Positions 1 through 64,000 of a stretch of 64,000 nt of DNA are shown one piece after another. Source of the stretch: Marsupella aquatica (taxonomy: Eukaryota; Plantae; Marchantiophyta); assembly GCA_973895155.1 (NCBI GenBank), contig OZ316899.1, positions 2,935,455 through 2,999,454 on the forward strand, written 5' to 3'. The position numbers were made by a program, and so were the translations under genes. A model generated the notes under the pieces. The model searched no databases. It saw only the letters and a program-made list of their open reading frames with translations, and had not been told where the DNA came from. The first letter of the stretch is position 1; the number at the start of each line of letters is the position of its first letter.

Positions 1-58
1 GGGAGTCTGCACACAAGCTCACTATCATTCCTAGAATGATGAGAGGAGAGGCAGGCAC

Positions 59-889
59 ATGGTTCATTTCATTGCTACCCAATGTCAAAGCCAATTGGGC
101 GTTATTCAAGCAAGCTTCTTGAAGGAGCTCAGATCCATTGGAGTGGAGGCCATGTCACTACTGAAGGTGGGCCAACTCAGGATGAAGAAGAAAGAGTCAT
201 TACAGAGGTTTTTGCAAAGATTCCAGAAATTGGTACGACGGATACAAGCCCATACCGATAACACTATGCGTCAAGCGTGGTTTGTAGCAGCCCTACCAAG
301 CAAGATGGGTTTCTTTGTACGTCAAGCCAAACCAACCACATTGGCTGAAGCCATTGCAGCAGTGGAGTCATACACTGTAACCAACGCCACAAGCAAGCGT
401 TGCCAAAGAAAAAAGCTGAAGTTGGTTGATAGTTCCTCTAGTGATGAATTGAGTGGATCCGATTCACATAGTAGTGATGACTCTAAGGATTCTGAGAGCA
501 CTACAAAGTTGGACACTATGGAGTTAGAAGCTGAAAAACAGAAGAAGAAGTAGTCCAAGAAGATCAAGAAGGCCTCTCATCGTGACGTAGTACTACCCAC
601 AGTGGCCATTACTCCGTTGTCTATGGCAAGACATCTAAAGGAGCAAGAGGCCAAATACAATGAGTTGACAGAGCAAATGAAAGCGTTGAAAGTACATTTT
701 GCCGGACTCAAGTCAGAGAGGAGAAAAGTTCCGGTGGAGAGAGCCAATGTGTGGTGTCCCAAGTGCATGAAGTTTTGTCATGCCCCAAAGGAGTGCCCAG
801 TGGGAGAACCAGCCAAGGTTTTCCAAGTACGGGAGGAGGACGTTGAAGGGGAAAGCTACTCAACCCCTCCATATGCAGCGGTGTGGTAG
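59..889 (+). pseudogene. gag: Decayed gag of a distant relative of family A (Ty3/Gypsy)
   Basis: ORF 59-553 has ESLQRFLQRFQKL and WFVAALPSKMGFFVRQAKPTTLAEAIAAVESY, which align by eye with family A gag (ESLRKFIQKFQKL; WFLHGLPTNMQFWVRQNNPISMQAAIACAETY). ORF 602-889 has a CX2CX4HX4C knuckle (CPKCMKFCHAPKEC). Broken by stops/frameshift; downstream DNA to 1609 is AT-rich and not interpretable. Confidence 0.8.
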
Positions 890-1609
890 AGTGGTCACAA
901 TGTTAAATAACAATTTAATATCGGAGGACCCTAATTCGTTCCCTTGAAGAGCTAATGAGAAGTGAATTGGTATTGAAAAGAACAAATAGGATGTTAATTG
1001 GGCATAACCTTGCCAAGGAGTTCTCTCTCCAAAGGATTGATGGAAATCAATGCACAAAACTAACAATTAAAGAAATATATGGAAAATGACTAGTAAGAAT
1101 GTCTTTTCAATTGGCTTATGATAGAAGATGATGCAAAATGACGATCCTCCAGTAGATCAATAGGATCCTGGATTTTTTAAGATTCAAAATGCAGCAGAGC
1201 TCACAACATTAATTAGAAATTGACATGGGGATCTAGTTATCAAACTAAGAATTCTTTCTGGACAACAAGTGGTGACGGTACTAGAATGCTTCACACAAAA
1301 AGTTCTAGATTGTCAAATTGATAACTTCTCAATCAAATTTAGATGATTACTCATGGTAAGGAAGCATTCCATTTTGACTACTGAAACAACAAGAGTTCAA
1401 TGTTATCAAGAATTCACATGAGTAACTCAAATCAAAATTCAATTTCAAAGTATGATGTCAAATTTTCTAAGTATTAACTTCTCAACAGGAGAAGGAGTCT
1501 ACAGTTCTACTCACAGCAGGTCAAGGCTCAACAGGGGCACCTGAGGAGGAGCTTCTATGCTTCCAACAAAAACTGAGAACTGAAAAAGAAAGCTAACTGT
1601 CACCCTACT

Positions 1610-4600
1610 TGTCACGTCGTCAGCCTAGGCCTTAACCCGGGCTTCGGCTTAGACAGGCACATCCTTCGCAAATATGAGGGTCCAAGCAAGGAGGGAAGCA
1701 CAGAATGCACCTAACTCACGTGAACTAGCGCTAAGAGCATCTACTATTATTTACGAACACCTCCTAGGTATGGTTTGTGTTCCGCCGCCGGAACGTACCT
1801 TAGTCAATAGCGAGATCGACCCCGGCTTACGGGATTTTAAGCCTTCATGCTATCCGCCTTTGATCCAGATTTGATGAAATGGTTACTCAACCCGTGCTCG
1901 CAACCACTTACCCGCAAGCTGCACCCAGTGCACGGCTCGGGTAGTGCTTTTGGCCAAGCGTTGGCACCCATACACAAGATACACACATATGCACACGCAC
2001 AAGCATACAATCTCGATTTACACAAAGGAAATAATGGGAAAGGATTTTACTACATAGGGGACATACACGTACACTTAGTTGACCCGAAAGCTCTCGAATG
2101 AACAGGTCCAAGGCCGAGGGTGTACACTATAACAGAGCCCGGATCCGCACTCGCCCAACGAGCTTAGTCCTACCCCCTCCCCTTGGTACTCTTTCACTCA
2201 CAGAGGTCGGGACTCCCCGCACATACCGCAGATGCCCAACTATGAGACTAAAACAAACCCCCTGCCTCTACCAAGGGGTGCACTAAATACTACGGGCTGA
2301 GGACCGGAGTGGCCTCAAACCCGTAGGTTTGCTAACTAAGATCCTAACTAAGCTGGTTGTTAGCCTGGAAAATGACTTGTCTTATTAGAAGATCCTAATC
2401 TACGCAGACTGGACAGTATGGCAGTGTCGCTTTAACTAGGGCAGGGGCTTGTCCCTATAGCCCGATTTGGCTACTCCTAACTCTATTTTAATCCTATTAT
2501 GCCGCTAATGCCTGGCACGCTTGCCAGAGCCTCCCGAGTGGGAGCGACTATCCCGCTGTCTCCTAAGCCTGTCAGTATCCTGCTTGAGTAGTTGGACTTG
2601 GTCCAACAGAGATTTGTTCTCACGCTTCACCGCGTCTGTCTCTTCCGCGGCCTCCTAACATGCCTCCTCCAGTTGTTGGACGTTGCTCGTCAGCTTATCC
2701 ACCAATTGGGCCTGCTTCGTGGCTTCTCCTTGAAGCCGTGCCACCTCTGTCTTTAGGGTGTCAATCTTGGCTGCGTCCTGTTGAGACCGAGAGTCAGCTT
2801 CCTCCAGATCCTTTTGCAAAATGATGGCTTGTCCTTTCAACCCATCGATCTTGGTCCAAATCCGTGCTATCTTGGAGTCCTTTCCGAGCCCGACCTATTC
2901 TGCTAAGGCTGCCCGGGCTCTGGCCTTGGCAACCTGATCCTTTGTGGCCGTTACTTGAGGCCGCAGTTGCTGGAGTTCAGTCTCTAGGGCTGCCACTTTG
3001 TCCTTCAGGTAGGTAGACTCAACCCGGTATCGCTCTATTCTCTGCGCTATCTCCGCTTGCGCATGTCCTGCCTTTACAGCCGCAACCAACTCCTGGTTGA
3101 AGAAGTAGGCCACCTTCCGTGCCATCTACTCCCTTGTATCCCGTGAGATCTGTTGCGAGAAATCCCCCAACAACCCGATCAAAAACGTGCCCGGCGCAAA
3201 GATTTCTGGATAGTCCAGACTATGTCCATCTGGATTTGGGCACGCGCAGACCCCAGCCTGCAAGGGAGTAGGAGTGGAAACATCCAGCCCTTGAGGTAAG
3301 TCGATCGAAGGGGCTGGTTCCACCTGGCGGTTCTCTTGCACGGCCGTGGGGGGTAGCGGAATCTCCTCGGCCATGGTAGTGTTGGTTTTGGGTTCGGCCT
3401 CAGCCGGTTCGACTTTGATTGCGTTGACCCGGTTGATCGCTTCCAAGGTCGCGATAACTGCGTCCATGGGTACGCTTGGTGGAGCCAAAGAAGCAGGTAC
3501 TGCGGCTGCCAGGCTTTGGGCTTTGGGCTGCGGTCGCCTCTCCTAAACCAGGAATACCCACTTTGGCGGAGTCAATTCTGTTTTGTTGCCATGGGGAAGG
3601 CTTTGGCGGTCAAAATGGGCGTACCATTCAATGATAATCTTGATGTGGCTCGCAAAGTACGCCTTTCCGCCAAGGTACAAGGTCTTCCTTCTCTGCTCCA
3701 TCTTTTCGTGGAACTTCTTAACAAAGAAGGACGCCCACTTCCTAGGCTGAAAGTTCTCTACTTGTATGACCTGGGCGGCGGATATTTCACCCCGTGGTTC
3801 CATCATATGGAGGGCATACCGCTGGAACTCCAGGCATTCTGCTACCTCCGGGATGAGGCACGTCCTCATCAAGAATCCGTTGTCCACTGCTCCCTCGGTC
3901 GGGAAGTTAGAGGACTGGTATTTAGCTCCCTTGCCCCCTGGAGCCCGCAACTCTACCTGGTTTATCCCCTCGGGAGGCCAAAAATCATCTTCAAATGTGC
4001 CTCATTGAGACACATCACTCTCCCGTGCGCTTGGGTTTGTTGGCGGGCCTCGTCAAAGTTCTGAATGAACTCTGTCATATCCTGCCCGTAGTACCTGCTT
4101 CCATTCCAAGGGAGAGAGGCGAGGTGCTCAAACCCTTGGGTCGTCAAATAGCATGCATGTTTGGGGTGGAGGATGTTCTTGTGAACATTCTCCCCCATGC
4201 AATGCATGGTCAACTTGGCCACCGCAACCGTGGCCAAAGGCAACCCGGATATAGCAGCGGGCTCCTTTCTCTTTCTACCTCGAGACTGATTCCCGGGGTG
4301 ACTAGAAGAGGGGGAGATCTCTCCTTCCTCTCGGTCAGGCGGCGGTAGCGCTACTGCCGTGAGTATTGGTGTCGGGGCCACTAGAGTCATCGTGTTATCC
4401 CCTCGGGCTTGCTGGAGTGGCGCCAGGTTGTTTGGCGCCTGTTGGGTTGTACCCCACGGCCGTCGATTCAGAGGAGGGTGAGCCTCCTCGTCTTTGGAGC
4501 TAATATTCACCGCATTCACCATGGATCGTATTCGGAGAGGTGGTGCGACCGGTGGCGGGGATCGGCTCGGCTGAGGCCAAGGAGGTGTTGGTGCGGGTAC

Positions 4601-5524
4601 GGGCACGGGCTCGGGTGGGCCGGCACCGGTCGTTGATGGTATAGTTGTCATGAAGTTCTACAGGTGCCGGTGGAGGTTTTCCAAAGCAAGTGTAGACGGC
4701 CTTGTCGACCGGGTAGTGTTGAGCTCGTTGTTGATGATAGCCTGGACCCAAGCGGGGATGTGGTCGAACTGGTGCCGCTGTAAGTCGATCATGCTCGGGA
4801 TAGTGAAGACCGAGTCCGGAAGCCGAAGCAATGCCTCCCAGAAGCCGATGTATTTGCCCCCGTCAAAGAAGTACCCTGATATTTCTTTGGGTTGGTAAAG
4901 CTCGCTTTGGGACAGGTAATCAAAATTAAGGAGATAGTGGTGTCGGCCTGCTAGGCGGATGGCTCTCTCATACTTGCATTTGATTTTGTATCGACGCGGG
5001 TTGGCGTGTTTTAATGAGTCGACCAAGTGCCCTTCGATAGACAGGAACTGCGTCCAAAATCGTATGGCCAAACTGGAAAGGATTGTGTGCGACATTCAGA
5101 GGAGATAGAAGGCAACTAAGGATGGTCGAGAGAACTGGGTTCGAAGCTGGCGCGTGGACTGAAGAACTGGTGCACTGCAAAGGATTGCCCCCCTTTTTAT
5201 ACCCTGTGAGCTCGTCGGTCGCCCAACGCCTCCTCGTCGCTTATAGGTCAAGCCTTTCACGCTTGCAGTGTATCGGCCACTCTGCCAGTCCGGGTCAATG
5301 CGTGTCAGTGGCCGCCTCCTGGAGTTCGTTATACAGACCCGAGGGAGGGGCCCATTACACGTTCGCAACCCGGGCATGCGAATGGCGACCCGCCGCCGGC
5401 CCGAACACGAATGCCCCTTATTGACTAATGATTTCCTTCTCATAATGGCTACCTAAATATTGTCGTTACTCTAATAATTACGGCCTAAGATACCCCTAAT
5501 GCGCGTGCTAAGCGTGGTTAGGCT
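1610..5524 (-). repeat. A1 3' LTR (~3.9 kb; first ~30 bp lost)
   Basis: Reverse complement of the 16025-19978 and 35130-39134 LTRs; joined directly to integrase sequence at ~5524. Confidence 0.9.
2505..5095 (-). pseudogene. LTR-encoded accessory protein, A1 copy (fragmented)
   Basis: ORF pieces 4658-5095, 3962-4651, 3543-3950, 3126-3488, 2895-3125 and 2655-2840 match the intact 880-aa ORF at 35596-38238 in order; the piece ends ...GKRARH-stop at 2505. Confidence 0.9.
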
Positions 5525-8500
5525 AGCAAAATGTACATGCATCTGGGTCTTTGTGTAACTGGAGTGAACGGCCCGATGTAATCAATGCCCCATTTTTCAA
5601 ATGGTGCAAGTGGAAGTACGGAAGTGAGGGGGTGGTTGTGGGTTCTTCTTGGGGCGCCAGCCCGTTGGCACAGATTGCATCCCTTGATAAAGCTTTGTAC
5701 ATCCCGATGTAACGTAGGCCACCAATATCCCAAATCCAAGATCTTTCAGGCTGTCGTGATAGCCGCAAAATGGCCTCCAGCTTCTTCTTCATGCAAGGCC
5801 CGCATAACAATGAGCGTCTCCTTGTACTCTAAGCAGCGTCATAATTTCCCATTAACTCTTTCCTTGTGTAAGCACCCCTGTATCATGACATATAGTCTGG
5901 CCTTCCATAGAAACACAGCGGCGGCCTCCTGATTGATGTTGTCGGGGATGCAGCCTGTTAAGAGGAAGGTGATCATTGAGCCGTACCACATAGGTGTTCC
6001 CACCCCTATGTGGAATAATTCCTCATTCGGAAAAGTATCATTAATAGGCTGATCGACAGGTACACCATCCAGTCTTGAAAAGAAGTCGGCGTTGAGGTGT
6101 GCTTTTCCTGGTCAAACCCGAACTTCGTAGTTGAATTCCTGGAGTAGCACCCACCGGGCTATCCGTCCCGTCACATCTCCTTTGTTTACCATATACTTCA
6201 AACTATCATGGTCTGTGTGGAAGATGACTTTATATCCAAGCAGATAGTGTCAGAATTTCTTGCACGAGTAGATAAGACCGAGAGCCTCTCAGTCGATGGG
6301 GGAGTAATTCTTCTCTACAATGAATAACTGACGACTGGCATAATAGATGGGGTGGTCACGACCGTCCTCGTCAAGCTGGCTCAGCACGGACCCGATGCAT
6401 AAACAGGAAACATCGACGTAAACATGGAATTCTTTATTCCAATTCGGGGTAACCATGATGGGTGCTGTGATGAGTCACCTGCAAAGTTCCTTGAAAGCAA
6501 TCTGTCTCCGTGGCGTCTCCTTGATTGTAACATCTCTCTTCATCATCTCCGTGAGAGGGAGCACGATTTTAGCAAAATCTTTGATGAACCGGAGGTAATA
6601 TCCTACGCAGCCCAAGAAGGATTGTACCGCTTTTTGATCTACGGGAAACACAACCGCCATCCAGGCCACGACCTTCTCTTGGTCCACTTCAATACCCCGT
6701 TTGGACACACGATGCTCAAGTAACACTCCCTCCTCTACCCCGAAGAAACATTTGGCGGGATGTAGCTTGAGATTAACCTCTCGGCATCGTTGTAGCATAC
6801 GCTGGAGATGTTTGGGGTGCATGGCGATAGTCCCAAAGATGGCAAAGTCGTCGATAAATATTTCCAGAAATTCCCGTAGGAAATCATGGAAGATATTCAT
6901 CATGAGTTGCTAAAACATGGCCAGGGCATTACACAGCCCAAACGGCATTCTCCAAAATGCAAATGTCCCCCATTCCGTAGTGAACGTTGTTTTGAGCTGA
7001 TCTGCAAGGCGGATCCAGATTTGATTATAGCCCGAATACCCGTCAAGGAATGTATAAATTTCATTTTGGGCGACCATATCCAGAACCATATCCGTGAATG
7101 GTAAGGGGTAGTGGTCTTTTCGGGTAGCGTCGTTAAGCTTACAATAGTCTTGACAGATGCGGATTTTAGGTTTTCCGTCCGTACCTTCCTTCTTTGGCAC
7201 AATGACGATAGGGGACACCCAATCACTAGCCATCACCGGGTAGATGATATCCGCGGCTAGGAGATGATCAATTTCTTCTTTTACCAAGATGGAATATCTC
7301 GGGTTCATGCAACGTTGTCGCTATCGTACAGCGTGCGCTCCTAAGTTCAAATCAATCGTATGTTCTCCTAACTCGGGGGAGACTCCAGTCAAGTCATGAT
7401 GGCTCCATGCAAACACGTTTTCATACTCCTTAAGTAGTGATTGGATAGATTTCTCTGCTTTGCCTGTTAAGGCGTGACCTAAGTTGAAAGTCTTATCCAT
7501 CCCGATGATGTACTTCCTGTAGTGTTCTTTCCTTATGACCTCCACTTGATTCTGTAGGCTAGGGTCCAGGCTAGCATCTAACTCCACCAGGCAAACTCCT
7601 CCGTACATTGGTGCGGTCGGGATCGGCTCCGGGGTCAAGACTACTTCTTCTTCTGGCGAAATGGAAGGATCCCAAGACACTTGTTTCTTGTGCTTGGTTG
7701 CCGGAATTTTGGCTTTGGTCAACGGGCTGGTAGGCCCATGACTAGAAGAGTTGATACTCGTGATTATGACGTCGGCTCCCTGCTTTGCTGTAGCTGTACT
7801 CTCCGTGGTTTCCGTTCTGATGACTTGGTTGGACTGTACCTCTACTAGGGCGTCAGAGGAACTTGGGGTGATGTCGGAGTTATCCTCTTTCGGGTAGTTC
7901 ATGAGATGGGTTTCTCGTGTTGCTTCTACTCCAAAGACGTCTTCCTCTGAAAGGGACGAGATGAGCTCTATCATGTTGAGCTCTTCTTCCTCCGAGGTCT
8001 CCGAATCATATTCCTCGGGTCCTTGTGGGGTTCCACCCTGAAAATCATCCATTGCCCAAGATACTCGTACCGTGGGTGTTCCAAACCGCAGCTCCTTCTT
8101 TCCCCAATCCGTGACTACACGGCCATCGTACAGCCACGGCCTGCCAGAAGGACCGGATAAGAGGATGGCCGAACCGGCCTCATGACTAGGAAATTGAGAT
8201 AGAACTCCACCCCTCCCACGAGAGTGAGCACCTTGGTAAGCGTGCCCAATGGAAGGACCCTGGCCCCATTTGCTAACTTGATAGCACGGGCTATGGGTTG
8301 ATACGTGAGGTATCCCAACTTGACTGATGTTTCCTCTGTCATGATGTTGACTCCCGCTCCCCCGTCCACAAGAACCATCTTGATGGTGCAATTGTTAATC
8401 TCAATCGAGATGTCCGACGCTCCTAGGTCCTCGCAGATCATATTACAGTCCGCGATCCCAGCCCGTGGTAGTCGTCTCCATTGCCGACCCGTGAGCAACT

Positions 8501-10666
8501 CCCTTAGTTGTTGTCAGTACTGAGGATTGTTCTTCAGCAATTGCCCTATCGTTGCTGTAACCGGGCAACTCTTCACGTCTTTCTTAATATTGTAGTCCTC
8601 CTTCTTCTCTTCCTTGGGACGCTGTTGGGCTTCCTCCTGTTGCTTTTCTTGCTCCTGTTGTTGGGCGGCCTCGGTTGCTTTGATGTCCTTATCAATTGCC
8701 TTCTGGTATTCCCGTGCTTTGTAGGCCTCCAACTATTTCTTTACCAATTCTTTGATGCGGGGGTAAAATAGCTTTGGGTCGTCCTGACGGTAGTCATCGT
8801 CCTTCTCTGGGGGTATATCTATCGCTGGCTGCACCGGCATAGTATCTTGTTTTTTTGGGCGTTTCTCCTCATGTTTCTCTTCCTTCCGCTTGGCTCTTGT
8901 TGAAATGCGGTAGCATTCGGCCTTGTTTGATGGATTAAGGTGCTCCGCCACATCCACCAGATTCACCCACTTGGTGTTGTCATCTTGCCATTCCACAACA
9001 ATCATTTGGACGACTGCATCGCTCATGGCCGGTCCGCCCTTGGCCGGTCTAGCTGCGTTTGTTCGAGCGGCTATTACCAATGGATAGTTGGCCGTGGAAT
9101 GAGCTTCCGTTTTGCAGACTTGACATAGTGGCGTGCCTCAGTCATCCCCCTGCCGTCTTAGGTTCAGTGCATTCCCTTGCAAAGTGGCTTGGCTTCTCAC
9201 AGTTGTAACAAATCGGGGATTGCCAAATCCCTGGCTTAGGAGGAATGCTCGGGTTACTGATAACCTGGAAACTTCTGCCATTGTTTGGGTAGGGGTATGC
9301 AGTTCTACCCGCTAAGTTACGCGGACCTACCGTTGAAATCTGGTACACAGAATCAGGAGGGTCTTCAAAAAATACTCCGTGGACTCCGATTCAGGTCCCG
9401 GGTTGTCAACATCATCCAATTCTACCTGGTGGACTCGGTTCTTCCATCTTGGGCATTCTTGCACTACATGCCCAGATTGGAAGCACTTTGAACACCACGC
9501 ATGTGCTCGAGTCTCGGGTGGCTTCTTCTTCTCCACAGGCTTTTCTGCGAGATGTACTGATAGTGCTTTGAGATGATCCGTGATTTTGTTAAGCTTGTCT
9601 GGTTCGGCAGCCTTTGGATTGGGTATCGTTCTTTGAACACGGGGTTTGATTTTCCCCTCCTTCTTAACCGCCTCTTCTTCTTCTTGCTCCAGCTCTCGCT
9701 CTCCAAATCGCTTCCCGATGAGCTGGAGGTGGAGGATCCGCTAGTCAAAGTTGAATCCGAACTAGATTCTGTCTCCAAATTGGACGAGGTCGAACAATGT
9801 TTCTTCTTCTTCTTGCGTTTCTTCTTCTTCTCGTCGTCAGATTCGGAGTCACTATCACTGAAGGTCTCGTACTTGCCCTTCTTGCGGCGTGCCCGTTGGC
9901 TTTGCCGGGAGTTATAAGTGGACTCCCGGTAGGTTTTGGCGCACGCTATGGCCGCTTGCATTGAAATTGGGTTATTCTGGCGCACCCAAAATTGCATATG
10001 CGTGGGCAAACCGTGGAGGAACCACGTAAGCTAGAGCGCATCACCTGGCCTGGGCCGGATCTTGGCGGCAAGTTTCTAAAACTTCTGATCGAATGAACTT
10101 TTGCAAGGATTCCTTTTTCCCCATGCAAAGTTGGCCGATCCTTAATAAAGAACGCTGCTCTGATCCAATGGCACAAAACTCTTGCAGTAACGCAGCTTGG
10201 AATTTGCCCATGTAGGCCCGGGTGGCAGCAAGTTGTACCATGGACAAGCTTCTCCCCGCATCACTTCGGGGAGGACAATTAGCTTAATGGCATCTTCCCC
10301 GTTGGCCTTAGCAGTGGCTTCAAACTCATCCAACCATTCATCCGGATCATCCCCATGACGCCCTTTGAAAGGTCGATAATGAAACCGAGACCGTTGTGAT
10401 ATTTGTGGGGGAGCTTGGGCAGCGCGGGCCATAGCCGGTGGGGCGGCTGCCATAGGTACTGGTGGCGGTGGTGGTGCTGGCGGTGGTGCAGCAAGGACCG
10501 GAGCAAGACCGACTGGACCGGACCCCAAAGGTCCCGGTGGTATGTTCATTCATCGAGGCGATTGCAAATCCTCCGAGCCTGAAGAGTCGGAGCTTGTTGT
10601 GGTTGCACTCTCTCGTTCGCTGGTCAATCTCCTCAAGTAAGCTGCTTGAGAATGAGTGAAGGGCAT
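5525..10666 (-). pseudogene. gag-pol: A1 gag-pol (gag, protease, RT, RNase H, integrase N-terminus), many stops/frameshifts
   Basis: Fragments contain MVLVDGGAGVNIM (PR), KDHYPLPF/FLDGYSGYNQI/IFIDDF (RT), CNLCQR and WGIDYIGP (IN); start ATG at 10666 matches MPVTRSQ of A3. Confidence 0.92.
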
Positions 10667-10763
10667 TTACTTGTATAAATGCGATGGTTAGTAACTCACT
10701 AGGGCCTGGTGTATTCTGCCCAGGTGCACCCGCACATGTCTCCCCTCTACTACACATAGAGTG

Positions 10764-10782
10764 CCCCCTCCATCTAGTGTCA
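10764..10782 (-). other. A1 primer-binding site, mutated (TGACACTAGATGGAGGGGG)
   Basis: Same position and sequence as the intact PBS of A2/A3, with G>A changes. Confidence 0.75.
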
Positions 10783-10795
10783 AAAACAAAGACTA

Positions 10796-12178
10796 TGTCA
10801 CGTCGTCAGCCTAGGCCTTAACCCGGGCTCTGGCTTAGACAGGCACATCCTTCGCAAATATGAGGGTCCGAGCAAGGAGGGAAGCACATAATGCACCTAA
10901 CTCACGTGAACTAGCACTAAGAGCGTCTACTATTATTTATGAACACCTCCTAGGTATGGTTTGTGTTCTGCCGCTGGAACATACCTTAGTCAATAGCAAG
11001 ATCGACCCCGGCTTACAGGCTTACAGGCTTTTAAGCCTTCGTGCTATCCGCCTTCGATCCGGATTTGATGATACAGTTACTCAACCCGTGCTCCCAACCA
11101 CTTACCCGCAAGCTGCACCCCGTGCATGGCTCGGGTAGTGCGTTCGGCCAAGCGTTGGCACCCATACACGAGATACACACATATGCACACGCACAAGCAT
11201 ACAATCTCGATTTACACGAAGGAAATAATGGGAAAGGATTTTACTACATAGGGGACATACACGTACACTTAGTTGACCCAAAAGCTCTCGAATGAACAGG
11301 TCCAAGGCCGAGGGTGTACACTATAACAGAGCCCGGCTCCGCACTTGCCCAGCAAGCTTAGTCCTACCCCCCTCCCCTTGGTACTCTTTCACTCACAGAG
11401 GTCGGGACTCCCCACACATACCGCAGATGCCCAACTATGAGACTAAAAAAAACCCCCTACCTCTATCAAGGGGTGCACTAAATACTATGGGCTGAGGACC
11501 GGAGTGGCCTCAAACCCGTAGGTTTGCTAACTAAGATCCTAACTAAGCTGACTGTCAGGCCAGAAAACGGCTTGTCTTATTAGAAGATCCTAATCTACGC
11601 AGACTGGACAGTATGGCAGTGCCGCTTTAACTAGGGCAGGCGCTTGTCCCTATAGCCCGATTTGGCTACTCCTAATTCTATTTTAATCCTATTCCGTCGC
11701 TAATGCCTGGCACGCTTGCCAGAGCCTCCTGAGTGGGAGCAACTATCCTGCTGTCTCCTGAGCCTGTCAGTATCCTGCTTGAGTAATTGGACCTGGTCCA
11801 ACAGAGATTCGTTCTCATGCTTTGCCGCGTCCGTCTCTTTCGCGGCCTCTTGACATGCCTCCTCCAGTTGCTGGACGTTGCTCGTCAGCTTATCCACCAA
11901 ATGGGTCTGCTTCGTGGTTTCTCCTTGAAGCCGTGCCACCTCTGTCTTCAGGGTGTCAATCTCGGCTGCGTCCCGTTGAGACCAAGAGTCAGCTTCCTCC
12001 AGATCCTTTTGCCAAATGATGGCTTGTCCTTTCAACCCATCGATCTTGGTCCGAAGCCATGCTATCTCGGAGTCCTTTCTGAGCCCGGCCTGTTCTACTA
12101 TGGCTGCCCGGGCTCTGGCCTCGGCAACCTGATCCTTCGTGGCCGTTACCTGAAGCCGTAGTTGCTAGAGTTCAGTCT
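10796..12178 (-). repeat. A1 5' LTR, 3'-terminal 1.4 kb only
   Basis: Matches 1610-~2980; homology stops abruptly at ...gagttcagtct (12178), where family B sequence begins. Confidence 0.9.
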
Positions 12179-15100
12179 ACATGAATATACACAAGGGTCA
12201 CAGCATAACTAACCGAGAGCTTCTTTAACTACTTGATCCCAGCCTTGTTGGTGCACTAAAAACTTGCTAAGGAAGAAGGCCCTAAACCCCCCGCTGCCCA
12301 GGTACTTATCCTGGCAGTGGATCCGCCCAATTCCTTGCAATGTAAGCCTAATCTAACTTGACTGTAATCTACCTATGTACAGCAAGGCAGGAGCACAAGT
12401 GTTGCTCTTACCAGTGGATCCGCAATCCCACTAAGCTAAGTGTCAAGGCCGCCTCCCGGCCCTGATCCTAATTCTAAACTTGGAGATCTGAGCCTGCCCT
12501 GCCCACTCATGCCTCCTTCCTCCACGTCCGCCCTCCTTAAAAGGAGCGGCCCTCCACCACCATCATGGTAGTGGTGGCTGATCCTCAATGGACGCCCCCA
12601 ACACTTCCTCCGCAACCACTACCGTAGGTCCGTCCTCTAACAGATTACCTGCTCCGGACCAAGTCAACTCTCCATCGGCCTGACTAGGTCCACCCTCGGC
12701 TTTGGCCTCAGCATCGGCCACGGCCTCCGATATGGCTACGGCTTCCCCGACCTGCTCTAGTGGTGGATTCGGTACACCGGCCTCATCATTGAGCATTCCG
12801 GCTTTGCCCTTGCCATCCCCGCCTTGTAGGACAGTTGGATCCTCTGCCGTGACCCTGCCTAAGGTTGGTGCCGGGTTTACCTCCTTGGTCACGATGGCTT
12901 GAGAAGCCGTGTTACTCCCTGACCCAAAAGGTTTTTGCTTCTTCTTCTTCCCTGTTTTGGCAGCTGGTCCCTTCCCCTTGCCACTTACCTTCGGCACCGG
13001 TGCAAGTGTCTTGGCTTGTCCTTTGGCCAGTACTACTCTTGACAACTTGGTTGCCCCAGTTGGAGTTGGACCTGAGGAAGCCAAGCACTTAAATATTGCG
13101 GCCTGTTTCTTTAGCCACTCCGTTTGGTTGTCGGCTCGCCGCTATAAGCTCTCCATCTTCCGCGTGCTTTCCTCCAACTCCTCCTGCAATTTGTCCAGGT
13201 CCTTGCCCGCCTCCTCCAGCTCCTTTTGGGCTTCCTCCAACTCTCTCTGGGCTTCCTCTAGCTCCTTTTTTAAGGTAGCCCTCTCCTCCTGGGTGGCTCT
13301 TAGCTCCTTGTCGAGCTCCGTTACGACCTCAGACTCCATTTTATTCGTCTTGGCATAAGTCTGGTCGAGCTGGCGTCTTTCTCACGGAGGTCGGCCTTGA
13401 AGCTGGCCGTCAGGGATGCAAGCTCCTGTTGTAGCACAACAAGCGCCTGATAGGATTTCCCTAACTCGGCCTCCTTTTGCTCAAGGGCTCCGCGGATATC
13501 CTCGAGCTCCCCCTTCAACGCCCTCTCCCTTCTCTGGGTCTCCACCATGGCCCGGTTGTTGGCTATTATGTGGGCCTCCTTTGCATCCGTCAGCTCTCGC
13601 TTCCACTTCTCCCTCTCCTTGATCGCATCGGCCAACTCTCCTTGGGTCCGAGTCAGTTTATCCTTGATAATCTGATTATCAGGCTGTGCGGTATCCAATT
13701 GCCCCTGCATGATGTTTAGCTCATGCCGCTTAATCCGCAGCTCATCTTGGGCTTTTTTGGCCGCCTTCAGGTCTTCTACCTCGGCTTCCCTTGCCCTAAG
13801 CCGACGGATGACCTCGTCCTTCTTGCTTCTCTCCAAAGCCATCGCTTCTTCTAATCGGCGCTTCTCCAACATCTCCCTTTGAAAAAAGGGTCCTTGCTCC
13901 AACTCCTCCCCAAAGATGCTGAGCACAAGTTCCCCACACATCTCCCCGTACTCCATGGCTCTTTCTTTGGCATAGACGGAGTGAGTAGAAGTCATTGGCA
14001 TCAACCATCGCGGCCTTTGTTCCCAAGCCGCCTTGCGGATTTCTTCTATCGTGGCTGGAGGGCTGCTTCATTTTTCTACAAGCCGCCTGATGTGCTCTGG
14101 CCATTCTCCCCCTGGTAAATCTTTCTCCCTAGCCAAGGCTGCCTTCTCTTCCTCCCTGAGTCGCTCTTGAAACTCTTGTGCCGTCTGTTTTATGCCGTCA
14201 AAGCTCGGGGGAGCGACATCTGGTGGGGGAGACTCGGGGCTGCTCTGCTGGGTGGGGTCCCCTTGAACTACTCTTGGAAGAGTGGGGATGAACCTACCAC
14301 AGATCCTCACTCCTGGAACATGATGGTCCAACCCGTAGCCGGAGTCATCATTGTCATAGCCTTCTACTACCTCCTCCGTGGCTTGGACTACCGGCTCCCC
14401 CCGTTGCTCTCCTGGTTTTGCCGTGAACACGGCCTCACAGATCACGGGTCCTGGTTCCTCCTCCGGCTTCCAGGTTGATCTCTTCTTCTCCCTGTCGCGA
14501 CCAGGAGCTTTGGGCTGCTTTTCCTTGGCTTTGGGACTTGAGGCTCCTACATACATTTGGACTCTCGGCTTGTGTTCCGGCCTCCTTCTCTCCTTGGCCC
14601 TGGTAAAGGGGTTTTCCCTGGTAAGTCGGCTTAGGCCAACTTCGGGAGCAGTATTTTGTACCGGTCCCGTTGCCGTTGCCGTTCTCCTTTCCTTCTCCAG
14701 CAATTTTAGCAGATTTTGCATGCCTGGTTGCTGCATCGGCAAGTCTTCCTTCCTTGGCCTAAACACTTGCTCGATTGTAGGACTGTCGGGCTGGGTTGGT
14801 TTCACTATTGCCGGCCTCTGTTCTGGAACCTCCTCTGGTGCTCTTGCCTACAGGGGAAGTACCGGGGTGAATATCTGACTTTGGGCATACCGGCACATCA
14901 GCGGCATATGATAGCCAAGCCAGGACACGCTTCCCTTGCCGATCACCTGCTGTTCCTCCTTCAAGATTTTCTTCAATTGGGTGAGGAGGTATCTGTTGTA
15001 GTCTCGGCTGGGGTCTGGCCTCTCCTCCAGGTAAACCTGTGCCTTGCCGATCTTTGGCCTTGGCAAGTTGCAATGCATGGTTACCCGCAAGAAATCGATC

Positions 15101-16024
15101 ATCTCCCCAATGTGCGGGTTGGTGCAGGTGTTCCGGAAGAAGCCATTCTTCGTTGATGGCCCTGGGAACGACCGGAACTCCTTGTCAGGCAAGGTCTTCC
15201 TGGTATCAACTTTGGTCTTATTGCCCATCAGCAAGCCAAATGCTTTGGCAATCACCCAGGGAGTGAGATAGAAATCCTTCCCATACACCCTTGTGGAATT
15301 GGACTCGGGCTCCCAGGATCCCACAAATTCTAATAAGTCTGAATCTGGCACCTCCGGCTTCAGCCATGGTAACTTCACAAAGGCTTCCAAGCCGGATCCG
15401 GCCATGAAGCCTTGGTACTTCCAAGTCTGCATAGCCGTAAAGCATGCATCCTCTTCACGTGCAAAGTGTAATTGCGCGCACTTCCTCGAGGAGGGTCGCC
15501 GCCCAGACTTTCCAGGTGTCATCTCTTGTTGGAACGGCATTGATGGGGTCGACCTCCTCTTCTTTGGCTTCTTCCTGCCTCCTGCTCCCTTGCTCGGCTG
15601 GCTTCCTTGGTGCCGCCAACCTTGTTCTCTTCGCAGGGGTGGTCTCTTCATTGATGTTCCCTTTCCTCTTCATAGCGGCTGCCGTGGATGTTTCTCCTAG
15701 CATGGTTGCCTTCGTCCACCCCTCCATGCTACCCTTCAACTCCTAGTGTATGTTGTTGCAGCGGTTGATGGCTTCCCGTATGCCGACTATTCTGTTCTCA
15801 CAAAACAAAAGATCGTCGAGTTTGTCGGCAGTAGGCGTCCACAGGAATTCAGCCGTTATGAGTTCTCCTCCTAAGAAGGCAGACTTCTGCAGCTCCCACA
15901 GTCGAGCGAGCTCCTGCCGTTCTCGAGCGGCTCTCTCCGATTCTTTGTCCTCGTAGGTCCCAATGTACTCAGTTGCCCATTCTAACAGGCATCCCCAAAA
16001 ATGAGCAGCTTGATTGACGTTGCT
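12179..16024 (-). mobile_element. Family B fragment B1 (accessory-ORF region of a related retroelement, probably its LTR)
   Basis: Near-identical to 62.9-64.0 kb (opposite strand); the encoded protein is homologous to the family A LTR ORF; cut on the right by the A2 5' LTR. No gag/pol seen. Confidence 0.7.
12563..16024 (-). pseudogene. Family B accessory protein (conserved N-terminal motif, plant-transposon-like middle domain, coiled coil), fragmented
   Basis: ORF pieces 15455-15739, 14848-15651 (GLEAFVKLPW...EFVGSW...YGKDFYLTPWVIAKAFGL...KNGFFRNTC), 14068-14805, 13321-14004 and 13142-13339 (heptad-rich), 12563-13084. Confidence 0.75.
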
Positions 16025-19000
16025 TGTGACGCCGCCGGTACGGCGGGTAATGAGTGATTCAGCCTAACGACGCTTAGCACGCGCGTTAGGGGTATCTTAG
16101 GCCATAATTATTAGCATAATGATAGTATTTAGGTAGCCATTATGAGTAGGAAATCATTAGTCAATAATGGGCGTTCGTGTTCGGCCCGGCGGCGAGTTGC
16201 CATTCGCACGCTCGGGTTGCAAACGTGTAATGGGCCCCTTCCTTGGGTCCGTATAACAAACTCAGGGAGGCGGCCATTGACACACGCTGACCCGGACCGG
16301 CGGATTGTCCTGTACACTGTAAGCGTGAAAGGCTTGGCCTATAAGCGACGAGGAGGCGTCGGGCGACCGAGCAGCTCTCAGGGGTATAAAACAGGGGCCG
16401 ATCCTTGGCAGGGCACCAGTTCTTCAGTTCACACGCCAGCTTCGACCCCAGTTCTCTCACTCAGCCTTAGTTGCCGTCTATCTCCTCTGAATGTTGCACA
16501 CAATCCGGTCCAGTTTGGCCATACGATTCTGGACGTAGTTCTTGTCTATCGGAGGGCACTTGGCCGACTCATTAAAACATGCCAACCCGCGACGATACGA
16601 AATTGAACGTGAGTACGAGAGAGCCATCCACCTAGCAAGACGACACCACTATCTCCTTAACTTTGATTACCCGTCCTAGAGTGAGCTTTACCGACCCAAA
16701 GAAATATCAAGGTACTTCTTCGACGGAGGCAAATACATTGGCTTCTGGGAGGCATTGCTTCGGCTTCCGGATGAGGTCTTCAATATCCCGGGCACGATCG
16801 ACTTGCAGGGGCACCACTTCAACCACATCCCCGCTTGAGTCCGGGCTATCATCAACAGCAAGTTCAACACTACCCGGTTGACAAGGCCGTCTACACTTGC
16901 TTCGGAAAACCTCCATCGGCACCTGCAAAACTTCATGGAAACTTTACCATCAACAACCAGTGCGGGCCAACCCGTGTCCATACCCGCACCTACATTTCCT
17001 TGGCCTCAGCCAAGCCGGTCCCCGCCACCGGTCCCACCACCTCTCCGAGTACGATCCGTGGTGAATGCGGTGAATATTAGCTCCAAAGACAAGGAGGCTC
17101 ACCCTCCTCTGAATCAACGGCCGTGGGGTACGACTCAACAAGCGCCGAACAACCCAACATCACTCCAACAAGCCCAAGGGGATAACATAGTAACTCTAGC
17201 GGCCCCAACACCAATACTCACGGCAGTCGCGCTACCACCAGCTGACCGAGAGGAAGGAGAGATGTCCCCTTCTTCTAGTCACCCCGGGAATCAGTCTCGG
17301 GGTAGGAAGAGGAAGGAACCCGTAGCCGTATCCGGGTCGCCTTTGGCCACGGTTGCGGTAGCCAAGCTGACCATGCATTGCATGGGGGACAATGTTCACA
17401 AGAACATCCTCCACCCCAAGCATGCATGCTATCTGAAGACCCAAGGGTTTGAGCACCTCGCCTCTCTTCGTTGGAACGAAAGCAGGTACTATGGGCAAGA
17501 TATGATGGAGTTCATTCAGAATTTTGACGAGGCCCGTCAACAAACCCGAGTGCATGGGAGATTGATGTGTCTCAATGAGGCACATTTGAATATGATTTTT
17601 GGCCTACCTGAGGGGATAAACCGGGTAGAGTCGCAAGCTCCTGGGGGCAAGGGAGCTAAATACCAGTCTTCTAGCTTCCCAACTGAGGGAGTAGTGGACA
17701 ACAGATTCTTAATGAGAACGTGCCTCATACCAGAAGTGGCAAAACGCTTGGAGTTCCAGCGGTATGCCCTCCACATGATGGAACCCAGAGGAAAAATATC
17801 GACCGCGCAGGTCATCCAGGTGGAGAACTATCGGCCCAGGAAGTGGGCATCCTTCTTCGTCAAGAAGTTCCACGAGGAGATGGAGCGGAGAAGAAAGACT
17901 TTGTACCTTGGCGGAACGACGTACTTCGCTAGCCACATCAAAATCATCATCGAGTGGTACGCAGCCTCCCGCGTATCAACGAGCCCGAGCTGACCCCATC
18001 AAAATGGGTGTTCCCAGCCCAGGTGAGGCGACCGCAGCCCGAGGCCCAAAGTCTAGTAGCTGCAAGCCCTGTTACCCCGGCCCCGCAACCCGTCGCTACC
18101 GCCCCGCCAAGCATACCCATAGATGTTATCGCGACCTTAGACGCAATCAATCGGGACAATGCAATTGAAGTCGGGCCAGATGAAGCCATACCCAAAGCAG
18201 ATGCCACGGTAGCCGAGGAGATTTTGCCACCCCCCGCAGTTCTGCAGGAGAACTGCCCACCTCCAATGGAACCGCCCCTTTGACCGACTTACCTCAAGGG
18301 CTGGATGTGTCCACTCCTACTCCCGCACGGGTTGGAGTCTGCCCGTGCCCGAATCCAGATGGACACAGTCTAGACCATCCGGAACTCTTTGCGTCGGGCA
18401 CATTTCTGAACGGGTTGTTGGGAGATTTCTCTCAATAGATCTCTCAGGACACCGGGGAATACATGGCCCAGAGGATGGCCTACTTCTTCAACCAGGAGTT
18501 GGTTGCGGCTGTAAGGGCAGGACATGCGCAGGCAGAGACAACGCAAAGAATAGAGCGATACCGGGTTGAGTCTGCCTACCTAAAGGACGAAGTGGCAACC
18601 CTGGAGGCTGAACTCCAACAACTGTGGCCTCAAGTAACGGCCACGGAGGACCAGGTTGCCAAGGCTAGGGCCCGAGCAGCTTTAGCAGAACAGGTCGGGC
18701 TCGGAAAGGACGCCGAGATTGCACGGCTCCGGACCAAGATTGACGGTTTGAAGGGACAAGCCGTCAGTTGGCAAAAGGATCTGGAGGAAGCTGACTCTAG
18801 GTCTCAGCGGGACACATCCGAGATTGACACCCTGAAGACAGAGGTGGCGCGACTTCAAGGAGAAGCCACGAAACAGGCCCAGTTGGTGGATAAGCTGACG
18901 AGCAACACCCAGCAACTGGAGGAGGCATGCCAGGAGGCCGCGGAAGAGGCGAACGCGGCAAAGCGGGAGAACGAATCTCTGTTGGACCAGGTCCAGCTAC

Positions 19001-19978
19001 TCAAGCAGAACGCCGACAGACTCAGAAGGCAACGGGATAGCCGCTCCCACTCAGGCGGCTCTGGCAAGCGTGCCAGGCATTAGCGGCAGAGTAGGATTAA
19101 AATAGAGTTAGGAATAGCTAAATCAGGCTATAGGGACAAGCACCTGCCCTAGTTAAAGCAGCACTGCCATGCTGTCCAACCTGCGTAGATTAGGATGTTC
19201 TAATAAGACAAGCCGTTTTTTGGTCTGACAGCCAGTTTAGTTAGGATCTTAGTTAGCGAATCTTTGGGCACGAGACCACTCCGGTCCTCAACTCTTAGTA
19301 TTTATTACACCCCTTGGTAGAAGGCGAGGGGGGGGTTTAGTCTCAGTGTTGGACATCCACGGTATGTGCGGGAAGTCCCGACCTCTGGGAGTGAAAGAGT
19401 ACCAAGGGGAGGGCGTAGGACTAAGCTCGCTTGGCAAGTGCGGAGCCGGGCTCCGTTGTAGTGTACACCCTCGGCCTTGGACCTGTTCATTCAAGAGCTT
19501 TTGGGTCAACTAAGTGTACGCATATGTCTCCTATGTAGTAAAATTGTTTCCCATTAATTCCTTCGTGTAAATTGAGATTGTATGCTTGTGCGTATGTATA
19601 TGTGTGAATCTCGTGTATAGGTGCCAATGCTTGGCCGAACGCACTACCCAAGTCGTGCACGGGGTGCAGCTTGCGGGTAAGTGGTTGCGAGCCCGGGTTG
19701 AGTACCCATATCATCGAATTCGGATCGAAGGCGGACAACACGAAGGCTTAGAAGCCCGTAAGCCGGGGTCGATCCTGCTATCGACTGAGGTACGTTCCGG
19801 CGGCGAAACACAAACCATACCTAGGAGGTGTCCGTATATGACAATAGGCGCACTTAGTGCTAGTTTACGTCAGTTAGGCGCATTCCGTGCCTCCCTCCCT
19901 GCCCAAACCCTCATTTTGATGAAGGATGTGCCTGTCTAAGCCAAAGAACGGGTTAAGGCCTAGGCTGACGACGTGACA
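16025..19978 (+). repeat. A2 5' LTR (3954 bp), TGTGACG...CGTGACA
   Basis: TG...CA ends, followed by the PBS; start matches the PPT-adjacent LTR start at 58778. Confidence 0.93.
16491..19083 (+). pseudogene. LTR-encoded accessory protein, A2 copy (stops/frameshifts)
   Basis: ATG at 16491 (MLHTI, cf. MSHTI); pieces 16878-17993, 17954-18283 and 18463-19083 match the 880-aa ORF; ends GGSGKRARH-stop. Confidence 0.9.
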
Positions 19979-19993
19979 TCTAGCCTTTGTTTT

Positions 19994-20011
19994 TGGCGCT
20001 AGATGGAGGGG
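19994..20011 (+). other. A2 primer-binding site, tRNA-Asn(GUU)-like
   Basis: TGGCGCTAGATGGAGGGG; complementary with one mismatch to the 3' end of plant tRNA-Asn (...CCCCTCCTTCTAGCG-CCA, recalled, not searched). Confidence 0.7.
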
Positions 20012-20109
20012 GCACTCTACGTGTAGTAGAGGGGAGATATGTGCGGGTGCACCTAGGCAAAAAACACCAGACCCTAGTGAGTTACTAACCATCGCATTTG
20101 TTCGAGTAA

Positions 20110-20305
20110 ATGCCCGTCACTCATTCTCAAGCAGCTTACTTGAGGAGATTGACCAGCGAACGAGAGAGTGCAACCACAACAAGCTCCAACTCTTCAAGAT
20201 CGGAGGATTCGCAATCGCCTCGACGAATGAACATACCACCGGGACCTTTGGGGTCCTGCTCCGGTCCCTGTTGCACCACCGCCAGCACCACCACTGCCAC
20301 CGGTA
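20110..20305 (+). pseudogene. gag: A2 gag 5' end (interrupted by element C)
   Basis: MPVTHSQAAYLRRLTSERESATT matches the A3 gag start; sequence resumes at 30108 (cctatggca). Confidence 0.9.
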
Positions 20306-20966
20306 TGTCACACCATTCTAGGTAGTGTTAGAGTGTATTGTATTATCTAGATCCGTATGTTTGGTATGTGTGCTATATGAGCCGATAAGGTTTTGTTAGG
20401 TTTGTGTGAGAGGGTACTTCTCACTTGTGAGGCATTAAAAGGTCATCTTTCAATGTTGAGCCTTGGAGAGAGAGGAGCTTGAGTGTGGCTATGGTGGCTA
20501 TGAGGAGGCTTTACACCGTGCCAGGAAACAGGAAAATGATTTCCTGTTATGAGCAAAATTTTACTGTTATCAGCAAAAATGAGATATAAAAAATTTCTCA
20601 TTAAAACTCAAAATTTTCAAAATATTTTTTAAAACGATCATTTTTGGCTAGCGCCAGGCGCTACTATTACTAGCTTGGGGCGCTAGTAAAAAAATGTCCA
20701 AAATTTAAACCAAAAAAAAAAAATTCCCAAAAAAAAAATTCCAAAAATTCTCATCCATTTTGCTGTTTACTGTTTACTGTTTCCTGTTTCCTGTTTAGTG
20801 TTTCCTGGCACGGTGGTTATACCCGCTATGAGCTCCGCTTGTGTAACGTGGATTCCTTGAGTAGTGCAAGGTGCGTTGGCTTGACATACTTGTGTGATCG
20901 GATCGGTGCGGGATCGATGGGGTATTGTTGACCGGGATCGTTGTGCCAATTGTTGAGGAGATTACA
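20306..20966 (+). repeat. Element C terminal repeat segment a1 (333 bp plus MITE insertion)
   Basis: TGTCACACC...GAGATTACA; matches 29636-29967 once the 20505-20832 insertion is removed. Confidence 0.9.
20505..20824. mobile_element. Non-autonomous MITE-like DNA transposon (320 bp; hAT- or Mutator-like)
   Basis: Absent from the sister repeat at 29636-29967; 8-bp direct repeat GCTATGAG at 20497-20504 and 20825-20832; subterminal inverted repeat ACCGTGCCAGGAAAC; AT-rich interior, no ORF. Confidence 0.85.
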
Positions 20967-21474
20967 TTGAAAGATCATATGCAAACTCTGCTGTGCGGAC
21001 TATGCAAACAGAAGTTCGTATGTGTTGATTGAGTTGGCGACGGTTTGGGGAAATCGTTGTGTGGATCCGTGGTAGCTCGGATCGTATTGAATAGATCGTT
21101 GGCATCTTGGTTGGTTGCTGGTAACGGATCTGAAGTGGGAGATCCGAGTTCTGAAGTTCTCCTGTTGACGGTTTTTGGACAGAGTTCTCAAGCAGATCGG
21201 TGGTGACGTCCGATCATTGTGAAGCCTTTGATAAGCTGATTGGGTGATTATTGTGAGCTCTTTGATAAGGATTTGTGCGTGTAGTGGGCTGCTCTGTAGA
21301 TCTGAATCTGCATATCGTTTGGTCGATGTTTGTTCCATTTTTTGGGAAGAAAAGAAAAGAGCTTTTGACAATTTTTGGGTTCCTGTTGGTCGACAGCTTT
21401 TCATGAAGGAAATCGATAGTTTTCGGGAGCTTTTCGTGAAAGAAATAGTCATTTTTGGGGTTAGGTGTGAGGCA

Positions 21475-21682
21475 CGCGAGGTCACCCATCCCGAAAGTGC
21501 TCCCAACCGCGAGCGCGAAGTCATCCATCGCAAGCGCAGGCAGGCGCGAGGTTGAGGTCACCCATCCCGGGGCTATTCCGGGCCGTGAGCGCGAGGGGAG
21601 GCATGAGGGCTATTCCGAGTCGCAAGCGCAAGGCGAAACGCGAGGTCACCCATCCCGGGGCTATTCCCAATCGCAAGCGCTT
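21475..21682 (+). repeat. Degenerate GC-rich tandem repeats in the element C leader
   Basis: Recurrent GAGGTCACCCATCCCG, GGGCTATTCC and CGCAAGCGC modules. Confidence 0.8.
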
Positions 21683-22349
21683 AACTGGCAAGTTCTCATC
21701 CCACCTTGTGTACACACAAGTTTTCACAACTTGTTGTTTAGATTCAAGCGCCAGGGGGCTTTATACACTTTCCGGTTTGCTTAGAGCCTTGTTTCGGGCC
21801 AAATCAGAGGCTCGTTAGAGGTTTTTGATAGTTTTGAGTTCATCTAAATGCACAGATTGAACCAATTCTGCATGGTTTCTCATCTATAACATTGGGACAT
21901 CATGAAGCCTATTATGAAGGCCTTTCATTGAACATTATGAATATTTGTTTGATCAATGTGTGATCACTCTTGGTGTGGAGAGTTAGTGTTTGACTATTCT
22001 TGTTGATTGGATCCTCTCCACACTTGTTTCCTGTTTATGCGCCATGTTGGTTCGGTATGGGCACTTGATTCCATAGGAGTGATCCGGGTTTGCAACCGGA
22101 CATTCTAGTGTGCTGTGTATTTCTCTCCTGGTGATGTTGGAGTGATGCCCAACACACCATGGTGAGTGCTTGTGGTGCTGATAGGGACAGATTGCCCTTA
22201 GGGTTAGCATATAGATTAGATTAGGGTTGGTCACCACGGATTCTTCTGGTGCTGCTGGGTTACCCAATGGATGATGGACCGGTTTCACTCGGAGTGGGGC
22301 ACAGTTTTGGCCAGCGGCATTGGTAGCAGTCAACAGTGCAGCTTTAGAC

Positions 22350-23580
22350 AGTGATTCCGACGAGGACTCAGTCACCAGTTCTCCTTGTCATCAGGTGGTT
22401 GCACCTTTGTTGTGGGATATGGACGAGATGTACGGGGCTACAAAGGGCCCACGATGATACTCTAGTGCAGTTGGCACAATTGATCTGGATGACTTCATCC
22501 AGGAGTTTGATACGTGGTGTGATATGCAAACACTGCGTAACGCCATGTTGTTTACCCCTTTCATGGCATGGAAGGGATTATTTCAGCATTTGGAGGGGCC
22601 ACCCATGGATGACTACAATGAGTTTTGAAAGGCTCATTTGGTTGAGATTGAGGCATGGAGGCAACATTGGTCGCCTAATTACGTGTCCATCACCTATGGC
22701 ACTAGTGCGGCTGCCCAACCCATTGCCACAGCTACTGCTTCTTCTAGCAGCACTAGCCAGAGTGGCACACCATCCACCAGCAGCATCCACCGTTACTCCT
22801 GCCGGTGTGATTGTGACAGGAACTAGAGTTGCGCCAGCATTTAACCCTATGGTGGAATTCTTTGAGGTACTGAAGCAGAACTATCAGGGTGTGAGAACTG
22901 ATAAGTTGAAGGGTCTCCAGGAGTTCCAACGCAAGATTGGAGAGAGTCTACGCGAGGCATACACTCGTATGCGCAGATTGATCACTGTCACCAAGGGAGT
23001 GACAGAGGCTCAGGCAGTCCAATTTTGGTATGCAATTTTGGACAGAGAATTGCGACGCAGAGTGAGAGATGTCACCCTGCTTAGGGATGCAGATCCCACA
23101 TTGGCAGTTGTTTTTACCCTTTCTAAGCGTCTTGAGCTCAATATGGTGAATGAGAAGGTGGTGACTTCCGGATTTGCCAAGGAAGCACCAAAGACTACAT
23201 CTACATCCACACCACAGCCTATTGCACGGAAGAGCCAGAGGGAGAAGCCTACTGCACGAGAGTCTACCAGCCAGAGACCTGTGCCCTCTTATGCTGGACA
23301 GCAGTCAGGATGTTGGACCTCTGGTGGGAATCATGCACAGAGATATTGCCCAGATCATAGAGGATCAGGGGGAGCATCAGCTCCTGATCAGCGACAGTGT
23401 AATCACTGTGGAGCTCCTGGACACACCAAGGATAGGTGTTTCTCACTCCACCCTGAGTTATGGAGAGGAGGATCACGTACACATGATATGGGAAGAGAAG
23501 GGGAGGAGGTAGAGGTGGTGGACGTGGTCGTGGCACGCCACATGCAGGGAGACAGGGAGGTGACACTGCCCTTGCTATAA
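22350..23580 (+). pseudogene. gag: Element C gag (frameshifted)
   Basis: IDLDDFIQEFDTWCDMQ (frame 3, 22479); capsid-like LQEFQRKIGESLREAYTRMRRL; knuckle CNHCGAPGHTKDRC. Start codon uncertain. Confidence 0.8.
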
Positions 23581-25016
23581 CCATAGATCCAAAGGATGCT
23601 AAGATTGCTCAATTGGAGCAACAACTAGCTGCCATGGCTAGTTCCCAGGTGAGACCTAATTCTGGTGATGGGGCATCTACATCCTATGGACCTTCCACAT
23701 CCCATGGTCCTTCCACATCTGATGGAGCTGATGGAGACCTTGCCACCATGGGATTCATGTGTGGCACTGCACATATTGATGCATCAGCAGCGTTGACACG
23801 TGGGGCAGCCAAAGCTCTTGAGCCCCAAGGAGCAGTAGTGGAGTTAGATCCACAGAGGGAGGATGCACGTTGGCAGACAAAGCTTCCTCAGTCTTTTACA
23901 TTGTAAAAGACAGTTCAGACTGCCTCTATGAACCCGGTTCGGACAAACCCTGATGTGGGTAAGTCGGCAGAATCAGGTAGTGATGCAGTAGGGATGACAG
24001 GTACCCTGCTGGAGGCGGCTACTGCCATGGTCCGCACCCCATTATTTTCAGCGACAGACATGCTGAACTTGGGAGTTGGTCTTGCAGAAGTGTTCAGATT
24101 GGCAGCTACACTCTGTGAGGACACTCCAGTGGTTGCTTCCCATGCAGAAGCAGCTTGCAGTGTTGAAGCAGTGAAGACCATGCCACCTACTGCTACTAGT
24201 GAGACATGGCATGCAACAGCAGCAAGGTTGGTGGATTTACCAGCACGCCCTGCATTTGAGAGGACTAGGTTTAAACCTAGTGTTGTGTCATTGGATAATC
24301 AAAGTGGTATCTTCCGATTAGTTGGGCCTTCTGGGGCAGTATACCAGCCAGAGAGAGTGTTACTGGATACTGGTGCTCAGCCCTTGATGTTGGGTAAGTC
24401 TGCCATACGTGGATTGGGATTGCGTCTAGAGGATTTGGAGGATTGTCCCATTCCCATTCAGACTTCATTGGGGGGACCTACACCTACACAGCACATTACC
24501 AGGAGACCTCTTGATTTGAGGATTCAGGAAGGTCATACCACAGATAGCTCACAGATATAGGCGCGAGCTATTCTGACTAAGGTAGAGTCATATGATGTGT
24601 TGGTGGGATGTACAGTGCTCTACCCCATGGGATTTATTCTTGATTTTTGGGAGGAATCAGTGTCATATAGACCTGATTGGCAGTAAGGAGATGCTCGATT
24701 GAGAAAATTGCAAGTGAGATTTAGTGGACCTGTGGGAGGCCCTAAATCCACACCATTGTCTTTGGCAGCATTCAGTGGTCTAATTGCTGGACCTGATGAT
24801 TTGATTGAGGGTAATGCGCATGCAACAGATGTTCCACCATTGGAGGAGTCTCATGAGGAGCACATCATGCGAGGATTACCTGTTGGCAGTGTTGTGCCAC
24901 CAGTGTGGGGCACTGCATAGGCCTTGCCACAGGCAGCAGCACGATTGGTACATGATGCATGGCGTCATGCTTTTACACCACAGTCAGGACCAGAGTAGTC
25001 TCTTGCAGATGGACCT

Positions 25017-26028
25017 GTGACTCTTTCACCATTGGATACCACTTCTATTGCTTGGCAATATCCACTGGAGGGTATTTGTTTGTTGGATCTTTTTGGTGGA
25101 ATTAGCACTGGATTGGCTGTTGTTCTTCAGGCAGGAATTTCTGTGTGTCGTTATTTGTATGTGGAGACAGATGAGACAGCACGGAGGGTCTCATTGCGAC
25201 ATGTGGCTATGTTGGTGGATAGATATCCACAATTGCTGCCAGTGGATGCTGTTTGTGGTTATCAGCATGCACTACCTGCTAATATTTCATTGCTGGGGGC
25301 GGATCATCTGCATCGTGTTGGCCCCATTGATTTGGTGATTGCTGGTTGGCCATGTCAGGGCCAATCTAGAGCTGGCATTGGGCATGGACTTCATGATCCA
25401 CGCTCTGCACTGTTTTGGGAGATGTTACGGGTGTTGCGTCATCTCCAACTACATCAGACACAATCTCCAACATACATTTTGGAGAATGTGCCATTGTTAG
25501 GTGATGATTGTAGTCGGATTGTTGCCAGTGTTCACCAGGTGAGGTCTTGGATTGGACCTGCTGTGTTACTGGATGCTGCACATGTGGGTTCTCGTGCACA
25601 TCATCCATGTTTGTGGTGGACCAATTTGATCCCATGTGAGGTGCTGAAGCGCGCATTTGACAACATTCCACGCTCACCAGCCTTAGTGGTGGATGATATT
25701 TTGGATCCAGGGCGTCGTGCACAGGGTGTGACCCAACCACCTCCATTGGCAGTGGTCAATGCAGTTGGGCGCCCACGTTGTGCATTACCCACTCTTGTAA
25801 GCCACTCTGCTTCATATGCATTCAGAGCAGGTGGCCCTGGACTTGTGTGGGACACAGCTCTCTAGCAGTTAGTGGAGCCTACTGCTGATGAGAGAGAGCG
25901 TGCTATGGGAGTTTTGACTGGCACCACTGCAGTTGCCTCTGTGTCAGAGGGTTTGCGGCGCCAGGTTCTTGGTCAAACAAGGGATCTGAATTGTTTGACT
26001 TGGATTATCAGCTTGGGAGTAGCTTAAC
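25017..26028 (+). pseudogene. DNMT3-like C5 cytosine DNA methyltransferase domain within pol
   Basis: Motif I LLDLFGGISTG (25083), II YLYVETD, IV DLVIAGWPCQG (catalytic PC at 25350-25355), VI YILENVP (25482), decayed VIII AHHPCLWWTN; past a TAG at 25863, IX ERERAMG and X RRQVLGQ..DLN. Confidence 0.92.
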
Positions 26029-29000
26029 AGTTGCGGATGCGCTCTGCTGGAATTACTGATTGTCCCTTGGTGAGCTTGCGGTCCACTAAGACAGTACTGA
26101 CCACAACTGGGGGCGAGCAGACCTATGGACCTATGGCAGGATTGGCCAAGGCTAGACAGATTGTTGAGCAAGAAGGGACTGCTCAATCTACTGCTAAATA
26201 GCAATCATCGACTATCTTTTCTACCCTACAAAGAGATATTAGGGATTTGGTGGAGAGTTGGGAACCACAGCTTGGCCCTAAGTTGACAGGGAAGGAGAGA
26301 CGTTGCATGCATCAATTCCTGAAGAGTTACTAGAATTGTTTTGCATTTAGCATGATGGATTTGGGGACATTAAAGGGTCCTGGTATTCAGATTGAATTGG
26401 CTAGTGATGCGCCAATCTTTCGTAGGCCATATCGTTACAGTGACATGGAGAGAGCTCTGATTCAAAGCAGAACTCAAGATTTGTTGGAGGCTGGATTGGT
26501 GGAGATTTCATATGGGGAGTATGCATCTGCCACAGTGATGCCAGCCAAGAAGGATGTGCATGGCAATTACACAGATAGGCGCATGTGTGGTGATTACAGA
26601 CCCATTAATTGCCAGACAAAATCTGATAGATATGCCATGCCCACACCTGAGGAGATCTTTGATGCTGTGGGGCATGCAAAGGTTTTTAGTTCATTGGATC
26701 TGAGGGCAGGGTACCATCAGCTTCCAATTAGGCATGCTGACAGGTCCAAGACAGCATTCTGGGGGATTGATTCTTATGGCAAAGATTGTTTGTATGAGTG
26801 ATTATTCTTACCATTTGGGTTGAAGAATGCACCAGCTGAGTTCCAGAGAGTCATGGATCGAATCCTTGCAGGTTTGGATTTTGTCAGATGTTATATTGAT
26901 GATATTTTGGTCTATTCTTCTACTGTGGAAGAACATCAGTAGCACTTGCAGATTGTGTTGGAGAGATTGAGAGCACATGGGTTGAAGCTCCATCCTAGCA
27001 AGTGTAAGTTCTTCCAAGACCAGATTGAGTATTTGGGCCACACTATATACCCAAGGGGATTGGGTGTACAGCAGACTAAAGTGGAGGCCATTACACAGAT
27101 TCCTTGTCCTACTGATGTGAGTAGAGTTCGTGCATTCTTGGGATTGGCGAGCTACTACAGGAGGTATGTTAAAGGATTTAGCCAGCTTGCTAAACCTTTG
27201 ACCATACTCACTAAGTTGGATCAGGAATGGATTTGGGGTGATGACCAGGAGCATGCCTTTCAGGAGTTGAAGCAAAGGTTGGCATCATCCCCTATTTTGA
27301 GAAGACCCATTTCAGGCAGACCATTTCAGCTACACACTGATTGGAGTGGAGTAGGACTTGGAGTAGTGCTGACTCAGAAGGTTGATGAGGGGAATGAGTT
27401 TGGTGTGGCTTATGCCAGTAGATCAAACAATTCAGCAGAGGCTAAGTATAGCTCTTATGAGGGAGAGTGTTTGGCAGCAGTGTGGGCTGTTGCACATTTT
27501 TGTTGCTACTTGTTTGGTAACCCCTTCACCTTGATCACTGATCATCAGCCTCTTAAGTGATTAATGGAGTCTGACAAGCTTACAGGGAAGCTTGCACGAT
27601 GGGCATTGTTGTTACAGGAGTATGATTTCCAGGTGGTGCATAGGCCTGGGAAAGTGAACTTGGATGCAGATGGATTAAGCTGCAATCCATGTACCAGTCA
27701 GCAGGATGAGACTGGAGCCAGATGGCATGATGAGTCAGATAAAGAGATGGTGTCAGGATGGCATGCATCTGCCTTTCTTTGTTGGGTGCTAGCATACAGT
27801 GGATCTGTGGACTCTACCTCATTGGATGGAGTGGATGAGGAGTCTTCAGATGTGGATGTTGGTGAGGTAACTTTTGGACAGCAAGATATTCACAATGATG
27901 TGAGAGTGTTGGAATATCAGTGATTCTATTGTTGGCAGTGTTGATGCCAAAGAACGTGACAGGGTTCTACAGAGAGCCAAGAGGTTTTGATGGGAGGGAA
28001 ACCATCTTTTGAGAGTACTGCATGATGGCAGGGTGTTGGTGGTACCAAAACCATCACAATGAGTCCATTTGGTGCGACATGCACACGAGGAGTTGGGGCA
28101 CTTTGGTGTGAAGCGCACTTATAGCTTGCTGCAGACACAGTATTGGTGGCGTGGTATGCACACTCATGTCCAACAATTGATAGCTAAGTGTGTGGTATGT
28201 GATAGAGTGAGAGCATCATTTAATGCTCCCACTCCCCAGTTGCACCCGTTGCCGATCATGGGTTTGGGATATCGTTGGAGTTTGGATTTTGCTGGTCCAT
28301 TACCTCTTACCCAACGTCATAATCGGTATGTTTTGGTCATGGTGGAGCACTTCTCCAAGTGGATTGAGCTAGTGGCATTGCCAAATAAAGCCAGTGGAGG
28401 AGTTGCTGCTACATTTTTGGATCGTGTACTCAATCATTTTGGAGCACTAGCTGAGGTATTGACTGATCAGGGAATTGAGTTCCGTGGAGAGTTTGAGAAT
28501 TTGTGTGAGCAAGCTCTGATTGATCATCGTACTACCTCTCGTGATCATCCTCAGGCAGATGGATTAGCTGAGAGAGTTGTGCAAACTGTGAAGAGAGAAT
28601 TGCGTAAGTATGGCTTGCAGGTTGGTCATTTGGGAGATTGGGATCTCCAGCTACCTTGGTTAGCTATGGGCTACCGTTTCAATTGGCAAGCATCACTAGC
28701 ATCCTTCTCACCTTACTTTTTGCTCTATGGTAGAGAGCCAGATTTGCCAGCAGTTATTCGTCGTGATGCTGCACCAATTGTGAACTTGGATGATCCTGAT
28801 GTTTGGGCCAAGGTGTGTTTAGAGAGAGCACAGGTATTTTAGAGAGTGATGCCCATGGCTTTTGACAACCTTGCCATTGCCCAACATCGTGATACTTTGA
28901 GGTATGCCACTATTCGTGGAGGAGGTTACCGTGCAAGCATTCGACGATTTCATCCTGGTGATTATGTTTATTTGCAGCAAACAGCACCCACGACACTTGA

Positions 29001-29181
29001 TGTGACCGCAGGCCGGACAATCTTACGTGTGCGTGAAGTGTTGCCTTCTGGTGTCCTGATGTTGGAGGGACGCGATGGTATGGTTTGGAAGGATCATGTG
29101 CGCAACTGTGCACCATGTCACCTTCCCAACATTGATGGTACAGTAGATCCAAGCTTGGCACATGTTCATGTTGGCTTGAAA

Positions 29182-29316
29182 TGTATGTTGTGTGGATCTG
29201 CTCAGGGAGCAGCTACTATGTTGATTTGTGATGAGTGTTCTAGAGGATGGCACATGTCATGTTTGACACCACCATTGCAGGTGATTCCTAGTGGATCATG
29301 GTTGTGTCCTCAATGT
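29182..29316 (+). other. PHD finger at the integrase C-terminus
   Basis: CMLC...MLICDECSRGWHMSCLTPPLQVIPSGSWLCPQC = canonical C4HC3 with conserved W, ending the pol frame (TGA 29320-29322). Confidence 0.93.
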
Positions 29317-29486
29317 CGGTGAAGCCGACTAGTTATCATTTGTGTTCTCTTGGCAGATATGGATTGCATGTAGGTGATCGATGGGGCTCACTTGCACCCG
29401 GCCTCCTGATCTTCACACCTAAAAAGGTGTATATCAACCTTGTAGAACTCATGGCTAGCTAGAGTTAGGGGACCTTACTTCCAGCT

Positions 29487-29496
29487 AGGGGGGCGA
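29487..29496 (+). other. Element C polypurine tract
   Basis: AGGGGGGCGA, one base before the TG at 29498 that starts repeat segment b1. Confidence 0.8.
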
Positions 29497-29497
29497 T

Positions 29498-30103
29498 TGT
29501 GGGTTTTGGACATGTGTGGACATGAGTTCCACTTGTATTCCATTCTCTTGTGTTTGTGATGTGGCAGTGTGACTATGTTTGGATGTATGTGACAAGCGAT
29601 GTATGTTGTATAGCGATGTGTATGCGCACGATAACTATCACACCATTCTAGGTAGTGTTAGAGTGTATCGTATTATCTAGATCCGTATGTTTGGTATGTG
29701 TGCTATATGAGCCAATAAGGTTCCGTTAGGTTTGTGTGAGAGGGTACTTCTCACTTGTGAGGCATTGAAAGGTCATCTTTCAATGTTGAGCCTTGGAGAG
29801 AAAGGAGCTTGAGTGTGGCTATGGTGGCTGTGAGCTCCGCTTGTGTAACGTGGATTCCTTGAGTAGTGCAAGGTGCGTTGGCTTGACATACGTGTGTGAT
29901 CGGATCGGTGCGGGATCGATGGGGTATTGTTGACCAGGATCATTGTGCCGATTGTTGAGGAGATTATTGTGAGTTTTGGACATGTGTGGACATGAGTTCC
30001 ACTTGTATTCCATTCTCTTGTGTTTGTGATGTGGCAGTGTGACTATGTTTGGATGTATGTGACAAGCGATGTATGTTGTGTAGCGATGTGTATGCGCACG
30101 ACA
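29498..30103 (+). repeat. Element C 3' repeats b1 (29498-29633) - AC - a2 (29636-29967) - b2 (29968-30103)
   Basis: b1 and b2 are 136-bp direct repeats (TGTG[G/A]GTTTTGG...GCACGA[T/C]A); a2 matches 20306-20966. Confidence 0.92.
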
Positions 30104-30107
30104 GGTA

Positions 30108-33100
30108 CCTATGGCAACCGCCCCACCAGTTGTGGCTCGCGCTGCCCCAGCTCCCCCACAAATATCACAACGGTTGCGGTTTCATTATTGACCTTTCAAA
30201 GGGCGTCATGGGGATGATCTGAATGAATGGTTGGACGAGTGTGAAGGCCAACGGGGAAGATGCCATTAAGCTAACCGTCCTCCCCGGAGTGATGCGGGGA
30301 GAAGCTCGTCCATGGTACAACTCGCTGCCACCCGGGCCTATATGGGCACAATTCCAAGCTGCATTGCTGCAAGAGTTTTGTGCCATTGGATCAGAGCAGC
30401 GTTCTTTATTAAACATTGGCCAGCTTCGCATGGAAAAAAAAGAGATCCTACAAAAGTTCATTCAAAAGTTTCAAAAACTTGCTGCCAAGATCCGGCCCAG
30501 GCTGGGTGACGCGCTCCAGCTTACGTGGTTCCTCCACGGTTTGCCCACAAATATGCAATTATGGGTGCGCCAAAATAACCCAATTTCAATGCAAGCAGCC
30601 ATAGCGTGCGCCGAAACCTACCGGGAGTCCACCTATAACTCCCGGCAAAGCCAGTGGGCATGCCGTAAGAAGGGCAAGTACGAGACCTTCAGTGACAATG
30701 ACTCCGAATCAGACGACGAGAAGAAGAAGAAACACAAGAAGAAGAAGAAACATTGTTCGACCTCGTCCAGTTCGGAGATAGAATCTAGTTTGGATTCGAC
30801 TTTGACCAGCGGATCCTCCACCACTTCTAGCTCATCGAGAGTGATTCAGAGAGTGAGAGTCGAGGCAAGAAGAAGAAGAGGCGGGTTAAGAAGGAGGGGA
30901 AATCAAACCCCAGGTTCAAAGAGTGATACCCGATCCAAAGACTGCCGAAATAGACAAGCTTAACAAAATCACAAATTGTCTCAAAGCATTGTCAGTACAT
31001 CTCGCGGAAAAGCTGGTGGAGAAGAAGAAGCCACTTGAGACCCGAGCCCATGCATGGTGTTCAAAGTGCTTCCAATCTGGGCATGTCGTGCAAGAATGCC
31101 CAAGATGGAAGAACCGAGTCCACCGGGTGGAATTAGATGATGTTGACAACCCGGGACCTAAATCGGAGTCCACGGAGTATTTCTTTGAAGACCCTCCTGA
31201 TTCGGTGTATCATATTTCAATGGTGGGTCCGCGTAAGTTAGCAGGTAGAACTGCATACCCCTACCTAAACAATGGCAGAAGTTTCCAAGTTATCAGTAAC
31301 CCAAGCATTCCTCCTAAGCCAGGGATTTGACGATCCCCGGTTTGTTACAACTGTGAGAAGCCAGGCCACTTTGCGAGGGAATTCACCAAACCAAGATGGC
31401 AGGGGGATGGCCAAGGCACACCACTATGTCAAGTCTGCAAAACGGAAGCTCATTCCACGGCCAACTGTCCATTGGTAATAGCCGCTTGAACAAACACAAC
31501 AAGACCGGCCAAGGGCGGACCGGCCACGAGCGATGCAGTCGTCCAAATGATTGTTGTGGAATGGCAAGATGACAACACCGAGTGGGTAAATCTGGTGGAC
31601 GTGGCGGAGCACCCTAATCCATCGGATGAAGCTGAGTGCTACCAAGTGTCAACAAGAGCCGAGCGGAAGGAAGAGAAACGCAGGAAAAAGCAAGATACTA
31701 CTCCGGTGCAGCCAGCGATAGATATACCCCCGGAGAAGGATGATGACTACCATCGGGACGACCCAAGCTATTTTACCCCTGCATCGAAGAATTGGTAAAG
31801 AAATAGTTGGAGGCCTACAAAGCGCGGGAATACCAGAAGGCAATCAATAAGGACATCAAAGCAGCCAAGGCCGCCCAGCGATAGGAGCAAGAAAAGCAAG
31901 AGGAGGGAGCCAAGCAGCAGCCGAAGGAAGAAAAGAAGGAGGACTATGATATTAAGGAAGACATGAAGAGTTGCCCGGTTACAGCAACGGTAGGGCAACT
32001 GCTGCAGAACAATCCACAGTACCGACGGCAGTTGAGGGAGTTGCTTACGGGTCGGCAACGGAGGCGACTACCCCGAGTTGGGATCGCGGACTGCAACATG
32101 ATATGCGAGGACCTAGGAGCGCCGAACATCTCGATTGAGATCAATAATTGTACCATCAAGATGGTTCTCGTAGACGGAGGAGCGGGAGTCAACATCATGA
32201 CTGAGGAAACATCAGTCAAGTTAGGATACCTCACGTATCAACCCATAGCCCAAGCTATCAGATTAGCAAACGGGGCAAGGGTTCTTCCATTGGGCACGCT
32301 CACGCGAGTGCTCACTCGTGTAGGAGGGGTGGAGTTCTATCTCAACTTCCTAGTCATGAGACTGGTTCGGCCCTCCTCTTATCCGGTCCTTCTGGGCAGG
32401 CCGTGGTTGTATGGTGGCCGTGTAGTCACGGATTGGGGAAAGAAGGAGCTACGGTTCGGGACACCCACAGTACGAGTATCATGGGCAATGGATGATTATC
32501 AGGGTGAAACCCCACAGGGACCCGAGGAATATGATTCGGAGACCTCGGAGGAAGATGAGCTCAATATGATTGAACTCATTTGGTCCCTGTCCAAGGAAGA
32601 TATCTTCGGAGTAGAGGCAACCCGAGAAACGCATCTCCTGAATTACCCGAAGGTTGCTATTGAGTCCACCCCAAGCACCTCTACCGCCCGGGCTGATGAA
32701 ACGCAAAAATGGCCCATCAAGGAGGACATGGCTCCAGCTAAGCAGGGAGCCGATGCTGCTTCTACCAGTGTAGAGCCTAGTGACCCCAAACCGGCCAAAC
32801 AACTGCCCGAGGCCGAAAACCCAAGACCAAGACATAAGAAACAAGTCTCCTGGGACCCGTCCATCCTGCAATTGGAGGAAGTAACTCCAAATCCAAAACC
32901 AATCCTGGTTCCACCCATGTACGGAGGAGTTCGGTTAGTTGAGCTGGATGCAAGCCTGGACCCGAGCTTGCGGAACCAGGTGGAAGTCTTAAGGAAGGAG
33001 CACTACCGGAAGTACACCAGTGGGATGGATAAGTCTTTTAACTTGGGCCACGCTCTGACAGGGGAGGCGGAAAAATCTATCCAAGCACTGCTCAAGGAAT

Positions 33101-35129
33101 ATGAAGATGTGTTCGCATGGAGCCATCACGATTTAACGAGAGTCTCCCCCGAGTTGGGAGAACACACGATCGATTTGAACCTGGGGGCCCATACAGTACG
33201 GCAGCGACAACGTTGCATGAACCCGAGGTACTCCATCTTAGTGAAGGAGGAAATTGATTGTTTCCTCGCCGCAGATATCATCTACCCGGTAATGGCCAAC
33301 GACTGGGTTTCTCCCATTGTCATTGGACCAAAGAAGGGAGGTACGGATGGAAAACCTAAGATCCGGATTTGTCAAGACTATTGTAAGCTGAACGACGCAA
33401 CCCGAAAAGACCACTACCCGTTACCATTCACGGATATGGTTCTAGATATGGTAGCCTGAAACAAAATTTATACATTCCTTGACGGGTATTCAGGTTATAA
33501 TCAAATCTGGATCCGCCTCTCGGATCAGCTCAAAACAACGTTCACTACGGAATGGGGGACGTTCGCATTTTGGAGAATGCCATTCGGGCTGTGTAACGCC
33601 CCGACCATGTTTTAGCAACTCATGATGAATATCTTCCATGATTTCCTATGGGAATTTCTGGAAATATTTATCGACGACTTTGCCATCTTTGGGATTGTCG
33701 CCATGCACCCCAAACATCTACAACGTACGCTACAACAATGCTGAGAGGTTAACCTCAAGCTACATCCCGCCAAATGTTTTTTTGGGGTAGAGGAGGGAGT
33801 GTTACTTGGGCATCGTGTGTCCAAACGGGGTATCAAGGTGGACCAAGAGAAGGTCGCGGCTTGGATGGCGGTTGTGTTTCCCGTAGATCAAAAAGCGGTA
33901 TGATCCTTCTTGGGCTGTGTAGGGTACTATCGTTGGTTCATTAAAGATTTTGCTAAAATTGCGTTGCCCTTAACTGAGATGATGAAGAAGGACGCAGTGA
34001 TCGAGGAGACACCCAAGAGACGGATTGCTTTCGAAGAACTCCGTAAACGACTCACCACCGCACCTATCATGGTCACCCCGGACTGGAATAAGGAGTTCCA
34101 TGTGTATGTCGATGTGTCAGGGTTCTGTATCGGGTCCGTGCTCAGTCAGCTTGATGAGGACGGACGTGATCACCCCATCTACTTTGCTAGCCGTCAACTA
34201 TGCACAGCCAAAAAAAATATTCTCCCACTGATCGAGAAGCTCTGGGAATAATCTACTCATGTAAGAAGTTCCGACACTATCTGCTCGGCTACAAGGTCAT
34301 ATTCCACACGGATCATGATAGCCTGAAGTACATGGTCAACAAAGCGGATGTGACGGGACGGATAGCACGGTGGGTGCTACTTCTCTAGGAATTTAACTAT
34401 GAAGTTTGGGTTCGGCCAGGAAAGGCACATCTCAATGTCAACTTCTTTTCAAGGCTGGACGGCGTACCAGTTGATCAGTCAATTAATGATACTTTTCCGG
34501 ATGAGGAGTTATTCCACGTAGGGGCACAAACGCCTATGTGGTACGGCTCAATAATCACCTTCCTCTTAACAGGCCGCATCCCATCAATCAGGAGGCCGCC
34601 GCTGTGTTTTTACGAAAGGCCGGGCCGTACGTTATGATACAGGGTCACCTACACAAGGAAGGAGTTAATGGGAAGCTACAATGCTGCTTAGAGTACAAGG
34701 AGATGCTCATCGTTATGCGGGCCTTGCATGAAGAAGAAGCTGGAGGCCATTTCGCGGCTCTCACAACAGCCCAAAAGATTCTAGATTCGGGGTATTGGTG
34801 GCCTACGTTGCATCAAGATGTACAACCCTTTATCAAGGGATGTGATTTGTGCCAACGGGCTGGTGCCCCGAGGAGAACCCATAACCACCCCCTCACTTCT
34901 GTGCCCCCGCTAGCACCATTCGAGAAGTGGCGCATTGATTATATCGGGCCTTTCACTCCAGTTACCCGAAGAGGCAGATGCCGGTACATCCTGCTAGCCA
35001 TCGACTACTCCACTAAATGGGTTGAAGCACGGGCTACGGTGAGGGACGATGCCGCCACAAGCGCCCGATTCTTATACGAGCAGATCTTCACCCAGTTCGG
35101 ACCGCCCTTGGAATTAGTAAGTGACAGTG
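30108..35129 (+). pseudogene. gag-pol: A2 gag-pol, central part (multiple stops/frameshifts)
   Basis: ORF pieces 30223-30963, 30923-31330, 31963-33459, 33910-34251 and 34538-35134 align to A3 gag-pol; broken by A3 in the integrase at ELVSD. Confidence 0.93.
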
Positions 35130-35487
35130 TGTGACGCCGCCGGTACGGCGGTTAATGAGTGATTCAGTCTAACTGCGCTCGGCACGCGCGTTAGGTGGGT
35201 CTTAGGCCGCTATTATTAGCATAACGACAGTATTTAGGTAATCATTAGGGGTAGGACATCATTAGGCAATAAGGGGGACTTCAGGTTCGGGCTGGCGGCG
35301 GGTCGCTATTCGCACACCCGGGTTACGAGCGTGGAGGGGCCCCTCCCTCGGGTCCGTATAACGAACTTAAGGAAGCGGCCACTGACGCACGCTGACTCAG
35401 ACCGGCGGAGTGGCCGGTACACCACAAGCGTGAGCGGTTCAACCTATGGGCGTCGAGGAGACGTCGGGGATCGACAAGCCCTCAAAG

Positions 35488-35494
35488 TATAAAA
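35488..35494 (+). promoter_or_regulatory. TATA box upstream of the LTR-encoded ORF
   Basis: TATAAAA 358-360 bp from the LTR start in four copies (16385, 35488, 45580, 59138) and at the equivalent site in A1 (5195-5201, minus); 108 bp upstream of the ATG. Confidence 0.7.
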
Positions 35495-35595
35495 GGGGAG
35501 CCAACCCTTTGTAGTGCACCAGTCCATCAGTCCGCGCGCCAGCTTCGACCCCAGCTCTCTCGTTCTCTCTAGGTCACCACTACTATCTCCTCTGA

Positions 35596-38238
35596 ATGTC
35601 GCACACGATCCTCTCCAGCTCGGCCATTCGATTCTGGACGCAGTTCCTATCTACCGGAAGGCACTTGGCCGATTCATTGAAACACGCCAACCCGCGCCGA
35701 TACGAGATCGAACATGAATACGAGAGAGCCATCCGCCTAGCAGGACGACACCACTACGTCCTTAACTTTGACTACCCGTCTCAGAGCGAGCTTTACCGAC
35801 CAGCTGAGGTATCTGGGTACTTCTTCAACGGAGACAAATATATCGGGTTCTGGGAAGCATTGCTTCGGCTTCCGGACGAGGTCTTCAATATCCCGGGTAC
35901 AATCGACCTGCAGCGACATCACTTCGACCACATCCCTGCCCAGGTTCGGGCTGTCATTAACGGCGAGTCCAGTACCAACCGTTCGACAAGGGCGTCCGCA
36001 CTCGCTTCGGAGAACTTCTACCAGCACCTGCAGAGCTTCATGGGAACTCGGCCATCAACCAACATGACCAACTCAGCCGGGCCCGTACCCGTACCCGTAC
36101 CCGTGCCCATGCAACCTCAGCTTCAGCTTCAGCCTCAGCCGCAGCCTAGCCAAACCCCACCACCTATCACCCAGCCAGCACAGGTACGCTCCGTCATCAA
36201 TGCTGTGGATCTTAGCGATGACGACGAGGCTACCCCACCCTTGACCAGGCGGCCCAGAGGAACAAGCGCTCGGGGGGCCGACACTATATCGTCCCCACCC
36301 CCTGCTCTGACCCCAGGAGCGGCCCCAGCAGACAACATGGTGACCGTGGCCGCCCCGGGCCCGTTACCAACCGCAGTGGCACTCCCCAGGCCCGATCGAG
36401 AGGATGGGGAAGTATCACCTTCCCCGAGTCAGTCACGGGGAAAGAAGAGGAAGGAATCCGCCACTGCATCCGGGTTACCGTTGGCCACGGTAGCCGTAGC
36501 CAAGGTGACGATGCATCGCATGGGGGAAAACGTTCACAGCAACATCCTCCATCCCAAGCATGCGGTGTACCTGAAGACTCAGGGATTTGAGCACCTCGCC
36601 TCTCTCCCCTGGAACACTTGCAGGTACTACAGGGAGGACATGACAGAATTTGTCAAGAATTATGACGACGTACGTCAACAGACTCGGCTGCGGGGAAGGA
36701 ATATGTCCCTCACAGAAGAACGGCTCAAGATGATCTTCGGGTTACCCGAAGGTGACCATCGAGTCGAATCACGGGCTCCCGGGGGCAAGGGGGCCAAGTA
36801 CCAATCTTCAAGTTTTCCCTCAGAGGGATCAGTAGACAACGGGTTCGTGATGAGGACCTGCCTCATGCCCGAGATAGCTGAGCGGCTGGAGTTCCAGAGG
36901 TACGCTCTCCACATGATGGAACCCCGGGGGGAGATCTTCGCCGCCCAGGTTATCCAGGTCGAGAACTATCGACCTAGGAAATGGGCGTCGTACTTCGCTA
37001 AGAAATTCCATGAAGAGATGGAGCGGCGAAGGAAGACGCTGTACATTGGCGGGAAGGCGTATTTTGCTAGCCACATCGAAATCATTCTTGAGTGGTACGC
37101 CCGGTTTGATCGACGAACCCTTCCCCGCATCAACGTTACAAAGCTGGTCCCAGCTAGGTGGGTTTTTCCGGCATTGGAGAGACGGCCCCAACCCGAGGCC
37201 CGAAGTCCAGTGGACACGCCAGCTTCACCCACCCCACCTCCACAAATAGCTGTAATCGTAACCGAGGAGGCGCCGGAGGGGTCGGTCGTCGCAACCGTTG
37301 ATGTGACCCAACTAGCCGGGCTAAGTACAAAAGTTGGTACGGCAGAGGTCTTACCCGAACCCGGGTCTCCCAAGGACCCGCCGGTGGCAATTCCGGAGAA
37401 CCGGACATCGCTGCAGGAGGACACTCCAGCCCCTTCCAACGTTATGTCCCCAGGGCTGGACGTCACTGCCCCGGCCCCTGCGCGTGTTGATGTCTGCCCG
37501 TGCCCAAATCCGGACAGGCACAACTTGGACCACCCGAAACTCTTCGTACAGAGTACGTTTCTGAACGGGCTTCTGGGAGATTTCTCTCATCAAATTGCCC
37601 GGGATACCGGGGAGTTCATGGCCCGGAAGGTAGCCTGTTTCTTCAATCAGGAGTTAGTTGCCGCCGTAAAGGCAGGTCGGGCCCAGTCGGAGGTCCTTCA
37701 GAGGATAGAGCGGTACCGGGTGGAGTCCGTGTACCTAAAGAACGAAGTGGCGGCTCAAGAGGCTGAGCTTCTGCAACTACGACCCAAGGTTGCAGCCGCC
37801 GATGAGTTGTTAGCAAAGGCGTACGCTCTTACCGCCCTAGCCGAACAGGCCAAAGCTGGGAACGAGGCCGAGATTACACGACTTCGGAACCAGATTGATA
37901 GTTTGAAGAAACAAGCTGTCACCTGGCAGAAAGACCTGGAGGAGGCCGAGGAGCGAGCCCAGCGGGACGCGACGGAGATAGCCACGCTGCAGGCCGAGAT
38001 GGCGCGGCTCCAAACCGAGGCCGAGAAGCAGGACCAGCTGGCGAGTAAACTGACGAGCGACGCCCAGCAGCTGGAGGAGGCATGTCAGGAGGCAGCAGAG
38101 GAGACGGACGCGGCGAGGCGAGAGAACGAATCTCTGCTGGACCAGGTCCAGCTCCTCAAGGCGGACAATGACAGGCTTCAAAGGCAGCGGGATGGCTGTT
38201 CCCATTCGGGCGGCTCTGGCAAGCGTGCCAGGCATTAG
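35596..38238 (+). CDS. Intact 880-aa LTR-encoded accessory protein (N-terminal domain, Pro/Gln-rich linker, plant-transposon-like domain, long coiled coil, basic C-terminus)
   Basis: Uninterrupted ORF wholly inside the LTR; homologous ORFs in all family A LTRs; basic motifs RGKKRKE and GKRARH; no obvious transmembrane segment. Confidence 0.88.
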   Translation: MSHTILSSSAIRFWTQFLSTGRHLADSLKHANPRRYEIEHEYERAIRLAGRHHYVLNFDYPSQSELYRPAEVSGYFFNGDKYIGFWEALLRLPDEVFNIPGTIDLQRHHFDHIPAQVRAVINGESSTNRSTRASALASENFYQHLQSFMGTRPSTNMTNSAGPVPVPVPVPMQPQLQLQPQPQPSQTPPPITQPAQVRSVINAVDLSDDDEATPPLTRRPRGTSARGADTISSPPPALTPGAAPADNMVTVAAPGPLPTAVALPRPDREDGEVSPSPSQSRGKKRKESATASGLPLATVAVAKVTMHRMGENVHSNILHPKHAVYLKTQGFEHLASLPWNTCRYYREDMTEFVKNYDDVRQQTRLRGRNMSLTEERLKMIFGLPEGDHRVESRAPGGKGAKYQSSSFPSEGSVDNGFVMRTCLMPEIAERLEFQRYALHMMEPRGEIFAAQVIQVENYRPRKWASYFAKKFHEEMERRRKTLYIGGKAYFASHIEIILEWYARFDRRTLPRINVTKLVPARWVFPALERRPQPEARSPVDTPASPTPPPQIAVIVTEEAPEGSVVATVDVTQLAGLSTKVGTAEVLPEPGSPKDPPVAIPENRTSLQEDTPAPSNVMSPGLDVTAPAPARVDVCPCPNPDRHNLDHPKLFVQSTFLNGLLGDFSHQIARDTGEFMARKVACFFNQELVAAVKAGRAQSEVLQRIERYRVESVYLKNEVAAQEAELLQLRPKVAAADELLAKAYALTALAEQAKAGNEAEITRLRNQIDSLKKQAVTWQKDLEEAEERAQRDATEIATLQAEMARLQTEAEKQDQLASKLTSDAQQLEEACQEAAEETDAARRENESLLDQVQLLKADNDRLQRQRDGCSHSGGSGKRARH

Positions 38239-39146
38239 CGGCGGAGTAGGAATAGATTAGGATTAGGATTGGCTTAGTCAGGCTCTTGGGACAGGCACCT
38301 GCCTTAGGTACAGCAGCGCTGCCCTGCTGTCCAGCCTGCGTAAATTAGGATCTTCTAATAAGACACAGCCGTTTTCCGGCCTGACTGTCAGCTTAGTTAG
38401 GACCTTAGTCAGTGAATCTTCGGCGAGAGGACACCCCGTTCCTCGGCTCTTAGTATTTAGTGCACCCCTCGGTAGAGGCAGGGGGGTTTTTAGTTTCAGA
38501 GTCGGACATCCGCGGGACATGCGGGGAGTCCCGACCTCTGGGAATGACAGAGTACCAAGGGGAGGGGGTAGGACTAAGCTCGCCGGGCGAGTGCGGAGCC
38601 GGGCTCCGTTGTAGTGTGCACCCTCGGCCTTGAACCTGTGCATTCCAGGGCTGTCGTGTCAACTAAGTGTACGCATATGTTCCCTTTGTAGTAAAATCCT
38701 TTCCCATCATTTTCCTTCATGTAAATCGAGATTGTATGCATGTGTGCGCATATGTGTGTGGGTTTCTCGTATATGGGTGGCAGCGCCAGGCCGAACGCAC
38801 TACCCGAGATGTGCACAGGGTGCAGCCTGCGGGTAAGTGGTTGCGAGCACGGGTTGAGGACCTGTATCATCGAATCCGGATCAAAGGCGGACAGCACGAA
38901 GGCTTAGAAGCCCTTAAGCCGGGGTCGATCCTGCTATCGACTAAGGTACGTTCCGGCGGCGGAACACAAACCATACCTAGGAGGTGTTCGTATTTAGCAG
39001 TATGCGCACTTAGCGCTAGTTTACGAGAATAAGGTGCATTACGTGCTTCCCTTCCTGCCCGAACCCTCAGATTTACGAGGGATGTGCCCGTCTAAGCTGA
39101 AGTCTGAGTTAAGGCCGAAGCCTACGACGTGACATAGCCTTTGTTT

Positions 39147-39164
39147 TGGCGCTAGATGGAGGGG
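39147..39164 (+). other. A3 primer-binding site, tRNA-Asn-like
   Basis: TGGCGCTAGATGGAGGGG, 12 nt after the LTR end. Confidence 0.72.
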
Positions 39165-39257
39165 GCACTCTACATATCATAGAGGGGAGACATGTGCGTA
39201 TTCACCTAGGCAGGATACATCAGGACGTAGTACTAACCATTGCATTTATATGAGTAA

Positions 39258-42200
39258 ATGCCCGTCACTCGTTCTCAAGCAGCTTATTTGAGGAGATTGA
39301 CCAGCGAACGAGAAAGTGCAACCACAACAAGCTCCGACTCGTCGGGCTCGGAGGACTCGCAATCGTCCCGACGTATGAACATACCCCCGGGATCTTCGGG
39401 GTCCGGTTCGACCGGCCCTACTGCGGTTCCACCACCACCACCACCACCACCACCTATGGCAGCCGCTCCACCGGTGGCCCGCGCTACTCAGGCGCCTCCA
39501 CAAATATCGCAACGATCGCGATTTCATTATCGACCTTTCAAAGGGCGTCATGGGGATGATCCGGATGAATGGTTGGATGAGTTTGAAGCCACTGCTAAAG
39601 CTAATGGGGAAGACGCCATTAAGCTAACCGTCCTCCCGGGAGTGATGCGGGGAGAAGCTCGTCCATGGTACAACTCATTACCACCCGGGACTACCTGGGC
39701 ACAATTCCAAGCTGCATTGCTGCAGGAGTTTCGTGCCATTGGATCAGAACAGCGTTCTCTATTAAAGATTGGCCAGCTTCGCATGGGAAAAAGGGAGTCC
39801 CTGCGGAAGTTCATTCAGAAGTTTCAGAAACTTGCGGCCAAGATCCGGCCCAGGCCAGGAGACGCGCTCCAGCTTACATGGTTCCTTCATGGTTTGCCCA
39901 CGAATATGCAATTCTGGGTACGCCAGAATAATCCAATTTCAATGCAGGCGGCCATAGCGTGCGCCGAAACTTAACGGGAGTCCACCTATAACTCCCGGCG
40001 GAGCCAGCGAGCACGCCGCAGGAAGGGTAAGTACGAAACCTTCAGTGACAGTGACTCCGAATCGGACGATGAGAGGAAGAAGAAACGCAAGAAGAAGAAG
40101 AAACATCGTTCGACCTCGTCCAGCTCCGAGACGGAATCCAGTTCGGATTCAGCTTCAAGCATCGGATCCTCTACCTCCAGTTCATCAGGAAGTGACTTGG
40201 AGAGCGAAAGCCGGAGCAAAAAGAAGAAGAGACGAGTGAAGAAGGAGGGGAAGATTAAACCCCGGGCGCGAAGAACGATACCAGATCCAAAGGCTGCCGA
40301 AGCAGACAAGCTGAACGAAATCACGGATCGACTCAAAGCACTGTCAGTACATCTTGCAGAAAAGCCGGTGGAGAAGAAGAAGCCATCTGAGATTCGAGCC
40401 CATGCGTGGTGTTCAAAGTGCTTCCAATCCGGCCATGTGGTGCAGGAATGCCCAAGGTGGAAGAACCGAGTTCACCAAGTAGAGCTGGATGATGTTGACA
40501 ACCCGGGCCCCGAATCGGAGTCCACGGAGTATTTCTTTGAGGACCCTCCTGATTCCGTGTACCAGATTTCAACGGTAGGACCGCGTAATTTAGCGGGTAG
40601 AACTGCGTACCCCTACCCAAGTAATGGCCGGAGTTTCCAGGTTATCAGTAACCCGAGCATCCCTCCTAAGCCAGGGATTTGGCGGTCCCCGGTTTGTTAC
40701 AACTGTGAAAAGCCAGGACACTTTGCGAGGGAATGCACCGAACCAAGACGTCAGGGAGATGGCCGAGGCACCCCACTATGTCAAGTTTGCAAAATGGAGG
40801 CTCATTCCATGTCCAACTGTCCGTTGGTAATCGCTGCTCGAACGAGTGCGGCTAGACCGGCCCAGGCTGGACCAGTCACGAGCGATGCAGTCGTCCAAAT
40901 GATTGCTGTAGAATGGCAAGATGACAACATCGAGTGGGTGAATCTGGTGGACGTGGCGGAACACCCTAATCCATTGGATGAGGCCGAGTGCTACCGAGTG
41001 TCGACAAGGGCCGAACGGAAGGAAGAAAAGACGGAGGAGAAACGGAGGAAAAAGCAAGATACTACTCCGGTGCAACCAGCGATAAATATACCCCCGGAAA
41101 AGGACGATGACTACCGACGGGACGACCCAAAGCTGTTTTTCCCCCGCATCGAAGAATTGGTAAAGAAACAGCTGGAGGCTTACGAAGCTCGGGAATACCA
41201 GAAGGCAATCGATAAGGACATCAAAGCAGCCGAGACAGCCCGGCGTCAGGAGCAAGAAAAGCAAGATAAAGAAGAGGAAGCCAAGCAGCAGCCAACGAAA
41301 GAAACAAAGGAGGACTATGATATTAAGGAGGACGTGAAGAGTTGCCCGGTTACAGCGACGGTGGGGCAACTACTGTAGAACAACCCACAGTACAGACGAC
41401 AACTGAGGGAGTTGCTCATGGGTCGCCGAAGGAGGAGACTACCCCGAGTTGGGAGTGCGGACTGCAACATGATATGCGAGGACCTTGGAGCGCCGGACAT
41501 CTCGATCAAAATTAATAACTGTACCATCAAGATGGTTCTTGTAGACGGAGGAGCGGGAGTCAACATCATGACTGAAGAAACGTCAGTCAAGTTAGGATAC
41601 CTCACGTATCAACCCACGGCCCGAGCTATCAGATTAGCAAACGGGGCAAGGGTCCTCCCATTAGGCACACTCACACGAGTGCTCACTCTGGTGGGAGGGG
41701 TAGAGTTCTATCTCAACTTCTTAGTCATGAGGCCGGTTCGTCCCTCCTCTTATCCGGTTCTTCTGGGCAGGCCGTGGTTGTACGGTGGCCGTGTAGTCAC
41801 GGATTGGGGAAAGAAGGAGCTACGGTTCGGGGAACCCACCGTACGGGTATCCTGGGCAATGGACGATTATCAGGGAGAAACCCCACAAGGACCCAAGGAA
41901 TATGATTCGGAGACCTCGGAGGAAGAGGAACTCAATATGATCGAACTCATCTCGTCCCTATCCGAGGAAGATGTCTTCGGAGTTGAAGCAACCCGAGAAA
42001 CACATCTCCTGAATTACCCGAGAGCTGCCATTGAGTCCACCCCAAGTACATCTACTGTCGGGGATGAGGAAACGCACGAACAACTCGTCGAGACGGAGGA
42101 CACGGCTCCAGCTAAGCAGGGAGCCGAGGCTACTCCTTCCATTTCAGAGCCTCGTAACCATGAACCAGCCCAACAACCGCCTGAGGCCGAAAACTCGAGA

Positions 42201-45200
42201 CCGAGACATAAAAAGCGAGTCTCATGGGATCCGTCCATTCCGCAATTGGAGGAAGTAAACCCCATCCCGAGACCAATCCCGGTCCCACCCATGTATGGAG
42301 GGGTTCGGTTAGCTGAGCTTGACGCGAGCCTGGACCCGAGTCTGCGAAACCAGGTTGAAGTCATCAGGAAGGAGCACTACCGGAAGTACACTATTGGGAT
42401 GGACAAATCTTTTAACCTGGGCCACGCTCTGACGGGGAAGGCTGAAAAATCCATCCAAGCTTTGCTCAAGGAATATGAAGATGTGTTTGCATGGAGTCAT
42501 CATGATTTAACAGGCGTCTCCCCCGAGTTGGGAGAACACACAATCGATCTGAACCTAGGAGCCCATGCGGTACGACAGCGACAACGTCGCATGAATCCGA
42601 GGTACTCCATCTTAGTGAAGGAGGAAATTGATCGTCTCCTCGCCGCCGATATCATTTACCCGGTAATGGCCAGCGACTGGGTCTCTCCCATTGTCATTGT
42701 ACCAAAGAAGGGAGGTACGGATGGAAAACCTAAGATTCGTATCTGTCAGGACTACCGTAAGCTGAATGACGCAACCCGAAAAGACCATTACCCATTACCA
42801 TTCACGGATATGGTTCTAGATATGGTGGCCCGAAATGAAATCTATACATTTCTTGACGGGTATTCAGGTTATAACCAAATCTGGATTCGTCTCGCGGATC
42901 AGCTCAAAACAACTTTCACTACGGAGTGGGGAACGTTCGCATTTCGGAGGATGTCTTTTAGTCTGTGTAACGCCCCGGCTATGTTTCAGCGCCTTATGAT
43001 GAATATCTTCCACGATTTCCTACGGGAATTTTTGGAGATATTTATCGATGACTTTGCCATCTTCGGAACCGTTGCCATGCACCCCGAACACCTACGACAA
43101 ACGTTGCAACGATGCCGAGATGTTAACCTCAAACTACATCCCGCCAAATGCTTCTTCGGGGTAGAGGAGGGGGTGTTACTCGGGCATCGTGTGTCCAAAC
43201 GGGGCATTGAGGTGGACCAAGAGAAAGTTGCGGCCTGGATGGCGGTGGTGTTCCCCTTGGATCAAAAAGCAGTACGATCCTTCTTGGGCTGCGTAGGGTA
43301 TTACCGCCGGTTCATTAAAGACTTTGCTAAAATTGCGTTGCCCTTAACTGAGATGATGAAGAAGGACGCAGCGGTCGAGGAGACACCCCGAAGATGGATT
43401 GCTTTTGAGGAACTCCGTAAACGACTCACCACCGCGCCTATCATGGTCACCCCAGACTGGAATAAGGAGTTCCACGTGTATGTCGATGTGTCAGGGTTCT
43501 GTATCGGATCCGTACTTAGTCAGCTAGATGAGGATGGACGTGATCACCCCATCTATTTTGCTAGCCGTCAACTATTTGCAGCCGAAAAGAATTATTCCCC
43601 CACTGATCGAGAAGCTTTGGGAATAATCTACTCGTGTAAAAAGTTCCGACACTATCTGCTAGGCTACAAGGTCATTTTCCACACGGATCATGATAGCCTG
43701 AAGTACATGGTCAACAAAGCGGATGTGACAGGACGGATAGCCCGGTGGGTGCTACTTCTCCAGGAATTTAATTACGAAGTTCGGGTTCGGCCAGGAAGGG
43801 TACACCTCAATGCCGATTTCTTTTCACGACTGGACGGCGTACCAGTCGATCAGCCAATTGATGATATTTTTCCGGATGAGGAGTTGTTCCACGTGGGGGA
43901 AGGGACACCAACGTGGTACGGCTCAATAATCACCTTCCTTTTAACGGGCCGCATCCCTGACGGCATCAATCAGGAGGCCGCCGCTGTGTTTTTACGGAAA
44001 GCCAGGCCTTACGTCATGATACAGGGTCACCTACATAAGGAAGGTATTAACGGAAAGTTACGACGCTGCTTAGAGTATAAGGAGACACTTATCGTGATAC
44101 GGGCCCTGCATGAAGAAGAAGCTGGAGGCCATTTCACGGCAGTTACGACAGCCCGAAAGATTCTGGACTCGGGGTATTGGTGGCCTACGTTGCATCGGGA
44201 TGTACAGCGCTTCATTAAGGGCTGTGACTTGTGTCAGCGAGCGGGGGCCCCGAGGCGGGCTCATCATCACCCGCTCACATCTGTGCTTCCATTGGCACCA
44301 TTCGAAAAATGGGGAATTGATTATATCGGACCATTCACTCCCGTTACCCGAAGGCGAAGGTGCAGATACATCCTATTAGCTATTGATTACTCCACCAAAT
44401 GGGTCGAAGCGCGGGCTACGGTAAAGGACGACGCCGCAACCAGTGCCAGATTCTTATACGAACAGATTTTCACCCGATTCGGACCGCCCTTAGAATTGGT
44501 AAGCGACCGTGGAACCCACTTCCTCAATGACACCGTAGCCCAGCTTACGGAGCGTTACCTAGTCAAGCACCGCAAGACTACCCCATATCATCCTAAAGCC
44601 AACGGGATGGCGGAGAGAGCAAATGGTATCATTGGGAAGATCCTCAACAAAACTGTAGCTGCGCACAAAACGGATTGGGATGATAAGTTGTACGCGGCGG
44701 TGTACTCGTATAATCTAGCTTACAAAACTACTACGAGTCACAGCCCGTACTTTCTGGTGTTCGGCCAACATTCGTTGGTGCCCGTCGAATTTGAAGTGCA
44801 CACTCCACGGGTCAGCATTCGGGATCGCTTACCTGAATCTGAAAGTCTGTCAGACCGAGCTTATCAGATTGAAGCCTTGGAAGAAGCACGGCTACTGGCA
44901 GCTCGACACACCGTGAAGAAACAGGCAACTTCGAAGAAGCAGCACGACAAAGGACTACGGAGGGTCGACGTCATGGCAGGCGATCTAGTCCTTCTGTACG
45001 ATAGTAGGTACATGCAGTTTCCAGGGAAGCTGCATACCCGGTGGTTGGGGCCCTTCCTTGTCAATCAGATCTACCGAAACGGATCTTTGGAGCTTGCGAC
45101 GTATGCCAGCGATTTACTCCCCACGCGAATCAGCTACGATCGTGTAAAAAAGTACCACCATCAAGATGACGACGCCGATAGCGATGTTCGCGAGGACGCT

Positions 45201-45254
45201 TCACAATTAAGCAGGGAGCTATGTGACGCCGCCGGTACGACGGTTAATGAGTGA
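39258..45254 (+). pseudogene. gag-pol: A3 gag-pol, single frame (~1998 codons) with two premature stops; Athila-like, no chromodomain
   Basis: ORFs 39258-39974, 40197-41378 and 41412-45254 share one frame; stops TAA (39972; TAC in sister copies) and TAG (41376; CAG in A2). PR VLVDGGAG, RT RICQDYRKLNDATRKDHYPLPF/FIDD, RH YVDVSG, IN HEEEAGGH..CDLC, DDE core, GPF. Confidence 0.95.
45209..45221 (+). other. A3 polypurine tract
   Basis: AAGCAGGGAGCTA immediately before TGTGACG; same motif before the A2 3' LTR (58765-58777). Confidence 0.8.
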
Positions 45255-47303
45255 TTCAGTCTAACTGCGCTCGGCACGCGCGTTAGGTGGGTCTTAGGCC
45301 GCTATTATTAGCATAACGACAGTATTTAGGTAATCATTAGGGGTAGGACATCATTAGGCAATAAGGGGGACTTCAGGTTCGGGCTGGCGGCGGGTTGCTA
45401 TTCGCACACCCGGGTTACGAGTGTGGAGGGGCCCCTCCCTCGGGTCCGTATAACGAACTTAAGGAAGCGGCCACTGACGCACGCTGACTCAGACCGGCGG
45501 AGTGGCCGGTACACCACAAGCGTGAGCGGTTCAACCTATGGGCGTCGAGGAGACGTCGTGGATCGACAAGCCCTCAAAGTATAAAAGGGGAGCCAACCCT
45601 TTGTAGTGCACCAATCCATCAGTCCGCGCGCCAGCTTTGACCCCAGCTCTCTCGTTCTCTCTAGGTCACCACTACTATCTCCTCTGAATGTCGCACACGA
45701 TCCTCGCCTCTCTCCCCTGGAACACTTGCAGGTACTACGGGGAGGACATGACAGAATTTGTCAAGAATTATGACGACGTACGTCAACAGACTCGGCTGCG
45801 GGGAAGGAATATGTCCCTCACAGAAGAACGGCTCAAGATGATCTTCGGGTTACCCGAAGGTGACCATCGAGTCGAATCACGGGCTCCCGGGGGCAAGGGG
45901 GCCAAGTACCAATCTTCAAGTTTTCCCTCAGAGGGATCAGTAGACAACGGGTTCGTGATGAGGACCTGCCTCATGCCCGAGATAGCTGAGCGGCTGGAGT
46001 TCCAGAGGTACGCTCTCCACATGATGGAACCCCGGGGGGAGATCTCCGCCGCCCAGGTTATCCAGGTCGAGAACTATCGACCTAGGAAATGGGCGTCGTA
46101 CTTCGCTAAGAAATTCCATGAAGAGATGGAGCGGCGAAGGAAGACGCTGTACATTGGCGGGAAGGCGTATTTCGCTAGCCACATCGAAATCATTCTTGAG
46201 TGGTACGCCCGGTTTGATCAACGAACCCTTCCCCGCATCAACGTTACAAAGCTGGTCCCAGCTAGGTGGGTTTTTCCGGCATTGGAGAGACGGCCCCAAC
46301 CCGAGGCCCGAAGTCCAGTGGACACGCCAGCTTCACCCACCCCACCTCCACAAATAGCTGTAATCGTAACCGAGGAGGCGCCGGAGGGGTCGGTCGTCGC
46401 AACCGTTGATGTGACCCAACTAGCCGGGCTAAGTACAGAAGTTGGTACGGCAGAGGTCTTACCCGAACCCGGGTCTCCCAAGGACCCGCCGGTGGCAATT
46501 CCGGAGAACCGGACATCGCTGCAGGAGGACACTCCAGCCCCTTCCAACATTATGTCCCCAGGGCTGGACGTCACTGCCCCGGCCCCTGCGCGTGTTGATG
46601 TCTGCCCGTGCCCAAATCCGGACAGGCACAACTTGGACCACCCGGAACTCTTCGTACAGGGTACGTTTCTGAACGGGCTTCTGGGAGATTTCTCTCATCA
46701 AATTGCCCGGGATACCGGGGAGTTCATGGCCCGGAAGGTAGCCTGTTTCTTCAATCAGGAGTTGGTTGCCGCCGTAAAGGCAGGTCGGGCCCAGTCGGAG
46801 GCCCTTCAGAGGATAGAGCGGTACCGGGTGGAGTCCGTGTACCTAAAGAACGAAGTGGCGGCTCAAGAGGCTGAGCTTCTGCAACTACGACCCAAGGTTG
46901 CAGCCGCCGATGAGTTGTTAGCAAAGGCGTACGCTCTTACCGCCCTAGCCGAACAGGCCAAAGCTGGGAACGAGGCCGAGATTACACGACTCCGGAACCA
47001 GATTGACAGTTTGAAGAAACAAGCTGTCACCTGGCAGAAAGACCTGGAGGAGGCCGAGGAGCGAGCCCAGCGGGACGCGACGGAGATAGCCACGCTGCAG
47101 GCCGAGATGGCGCGGCTCCAAACCGAGGCCGAAAAGCAGGACCAGCTGGCGAGTAAACTGACGAGCGACGCCCAGCAGCTGGAGGAGGCATGTCAGGAGG
47201 CAGCAGAGGAGACGGACGCGGCGAGGCGAGAGAACAAATCTCTACTGGACCAGGTCCAGCTCCTCAAGGCGGACAATGACAGGCTTCGAAGGCAGCGGGA
47301 TGG
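45222..47303 (+). repeat. A3 3' LTR, left part (984-bp internal deletion; interrupted by chromovirus)
   Basis: Near-identical to 35130-~38194 apart from loss of 35614-36597. Confidence 0.95.
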
Positions 47304-47376
47304 AGTGGTGGCCTTCCCACCACGTGCCCGTCCAAACTCGTTTCTCAGCCTTGAAACAAGTCGAACCTTGCACTAA
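45688..47376 (+). pseudogene. LTR ORF, A3 3' copy: in-frame deletion, C-terminus replaced by chromovirus LTR sequence
   Basis: MSHTIL fused to ASLPWN; reads into the chromovirus after RRQRDG. Confidence 0.9.
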
Positions 47377-49415
47377 CACGGAATGTTGGGGCAAGTTCTC
47401 CCCGACTATACTCCTTGTCGTTAGCGACCCCTCCCATACGAAGCCGCACTTGCCCTCGTCAGCACAACCGTCGCTCAACGGTCTTTGCTATCTGCACAAG
47501 CAACCAACCAACCGGTAAGAACTTGTCTTGATCTCGGAACTCCCAAGACCATTGTCTTGCCTCAAGCTCAACAGTCGTTAGTAAGTAGGTCAGCGGATAG
47601 AGCCTCCCAGGCCCGCATAGCCTTGCCATAAGCTGAAACTAAGGTCGACATCACTGTTCGTCCAGAACAGTCTATCTACCGGATGTCGCCCAAGCTTCCC
47701 CACTTTCTACCCGTCAATGGCTGACCGCCCTGCCTCTAGGACATGCCCATGGCCCAAACTCAGTTTGTCACAAACTAGTAGTAACACGCCGGGACCATTC
47801 AGTTTCTCGATCTTAGCCACCTCTCTGCGAAACCGGGTTCCACTCAACCTCTCACCATGCATCGGGACCAGATCTCAATGGCAGCCCCCAGAGTCTACTT
47901 GGTTCTACCTCTCCAACATCAGGTCCCCGTGGGAACCAAATGCGGTTTGGTCACTGTTCGACTTCGGATCGGCAAGAGGGACTCCCCCCATTGCAAGCCT
48001 CAAAACCAAAATCATCCAATGCACAATCAGAGAGCACCATGAGGTAGCTTTCTTCATTAGCTTTCCAACGAGCCCAAGAACTCCCCCAACGGAGATCCGG
48101 TCGTCGAGTTATGTTTGTTTCCGCTTCAAAACTCGAAACGACGTATCTTCGTCGATCGCGATCAGCTCGAGCTCAAACTTGAGAGGACCACTCCCCTCAT
48201 ATATGCTTCTGGGGACCTGCCACCCCCGGACCAGCTTTGGTCCCCTATCTTTGGCCCCCTACCCGAGGGTCCGTGGGCCCCGCCACTTAGCTCGAAACGA
48301 AGATAATCGAAAATCTTCCGTAACTTGGCCTCGAGCGCAAATTGTGGCATAAGGGGCTAAAAGTTACGGCCCTAACCCCGCTCTGGTCCAGGCAACCCCC
48401 CCTGGTCCAGGCAACCCCTTCTTGGTCCATCGATGCGCGGCGACTCTAATCGAGTCTAAATCGGCCATAATTTTTGGCCCCTAGGTCCGTTGGCCAAAAA
48501 ATATACGGCCCCATGATCGGGCTCATGTGGGGCTTCTCAGGCCCCTATGGTGATCCGTTGGAAAAATAGTTCATTTTTCCGTGATCGGCAACGGGCCCAA
48601 ACTACAAGTATGCGGCTTGAGTCGGCCATAACTTTTGGCCCCAGGGTCCGTTGGCCGAGAAATATGCGGCCCCATGATTGGGCTCATGTAGGGCTTCTCG
48701 GGCCCCTATGGTGATCCGTTGGAAAAATAGTTCATTTTTCCACGATCGGCAACGGGCCCAAACTACAAGTATGCGGCTTGAGTCGGCCATAACTTTTGGC
48801 CCCTGGGTCCGTTGGCCAAGAAATATGCGGCCCCATGATTGGGCTCATGTAGGGCTTCTCGGGCCTCTATGGTGATCCGTTGGAAAAATAGTTCATTTTT
48901 CCATGATCGGCAACGGGCCCAAACTACAAGCATGCGGCTTGAGTCGGTCATAACTTTTGGCCCCTGGGTCCGTTGGCCGAGAAATATGCGGCCCCATGAT
49001 CGGGCTCATGTGGGGCTTCTCGGGCCCCTATGGCGATCCGTTGGAAAAATAGTTCATTTTTCCATGATCGGCAACGGGCCCAAACTACAAGCATGCAGCT
49101 TGAGTCGGCCATAACTTTTGGCCCCTGGGTCCGTTGGCCGAGAAATATGCGGCCCCATGATCGGGCTCATGTGGGGCTTCTCGGGCCCCTATGGTGATCC
49201 ATCAGAAAAATAGATCATATTTCCGTGATCGGCAATGGGCCCAATAAAGTTAATTGGAGCGCGCTTTTCTCAAGTCTTGTCCTTGCTCTTACTAGCCTCC
49301 TCTTTGTTAGTCGCATCCCTAATGGCCATGATGGTAGCAAATCTAAGAGGGGCTCAACGCTGGAGTTAGGCAACGCCGGAGCAAATACGAGTAGGTGAAA
49401 GTTGTATTCGCGACT
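47304..49415 (-). repeat. Chromovirus 3' LTR (2112 bp)
   Basis: Same length as 55007-57118; about 8 substitutions found by eye. Confidence 0.97.
48462..49244. repeat. 161-bp tandem array (~4.9 units) in the chromovirus LTR
   Basis: Unit starts CGG(C/T)CATAA at 48462, 48623, 48784, 48945 and 49106, spaced exactly 161 bp. Confidence 0.96.
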
Positions 49416-49419
49416 TGCA

Positions 49420-49431
49420 CCCCCCCTTTTT
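49420..49431 (-). other. Chromovirus polypurine tract
   Basis: AAAAAAGGGGGG on the minus strand, 4 nt (TGCA) before the 3' LTR. Confidence 0.85.
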
Positions 49432-49846
49432 GAATGGTTGACGTCCGCGTCAACCAAATGGGTACCATACCACACGCCTAGACCAATTGGCGTCTAGAAG
49501 GTGATGGAAGGTAACAAGTGGTCCGTCCTATAAGGTAGACACGGACCTAGTTGAAGTGCGCATCTCAAGTCTTAGAGAAATTCAACTTATCTAACAAACG
49601 AGTTAGATGTCAGTATGCTTGGGCAAGCCGACTCCTTGTCCAACAAACCCGTCAATCTTCCCCAGAGATAACTCCCACAGGTTGGATCGAACTTGCTTAC
49701 AATGTATGCAAGTACCAAATAGCTTAAACGTAAGGATAGCAAAGTGGTTGCCCAACAACCATTAATTCGTGCAGGGTTGAGAACACTCTCAAGAGGCTAA
49801 GTGTGGTGAAACCAGGATACAACTTGCTTAGGTAATTGCAATCGCC

Positions 49847-52800
49847 CTACTTCAATAAGGGGGGCAAGCCGCTCCGCTTACGATAGCTTGCAAGGATATT
49901 GGGACTGTGTTTTAGATTATCTTCGGGCTCCCATGTGCTTTCCGTTTGGTCGTATCCAGACCATTTAACCAAATATTCAAGCATTTGCTTTCCGAGTCGA
50001 CACTTGTATCGGTGATCAAGAATAGTCTCCACGACGTACTCCTCCACATCATCAACAAGCAAGGCATCGGGCCGGAGGACTTGTTGCCGATTTGGGTCCA
50101 AATCCTTTACAAATTTCTTGAGTCGGCTCACATGGTAACTTTTTCCCGTTCCTCTTGAACCGGGCATGTCCAAAACTACAGAGACTGGATTATCCTTGTG
50201 GGCCCATCGCAAGATGCGATAGGGTCCTGCGTACCGGGGTGCCAACTTCCGACTTATCTTATCGTTGTATTGTTCGGGTCTCAATTGCAACCAGACGCTC
50301 TCCCCAATTTTGAAGCTCACCTGGCGTCGATGCTTGTCCCCTTGCTCCTTGTATCGACTTTGGGCAAGGGTCATCCCCTTGGTGGCTGCTTCCACCACTA
50401 GACGCCGCTCTCGAATGAATTCGTCTGCTGCAGGAACCTTGCTTTCCGTTCGCCAAGTATTAGGATTTATGAACCAGGCCGGAGCTCTAGGTTTCCGGCC
50501 TGTGGCCAAAAAGAACGGTGAAAATCCTGTCACCGTATGCGTGGTCGAGTTATACCGAAACTCGGCCATAGTTAAGTGCGTTGACCAATCTTTTTGGTCA
50601 GCACTCACAAAATGGCGTAAATACTCCTCAAGGACCAAATTCAGGCGTTCAGTCTGCCCATCGGTTTCATGATGGTAAGCGGACCCTCTGGTAAGGTCTG
50701 TGCCTGATAACCGGAATAAAGTTTTCCAGAAATGACCCGTGAATTTGGAGTCACGATCAGACAAGATGTGCAAAGGCAATCCCCAAAGTCTGAAGACGTG
50801 ATTAAACACCATTGATGCTACTTCCCGTGCCGAAACTGTCTTGCGCGTAGGAAGGAAATATGCCATCTTAGAAAAACGATCGACGATTGTTAAGATGACA
50901 TCATAGCTATGGGATGATGGAAGACCTTGGATAAAATCCATGGAGATGGACTCCCAAGGTCCGGAAGCCACGGGTAAGGGTTGCAAGAGTCCTCCTTTTG
51001 CCTTGTAAACCGTTCGGTTTTTCTGGCATGAGTAACAACTTTGCACATGTTGGAGTACTGAATTTTTCATGTCTGGCCAATACACGTCGCGGGACATACT
51101 TGAATAAGTAGAACGTTGTCCCCCATGCCCACCCCAAGGCGAGTCATGGTACTTTCTCAGAACCTCTAATCTGAATGACTCAGGAATGTAGACGCGACTT
51201 TGTTTGTATCGCCATAAATTGACATTATATTTCTTGTCCAACACCCAAGACACGTGCCGTATCTTTCCTTGGACACCCCCCTTTTGTTGCCAGTCTTGCG
51301 CAAGTCGGTCGTCCGCATATTGGGCAGCCAAGAGCATGGGCCATTCGGTTTCTAGCATTAAAATGCCATTGGCACGATGATGCTCTTGCCTGGAAAGTGC
51401 ATCAGCAGCCTTATTAATAGTCCCTGGGACATGTTGTACTTCGAAGTCAAAGTCTGCAAGGAACATTTGCCAGCGCATTTCTTTGGGACTCAATCGAGGC
51501 TTAGAATTGAAGTACCCTGCTGGCGAGCTATCTGAATGGACCACAAACTTAGGGCCGTTACGTAGATAGAACTCCCACTTTTTGATTGCATGGATGACGG
51601 CATACAATTCACGTTCTGGGGTGATCCAATGATTCTCTAGCTTACAAGACTCAAAAGCTATTGGGCGCCCGTCTTGATGAAGGCAAGCGCCAATAGCAAA
51701 ATCAGAGGCATCGGTCCATATCTCAAATGGTTTTCCAACTTCCGGTAATTTGAGAACCGGAGGAGTCACCATGCGGCGCTTAAGTTCAAGAAATGCTATT
51801 TCGCAATCTTGGGTCCAAACAAACACTTTATTTTTCATTGTTAACATTGTTAACGGTCTAGAAAGGCGTGCAAAGCCTTGGATGTAACGTCGATAAAAAC
51901 CCACAAATCCCAAAAAGGACCTGACCTGTTTGGCACTTGCGGGTCTTTCCCAATCACGGATATCAACGAGTTTGTCATGGCTTGGTTTGATGCCATCCTC
52001 GGTAAAGGTGTGCCCTAAAAATTGGATTTCATTCATGGCAAACTCACATTTGCTGGGTTTAGCAAAGAGATGAGCTTTGCGCAAGCGCCGAAGCACTTCC
52101 TTTAGTAATTGCTCATGCTCCTCCACGGTTTTTGAATAAATCAAGATGTCGTCAATGAAGACAACCACTCCTTGATCCAACAAATCATGAAAAATTGTGT
52201 TCATCATTTTCATGAACGTGGCTGTGGCATTGCATAATCCAAATGGCATTACCAAATACTCGAAGGATCCAAACCTGGTACGCATGGCGGTTTTATATTC
52301 ATCGCCTTTTGCCATACGAATCTGATAATAACCGGATCGTAAGTCTACCTTAGAAAACTTCCTAGCACCTGAGAGCGAGTCAAATAAATCATCCATATGA
52401 GGTAGCGGATAGCGATTCTTCACCGTTTGTTTGTTGAGGGCTCGATAATCAGCACAAAGTCGTAAGGTCCCGTCTTTCTTGGCCACAAATAGCGCGGGTG
52501 CACCATAAGGACTCTTACTAGGCCTGATAAATCCTTGATTAATCAATTCCTCCAATGCTTCCTTGAGCATTCCACGTTCGTTCAAGTTCAAACGGTAAGG
52601 GGCCTTCGCTTGAGGAGCCGAACCCGGTTCCAGCTCAACTTGGTGATCAACTTCTCTCCGTGGAGGTAATCCCTGAGGTAACTTTTGCGACAAGACATCA
52701 CTGAATTCCTCCAAAATTTCAGGAATTCGTCCGCAATCGGGGCCAATCGTTGCTGTCTTAGACTTATTCATAGAGCTCTTAGTTGGATGGAGATGAAAAA

Positions 52801-54898
52801 AGAAACATTCATGTCCACCCTTGAAGTCCTTCCACCATTGCTTGGCCGAAATACAAGGGGTCAACCATGACACTGTACTTACTTGGAGAAACTTTTCTTT
52901 ATTCTCAGAAATTTCATGTACAATGATGGGATTACCTCCCGTACTCGGGAAAATCAGCAATTCCTTGCTAGGTTGAAGAGTAATATTATGCTTACGGAGG
53001 TAGCCTATAGACAATATAAAGTCTACCTCCAAGCCATCTAAAACAAAGAACCTTTCCTGGCTTACAAAATTCCTATCTTCGCCAACAACTTCTACTTTGA
53101 GATGTTTGACTACTTGTGAAACTAATCCTTGGGTGTCATTGGCAAACTTACACACCAAGGGATCTAACAACTCGTGCACTGTTGCTCCGCTGCGTTCGAC
53201 TGCCGCCTTGCTTATGAAGTTGGCAGTCGCACCTGAATCAATCAAAGCAACACCCCGACAATTGTTAGCTAACGTTTCAATTAGGATAAGTTTGGCAGGA
53301 TCGTCTACCTTTGCATCAATAATCTTCTCTAGCAACACTTCGTCTATATCAGTGATGGAATTACCGTCAGGAGCTCTAGCATCTAACAGAGGATTGGTTA
53401 GAGCGATACTCACCTTAATGCTTTTAGCCCCCGCATCCAAATTAGGTTTGGCGCCCTTGCGTGGACACTCCTTACTTAGATGACCAGGCTCGCCACATTC
53501 GAAGCAAAGCCCTTCCAACTTGCGCTTTTCCTTGATTGCTTCACATTTTGCTTTTTCAGATGATGATTGACCTGGCCTGGGCAAAAACTTCCGTCCACGT
53601 TTGGGGTGGACGGAAGGTCCATGAGAGTTTGCACCTGAACTCGGTCGCTCTGGTTGCTTACGCTTAGCCCCAAAAACTTTGAGTTTCTTACTCTCCGCCA
53701 GCTCGGATTGCTCTTTGCCACCAACCTTAGCCAAACCAGGACGATTGTTCACCAATGTCGTGGCTCGGTCAAAGGCATTAGTGAGTTGTTTAAACTCATG
53801 CTGCCTATCTTGCAATTTCTCGCGGAGCAACGGTGGAAGCTTGACAATGAAATTATGCAATTGCGTTGAAAGGGTTTCATCCCCTTCTGGAATACACGCC
53901 AATTGCATCTGATAGTAGGCGATATACTTCTGTATATCGCCTCTATAAGTCATTTCAGAGACACACTTCTTTGCATGTCGCTCCGGATACTTGGTGGTGA
54001 CATTGAGCCGGAGACCTTCAACCATGTCTTTCCAAACGAGCGGTTGACCACTAGCCTCGAGGGTCTTTGCCCAAGACTTGTACCAAGTTAAGGCATACTC
54101 TCGCAGATACGGGGCGGCAGCGGAGGCCCAAGTGGATGGGGCAGCACATGCTTGGAGATGGATCTCCATAGTAGTGAGCCATTGCCGAAACTTTTGTCCA
54201 CTTTGTTCATAGGCTCCATCATAAGTCGGGGGTGTGGGCAACTGATTGACTTGCACCATACCCCGTCTATTAGGCCAGTCACCCTCGTCGCTTTTGGCAA
54301 GTTCTTTGCCCAAGTTTAAAATGTAAATTAACTGGGCATTTTTGTCAACATCAAGCGCCAAATAAATTTGGCGCTGCTCGGCGGTTAGCTGGTCCAAGAA
54401 GGTCACGGGCCTACTTGCTAACATGGTTGTGCCTGATGAATGTCTCTCCTTTGGTCTCCTTTCTCGAGTCCCTGGTTCCTCCTCTAAAAAGGCTTCCTTG
54501 ATTGGTGGGGGCTCAGAATCACCCGCAATGTCCTCACCATCAAGCCCCAGATTGTCCATAATCAAATCATCATCCTGCTCATCATCTGAAAAGTCAAGCT
54601 CGTGAGCGGCAGGGCTAACTTCCTCTTTTTCAAAGTAGTCAGCCCGCGGATCGCCAAGGCTTGCGATGCTAGCGGGGGTCGTATCAATTGCCTTAATCTT
54701 ACGTCGCTGTCCAGAGATTTCCGACAAAGTAAGAGGGTCAGAATGAAGCCCCCCTACTGACGTCCCACTCATTGGAGTGAATGGAGGGGCCTGAGCCACT
54801 TCAACCATTGATTTTGGCTTGATACGTCGCTTTCGCCCTTCCCCCTTGGCCATCCCAAGATCGATTGCAAATGCTTTCAGTCGCACCACCAAGCCCAA
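49847..54898 (-). CDS. gag-pol: Chromovirus Gag-Pol polyprotein, 1683 aa, intact
   Basis: Knuckle CFECGEPGHLSKEC; PR LIDSGAT; RT LCADYRALN/FIDDILIYS; RH WTDASD; IN HDSPWGGH..CYSC, DDE, GPY; C-terminal chromodomain EYVVETIL...YLVKWSGYD..ESTWEPEDNL with aromatic-cage residues. Confidence 0.97.
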   Translation of the reverse strand: MGLVVRLKAFAIDLGMAKGEGRKRRIKPKSMVEVAQAPPFTPMSGTSVGGLHSDPLTLSEISGQRRKIKAIDTTPASIASLGDPRADYFEKEEVSPAAHELDFSDDEQDDDLIMDNLGLDGEDIAGDSEPPPIKEAFLEEEPGTRERRPKERHSSGTTMLASRPVTFLDQLTAEQRQIYLALDVDKNAQLIYILNLGKELAKSDEGDWPNRRGMVQVNQLPTPPTYDGAYEQSGQKFRQWLTTMEIHLQACAAPSTWASAAAPYLREYALTWYKSWAKTLEASGQPLVWKDMVEGLRLNVTTKYPERHAKKCVSEMTYRGDIQKYIAYYQMQLACIPEGDETLSTQLHNFIVKLPPLLREKLQDRQHEFKQLTNAFDRATTLVNNRPGLAKVGGKEQSELAESKKLKVFGAKRKQPERPSSGANSHGPSVHPKRGRKFLPRPGQSSSEKAKCEAIKEKRKLEGLCFECGEPGHLSKECPRKGAKPNLDAGAKSIKVSIALTNPLLDARAPDGNSITDIDEVLLEKIIDAKVDDPAKLILIETLANNCRGVALIDSGATANFISKAAVERSGATVHELLDPLVCKFANDTQGLVSQVVKHLKVEVVGEDRNFVSQERFFVLDGLEVDFILSIGYLRKHNITLQPSKELLIFPSTGGNPIIVHEISENKEKFLQVSTVSWLTPCISAKQWWKDFKGGHECFFFHLHPTKSSMNKSKTATIGPDCGRIPEILEEFSDVLSQKLPQGLPPRREVDHQVELEPGSAPQAKAPYRLNLNERGMLKEALEELINQGFIRPSKSPYGAPALFVAKKDGTLRLCADYRALNKQTVKNRYPLPHMDDLFDSLSGARKFSKVDLRSGYYQIRMAKGDEYKTAMRTRFGSFEYLVMPFGLCNATATFMKMMNTIFHDLLDQGVVVFIDDILIYSKTVEEHEQLLKEVLRRLRKAHLFAKPSKCEFAMNEIQFLGHTFTEDGIKPSHDKLVDIRDWERPASAKQVRSFLGFVGFYRRYIQGFARLSRPLTMLTMKNKVFVWTQDCEIAFLELKRRMVTPPVLKLPEVGKPFEIWTDASDFAIGACLHQDGRPIAFESCKLENHWITPERELYAVIHAIKKWEFYLRNGPKFVVHSDSSPAGYFNSKPRLSPKEMRWQMFLADFDFEVQHVPGTINKAADALSRQEHHRANGILMLETEWPMLLAAQYADDRLAQDWQQKGGVQGKIRHVSWVLDKKYNVNLWRYKQSRVYIPESFRLEVLRKYHDSPWGGHGGQRSTYSSMSRDVYWPDMKNSVLQHVQSCYSCQKNRTVYKAKGGLLQPLPVASGPWESISMDFIQGLPSSHSYDVILTIVDRFSKMAYFLPTRKTVSAREVASMVFNHVFRLWGLPLHILSDRDSKFTGHFWKTLFRLSGTDLTRGSAYHHETDGQTERLNLVLEEYLRHFVSADQKDWSTHLTMAEFRYNSTTHTVTGFSPFFLATGRKPRAPAWFINPNTWRTESKVPAADEFIRERRLVVEAATKGMTLAQSRYKEQGDKHRRQVSFKIGESVWLQLRPEQYNDKISRKLAPRYAGPYRILRWAHKDNPVSVVLDMPGSRGTGKSYHVSRLKKFVKDLDPNRQQVLRPDALLVDDVEEYVVETILDHRYKCRLGKQMLEYLVKWSGYDQTESTWEPEDNLKHSPNILASYRKRSGLPPLLK

Positions 54899-54992
54899 GC
54901 CGTTAAGATAAGGCCCCGCAAAAAAAAATGTTTATTTTCTTTTGGATTCTGACTTAACTTGACGTTTGGCCCCGGCGTCTATGAAAGCGTAT

Positions 54993-55004
54993 GCTCTGAT
55001 ACCA
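54993..55004 (-). other. Chromovirus primer-binding site, initiator tRNA-Met
   Basis: TGGTATCAGAGC on the minus strand, 2 nt (TG) after the 5' LTR. Confidence 0.95.
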
Positions 55005-55006
55005 CA

Positions 55007-57118
55007 AGTGGTGGCCTTCCCACCACGTGCCCGTCCAAACTCGTTTCTCAGCCTTGAAACAAGTCGAACCTTGCACTAACACGGAATGTTGTGGCAAGTT
55101 CTCCCCGACTATACTCCTTGTCGTTAGCGACCCCTCCCATACGAAGCCGCACTTGCCCTCGTCAGCACAACCGTCGCTCAACGGTCTTTGCTATCTGCAC
55201 AAGCAACCAACCAACCGGTAAGAACTTGTCTTGATCTCGGAACTCCCAAGACCATTGTCTTGCCTCAAGCTCAACAGTCGTTAGTAAGTAGGTCAGCGGA
55301 TAGAGCCTCCCAGGTCCGCATAGCCTTGCCATAAGCTGAAACTAAGGTCAACATCACTGTTCGTCCAGAACAGTCTATCTACCGGATGTCGCCCAAGATT
55401 CCCCACTTTCTACCCGTCAATGGCTGACCGCCCTGCCTCCAGGACATGCCCATGGCCCAAACTCAGTTTGTCACAAACTAGTAGTAACACGCCGGGACCA
55501 TTCAGTTTCTCGATCTTAGCCACCTCTCTGCGAAACCGGGTTCCACTCAACCTCTCACCATGCATCGGGACCAGATCTCAATGGCAGCCCCCAGAGTCTA
55601 CTTGGTTCTACCTCTCCAACATCAGGTCCCCGTGGGAACCAAATGCGGTTTGGTCACTGTTCGACTTCGGATCGGCAAGAGGGACTCCCCCCATTGCAAG
55701 CCTCAAAACCAAAATCATCCAATGCACAATCAGAGAGCACCATGAGGTAGCTTTCTTCATTAGCTTTCCAACGAGCCCAAGAACTCCCCCAACGGAGATC
55801 CGGTCGTCGAGTTATGTTTGTTTCCGCTTCAAAACTCGAAACGACGTATCTTCGTCGATCGCGATCAGCTCGAGCTCAAACTTGAGAGGACCACTCCCCT
55901 CATATATGCTTCTGGGGACCTGCCACCCCCGGACCAGCTTTGGTCCCCTATCTTTGGCCCCCTACCCGAGGGTCCGTGGGCCCCGCCACTTAGCTCGAAA
56001 CGAAGATAATCGAAAATCTTCCGTAACTTGGCCTCGAGCGCAAATTGTGGCATAAGGGGCTAAAAGTTACGGCCCTAACCCCGCTCTGGTCCAGGCAACC
56101 CCCCCTGGTCCAGGCAACCCCTTCTTGGTCCATCGATGCGCGGCGACTCTAATCGAGTCTAAATCGGCCATAATTTTTGGCCCCTAGGTCCGTTGGCCAA
56201 AAAATATGCGGCCCCATGATCGGGCTCATGTGGGGCTTCTCAGGCCCCTATGGTGATCCGTTGGAAAAATAATTCATTTTTCCGTGATCGGCAACGGGCC
56301 CAAACTACAAGTATGCGGCTTGAGTCGGCCATAACTTTTGGCCCCAGGGTCCGTTGGCCGAGAAATATGCGGCCCCATGATTGGGCTCATGTAGGGCTTC
56401 TCGGGCCCCTATGGTGATCCGTTGGAAAAATAGTTCATTTTTCCACGATCGGCAACGGGCCCAAACTACAAGTATGCGGCTTGAGTCGGCCATAACTTTT
56501 GGCCCCTGGGTCCGTTGGCCAAGAAATATGCGGCCCCATGATTGGGCTCATGAAGGGCTTCTCGGGCCTCTATGGTGATCCGTTGGAAAAATAGTTCATT
56601 TTTCCATGATCGGCAACGGGCCCAAACTACAAGCATGCGGCTTGAGTCGGTCATAACTTTTGGCCCCTGGGTCCGTTGGCCGAGAAATATGCGGCCCCAT
56701 GATCGGGCTCATGTGGGGCTTCTCGGGCCCCTATGGCGATCCGTTGGAAAAATAGTTCATTTTTCCATGATCGGCAACGGGCCCAAACTACAAGCATGCA
56801 GCTTGAGTCGGCCATAACTTTTGGCCCCTGGGTCCGTTGGCCGAGAAATATGCGGCCCCATGATCGGGCTCATGTGGGGCTTCTCGGGCCCCTATGGTGA
56901 TCCATCAGAAAAATAGATCATATTTCCGTGATCGGCAATGGGCCCAATAAAGTTAATTGGAGCGCGCTTTTCTCAAGTCTTGTCCTTGCTCTTACTAGCC
57001 TCCTCTTTGTTAGTCGCATCCCTAATGGCCATGATGGTAGCAAATCTAAGAGGGGCTCAACGCTGGAGTTAGGCAACGCCGGAGCAAATACGAGTAGGTG
57101 AAAGTTGTATTCGCGACT
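55007..57118 (-). repeat. Chromovirus 5' LTR (2112 bp)
   Basis: Copy of 47304-49415; adjacent to the PBS. Confidence 0.97.
56165..56947. repeat. 161-bp tandem array in the chromovirus 5' LTR
   Basis: Counterpart of 48462-49244 (offset 7703). Confidence 0.95.
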
Positions 57119-57123
57119 GATGG

Positions 57124-58063
57124 CCGTTCCCATTCGGGCGGCTCTGGCAAGCGTGCCAGGCATTAGCGGCGGAGTAGGAATAGATTAGGATTAGGATTGG
57201 CTTAGTCAGGCTCTTGGGACAGGCACCTGCCTTAGGTACAGCAGCGCTGCCCTGCTGTCCAGCCTGCGTAAATTAGGATCTTCTAATAAGACACAGCCGT
57301 TTTCTGGCCTGACTGTCAGCTTAGTTAGGACCTTAGTCAGCGAATCTTCGGCGAGAGGACACCCCGTTCCTCGGCTCTTAGTATTTAGTGCACCCCTCGG
57401 TAGAGGCAGGGGGGGTTTTTAGTTTCAGAGTCGGACATCCGCGGGACATGCGGGGAGTCCCGACCTCTGGGAATGACAGAGTACCAAGGGGAGGGGGTAG
57501 GACTAAGCTCGCCGGGCGAGTGTGGAGCCGGGCTCCGTTGTAGTGTGCACCCTCGGCCTTGAACCTGTGCATTCCAGGGCTGTCGTGTCAACTAAGTGTA
57601 CGCATATGTTCCCTTTGTAGTAAAATCCTTTCCCATCATTTTCCTTCGTGTAAATCGAGATTGTATGCATGTGTGCGCATATGTGTGTGGGTTTCTCGTA
57701 TATGGGTGGCAGCGCCAGGCCGAACGCACTACCCGAGACGTGCACAGGGTGCAGCCTGCGGGTAAGTGGTTGCGAGCACGGGTTGAGGACCTGTATCATC
57801 GAATCCGGATCGAAGGCGGACAGCACGAAGGCTTAGAAGCCCTTAAGCCGGGGTCGATCCTGCTATCGACTAAGGTACGTTCCGGCGGCGGAACACAAAC
57901 CATACCTAGGAGGTGTTCGTATTTAGCAGTATGCGCACTTAGCGCTAGTTTACGAGAATAAGGTGCATTACGTGCTTCCCTTCCTGCCCGAACCCTCAGA
58001 TTTACGAGGGATGTGCCCGTCTAAGCTGAAGTCTGAGTTAAGGCCGAAGCCTACGACGTGACA
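57124..58063 (+). repeat. A3 3' LTR, right part
   Basis: Near-identical to ~38195-39134; ends CGTGACA, followed by TSD CAGTG. Confidence 0.95.
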
Positions 58064-58068
58064 CAGTG

Positions 58069-58766
58069 GAACACACTTCCTCAATAACACCGTAGCCCAG
58101 CTTACAGAGCGTTACCTAGTCAAGCACCGCAGGACTACCCCGTATCATCCTAAAGCCAATGGGCTGACCCAGAGAGCCAATGGTATCATTGGGAAGATCC
58201 TCAACAAGATAGTAGCCGCGCATAAAATGGATTGGGATGACAAGTTGTACGCAGCGGTGTACTCATATAATCTAGCTTACAAGACTGCTACGAGTCATAG
58301 CCCGTACTTTCTCGTGTTCGGCCAACATGCGTTGGTACCCGTTGAGTTCAAAGTACACACTCCACAAGTAAGCATTCGGGATCGCCTACCCAAACCTGAA
58401 AGTTTGTTGGACCGAGCTTATCAGATGGAAGCCTTAGAAGAGGCCCAGCTACTGGCAGCTCGACATGCAGTGAATAAGCAGACAGCTTCCAAGAAGCAGC
58501 ACAACAAAGGACTACAGAAGATCGACGTCGTGACGGGCGATCTAGTCCTGTTGTACGATAGTAGGTACATGTAGTTTCCAGGGAAGCTTCATACCCGTTG
58601 GTTAGGGCCTTTCCTAGTCAATCAGATCTACCCTAACGGATTGTTGGAACTTGCGACGTACGCCGACAATTTACTCCCCACGCAAGTCATTTACGATCGT
58701 GTGAAGAAGTACCACCATCAAGACGATGACGCCGATCATGATGTTTGCGAGGACGCTTCAAATTAA
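58069..58766 (+). pseudogene. pol: A2 integrase C-terminal half
   Basis: Continues the integrase interrupted at 35129 (HFLNNTVAQL...DWDDKL...GPF); stop TAA at 58764-58766. Confidence 0.92.
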
Positions 58767-58777
58767 GCAGGGAGCTA

Positions 58778-60229
58778 TGTGACGCCGTCGGTACGGCGGG
58801 TAATGAGTGATTCGGCCTAACAACGCTTAGCACGCGCGTTAGGGGTATCTTAGGCCATAATTATTAGCATAACGACAGTATTTAGGTAGTCATTATGAGT
58901 AGGAAATCATTAGTCAATAAGGGGCGTTTGTGTTTGGCCCGGCGGCAGGTTGCCATTCGCATTCCTGGGTTGCGAGCGTGTAATGGGCCCCTTCCTCGGG
59001 TCCGTATAACAAACTCAGGGAGGCAGCCACTAACACACGCTGACCCGGACTGGCAGATTGTCTTGTACACTGCAAGCATGAAAGGCTCAGCCTATAAGCG
59101 ACGAGGAGGCATTGGACGACCAACGAGCTCTTAGGGGTATAAAACGGGGACCGATCCTTGGCAGGCCACCAGTTCTTTAGTTCACGCGCCAGCTTTGACC
59201 CTAGTTCTCTCACTCAGCCTCAGTCGCCGTCTATCTCCTCTTAATGTCGCACACAATCCTGTCCAGTTCGGTCATACGATTTTGGACGCAGTTTCTGTCT
59301 ATCGGAGGGCACTTGGCCGACTCATTAAAACACGCCAACCCGCGATGATACAAATTGAACGCAAATACGAGAGAGCTGACCATGCATCGCATGGGGGACA
59401 AGTGCCGGCCAGAAGATAGCGGCGCTGACACATTAGCCAGCCTATGTAGAATAGGTTAGACTAATAGGACAAGTAAGCACCAACTTAGTAGGGATATAAG
59501 TTAGCATAGATTCGGGCACGAGGCCAGGCCGGTCCTCAGCCCTTAGTATTTAGCGGCCCCCCTAGTAGAGGTTAGGGAGGGGGATTTTAGACTCAGAAGT
59601 TGGCCATTCGCAGTACGCACGGGGAGTCCCAAACTTGGTGAAGTACCGGAGTACCAAGGGGAGGGTATACGACTAAGCTCGCTGGGCGAGTGCGGAGCCG
59701 GGCTCCGTTGTAGTGTATACTCCTTGGCCTTGGGCCCGATCATTCACGAGGTGTCGGGTCAACCAAATTGTAAAGTGTATGATCATAAATGAATGAAATC
59801 CTTTCTCCTTAATTCCTTTGTGTAAATTGAGATTTCTGTTATGTATGTATGCATGTATGAGTCTCGTGTGCAAGTATCAATGTCGGGCCGAACATGTTAT
59901 GCCAACCGTGCACGGGATGCAGGATACGGGTACGGGGTTGCGAGCCCGGGTTGAGCTCTTGTACTAATGGATCCGGATCGAAGGCGGTAACACGAAGGCT
60001 TAGAAGTCCGTGAGCCGTGGTCGACCCCGTGTCAACTAAGGTACGTTTCGGCGGCGGAACACAAACTATACCTAGGAGGTGTCTGTACATAATAGTAAGC
60101 GCACTTAACGCTAGTTTACGTGAATTAGGAGCATTCCGTGCGTCCCTCCCTGGCCAAACCCTCATATTCACAAAGGATATGCCTGTCTAAGCCAAAGCCT
60201 GGGTTAAGGCCTAGGCTGACGACATGACA
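58778..60229 (+). repeat. Deleted/chimeric family A LTR (A2 3' LTR start fused to the end of a more diverged LTR)
   Basis: 58778-~59376 resembles the A2 5' LTR start. Most of the ORF is then skipped, and 59.4-60.2 kb is visibly more diverged from 19.1-19.98 kb. Ends GACATGACA. Confidence 0.8.
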
Positions 60230-62478
60230 CTTCCATGCCGCGAAGCCGAGTGATCACTTCCTCCTTCTTCAATTGCTCCAATGTCATTGCCTCCTCTAGT
60301 CTCGTCTGATCAGCCACTTCTTTTCTAAGAAATGGCCCGGATTCCAACTCGTTGCCGAAGATTTCTAAAGCTAAGAGTCCACACATGTCTCCATGATACT
60401 CCTTAGCCCAATTTCTTGCGTAGTTTGACCTCCCAGGTGATACTGGCATCTGCCATCAAGGTCGTCTCACCCAAGCCTCCTCCCTAAGCTGATCAAAGTC
60501 AGTGAGAGGTTCGGCCTGCTTCTCACTAAGCCATCTTATTTCTTCTGGCCACTCTCGTCCTGGTAGCTGGCATTCATGTTCTGCATTCCGGGCCCCCCAC
60601 TCCTTAATCCTCTCTTGTAGCCCGGCTTCAGCTTCCTTCATCTTGTCAAATTCTAATGGCGCTACATCTGGCGGAGGAGATTTTGGTGTTTTCTGGTCCT
60701 CCGGCCTGCCATAGAAGACTGCGGGAAGTCTTCTACAAAACCTTCCCAGCGTTCTAGATCCTGGCACCGCCCTCTCCCCCGTGATCGAAATAATCATCGT
60801 CGTAGTCATCCACATTAACCTGACTACCCAGCATGTCGGTCTCCTCTCCAAAGCCCCCAATCTCTTCCTCCAAATATTGTTGGGCTGCTACTGGTTGATT
60901 TTCCTCCACGAGTCCCTCCACTTGGGCTCTATTAGAAGCTCTAAATACCAGCCTCTCTTGGCTTTGGCTTACCTCCTCATCTGTCTCCGAATCCATTTGC
61001 TCGTCATATTTCTTTCTCTCTTCGGCAGTCATCTTCCTCTCGATCAATTGGATGCCTGCATATGGATTATTACAAGTAGGCCGGCGCAATGGATTTCTCA
61101 CCACATCATATGTTACTACCTCTGGCTCCTTGATAGGGGAATGCTCCCGTTCTTGTGTTGCCTATGTTGCCAACCTCTTCCCGTGGCGTCATTTGCTTAG
61201 AGGCTCCTCGTCCTCCTCCGCCTCCTCAAGTGGTGTAGTGATCGGCATCCGCTCTTGTATAGGCAACACCGGTGCAAAAGACTGGCTTCTTGCATATCGG
61301 CAAAGTAATTGCAGATGGTACCCTAGTCTGGATACCGCTCCTTCCCCAATGCTCTGCTTCTCTTCATTTAATGCCTTCTTCAACTGCATTAAGAGATAGC
61401 CGTTGTAGTCTCGGCTTGAATCAATATTCTCCACCAAAAATACCTGGGCTTTGCCGATTTCTGCTCTCAGCAAGGTACAATGCAACATGAGTCTCAGGAA
61501 ATCAATCAGCTGCCCTATATGCGGGTTGGTACATTGATTCCTAAAAAACCCATTCTTAGTGGAAGGCCCTGGAAATGACCTGAACTGGTCATCCGACAAT
61601 GTCTTCCTCTGCTCCATCTTAGTCTTCCTTCCTGTTGGTAAAGTAAAGACAGCTTTGATAAGCACAGGTGTTAGTTTGAACACCTTTCCATACAGCAGCG
61701 TCGTGTTGGAAGAAGCCTCCCAGCATCCTATGAAGTCCAACAGATCCTCATCCGGTATGTCTACCATCCTCCAAGACAACCTGACAAAGCCCTCCAACCC
61801 AGTGTCATTCATATATCCTGCGTATTTATTATCCTGAATGGCACTGAAGACCTCATCCTCATCTCTTGCGAACTGTAATTGTAAATCGGCAGGTAACCTG
61901 TCCGCCCACCCTGTCATGGATTTATCATCTACAGCCCGATCTCTAACTGGCCCGGCTTCCGTCTTGATTGGTCTCTCTGACCTAGTTTGCTTTGCTGGAG
62001 TTGCAGATGCCGAACTTCCCTTGCGCTTCATCTCTTCAATACCTGAATACTCCCCAAGAATAGCTTCCTTAGTCCACTTCGCAGTGTGACCCTTCAATTC
62101 TGAAAGTGGTTGCCCTGCGTTCTTGATTGCCTCCCTAATCCCCACGACCTTATTCTCCTGAATTAGCAATTTGTCAAGCTCCACACTGGTGGGTGTCCAC
62201 GAGAACTTTTCCAACACCTCCTCCATATCTACAAATGCCGTTTTGTGAATTCCCCACAATCACTCCGCTCGTTCTCTAGCTACGCGCTCCGGCTCAACGT
62301 CTTCATACGTAGGTATCAGCTGCCTTGCTTCTTCAAGCAAACAGCCCCAAAACTTCCCTGCCTGATTCACCGTGTTCATTCCACCGAATGCCAAGAACTT
62401 GTGCAATCTCCCAATCCACCACATGCACTCAACTGACAGTCGCTCCTCAATGTCGAGACCGTGTACACGAGGATGCAA
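60230..62478 (-). pseudogene. Family B-like accessory protein, diverged copy B2
   Basis: ORFs 62260-62478 (VNQAGKFWGCLL), 61189-62259 (GLEGFVRLSW...LYGKVFKLTP...KNGFFRNQC), 60754-61104, 60456-60860 and 60204-60449 are collinear with B1. Confidence 0.8.
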
Positions 62479-62558
62479 AATGGCAGAGTATTGGTCTCCT
62501 CACTCTGAAGCCGCCACTTAGTGGTCTTTGTGATCAAGCATGGATTAGGTCATAACTC

Positions 62559-64000
62559 TGTGATGCCTAGCCAGGAACCATTAGGCCAGTTTAAATAGTA
62601 AAATCATGAGTGTACCCTAGGAAACACCTTAGTATAGTAACAAAAATAGGGAAATATAAACAATTAAGGGTGACTATGGAACCCAAGCCAAGGCCAAAAG
62701 TAAGGACGCCGAGGGAGGGAACACGATTAGGGTTAGGGTGCGCTAAGTACCGGCGGCTATGGGTAACCAACGGGAAGGAAGACCAGCCAAGGGGGGGGGG
62801 GGTAAGGACCGAGCGCAAGGAATGGCGGCTCATTTGCAAACACAAGCCAAGCGGACGACTACGGGAGGCCAACTACTGTCCGCTGCTCAGGCAAGCACTC
62901 GAGGTGGAAGCAGATACCGACAATCAACTCAAGAAGGGTATGAGCAACGTCAATCAAGCTGCTCATTTTTGGGGATGCCTGTTAGAACGGGCAACTGAGT
63001 ACATTGGGACCTAGGAGGACGAAGAATCAGAGAGAGCAGTTTGAGAACGGCAGGAGCTCGCTCGGCTGTGGGAGCTGCAGAAGTCTGCTTTCTCAGGAGG
63101 AGAACTCATTACGACTGAATTCTTGTGGATGCCTACTGCCGACGAACTTGACGATCTTCTGTTTTGTGAGAACAGAATAGTCGGCATCCGGGAGGCCATC
63201 AACCGCTGCAACGACATACATTGGGAGTTGAAGGGTAGCACGGAGGGGTGGACAAAGGCAACCGTGCTAGGAGAAACATCCACGGCAGCCGCTATGAAGA
63301 GGAAAGGGAACAACAACAAAGAAGCCACCCCTGCGAAAAGAACAAGGTCGGCGGCACCCAGGAAACCAATAGAGCAGGGAAGCAGGAGGCAGGCAAAAGC
63401 CAAAGAGGAGGAGGTCAACCCCGTCAATGCCGTTCCAACAAGAGATGACACCTGGAAAGGCTGGGCGGCGACCCTCCCCGAGGAGGTGCAATTACACTTT
63501 GCACGGGAGGAGGATGCATGCTTTATGGCTATGCAGACTCGAAAATACCAAGGTTTTATGGCCGGATCCGGCTTGCAAGCCTTCGTAAAGTTACCATGGC
63601 TAAAGCCGGAGGTGCCGGATTCAAACTTACTAGAATTCGTGGGATCATGGGAGCCCAAGACCAATTCCACAAGGGTGTATGGGAAGGATTTCTATCTCAC
63701 TCCCCGGGTGATTGCCGAAGTGTTTGGCTTGCCGATGGGCAATAAGACCAAAGTAGATATGAGGAAGAACTTGCCAGACAGGGAGTTCCGATCATTTCCA
63801 GGGCCATCAACAAAGAATGGCTTCTTCCGAAACACCTGCACCAACCCGCACATAGGAGAAATGATTGATTTCTTGCGGGTAACCATGCATTGTAACTTGC
63901 CGAGGGCAGAGATCGGCAAGGCACGGGTCTATCTGGTGGAGAGGCCAGACCCAAGCCGAGACTACAACGGGTACCTCCTCACCCAACTAAAGAAGATCTT
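62559..64000 (+). mobile_element. Family B copy B3, probable LTR start with accessory ORF (runs off the window)
   Basis: Starts TGTGATGCC (cf. family A TGTGACGCC), TATAAA at ~62655; from ~62943 onward it is nearly the reverse complement of ~14.96-16.02 kb. The left boundary could instead be 62529. Confidence 0.6.

Follow-up and report, generated by a model that had tools for sequence, protein, structure and literature searches.

Within the window analysed here, a stretch of 64,000 nucleotides from the liverwort Marsupella aquatica, we identified a Ty3/gypsy retrotransposon carrying a DNMT3-like cytosine methyltransferase (MTase). We propose that this MTase ends the Gag–protease product, that the polymerase domains would follow a leaky UAG, that reverse transcription may be self-primed and that insertion would proceed through a two-LTR circle; for this account as a whole we estimate a probability of roughly 0.55. 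That a Gypsy element can bear a Dnmt3 together with DIRS-like repeats is already known from Klebsormidium. Beyond a first reading, the sequence points to a conserved stop between the MTase and the reverse transcriptase (RT), to complementarity suited to self-priming and to circle-type ends.

A nested gypsy element with a DNMT3-like methyltransferase

The element spans 20306–30103 (9.8 kb), is nested inside a second gypsy family and is flanked by the 4-bp target duplication GGTA (20302–20305, within the other family, and 30104–30107). An empty insertion site is visible in another copy of the surrounding family, in run X2 a contig runs straight from 20300 into 30105, and past 30103 the sequence gives way to unlike flanks in 18 contigs of run X5. 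Along the plus strand the order is Gag–protease (PR)–MTase–stop–RT–RNase H (RH)–integrase (IN)–PHD. A gag with a zinc-knuckle-like region (approximately 22390–23900; no Pfam match) resembles the N-terminal part of the Marchantia proteins P0123–P0125 and is interrupted by frameshifts and stops. It is followed by an aspartic protease with a DTG motif (24273–24720; PF13650, E-value 0.0015, which is under the cut-off, although a protease also lies upstream in relatives), the MTase domain (25041–26024), RT and RNase H (26253–27680, by profile match), a DDE integrase (28063–29150, by profile and structure–sequence match; best solved relative Ty3 integrase, E-value 1e-20) and a C-terminal PHD finger with its stop (29176–29322, by profile match). 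The integrase lacks a chromodomain, and the PHD finger occupies its place; the best matches of the latter were to CHD4, DPF3, KDM5B PHD1, ATXR5, PHF21A and UHRF1, whose PHD fingers bind unmodified H3 tails. No tyrosine recombinase was matched in the seven element frames profiled, where an rve integrase was found instead; membership of the DIRS, PAT or Ngaro groups was rejected on these two grounds and on the 4-bp duplication. Protease, MTase, RT and RNase H share one frame, as had been stated beforehand. This copy is dead, with 12 stops interrupting its PR–RH frame between 23904 and 27921 and a frameshifted gag.

The preliminary description of this DNA had recognized the C5-MTase motifs in unpermuted order and had judged the domain to be DNMT3-like and not a plant DRM, and both statements were borne out. 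PF00145 matched the MTase frame with an E-value of 3e-10 (40.5 bits against the Pfam cut-off of 22), and motifs I–X run unpermuted and without an intron, starting at 25089 (I), 25161 (II), 25344 (IV, PC), 25476 (VI, ENV), 25590 (VIII), 25887 (IX) and 25968 (X), numbered as is usual for C5-MTases. The first 29 of 51 PDB matches (to an E-value of 1) were DNMT3A, DNMT3B or DNMT3C, the best at 5e-10, with M.HaeIII at 1e-4. Furthermore, the domain of P0121, a relative 85 % identical to the window, was modelled with AlphaFold (pLDDT 94, pTM 0.92) and compared by Foldseek, and 32 of the 32 matches listed were DNMT3 (best E-value 6e-20, TM-score 0.84 by target). The domain is a genuine DNMT3-like C5-methyltransferase, plant DRM identity being ruled out by the unpermuted order I–X and by an E-value of only 0.18 for DRM2.

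Comparisons within the family drew on the best 80 of 94 metagenome relatives, which were retrieved via the MTase, belong mostly to one moss-type family and include some duplicates. The window copy is inactivated, as first suggested, with stops at 25863 and 26025 in the MTase frame (25017–26028) and loss of the motif VIII RxR. The motif here reads AHHPC, whereas Arg occupies its two positions in 28 and 29 of 43 related loci, and the replacement codons, CAT and TGT, are those expected from CpG deamination of Arg codons. PC, ENV and RxR are retained in relatives, the catalytic Cys being present in 42/43 loci and the ENV Asn and Val in 43/43.

The remainder of the window holds further elements. 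The second gypsy family, which lacks an MTase, is both nested and tandem (30104–39450, 39452–47300, 10460–1600 on the minus strand, and 16000–20305); after its integrase it carries an extra ORF of 880 aa (35596–38238) with a coiled-coil C-terminus, for which the Atlas gives streptophyte Transposase_28/PMD proteins as look-alikes at a score of 0.8, to be taken as no more than a lead. A 161-bp unit is repeated 4.9 times in each of two identical-looking arrays (48461–49244 and 56164–56947, 7703 bp apart), which probably belong to the LTRs of a third element, with its RT on the minus strand at about 52020–52620.

A conserved stop between methyltransferase and reverse transcriptase

The MTase had been described as a polyprotein domain inside pol and not a captured passenger. 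The element indeed carries it at a constant position and under selection, and not as a passenger; its placement inside pol did not hold, given a conserved in-frame stop ahead of RT. Among the 51 loci that span motif X to the start of RT, 40 keep the frame and 11 are frameshifted. A stop was found in 39 of the 40 same-frame loci, 16–17 codons upstream of the RT WEP motif and always followed by CAA, the one remaining locus having Tyr; a pattern scan that presupposed TA returned TAG 41 times, TAA 17 times and TAC once. At the other 2135 columns, the stop count reached at most 14/43 loci. In the window the corresponding TAG CAA begins at 26199, 19 codons upstream of WEP, in a linker that is otherwise unalignable; the frame and the TAG-CAA are thus maintained though linker length differs, and decay as the source of the stop at 26199–26201 was ruled out by its presence throughout the family. 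Protein models agree with this position: P0121 terminates at the same residue as the window stop, 15 of 46 motif-X-bearing proteins end 78–100 residues past motif X, and those of Marchantia and Calypogeia end 96–100 residues past it. Five gene models do continue into RT; all of them skip some of the linker, and no two do so at the same place. Five relatives have an open frame from MTase to RT, as does the published Klebsormidium element, so that a fusion is evidently tolerated. Since a conserved in-frame stop before RT means that the MTase ends the Gag–PR reading frame, we are confident in placing it at the end of ORF1.

As to how the domains beyond the stop are made, readthrough of the UAG seems to us the better supported route for RT–RH–IN–PHD, judging from its sequence context. 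The type I readthrough motif, known from tobamoviruses, is UAG-CAR-YYA with upstream AA (PMC3542737), and the window context (26199–26207, plus strand; AAA UAG CAA UCA with the upstream adenosines) fits it completely. The moss-type relatives differ from tobamoviruses in having UAG CAA CCC, with CAACCC at +4 to +9 in 57/59 copies and an in-frame ATG two codons past the stop (CAA CCC ATG, not CAR-YYA), and in these copies TTTTTGC(G/A)TAG precedes it. With such an ATG and a pyrimidine run before the TAG, termination–reinitiation, or a spliced RNA that uses the TAG as acceptor, would fit as well, and we consider this second route possible, though clearly the less probable of the two. Against it, no in-frame ATG occurs in the window from the stop to the conserved RT start, TAG-CAA and the frame are retained across linkers of differing length, the five models that continue into RT make their joins at five different points, and five relatives are open from MTase through RT. 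RNA folding 3' of the stop revealed no unusual structure (z −1.1 and −0.6). Whichever route makes pol, the MTase would belong to the upstream, abundant product. Under readthrough, ribosomes would mostly halt at the UAG, so that the MTase would be made at the level of Gag, packaged, and present far above RT and IN, and the protease would free it from the Gag–PR product.

Split terminal repeats, priming and insertion

The ends of the element are built from two repeats, A (138 bp) and B (330 bp), in the layout B1–internal–polypurine tract (PPT)–A1–AC–B2–A2. B1 (20306–20963, plus strand, as are all of the repeats) comprises 330 bp and a later insert, and begins with TGTC, the left end of the element. 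The PPT (29487–29495) is identical in moss-type relatives and is followed by A1 (29496–29633), B2 (29636–29965) and A2 (29966–30103), which is bluntly joined to B2 and finishes with GACA, the right end, as repeat comparison and contigs indicate. B1 and B2 differ at 12/330 positions, and A1 and A2 at 3/138. Six loci share this split-repeat layout at equal distances from the PHD, and a one-off rearrangement of the ends was rejected. The 28 loci that contain A past the MTase consist of eight long forms, 18 that stop at A1 and two that are rearranged. The 4-bp duplication accompanies both long and short forms, being perfect in 11/14, matching at three of four positions in two and clipped by the contig end in one.

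Several smaller features were seen in and around these repeats. The insert within B1 (20505–20824) is MITE-like and 320 bp long; it is bounded by terminal inverted repeats, and its duplication of 8 bp is of hAT-like length. The 5' leader (21480–21680) contains short imperfect repeats and varies in length between copies, and in one locus (L001:1678–2014) a lone B repeat is nested upstream of the protease with neither A nor the primer site next to it. Many of the 4-bp duplications start or finish with CA or TG (TGTG, TGTT, CACA, TACA, TTCA and CATA), which may reflect insertion near CG sites.

Immediately 3' of B1 lies a 12-mer resembling a primer-binding site (20964–20975, plus strand), which does not start with TGG and is complementary at 12/12 nt to 20445–20456, also on the plus strand, a predicted self-primer at the transcript 5' end; none of 2000 shuffles reached even 11. 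Complementarity of at least 10 nt is kept in 14 of 28 moss-type copies, at the equivalent place and in different letters, and no tRNA gene was found within the 64-kb window. Tf1-type priming on the element's own 5' end is therefore likely on the strength of this pairing, with the caveat that the self-primer 12-mer also forms one side of a hairpin within B. Tf1/Sushi elements and the plant element Tcn1 likewise have a primer site complementary to their own LTR, a likeness that here is at the sequence level, and in Tj1 a stop separates gag from pol; the former are described as chromoviruses with ordinary LTRs and with no mention of an MTase (PMC6317226, PMC4600332).

A begins exactly after the PPT and B finishes exactly at the primer site, and these two landmarks define a normal LTR of the form A-NN-B. 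The true LTR would accordingly read A-GC-B (470 bp), with the PPT setting the start of A and the 12-nt self-primer site setting the end of B. Reverse transcription would yield a linear A–B–internal–A–B cDNA, the blunt ends of which would be joined into a circle, creating a B–A junction. Such an exact blunt join of LTR ends is what B2–A2 represents in the window and in six of seven long loci. L017 has extra bases at the junction and L035 and L037 retain bases from the primer-site (PBS) side, and these additions resemble those of circle junctions.

Within the LTR, the two ends of the inserted element, TGTC and GACA, adjoin as GACA-NN-TGTC, which in the window is the internal A–B junction (29630–29639), a decayed GACA-GC-TGTC palindrome and the predicted integrase attachment site. 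The spacer is AC in the window, and in the eight long loci it is GC in three, AT in three, AC in one and TC in one; GC gives a perfect palindrome, from which AT and AC would derive by deamination. The integrase cut site would then be the palindrome GACAGCTGTC within the LTR; cleavage of its upstream copy as GACA^GC-TGTC would give CA-3' ends and 2-nt overhangs. In foamy virus, integrase cuts the palindromic CA-NN-TG junction of 2-LTR circles to yield processed ends (PMC1180852). The cut predicted here is alike in its palindromic CA-NN-TG, its 3'-processed ends and its 2-nt overhangs; it differs in that the foamy virus palindrome arises where LTR ends join and serves a side route (PMC1180852), whereas here it would lie inside the LTR and be the only route. 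If a two-LTR circle were opened at the upstream palindrome, exactly the B–internal–A–B–A form observed would result, and the cut circle would insert in that form with a 4-bp duplication; the ends and the duplication are those seen. Short forms may stem from one-LTR circles, double cuts or recombination between A1 and A2.

On this sequence evidence, we lean towards insertion from a two-LTR circle. Were circles opened at random, the mirror form B–A–B–internal–A should occur too, and as this was absent from all 27 5' ends, something must favour one palindrome. That same absence, with only B–internal–A(–B–A) found, is what would be expected if the split repeats were instead copied in the manner of PAT/Ngaro elements and integrase acted on ordinary linear ends, with no two-LTR circle. 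In the PAT/Ngaro-type DIRS model, the internal junction templates restoration of both ends of a linear product. The published likening of such repeats to those of DIRS elements (PMC5890265) also speaks for it. We regard this alternative as rather unlikely, as B2–A2 bluntly joins the point set by the PPT to that set by the primer site, both in the window and in the moss-type family, and as some junctions contain extra or PBS-side bases.

Role, selection and range of the methyltransferase

Methylation of cDNA by a packaged retrotransposon MTase was proposed in PMC5890265, the discussion of which treats the role of retrotransposon-borne DNMTs as an open question. For the present element, an MTase made at the level of Gag would be particle cargo, which favours cDNA as its substrate; it would methylate CG in the new cDNA, so that the copy would enter the genome already marked, and the integrase PHD would bind unmodified H3 tails, favouring silent chromatin. 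Composition offers a hint. CpG o/e in the element coding body is 0.15–0.35, compared with 0.49–1.01 in the other 29 2-kb bins, and at codon positions 3–1 it is 0.04, compared with 0.51–0.93 in the surrounding family, even though the CG-depleted element is younger than the gypsy copy it sits in. In moss-type loci, by contrast, the element is less depleted than its flanks (0.58 against 0.31), so that CG loss is not general. This is one of two points in favour of the MTase acting on host chromatin or target DNA, or merely binding DNA or RNA, and not on element cDNA; the other is that the Klebsormidium domain was inactive on DNA in yeast, a result its authors call inconclusive (PMC5890265). We think it improbable that the enzyme's role lies there, considering the retention of the catalytic Cys and of the ENV Asn and Val, the position in the Gag frame, which favours packaging, and the finding that the SymbioDIRS-Dnmt3 enzyme methylates CG de novo (PMC5890265).

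The idea that a piece of a host gene was captured and now drifts as the MTase of a single copy, as the stops that break the window copy might suggest, is refuted for practical purposes by its identical position in liverwort and moss relatives, a dN far under dS, the lack of introns and a wider family of 141 clusters at 50 % identity (E-values up to 1e-30). For the window against 43 loci, MTase dN is 0.28 and dS, near saturation, is about 1.85. Among loci, dN/dS is 0.57 for the MTase, 0.59 for the protease and 0.37–0.41 for RT, RH and IN (0.37 for RT), all of these values being raised by post-insertion decay. The comparisons support the MTase as a fixed, selected part of the element under purifying selection. 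In loci long enough to show them, a protease lies upstream in 57/63, RT downstream in 54/62, an integrase in 25/28 and a PHD in 21/28; as the loci were retrieved via the MTase, members lacking it cannot show up among them. In runs with the element, summed contig depth is alike over MTase and RT, and one contig skips the MTase, which lends weak support to most element copies carrying it.

Named relatives come from Marchantia polymorpha, M. paleacea, Calypogeia fissa, Riccia sorocarpa, Sphagnum troendelagicum and S. fallax, with identities of up to 65–68 % over the MTase domain. In quick ML trees, built without host DNMT3, DRM or bacterial references and, for RT, without reference RTs, the window and P0121 MTases are sisters (98) within a 20-row clade (99) that holds all of the named bryophyte rows, and fall outside a subclade (89) of the named bryophytes, a placement that makes an early-diverging land plant the likely host; three metagenome rows were placed in the group with Sphagnum. 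In the RT tree, L007 and L055 bear the label 'other' but belong to this same family, with RTs that are frameshifted. Classification of 182 proteins gave 47 in which the MTase follows RNase H and precedes integrase, 31 that end after protease–MTase and 11 with RT after the MTase, and the RH–MTase–IN type forms a separate RT clade of 42 rows (99). Its gypsy polyproteins (P0146, P0150, P0152, P0155–P0157 and 41 more) include several with a PHD and one from the chlorophyte Haematococcus lacustris. IMG/VR and prokaryote genomes contained no relative (0/25 and 0/26 candidate stretches). Separately, P0158 (4100 aa) combines RT, a PCIF1-type domain (PF12237) and a C5-MTase with no integrase match, and is possibly a DIRS-like element with two methylases.

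Retrotransposon-borne MTases have a precedent, as had been noted, in charophytes and dinoflagellates (PMC5890265), and the present element is very probably KnitGypsy-Dnmt3-like. KnitGypsy-Dnmt3 of Klebsormidium nitens, called lineage-specific, is a Gypsy element with a Dnmt3-like domain inside its Pol ORF and, by the legend of Fig. 4c, DIRS-like repeats (PMC5890265; de Mendoza 2018); permuted ends, which the preliminary description had counted towards novelty, are consequently not new. The two share PR–RT–RH–IN with a DDE integrase, an intronless, unpermuted Dnmt3-like domain under purifying selection and, as far as that legend describes them, split terminal repeats. They differ in the conserved stop that here separates MTase from RT, and in range, the present relatives occurring in liverworts and mosses. 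No sequence labelled Klebsormidium was among the relatives retrieved, and the kinship rests on the published description; in the main text of PMC5890265, 'PHD' and 'Marchantia' do not occur, and its results, discussion and legends do not treat the priming and integration route. SymbioDIRS-Dnmt3 (PMC5890265) and EpiLTRs (bioRxiv 10.64898/2026.05.21.726589) also carry C5-MTases and are distinct, the former having a tyrosine recombinase and the latter a DNMT4-related MTase with DAM and a chromodomain, in place of the DDE integrase and PHD found here. Later papers give the range merely as 'streptophytes'. Within the literature covered, which is mostly outside subscription journals and so largely open-access, there was no report of Gypsy-DNMT3 in bryophytes or Haematococcus, nor of an MTase–RT stop, self-priming or a circle route for such elements.

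The Haematococcus lacustris protein would extend Gypsy-DNMT3 to chlorophytes. A far-reaching and quite doubtful extension of our account is an old green-lineage clade in which the attachment site has moved into the LTR, integration is from two-LTR circles only, and methylation of cDNA by a capsid-level DNMT3-like enzyme picks which of two identical palindromes is spared; for the choice of palindrome, the only pointers are that MTase and split ends occur together and that a CG lies beside the cut. If true, it would amount to a self-made modification system tying the methylase to the split ends. If every insertion comes from a circle, the family would offer a natural example of integration through circle junctions, which is mostly regarded as a side route or a dead end. 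Search programs that look for a pair of terminal LTRs bounded by TG/CA (PMC6317226) would overlook such elements, perhaps the reason why the literature covered reports none from bryophytes. Marchantia relatives are near-intact, including Mp4g09160, a Gag–PR–MTase model of 1278 aa, and they place the question of what the MTase does in a transformable model plant.

Follow-up and report, generated by a model that had tools for sequence, protein, structure and literature searches.

An 880-aa open reading frame within the LTR of an Athila-like retrotransposon of Marsupella aquatica, with a core of predicted VANC21-like fold

Additional ORFs of plant elements are placed in the internal region in the accessible text of several reports (PMC7264820, PMC11963269, PMC11728184, PMC3485330, PMC6431247), and the function of such ORFs in plant Gypsy elements is called a long-standing open question in the available part of one of them (PMC7264820). 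For OTA Gypsy elements, the accessible passages put accessory ORFs either downstream of pol, ahead of the 3′ LTR, or upstream of gag, behind the 5′ LTR (PMC7264820, PMC6317226). The families compared here are Athila ORF-1 (PF03078)/Transposase_32 (PF20167), the Ogre PMD ORF (PF10536) and Retand TRP28+SMC. Long LTRs are known from plant Gypsy elements such as Ogre (1.9-6.5 kb) and Retrosat2 (>3.2 kb), and are described as non-coding, with the extra ORFs internal, in the portions available (PMC6431247, PMC3485330). In the literature on ORFs inside LTRs (including PMC1560396, PMC9412291 and PMC10787394, each available in part, with subscription papers mostly outside the scope), only MMTV was found. 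Proteins with a bearing on the present case include the VANC proteins of VANDAL (Mutator-like) DNA transposons, such as VANC21 (DUF1985). In Arabidopsis, these bind short and often tandem motifs in the non-coding DNA of their own transposons and clear silencing marks from them by sequence-specific demethylation. MAIN, MAIL1 and MAIL2 are host PMD-C proteins that are structural relatives of VANC (PMC13547354).

Here we describe element A, a Gypsy retrotransposon with an 880-aa ORF inside its LTR, in a 64,000-nt stretch of the genome of Marsupella aquatica (Marchantiophyta; GCA_973895155.1, contig OZ316899.1, positions 2,935,455-2,999,454), hereafter the window. The parts are of known kinds; their combination is new. 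As in the OTA elements, there is a non-chromovirus host with a 5-bp TSD and a sense gene that joins a globular plant-TE domain to a coiled coil and NLS-like motifs, but the ORF lies inside the LTR, there is no 3′ spacer, and it scores below all Pfam cut-offs. The LTR length is within the range known for Ogre and Retrosat2; a coding LTR is an exception among retrotransposon LTRs, which as a rule do not code for proteins. Like MMTV sag/naf, the whole ORF is within the LTR with an LTR promoter upstream, whereas MMTV is a retrovirus and sag a U3 gene; U3 placement is putative here, and no homology is implied. MMTV sag is also a much shorter membrane superantigen. The likeness to VANC is in the predicted core fold. 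However, VANC comes from VANDAL/MuDR DNA transposons and not from within a Gypsy LTR, identity is 10%, and the accessory ORF is without a DUF1985/DUF287 Pfam match and without tandem motif arrays. To MAIN/MAIL the links are their structural kinship with VANC and a lead from a paralogue (E2) to PMD; motif-directed chromatin binding is a property of MAIN/MAIL, which unlike the ORF are host genes with introns and host targets, and Pfam does not place the ORF in PMD.

Architecture and lineage of element A

Self-comparison of the window and junction sequences revealed a nest of retrotransposons in which element A spans 35130-58063 (Table 1). The original prediction of a 4-kb LTR with a TSD was borne out. 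The boundaries are fixed by the TSD: CAGTG stands on either side, and the flanking sequence is integrase from an older sister element, copy B, into which element A inserted. Contigs from four public runs span the whole 5′ LTR (their depth is not copy number), and in two of the four, mixed loose contig ends fall at 35130 (agreement 0.48 and 0.46), as expected of an element boundary. Over 3021 aligned bases, the two LTRs show 29 differences (K2P 0.0097), with 24 of the 28 transitions in CG or CHG. The 3′ LTR lacks 984 bp, including codons ~6-333, and what is left of it is split by a nested chromovirus. LTR head and LTR tail have no significant similarity to each other or to the flanks of family E, a group of paralogues in the window. 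One local match of the LTR head to the chromovirus LTR scored above 200 of 200 shuffles.

The boundaries had also been said to rest on PBS and PPT. Both a PBS-like site and a PPT are present, but the PBS is not adjacent to the LTR end, lying 12 (A), 15 (B) and 13 nt (C) away. A spacer of 12-15 nt in all three copies is above the 0-5 nt normally allowed. In Athila the PBS is one for tRNA-Asp or tRNA-Asn. The PBS of element A is presumably of the tRNA-Asn type; a scan for a tRNA matching it returned 0 stretches. Tf1-type self-priming was dropped, since the LTR holds no complement of at least 8 nt of the 12-nt spacer. Pol does not end at the PPT, as had been proposed, but reads through it and stops 33 nt into the 3′ LTR, and likewise in copy B.

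The Ty3/Gypsy domain order GAG-PR-RT-RH-INT without chromodomain fits Athila (non-chromovirus, OTA), as does the 5-bp TSD; a 4-bp TSD is given for Phygy and Selgy in the accessible text of PMC6317226. No additional RNase H was found, RT_RNaseH being the only RNase H match among the nine families listed, which separates element A from Tat. By these sequence features, element A fits an Athila-like element rather than Tat, Phygy or Selgy.

Table 1. Positions in the window of element A, its LTR features and neighbouring elements
Feature	Position	Strand	Remarks
Sister LTR C	1610..5524	-	3915 bp, ~79% identical, ORF broken
Second LTR of copy C, surviving part	10796-12181		
Family E paralogue E1	12560..16024	-	same core, 26% identity, plus coiled coil; broken
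Sister LTR B	16025..19978	+	3954 bp, ~80% identical, ORF broken
Left TSD CAGTG	35125..35129	+	right copy 58064-58068
5′ LTR of element A	35130..39134	+	4005 bp, TGTGACG...CGTGACA
YAGTATTTA word, head copy	35228..35236	+	+99; candidate binding site, weak, post hoc
TATAAAA	35488..35494	+	LTR +359, only canonical TATA of the LTR; then CT-rich leader
Accessory ORF, 880 aa	35596..38238	+	wholly within 5′ LTR; purifying selection (from dN/dS)
N-terminal conserved domain, aa 1-145	35596..36030	+	no known family
KKRK	36442..36453	+	NLS-like
Core domain, aa 300-515	36493..37140	+	predicted VANC21-like fold (DUF1985/PMD/Transposase_32 neighbourhood)
Heptad coiled coil, aa ~755-870	37858..38205	+	predicted
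C-terminal KRARH	38221..38235	+	NLS-like; identical in B and C
YAGTATTTA word, tail copy	38451..38459	+	+3322; kept in 6/6 LTR tails; alternatively weak second TATA
G-rich purine tract	38557..38575	+	possible relic or second PPT
U/A-rich TGTA stretch	38670..38750	+	likely poly(A) region, from composition
Splice-donor-like words, two strongest in LTR	38831..38952 (GT at 38833, 38946)	+	kept in A, B, C
Spacer (12 nt), then PBS-like TGGCGCTAGATGGAGGGG	39135..39164 (PBS 39147-39164)	+	
Internal region of element A	39135-45221	+	
TACTAAC, branch-point-like	39231..39237	+	ahead of gag ATG in A, B, C
gag-pol frame, GAG-PR-RT-RH-INT	39258..45254	+	no chromodomain; two in-frame stops in gag
PPT AAGCAGGGAG	45209..45218	+	within pol reading frame
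3′ LTR, first part	45222..47303	+	984-bp deletion within ORF
Nested chromovirus in ORF end of 3′ LTR	47304..57118	-	TSD GATGG
3′ LTR, second part	57119..58063	+	
3′ LTR of copy B	58778..60229	+	deleted, chimeric
Family E paralogues E2, E3	60230..64000	- (E2), + (E3)	divergent

Selection, domains and fold of the accessory ORF

The ORF does lie wholly within the LTR, as originally predicted, and the check then proposed, dN/dS among LTRs, points to purifying selection: comparison with B (806 codons) gave a dN/dS of 0.177 and comparison with C (817 codons) one of 0.183, which are not independent tests because B and C are related. By region, the core gave 0.07-0.08, the N-terminal domain and the coiled coil 0.16-0.23, and the linkers 0.28-0.34; other frames gave 1.2-1.8 (shifted sense) and 1.0-1.8 (antisense), save for the mirror frame (0.27-0.29). 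The dS of the ORF (1.06-1.08) is at the level of that of pol (1.03), and the two therefore diverged together. Judged by these sequence comparisons, the accessory ORF is a real gene under purifying selection. None of the seven common indels listed from public-run contigs falls within it. Among 40 listed variants out of 359, 31 are in the ORF, 16 synonymous and 15 non-synonymous (the synonymous expectation for transitions there is 34%). Nine of these variants in the ORF are private to the 5′ LTR of element A (6 non-synonymous, 3 synonymous) and look neutral, as expected after insertion.

The ORF is intronless. Its N-terminal domain recurs at the same position in a relative, P0006, and KKRK has the counterparts RKRK in B and C and KRK ahead of the core in family E. 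Structure prediction, also proposed at the outset, was run on the core and gave a fold that matches the VANC21 structure (PDB 9LNJ/9LNK) with a middling Z, but as an isolated, whole-domain match at 10% identity; an earlier fold from six alignment rows had reached pLDDT 36. The only solved structural match of the core is a TE-encoded anti-silencer.

Neither ORF nor core has a Pfam match to DUF1985 or DUF287, to which only Atlas leads point; Atlas neighbours of the core are Streptophyta, which, like the prevalence of CG and CHG among the LTR-LTR transitions, suggests a streptophyte host, and the lead from E2 to PMD is likewise from Atlas. There were 0 direct matches at the Pfam gathering score for Transposase_32, ATHILA ORF-1 or PMD, with scores of 17-18 bits in 3 of 81 relatives (cut-off 45). 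A word-index protein search gave one match for the core and none for the full ORF, alignment against longer proteins gave 0, and the core had no match in PDB sequence searches or, at E<=0.001, in a viral fold library. In scans for related loci, 0 of 144 pattern matches in metagenomes were confirmed and 0 of 4 in viral contigs were confirmed for RT; a scan by PBS returned solely one unrelated phage contig. Two relatives of the core, P0053 and P0067, carry an N-terminal DDE_Tnp_4 (Harbinger-type) fragment, a hint that the domain is spread by DNA transposons as well.

Transcription signals and the place of the gene in the LTR

Conservation of the TATA box, claimed earlier, held up: TATAAAA at +359 is kept in all five LTR copies that retain the head, and the sister LTRs share the conserved CT-rich leader. 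The poly(A)-like stretch lies ~430-510 nt past the ORF end, at about +3550-3620. With its single canonical TATA ahead of the ORF and the poly(A)-like stretch behind, each LTR therefore reads as a full cassette. The TATA would drive an mRNA of ~3.2 kb ending at the poly(A)-like stretch, and every LTR (5′, 3′ or solo) would be self-contained in this sense. Genomic RNA may start at the same promoter and read through the 5′ poly(A) site, with the gene in an R of ~3.2 kb. Given the TATA upstream and the poly(A)-like stretch downstream, a very long R fits at least as well as U3; we put the shared promoter at about an even chance. That R ends before the ORF, leaving the gene in U5, is improbable.

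A somewhat smaller chance, yet a substantial one, goes to the same protein and role with the gene in U3 under its own TATA, the layout of MMTV sag, and genomic RNA from a second, non-canonical promoter behind the ORF, in the 0.9-kb tail, with a short R and a U5 of ~0.4 kb. By its look, the +359 TATA with its CT-rich leader is what we take to be an ordinary plant LTR promoter, which counts against this layout, as do the absence of a canonical TATA from the tail in all copies scanned and the numerous ATGs between +3355 and gag. Conversely, this layout would require neither a strong-stop DNA of 3.6 kb nor a gag message that is bicistronic, the conserved TAGTATTTA word at +3322 could serve as a weak TATA, and the donors at +3704/+3817 and the TACTAAC before gag would suit a short spliced leader. 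Precedents in the accessible text of two sources are the MMTV U3 promoter for sag (PMC9412291) and the own promoter of Grande gene23 (PMC7264820). An R of 3.2 kb would be out of the ordinary, and so would a second promoter in the LTR. The donor-like words (38833, 38946), together with TACTAAC and an AG at 39231-39254, hint at an intron in the leader whose splicing would take out the PBS. With 5 matches, TACTAAC shows no enrichment in the window and is no more than a lead. A consensus fold of the LTR tail has a weak covariation term (-1.36 kcal/mol, with 9 of 85 pairs showing double change).

The gene may have started out 3′ of pol, as an accessory gene under a promoter of its own, and have joined the LTR once plus-strand priming moved upstream to a PPT in the end of pol. 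This is plausible, and fits the overlap of pol with PPT and LTR as well as a G-rich tract 320 nt behind the ORF that is stronger than the short working PPT within pol. Athila4 and Calypso are reported to have additional PPTs in the accessible part of PMC2829016. Each round of reverse transcription would then copy and homogenise regulator and target sites together.

Possible functions and the other elements of the window

The original proposals of a gene inside the LTR, of an Athila-type affinity of the accessory ORF and of a nuclear factor, possibly anti-silencing, gain support from purifying selection, the conserved basic motifs and the modelled match to VANC21. The protein would enter the nucleus via its NLS-like motifs, oligomerise via the predicted coiled coil, bind short motifs in the LTRs of its own family through the predicted VANC/PMD-type fold, and so protect the family from methylation-based silencing. 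On these predictions, we hold it slightly better than an even bet that the product of the LTR gene is a nuclear, coiled-coil oligomer that binds motifs in the LTRs of its family and counters silencing. A fuller version is possible but less likely than not: the retrotransposon would have its own sequence-specific anti-silencer of VANC type, moved into the LTR with its binding sites, every LTR, solo ones included, would be an autonomous cassette, possibly in a 3.2-kb R, and the fold would be an ancient counter-defence older than dicot VANCs. The modelled structure ties the accessory ORF to the sole class of plant TE proteins for which sequence-specific anti-silencing is proven. Solo LTRs, usually treated as dead ends, could go on making a trans-acting regulator. 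Because one 4-kb repeat holds the promoter, the gene, the poly(A)-like region and the candidate target sites, the idea can be tested directly.

A candidate target is YAGTATTTA, noticed post hoc. All 10 of its matches in the window are in non-coding LTR parts of the family of element A, at two positions (+99, +3322); copy C has lost it from the LTR head, and the VANC21 motif is a different one. LTR head and tail share 10 nine-mers, YAGTATTTA being one, against 3.8 expected. No tandem target arrays were found, the word occurring just twice per LTR. Their absence speaks for a DNA or chromatin binder other than an anti-silencer, namely a protein that activates or represses transcription (copy-number control) or an adaptor that targets integration; this is the main functional rival, which we consider possible but less likely. 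The fold is shared with MAIN/MAIL, which silence TEs and, according to the accessible text of a preprint, oppose Polycomb at motif-bearing promoters (bioRxiv 2024.09.27.615353). Insertion of element A into a sister of its own family would suit this reading, but nested insertion is common in such clusters, and the sole solved structural match is an anti-silencer.

An env-like or particle protein aiding movement or packaging is very unlikely. Athila 3′ ORFs have been labelled env-like, and the accessible part of PMC11728184 gives a TM helix for a sunflower Athila aORF that contains Transposase_32, but the accessory ORF has no hydrophobic segment or transmembrane helix (maximum KD19 1.13), two conserved NLS-like motifs and the predicted fold of a DNA-binding protein. 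An origin of the 4-kb repeat by local duplication or host-gene capture, or a role of the ORF as a neutral passenger, is hardly credible despite the loss of the ORF from 5 of the 6 LTR copies and the neutral look of the nine private variants, given the TSD on both sides, a layout common to three elements ~20% apart, an intronless ORF with relatives in other mobile-looking stretches of the window, and a dN/dS of 0.18 with dS equal to pol, which refute it unless the typical LTR of the family is short genome-wide.

Each element had been expected to carry the gene twice, which holds at insertion but not for the copies seen, where one LTR in six has an intact ORF. That of LTR B has 4 in-frame stops plus frameshifts, that of LTR C 5 plus frameshifts, and the remaining two LTRs are truncated or deleted. 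The 3′ LTR of copy B is chimeric: its head is 90% like the 5′ LTR of B, its tail only 78%, and there is no matching TSD. For family E, mapping of public-run contigs revealed no boundaries. E2 and E3 point apart with ~250 bp between them, each with a TATA-like word, and are possibly one element with two divergent accessory genes. The nested chromovirus is young (intact 1668-aa ORF, 2112-bp LTRs 99.6% alike), with a tRNA-Met-type PBS, termini AGT...ACT rather than TG...CA, and a 161-bp tandem array within each LTR. In another nested Gypsy element (~20306-30105), integrase is followed by a domain of the C5 cytosine methyltransferase family (PF00145, E 2e-10) and by a PHD finger (25209-25865, 28849-29322); an element for comparison, as given in the accessible text of PMC5890265, is KnitGypsy-Dnmt3 of Klebsormidium.
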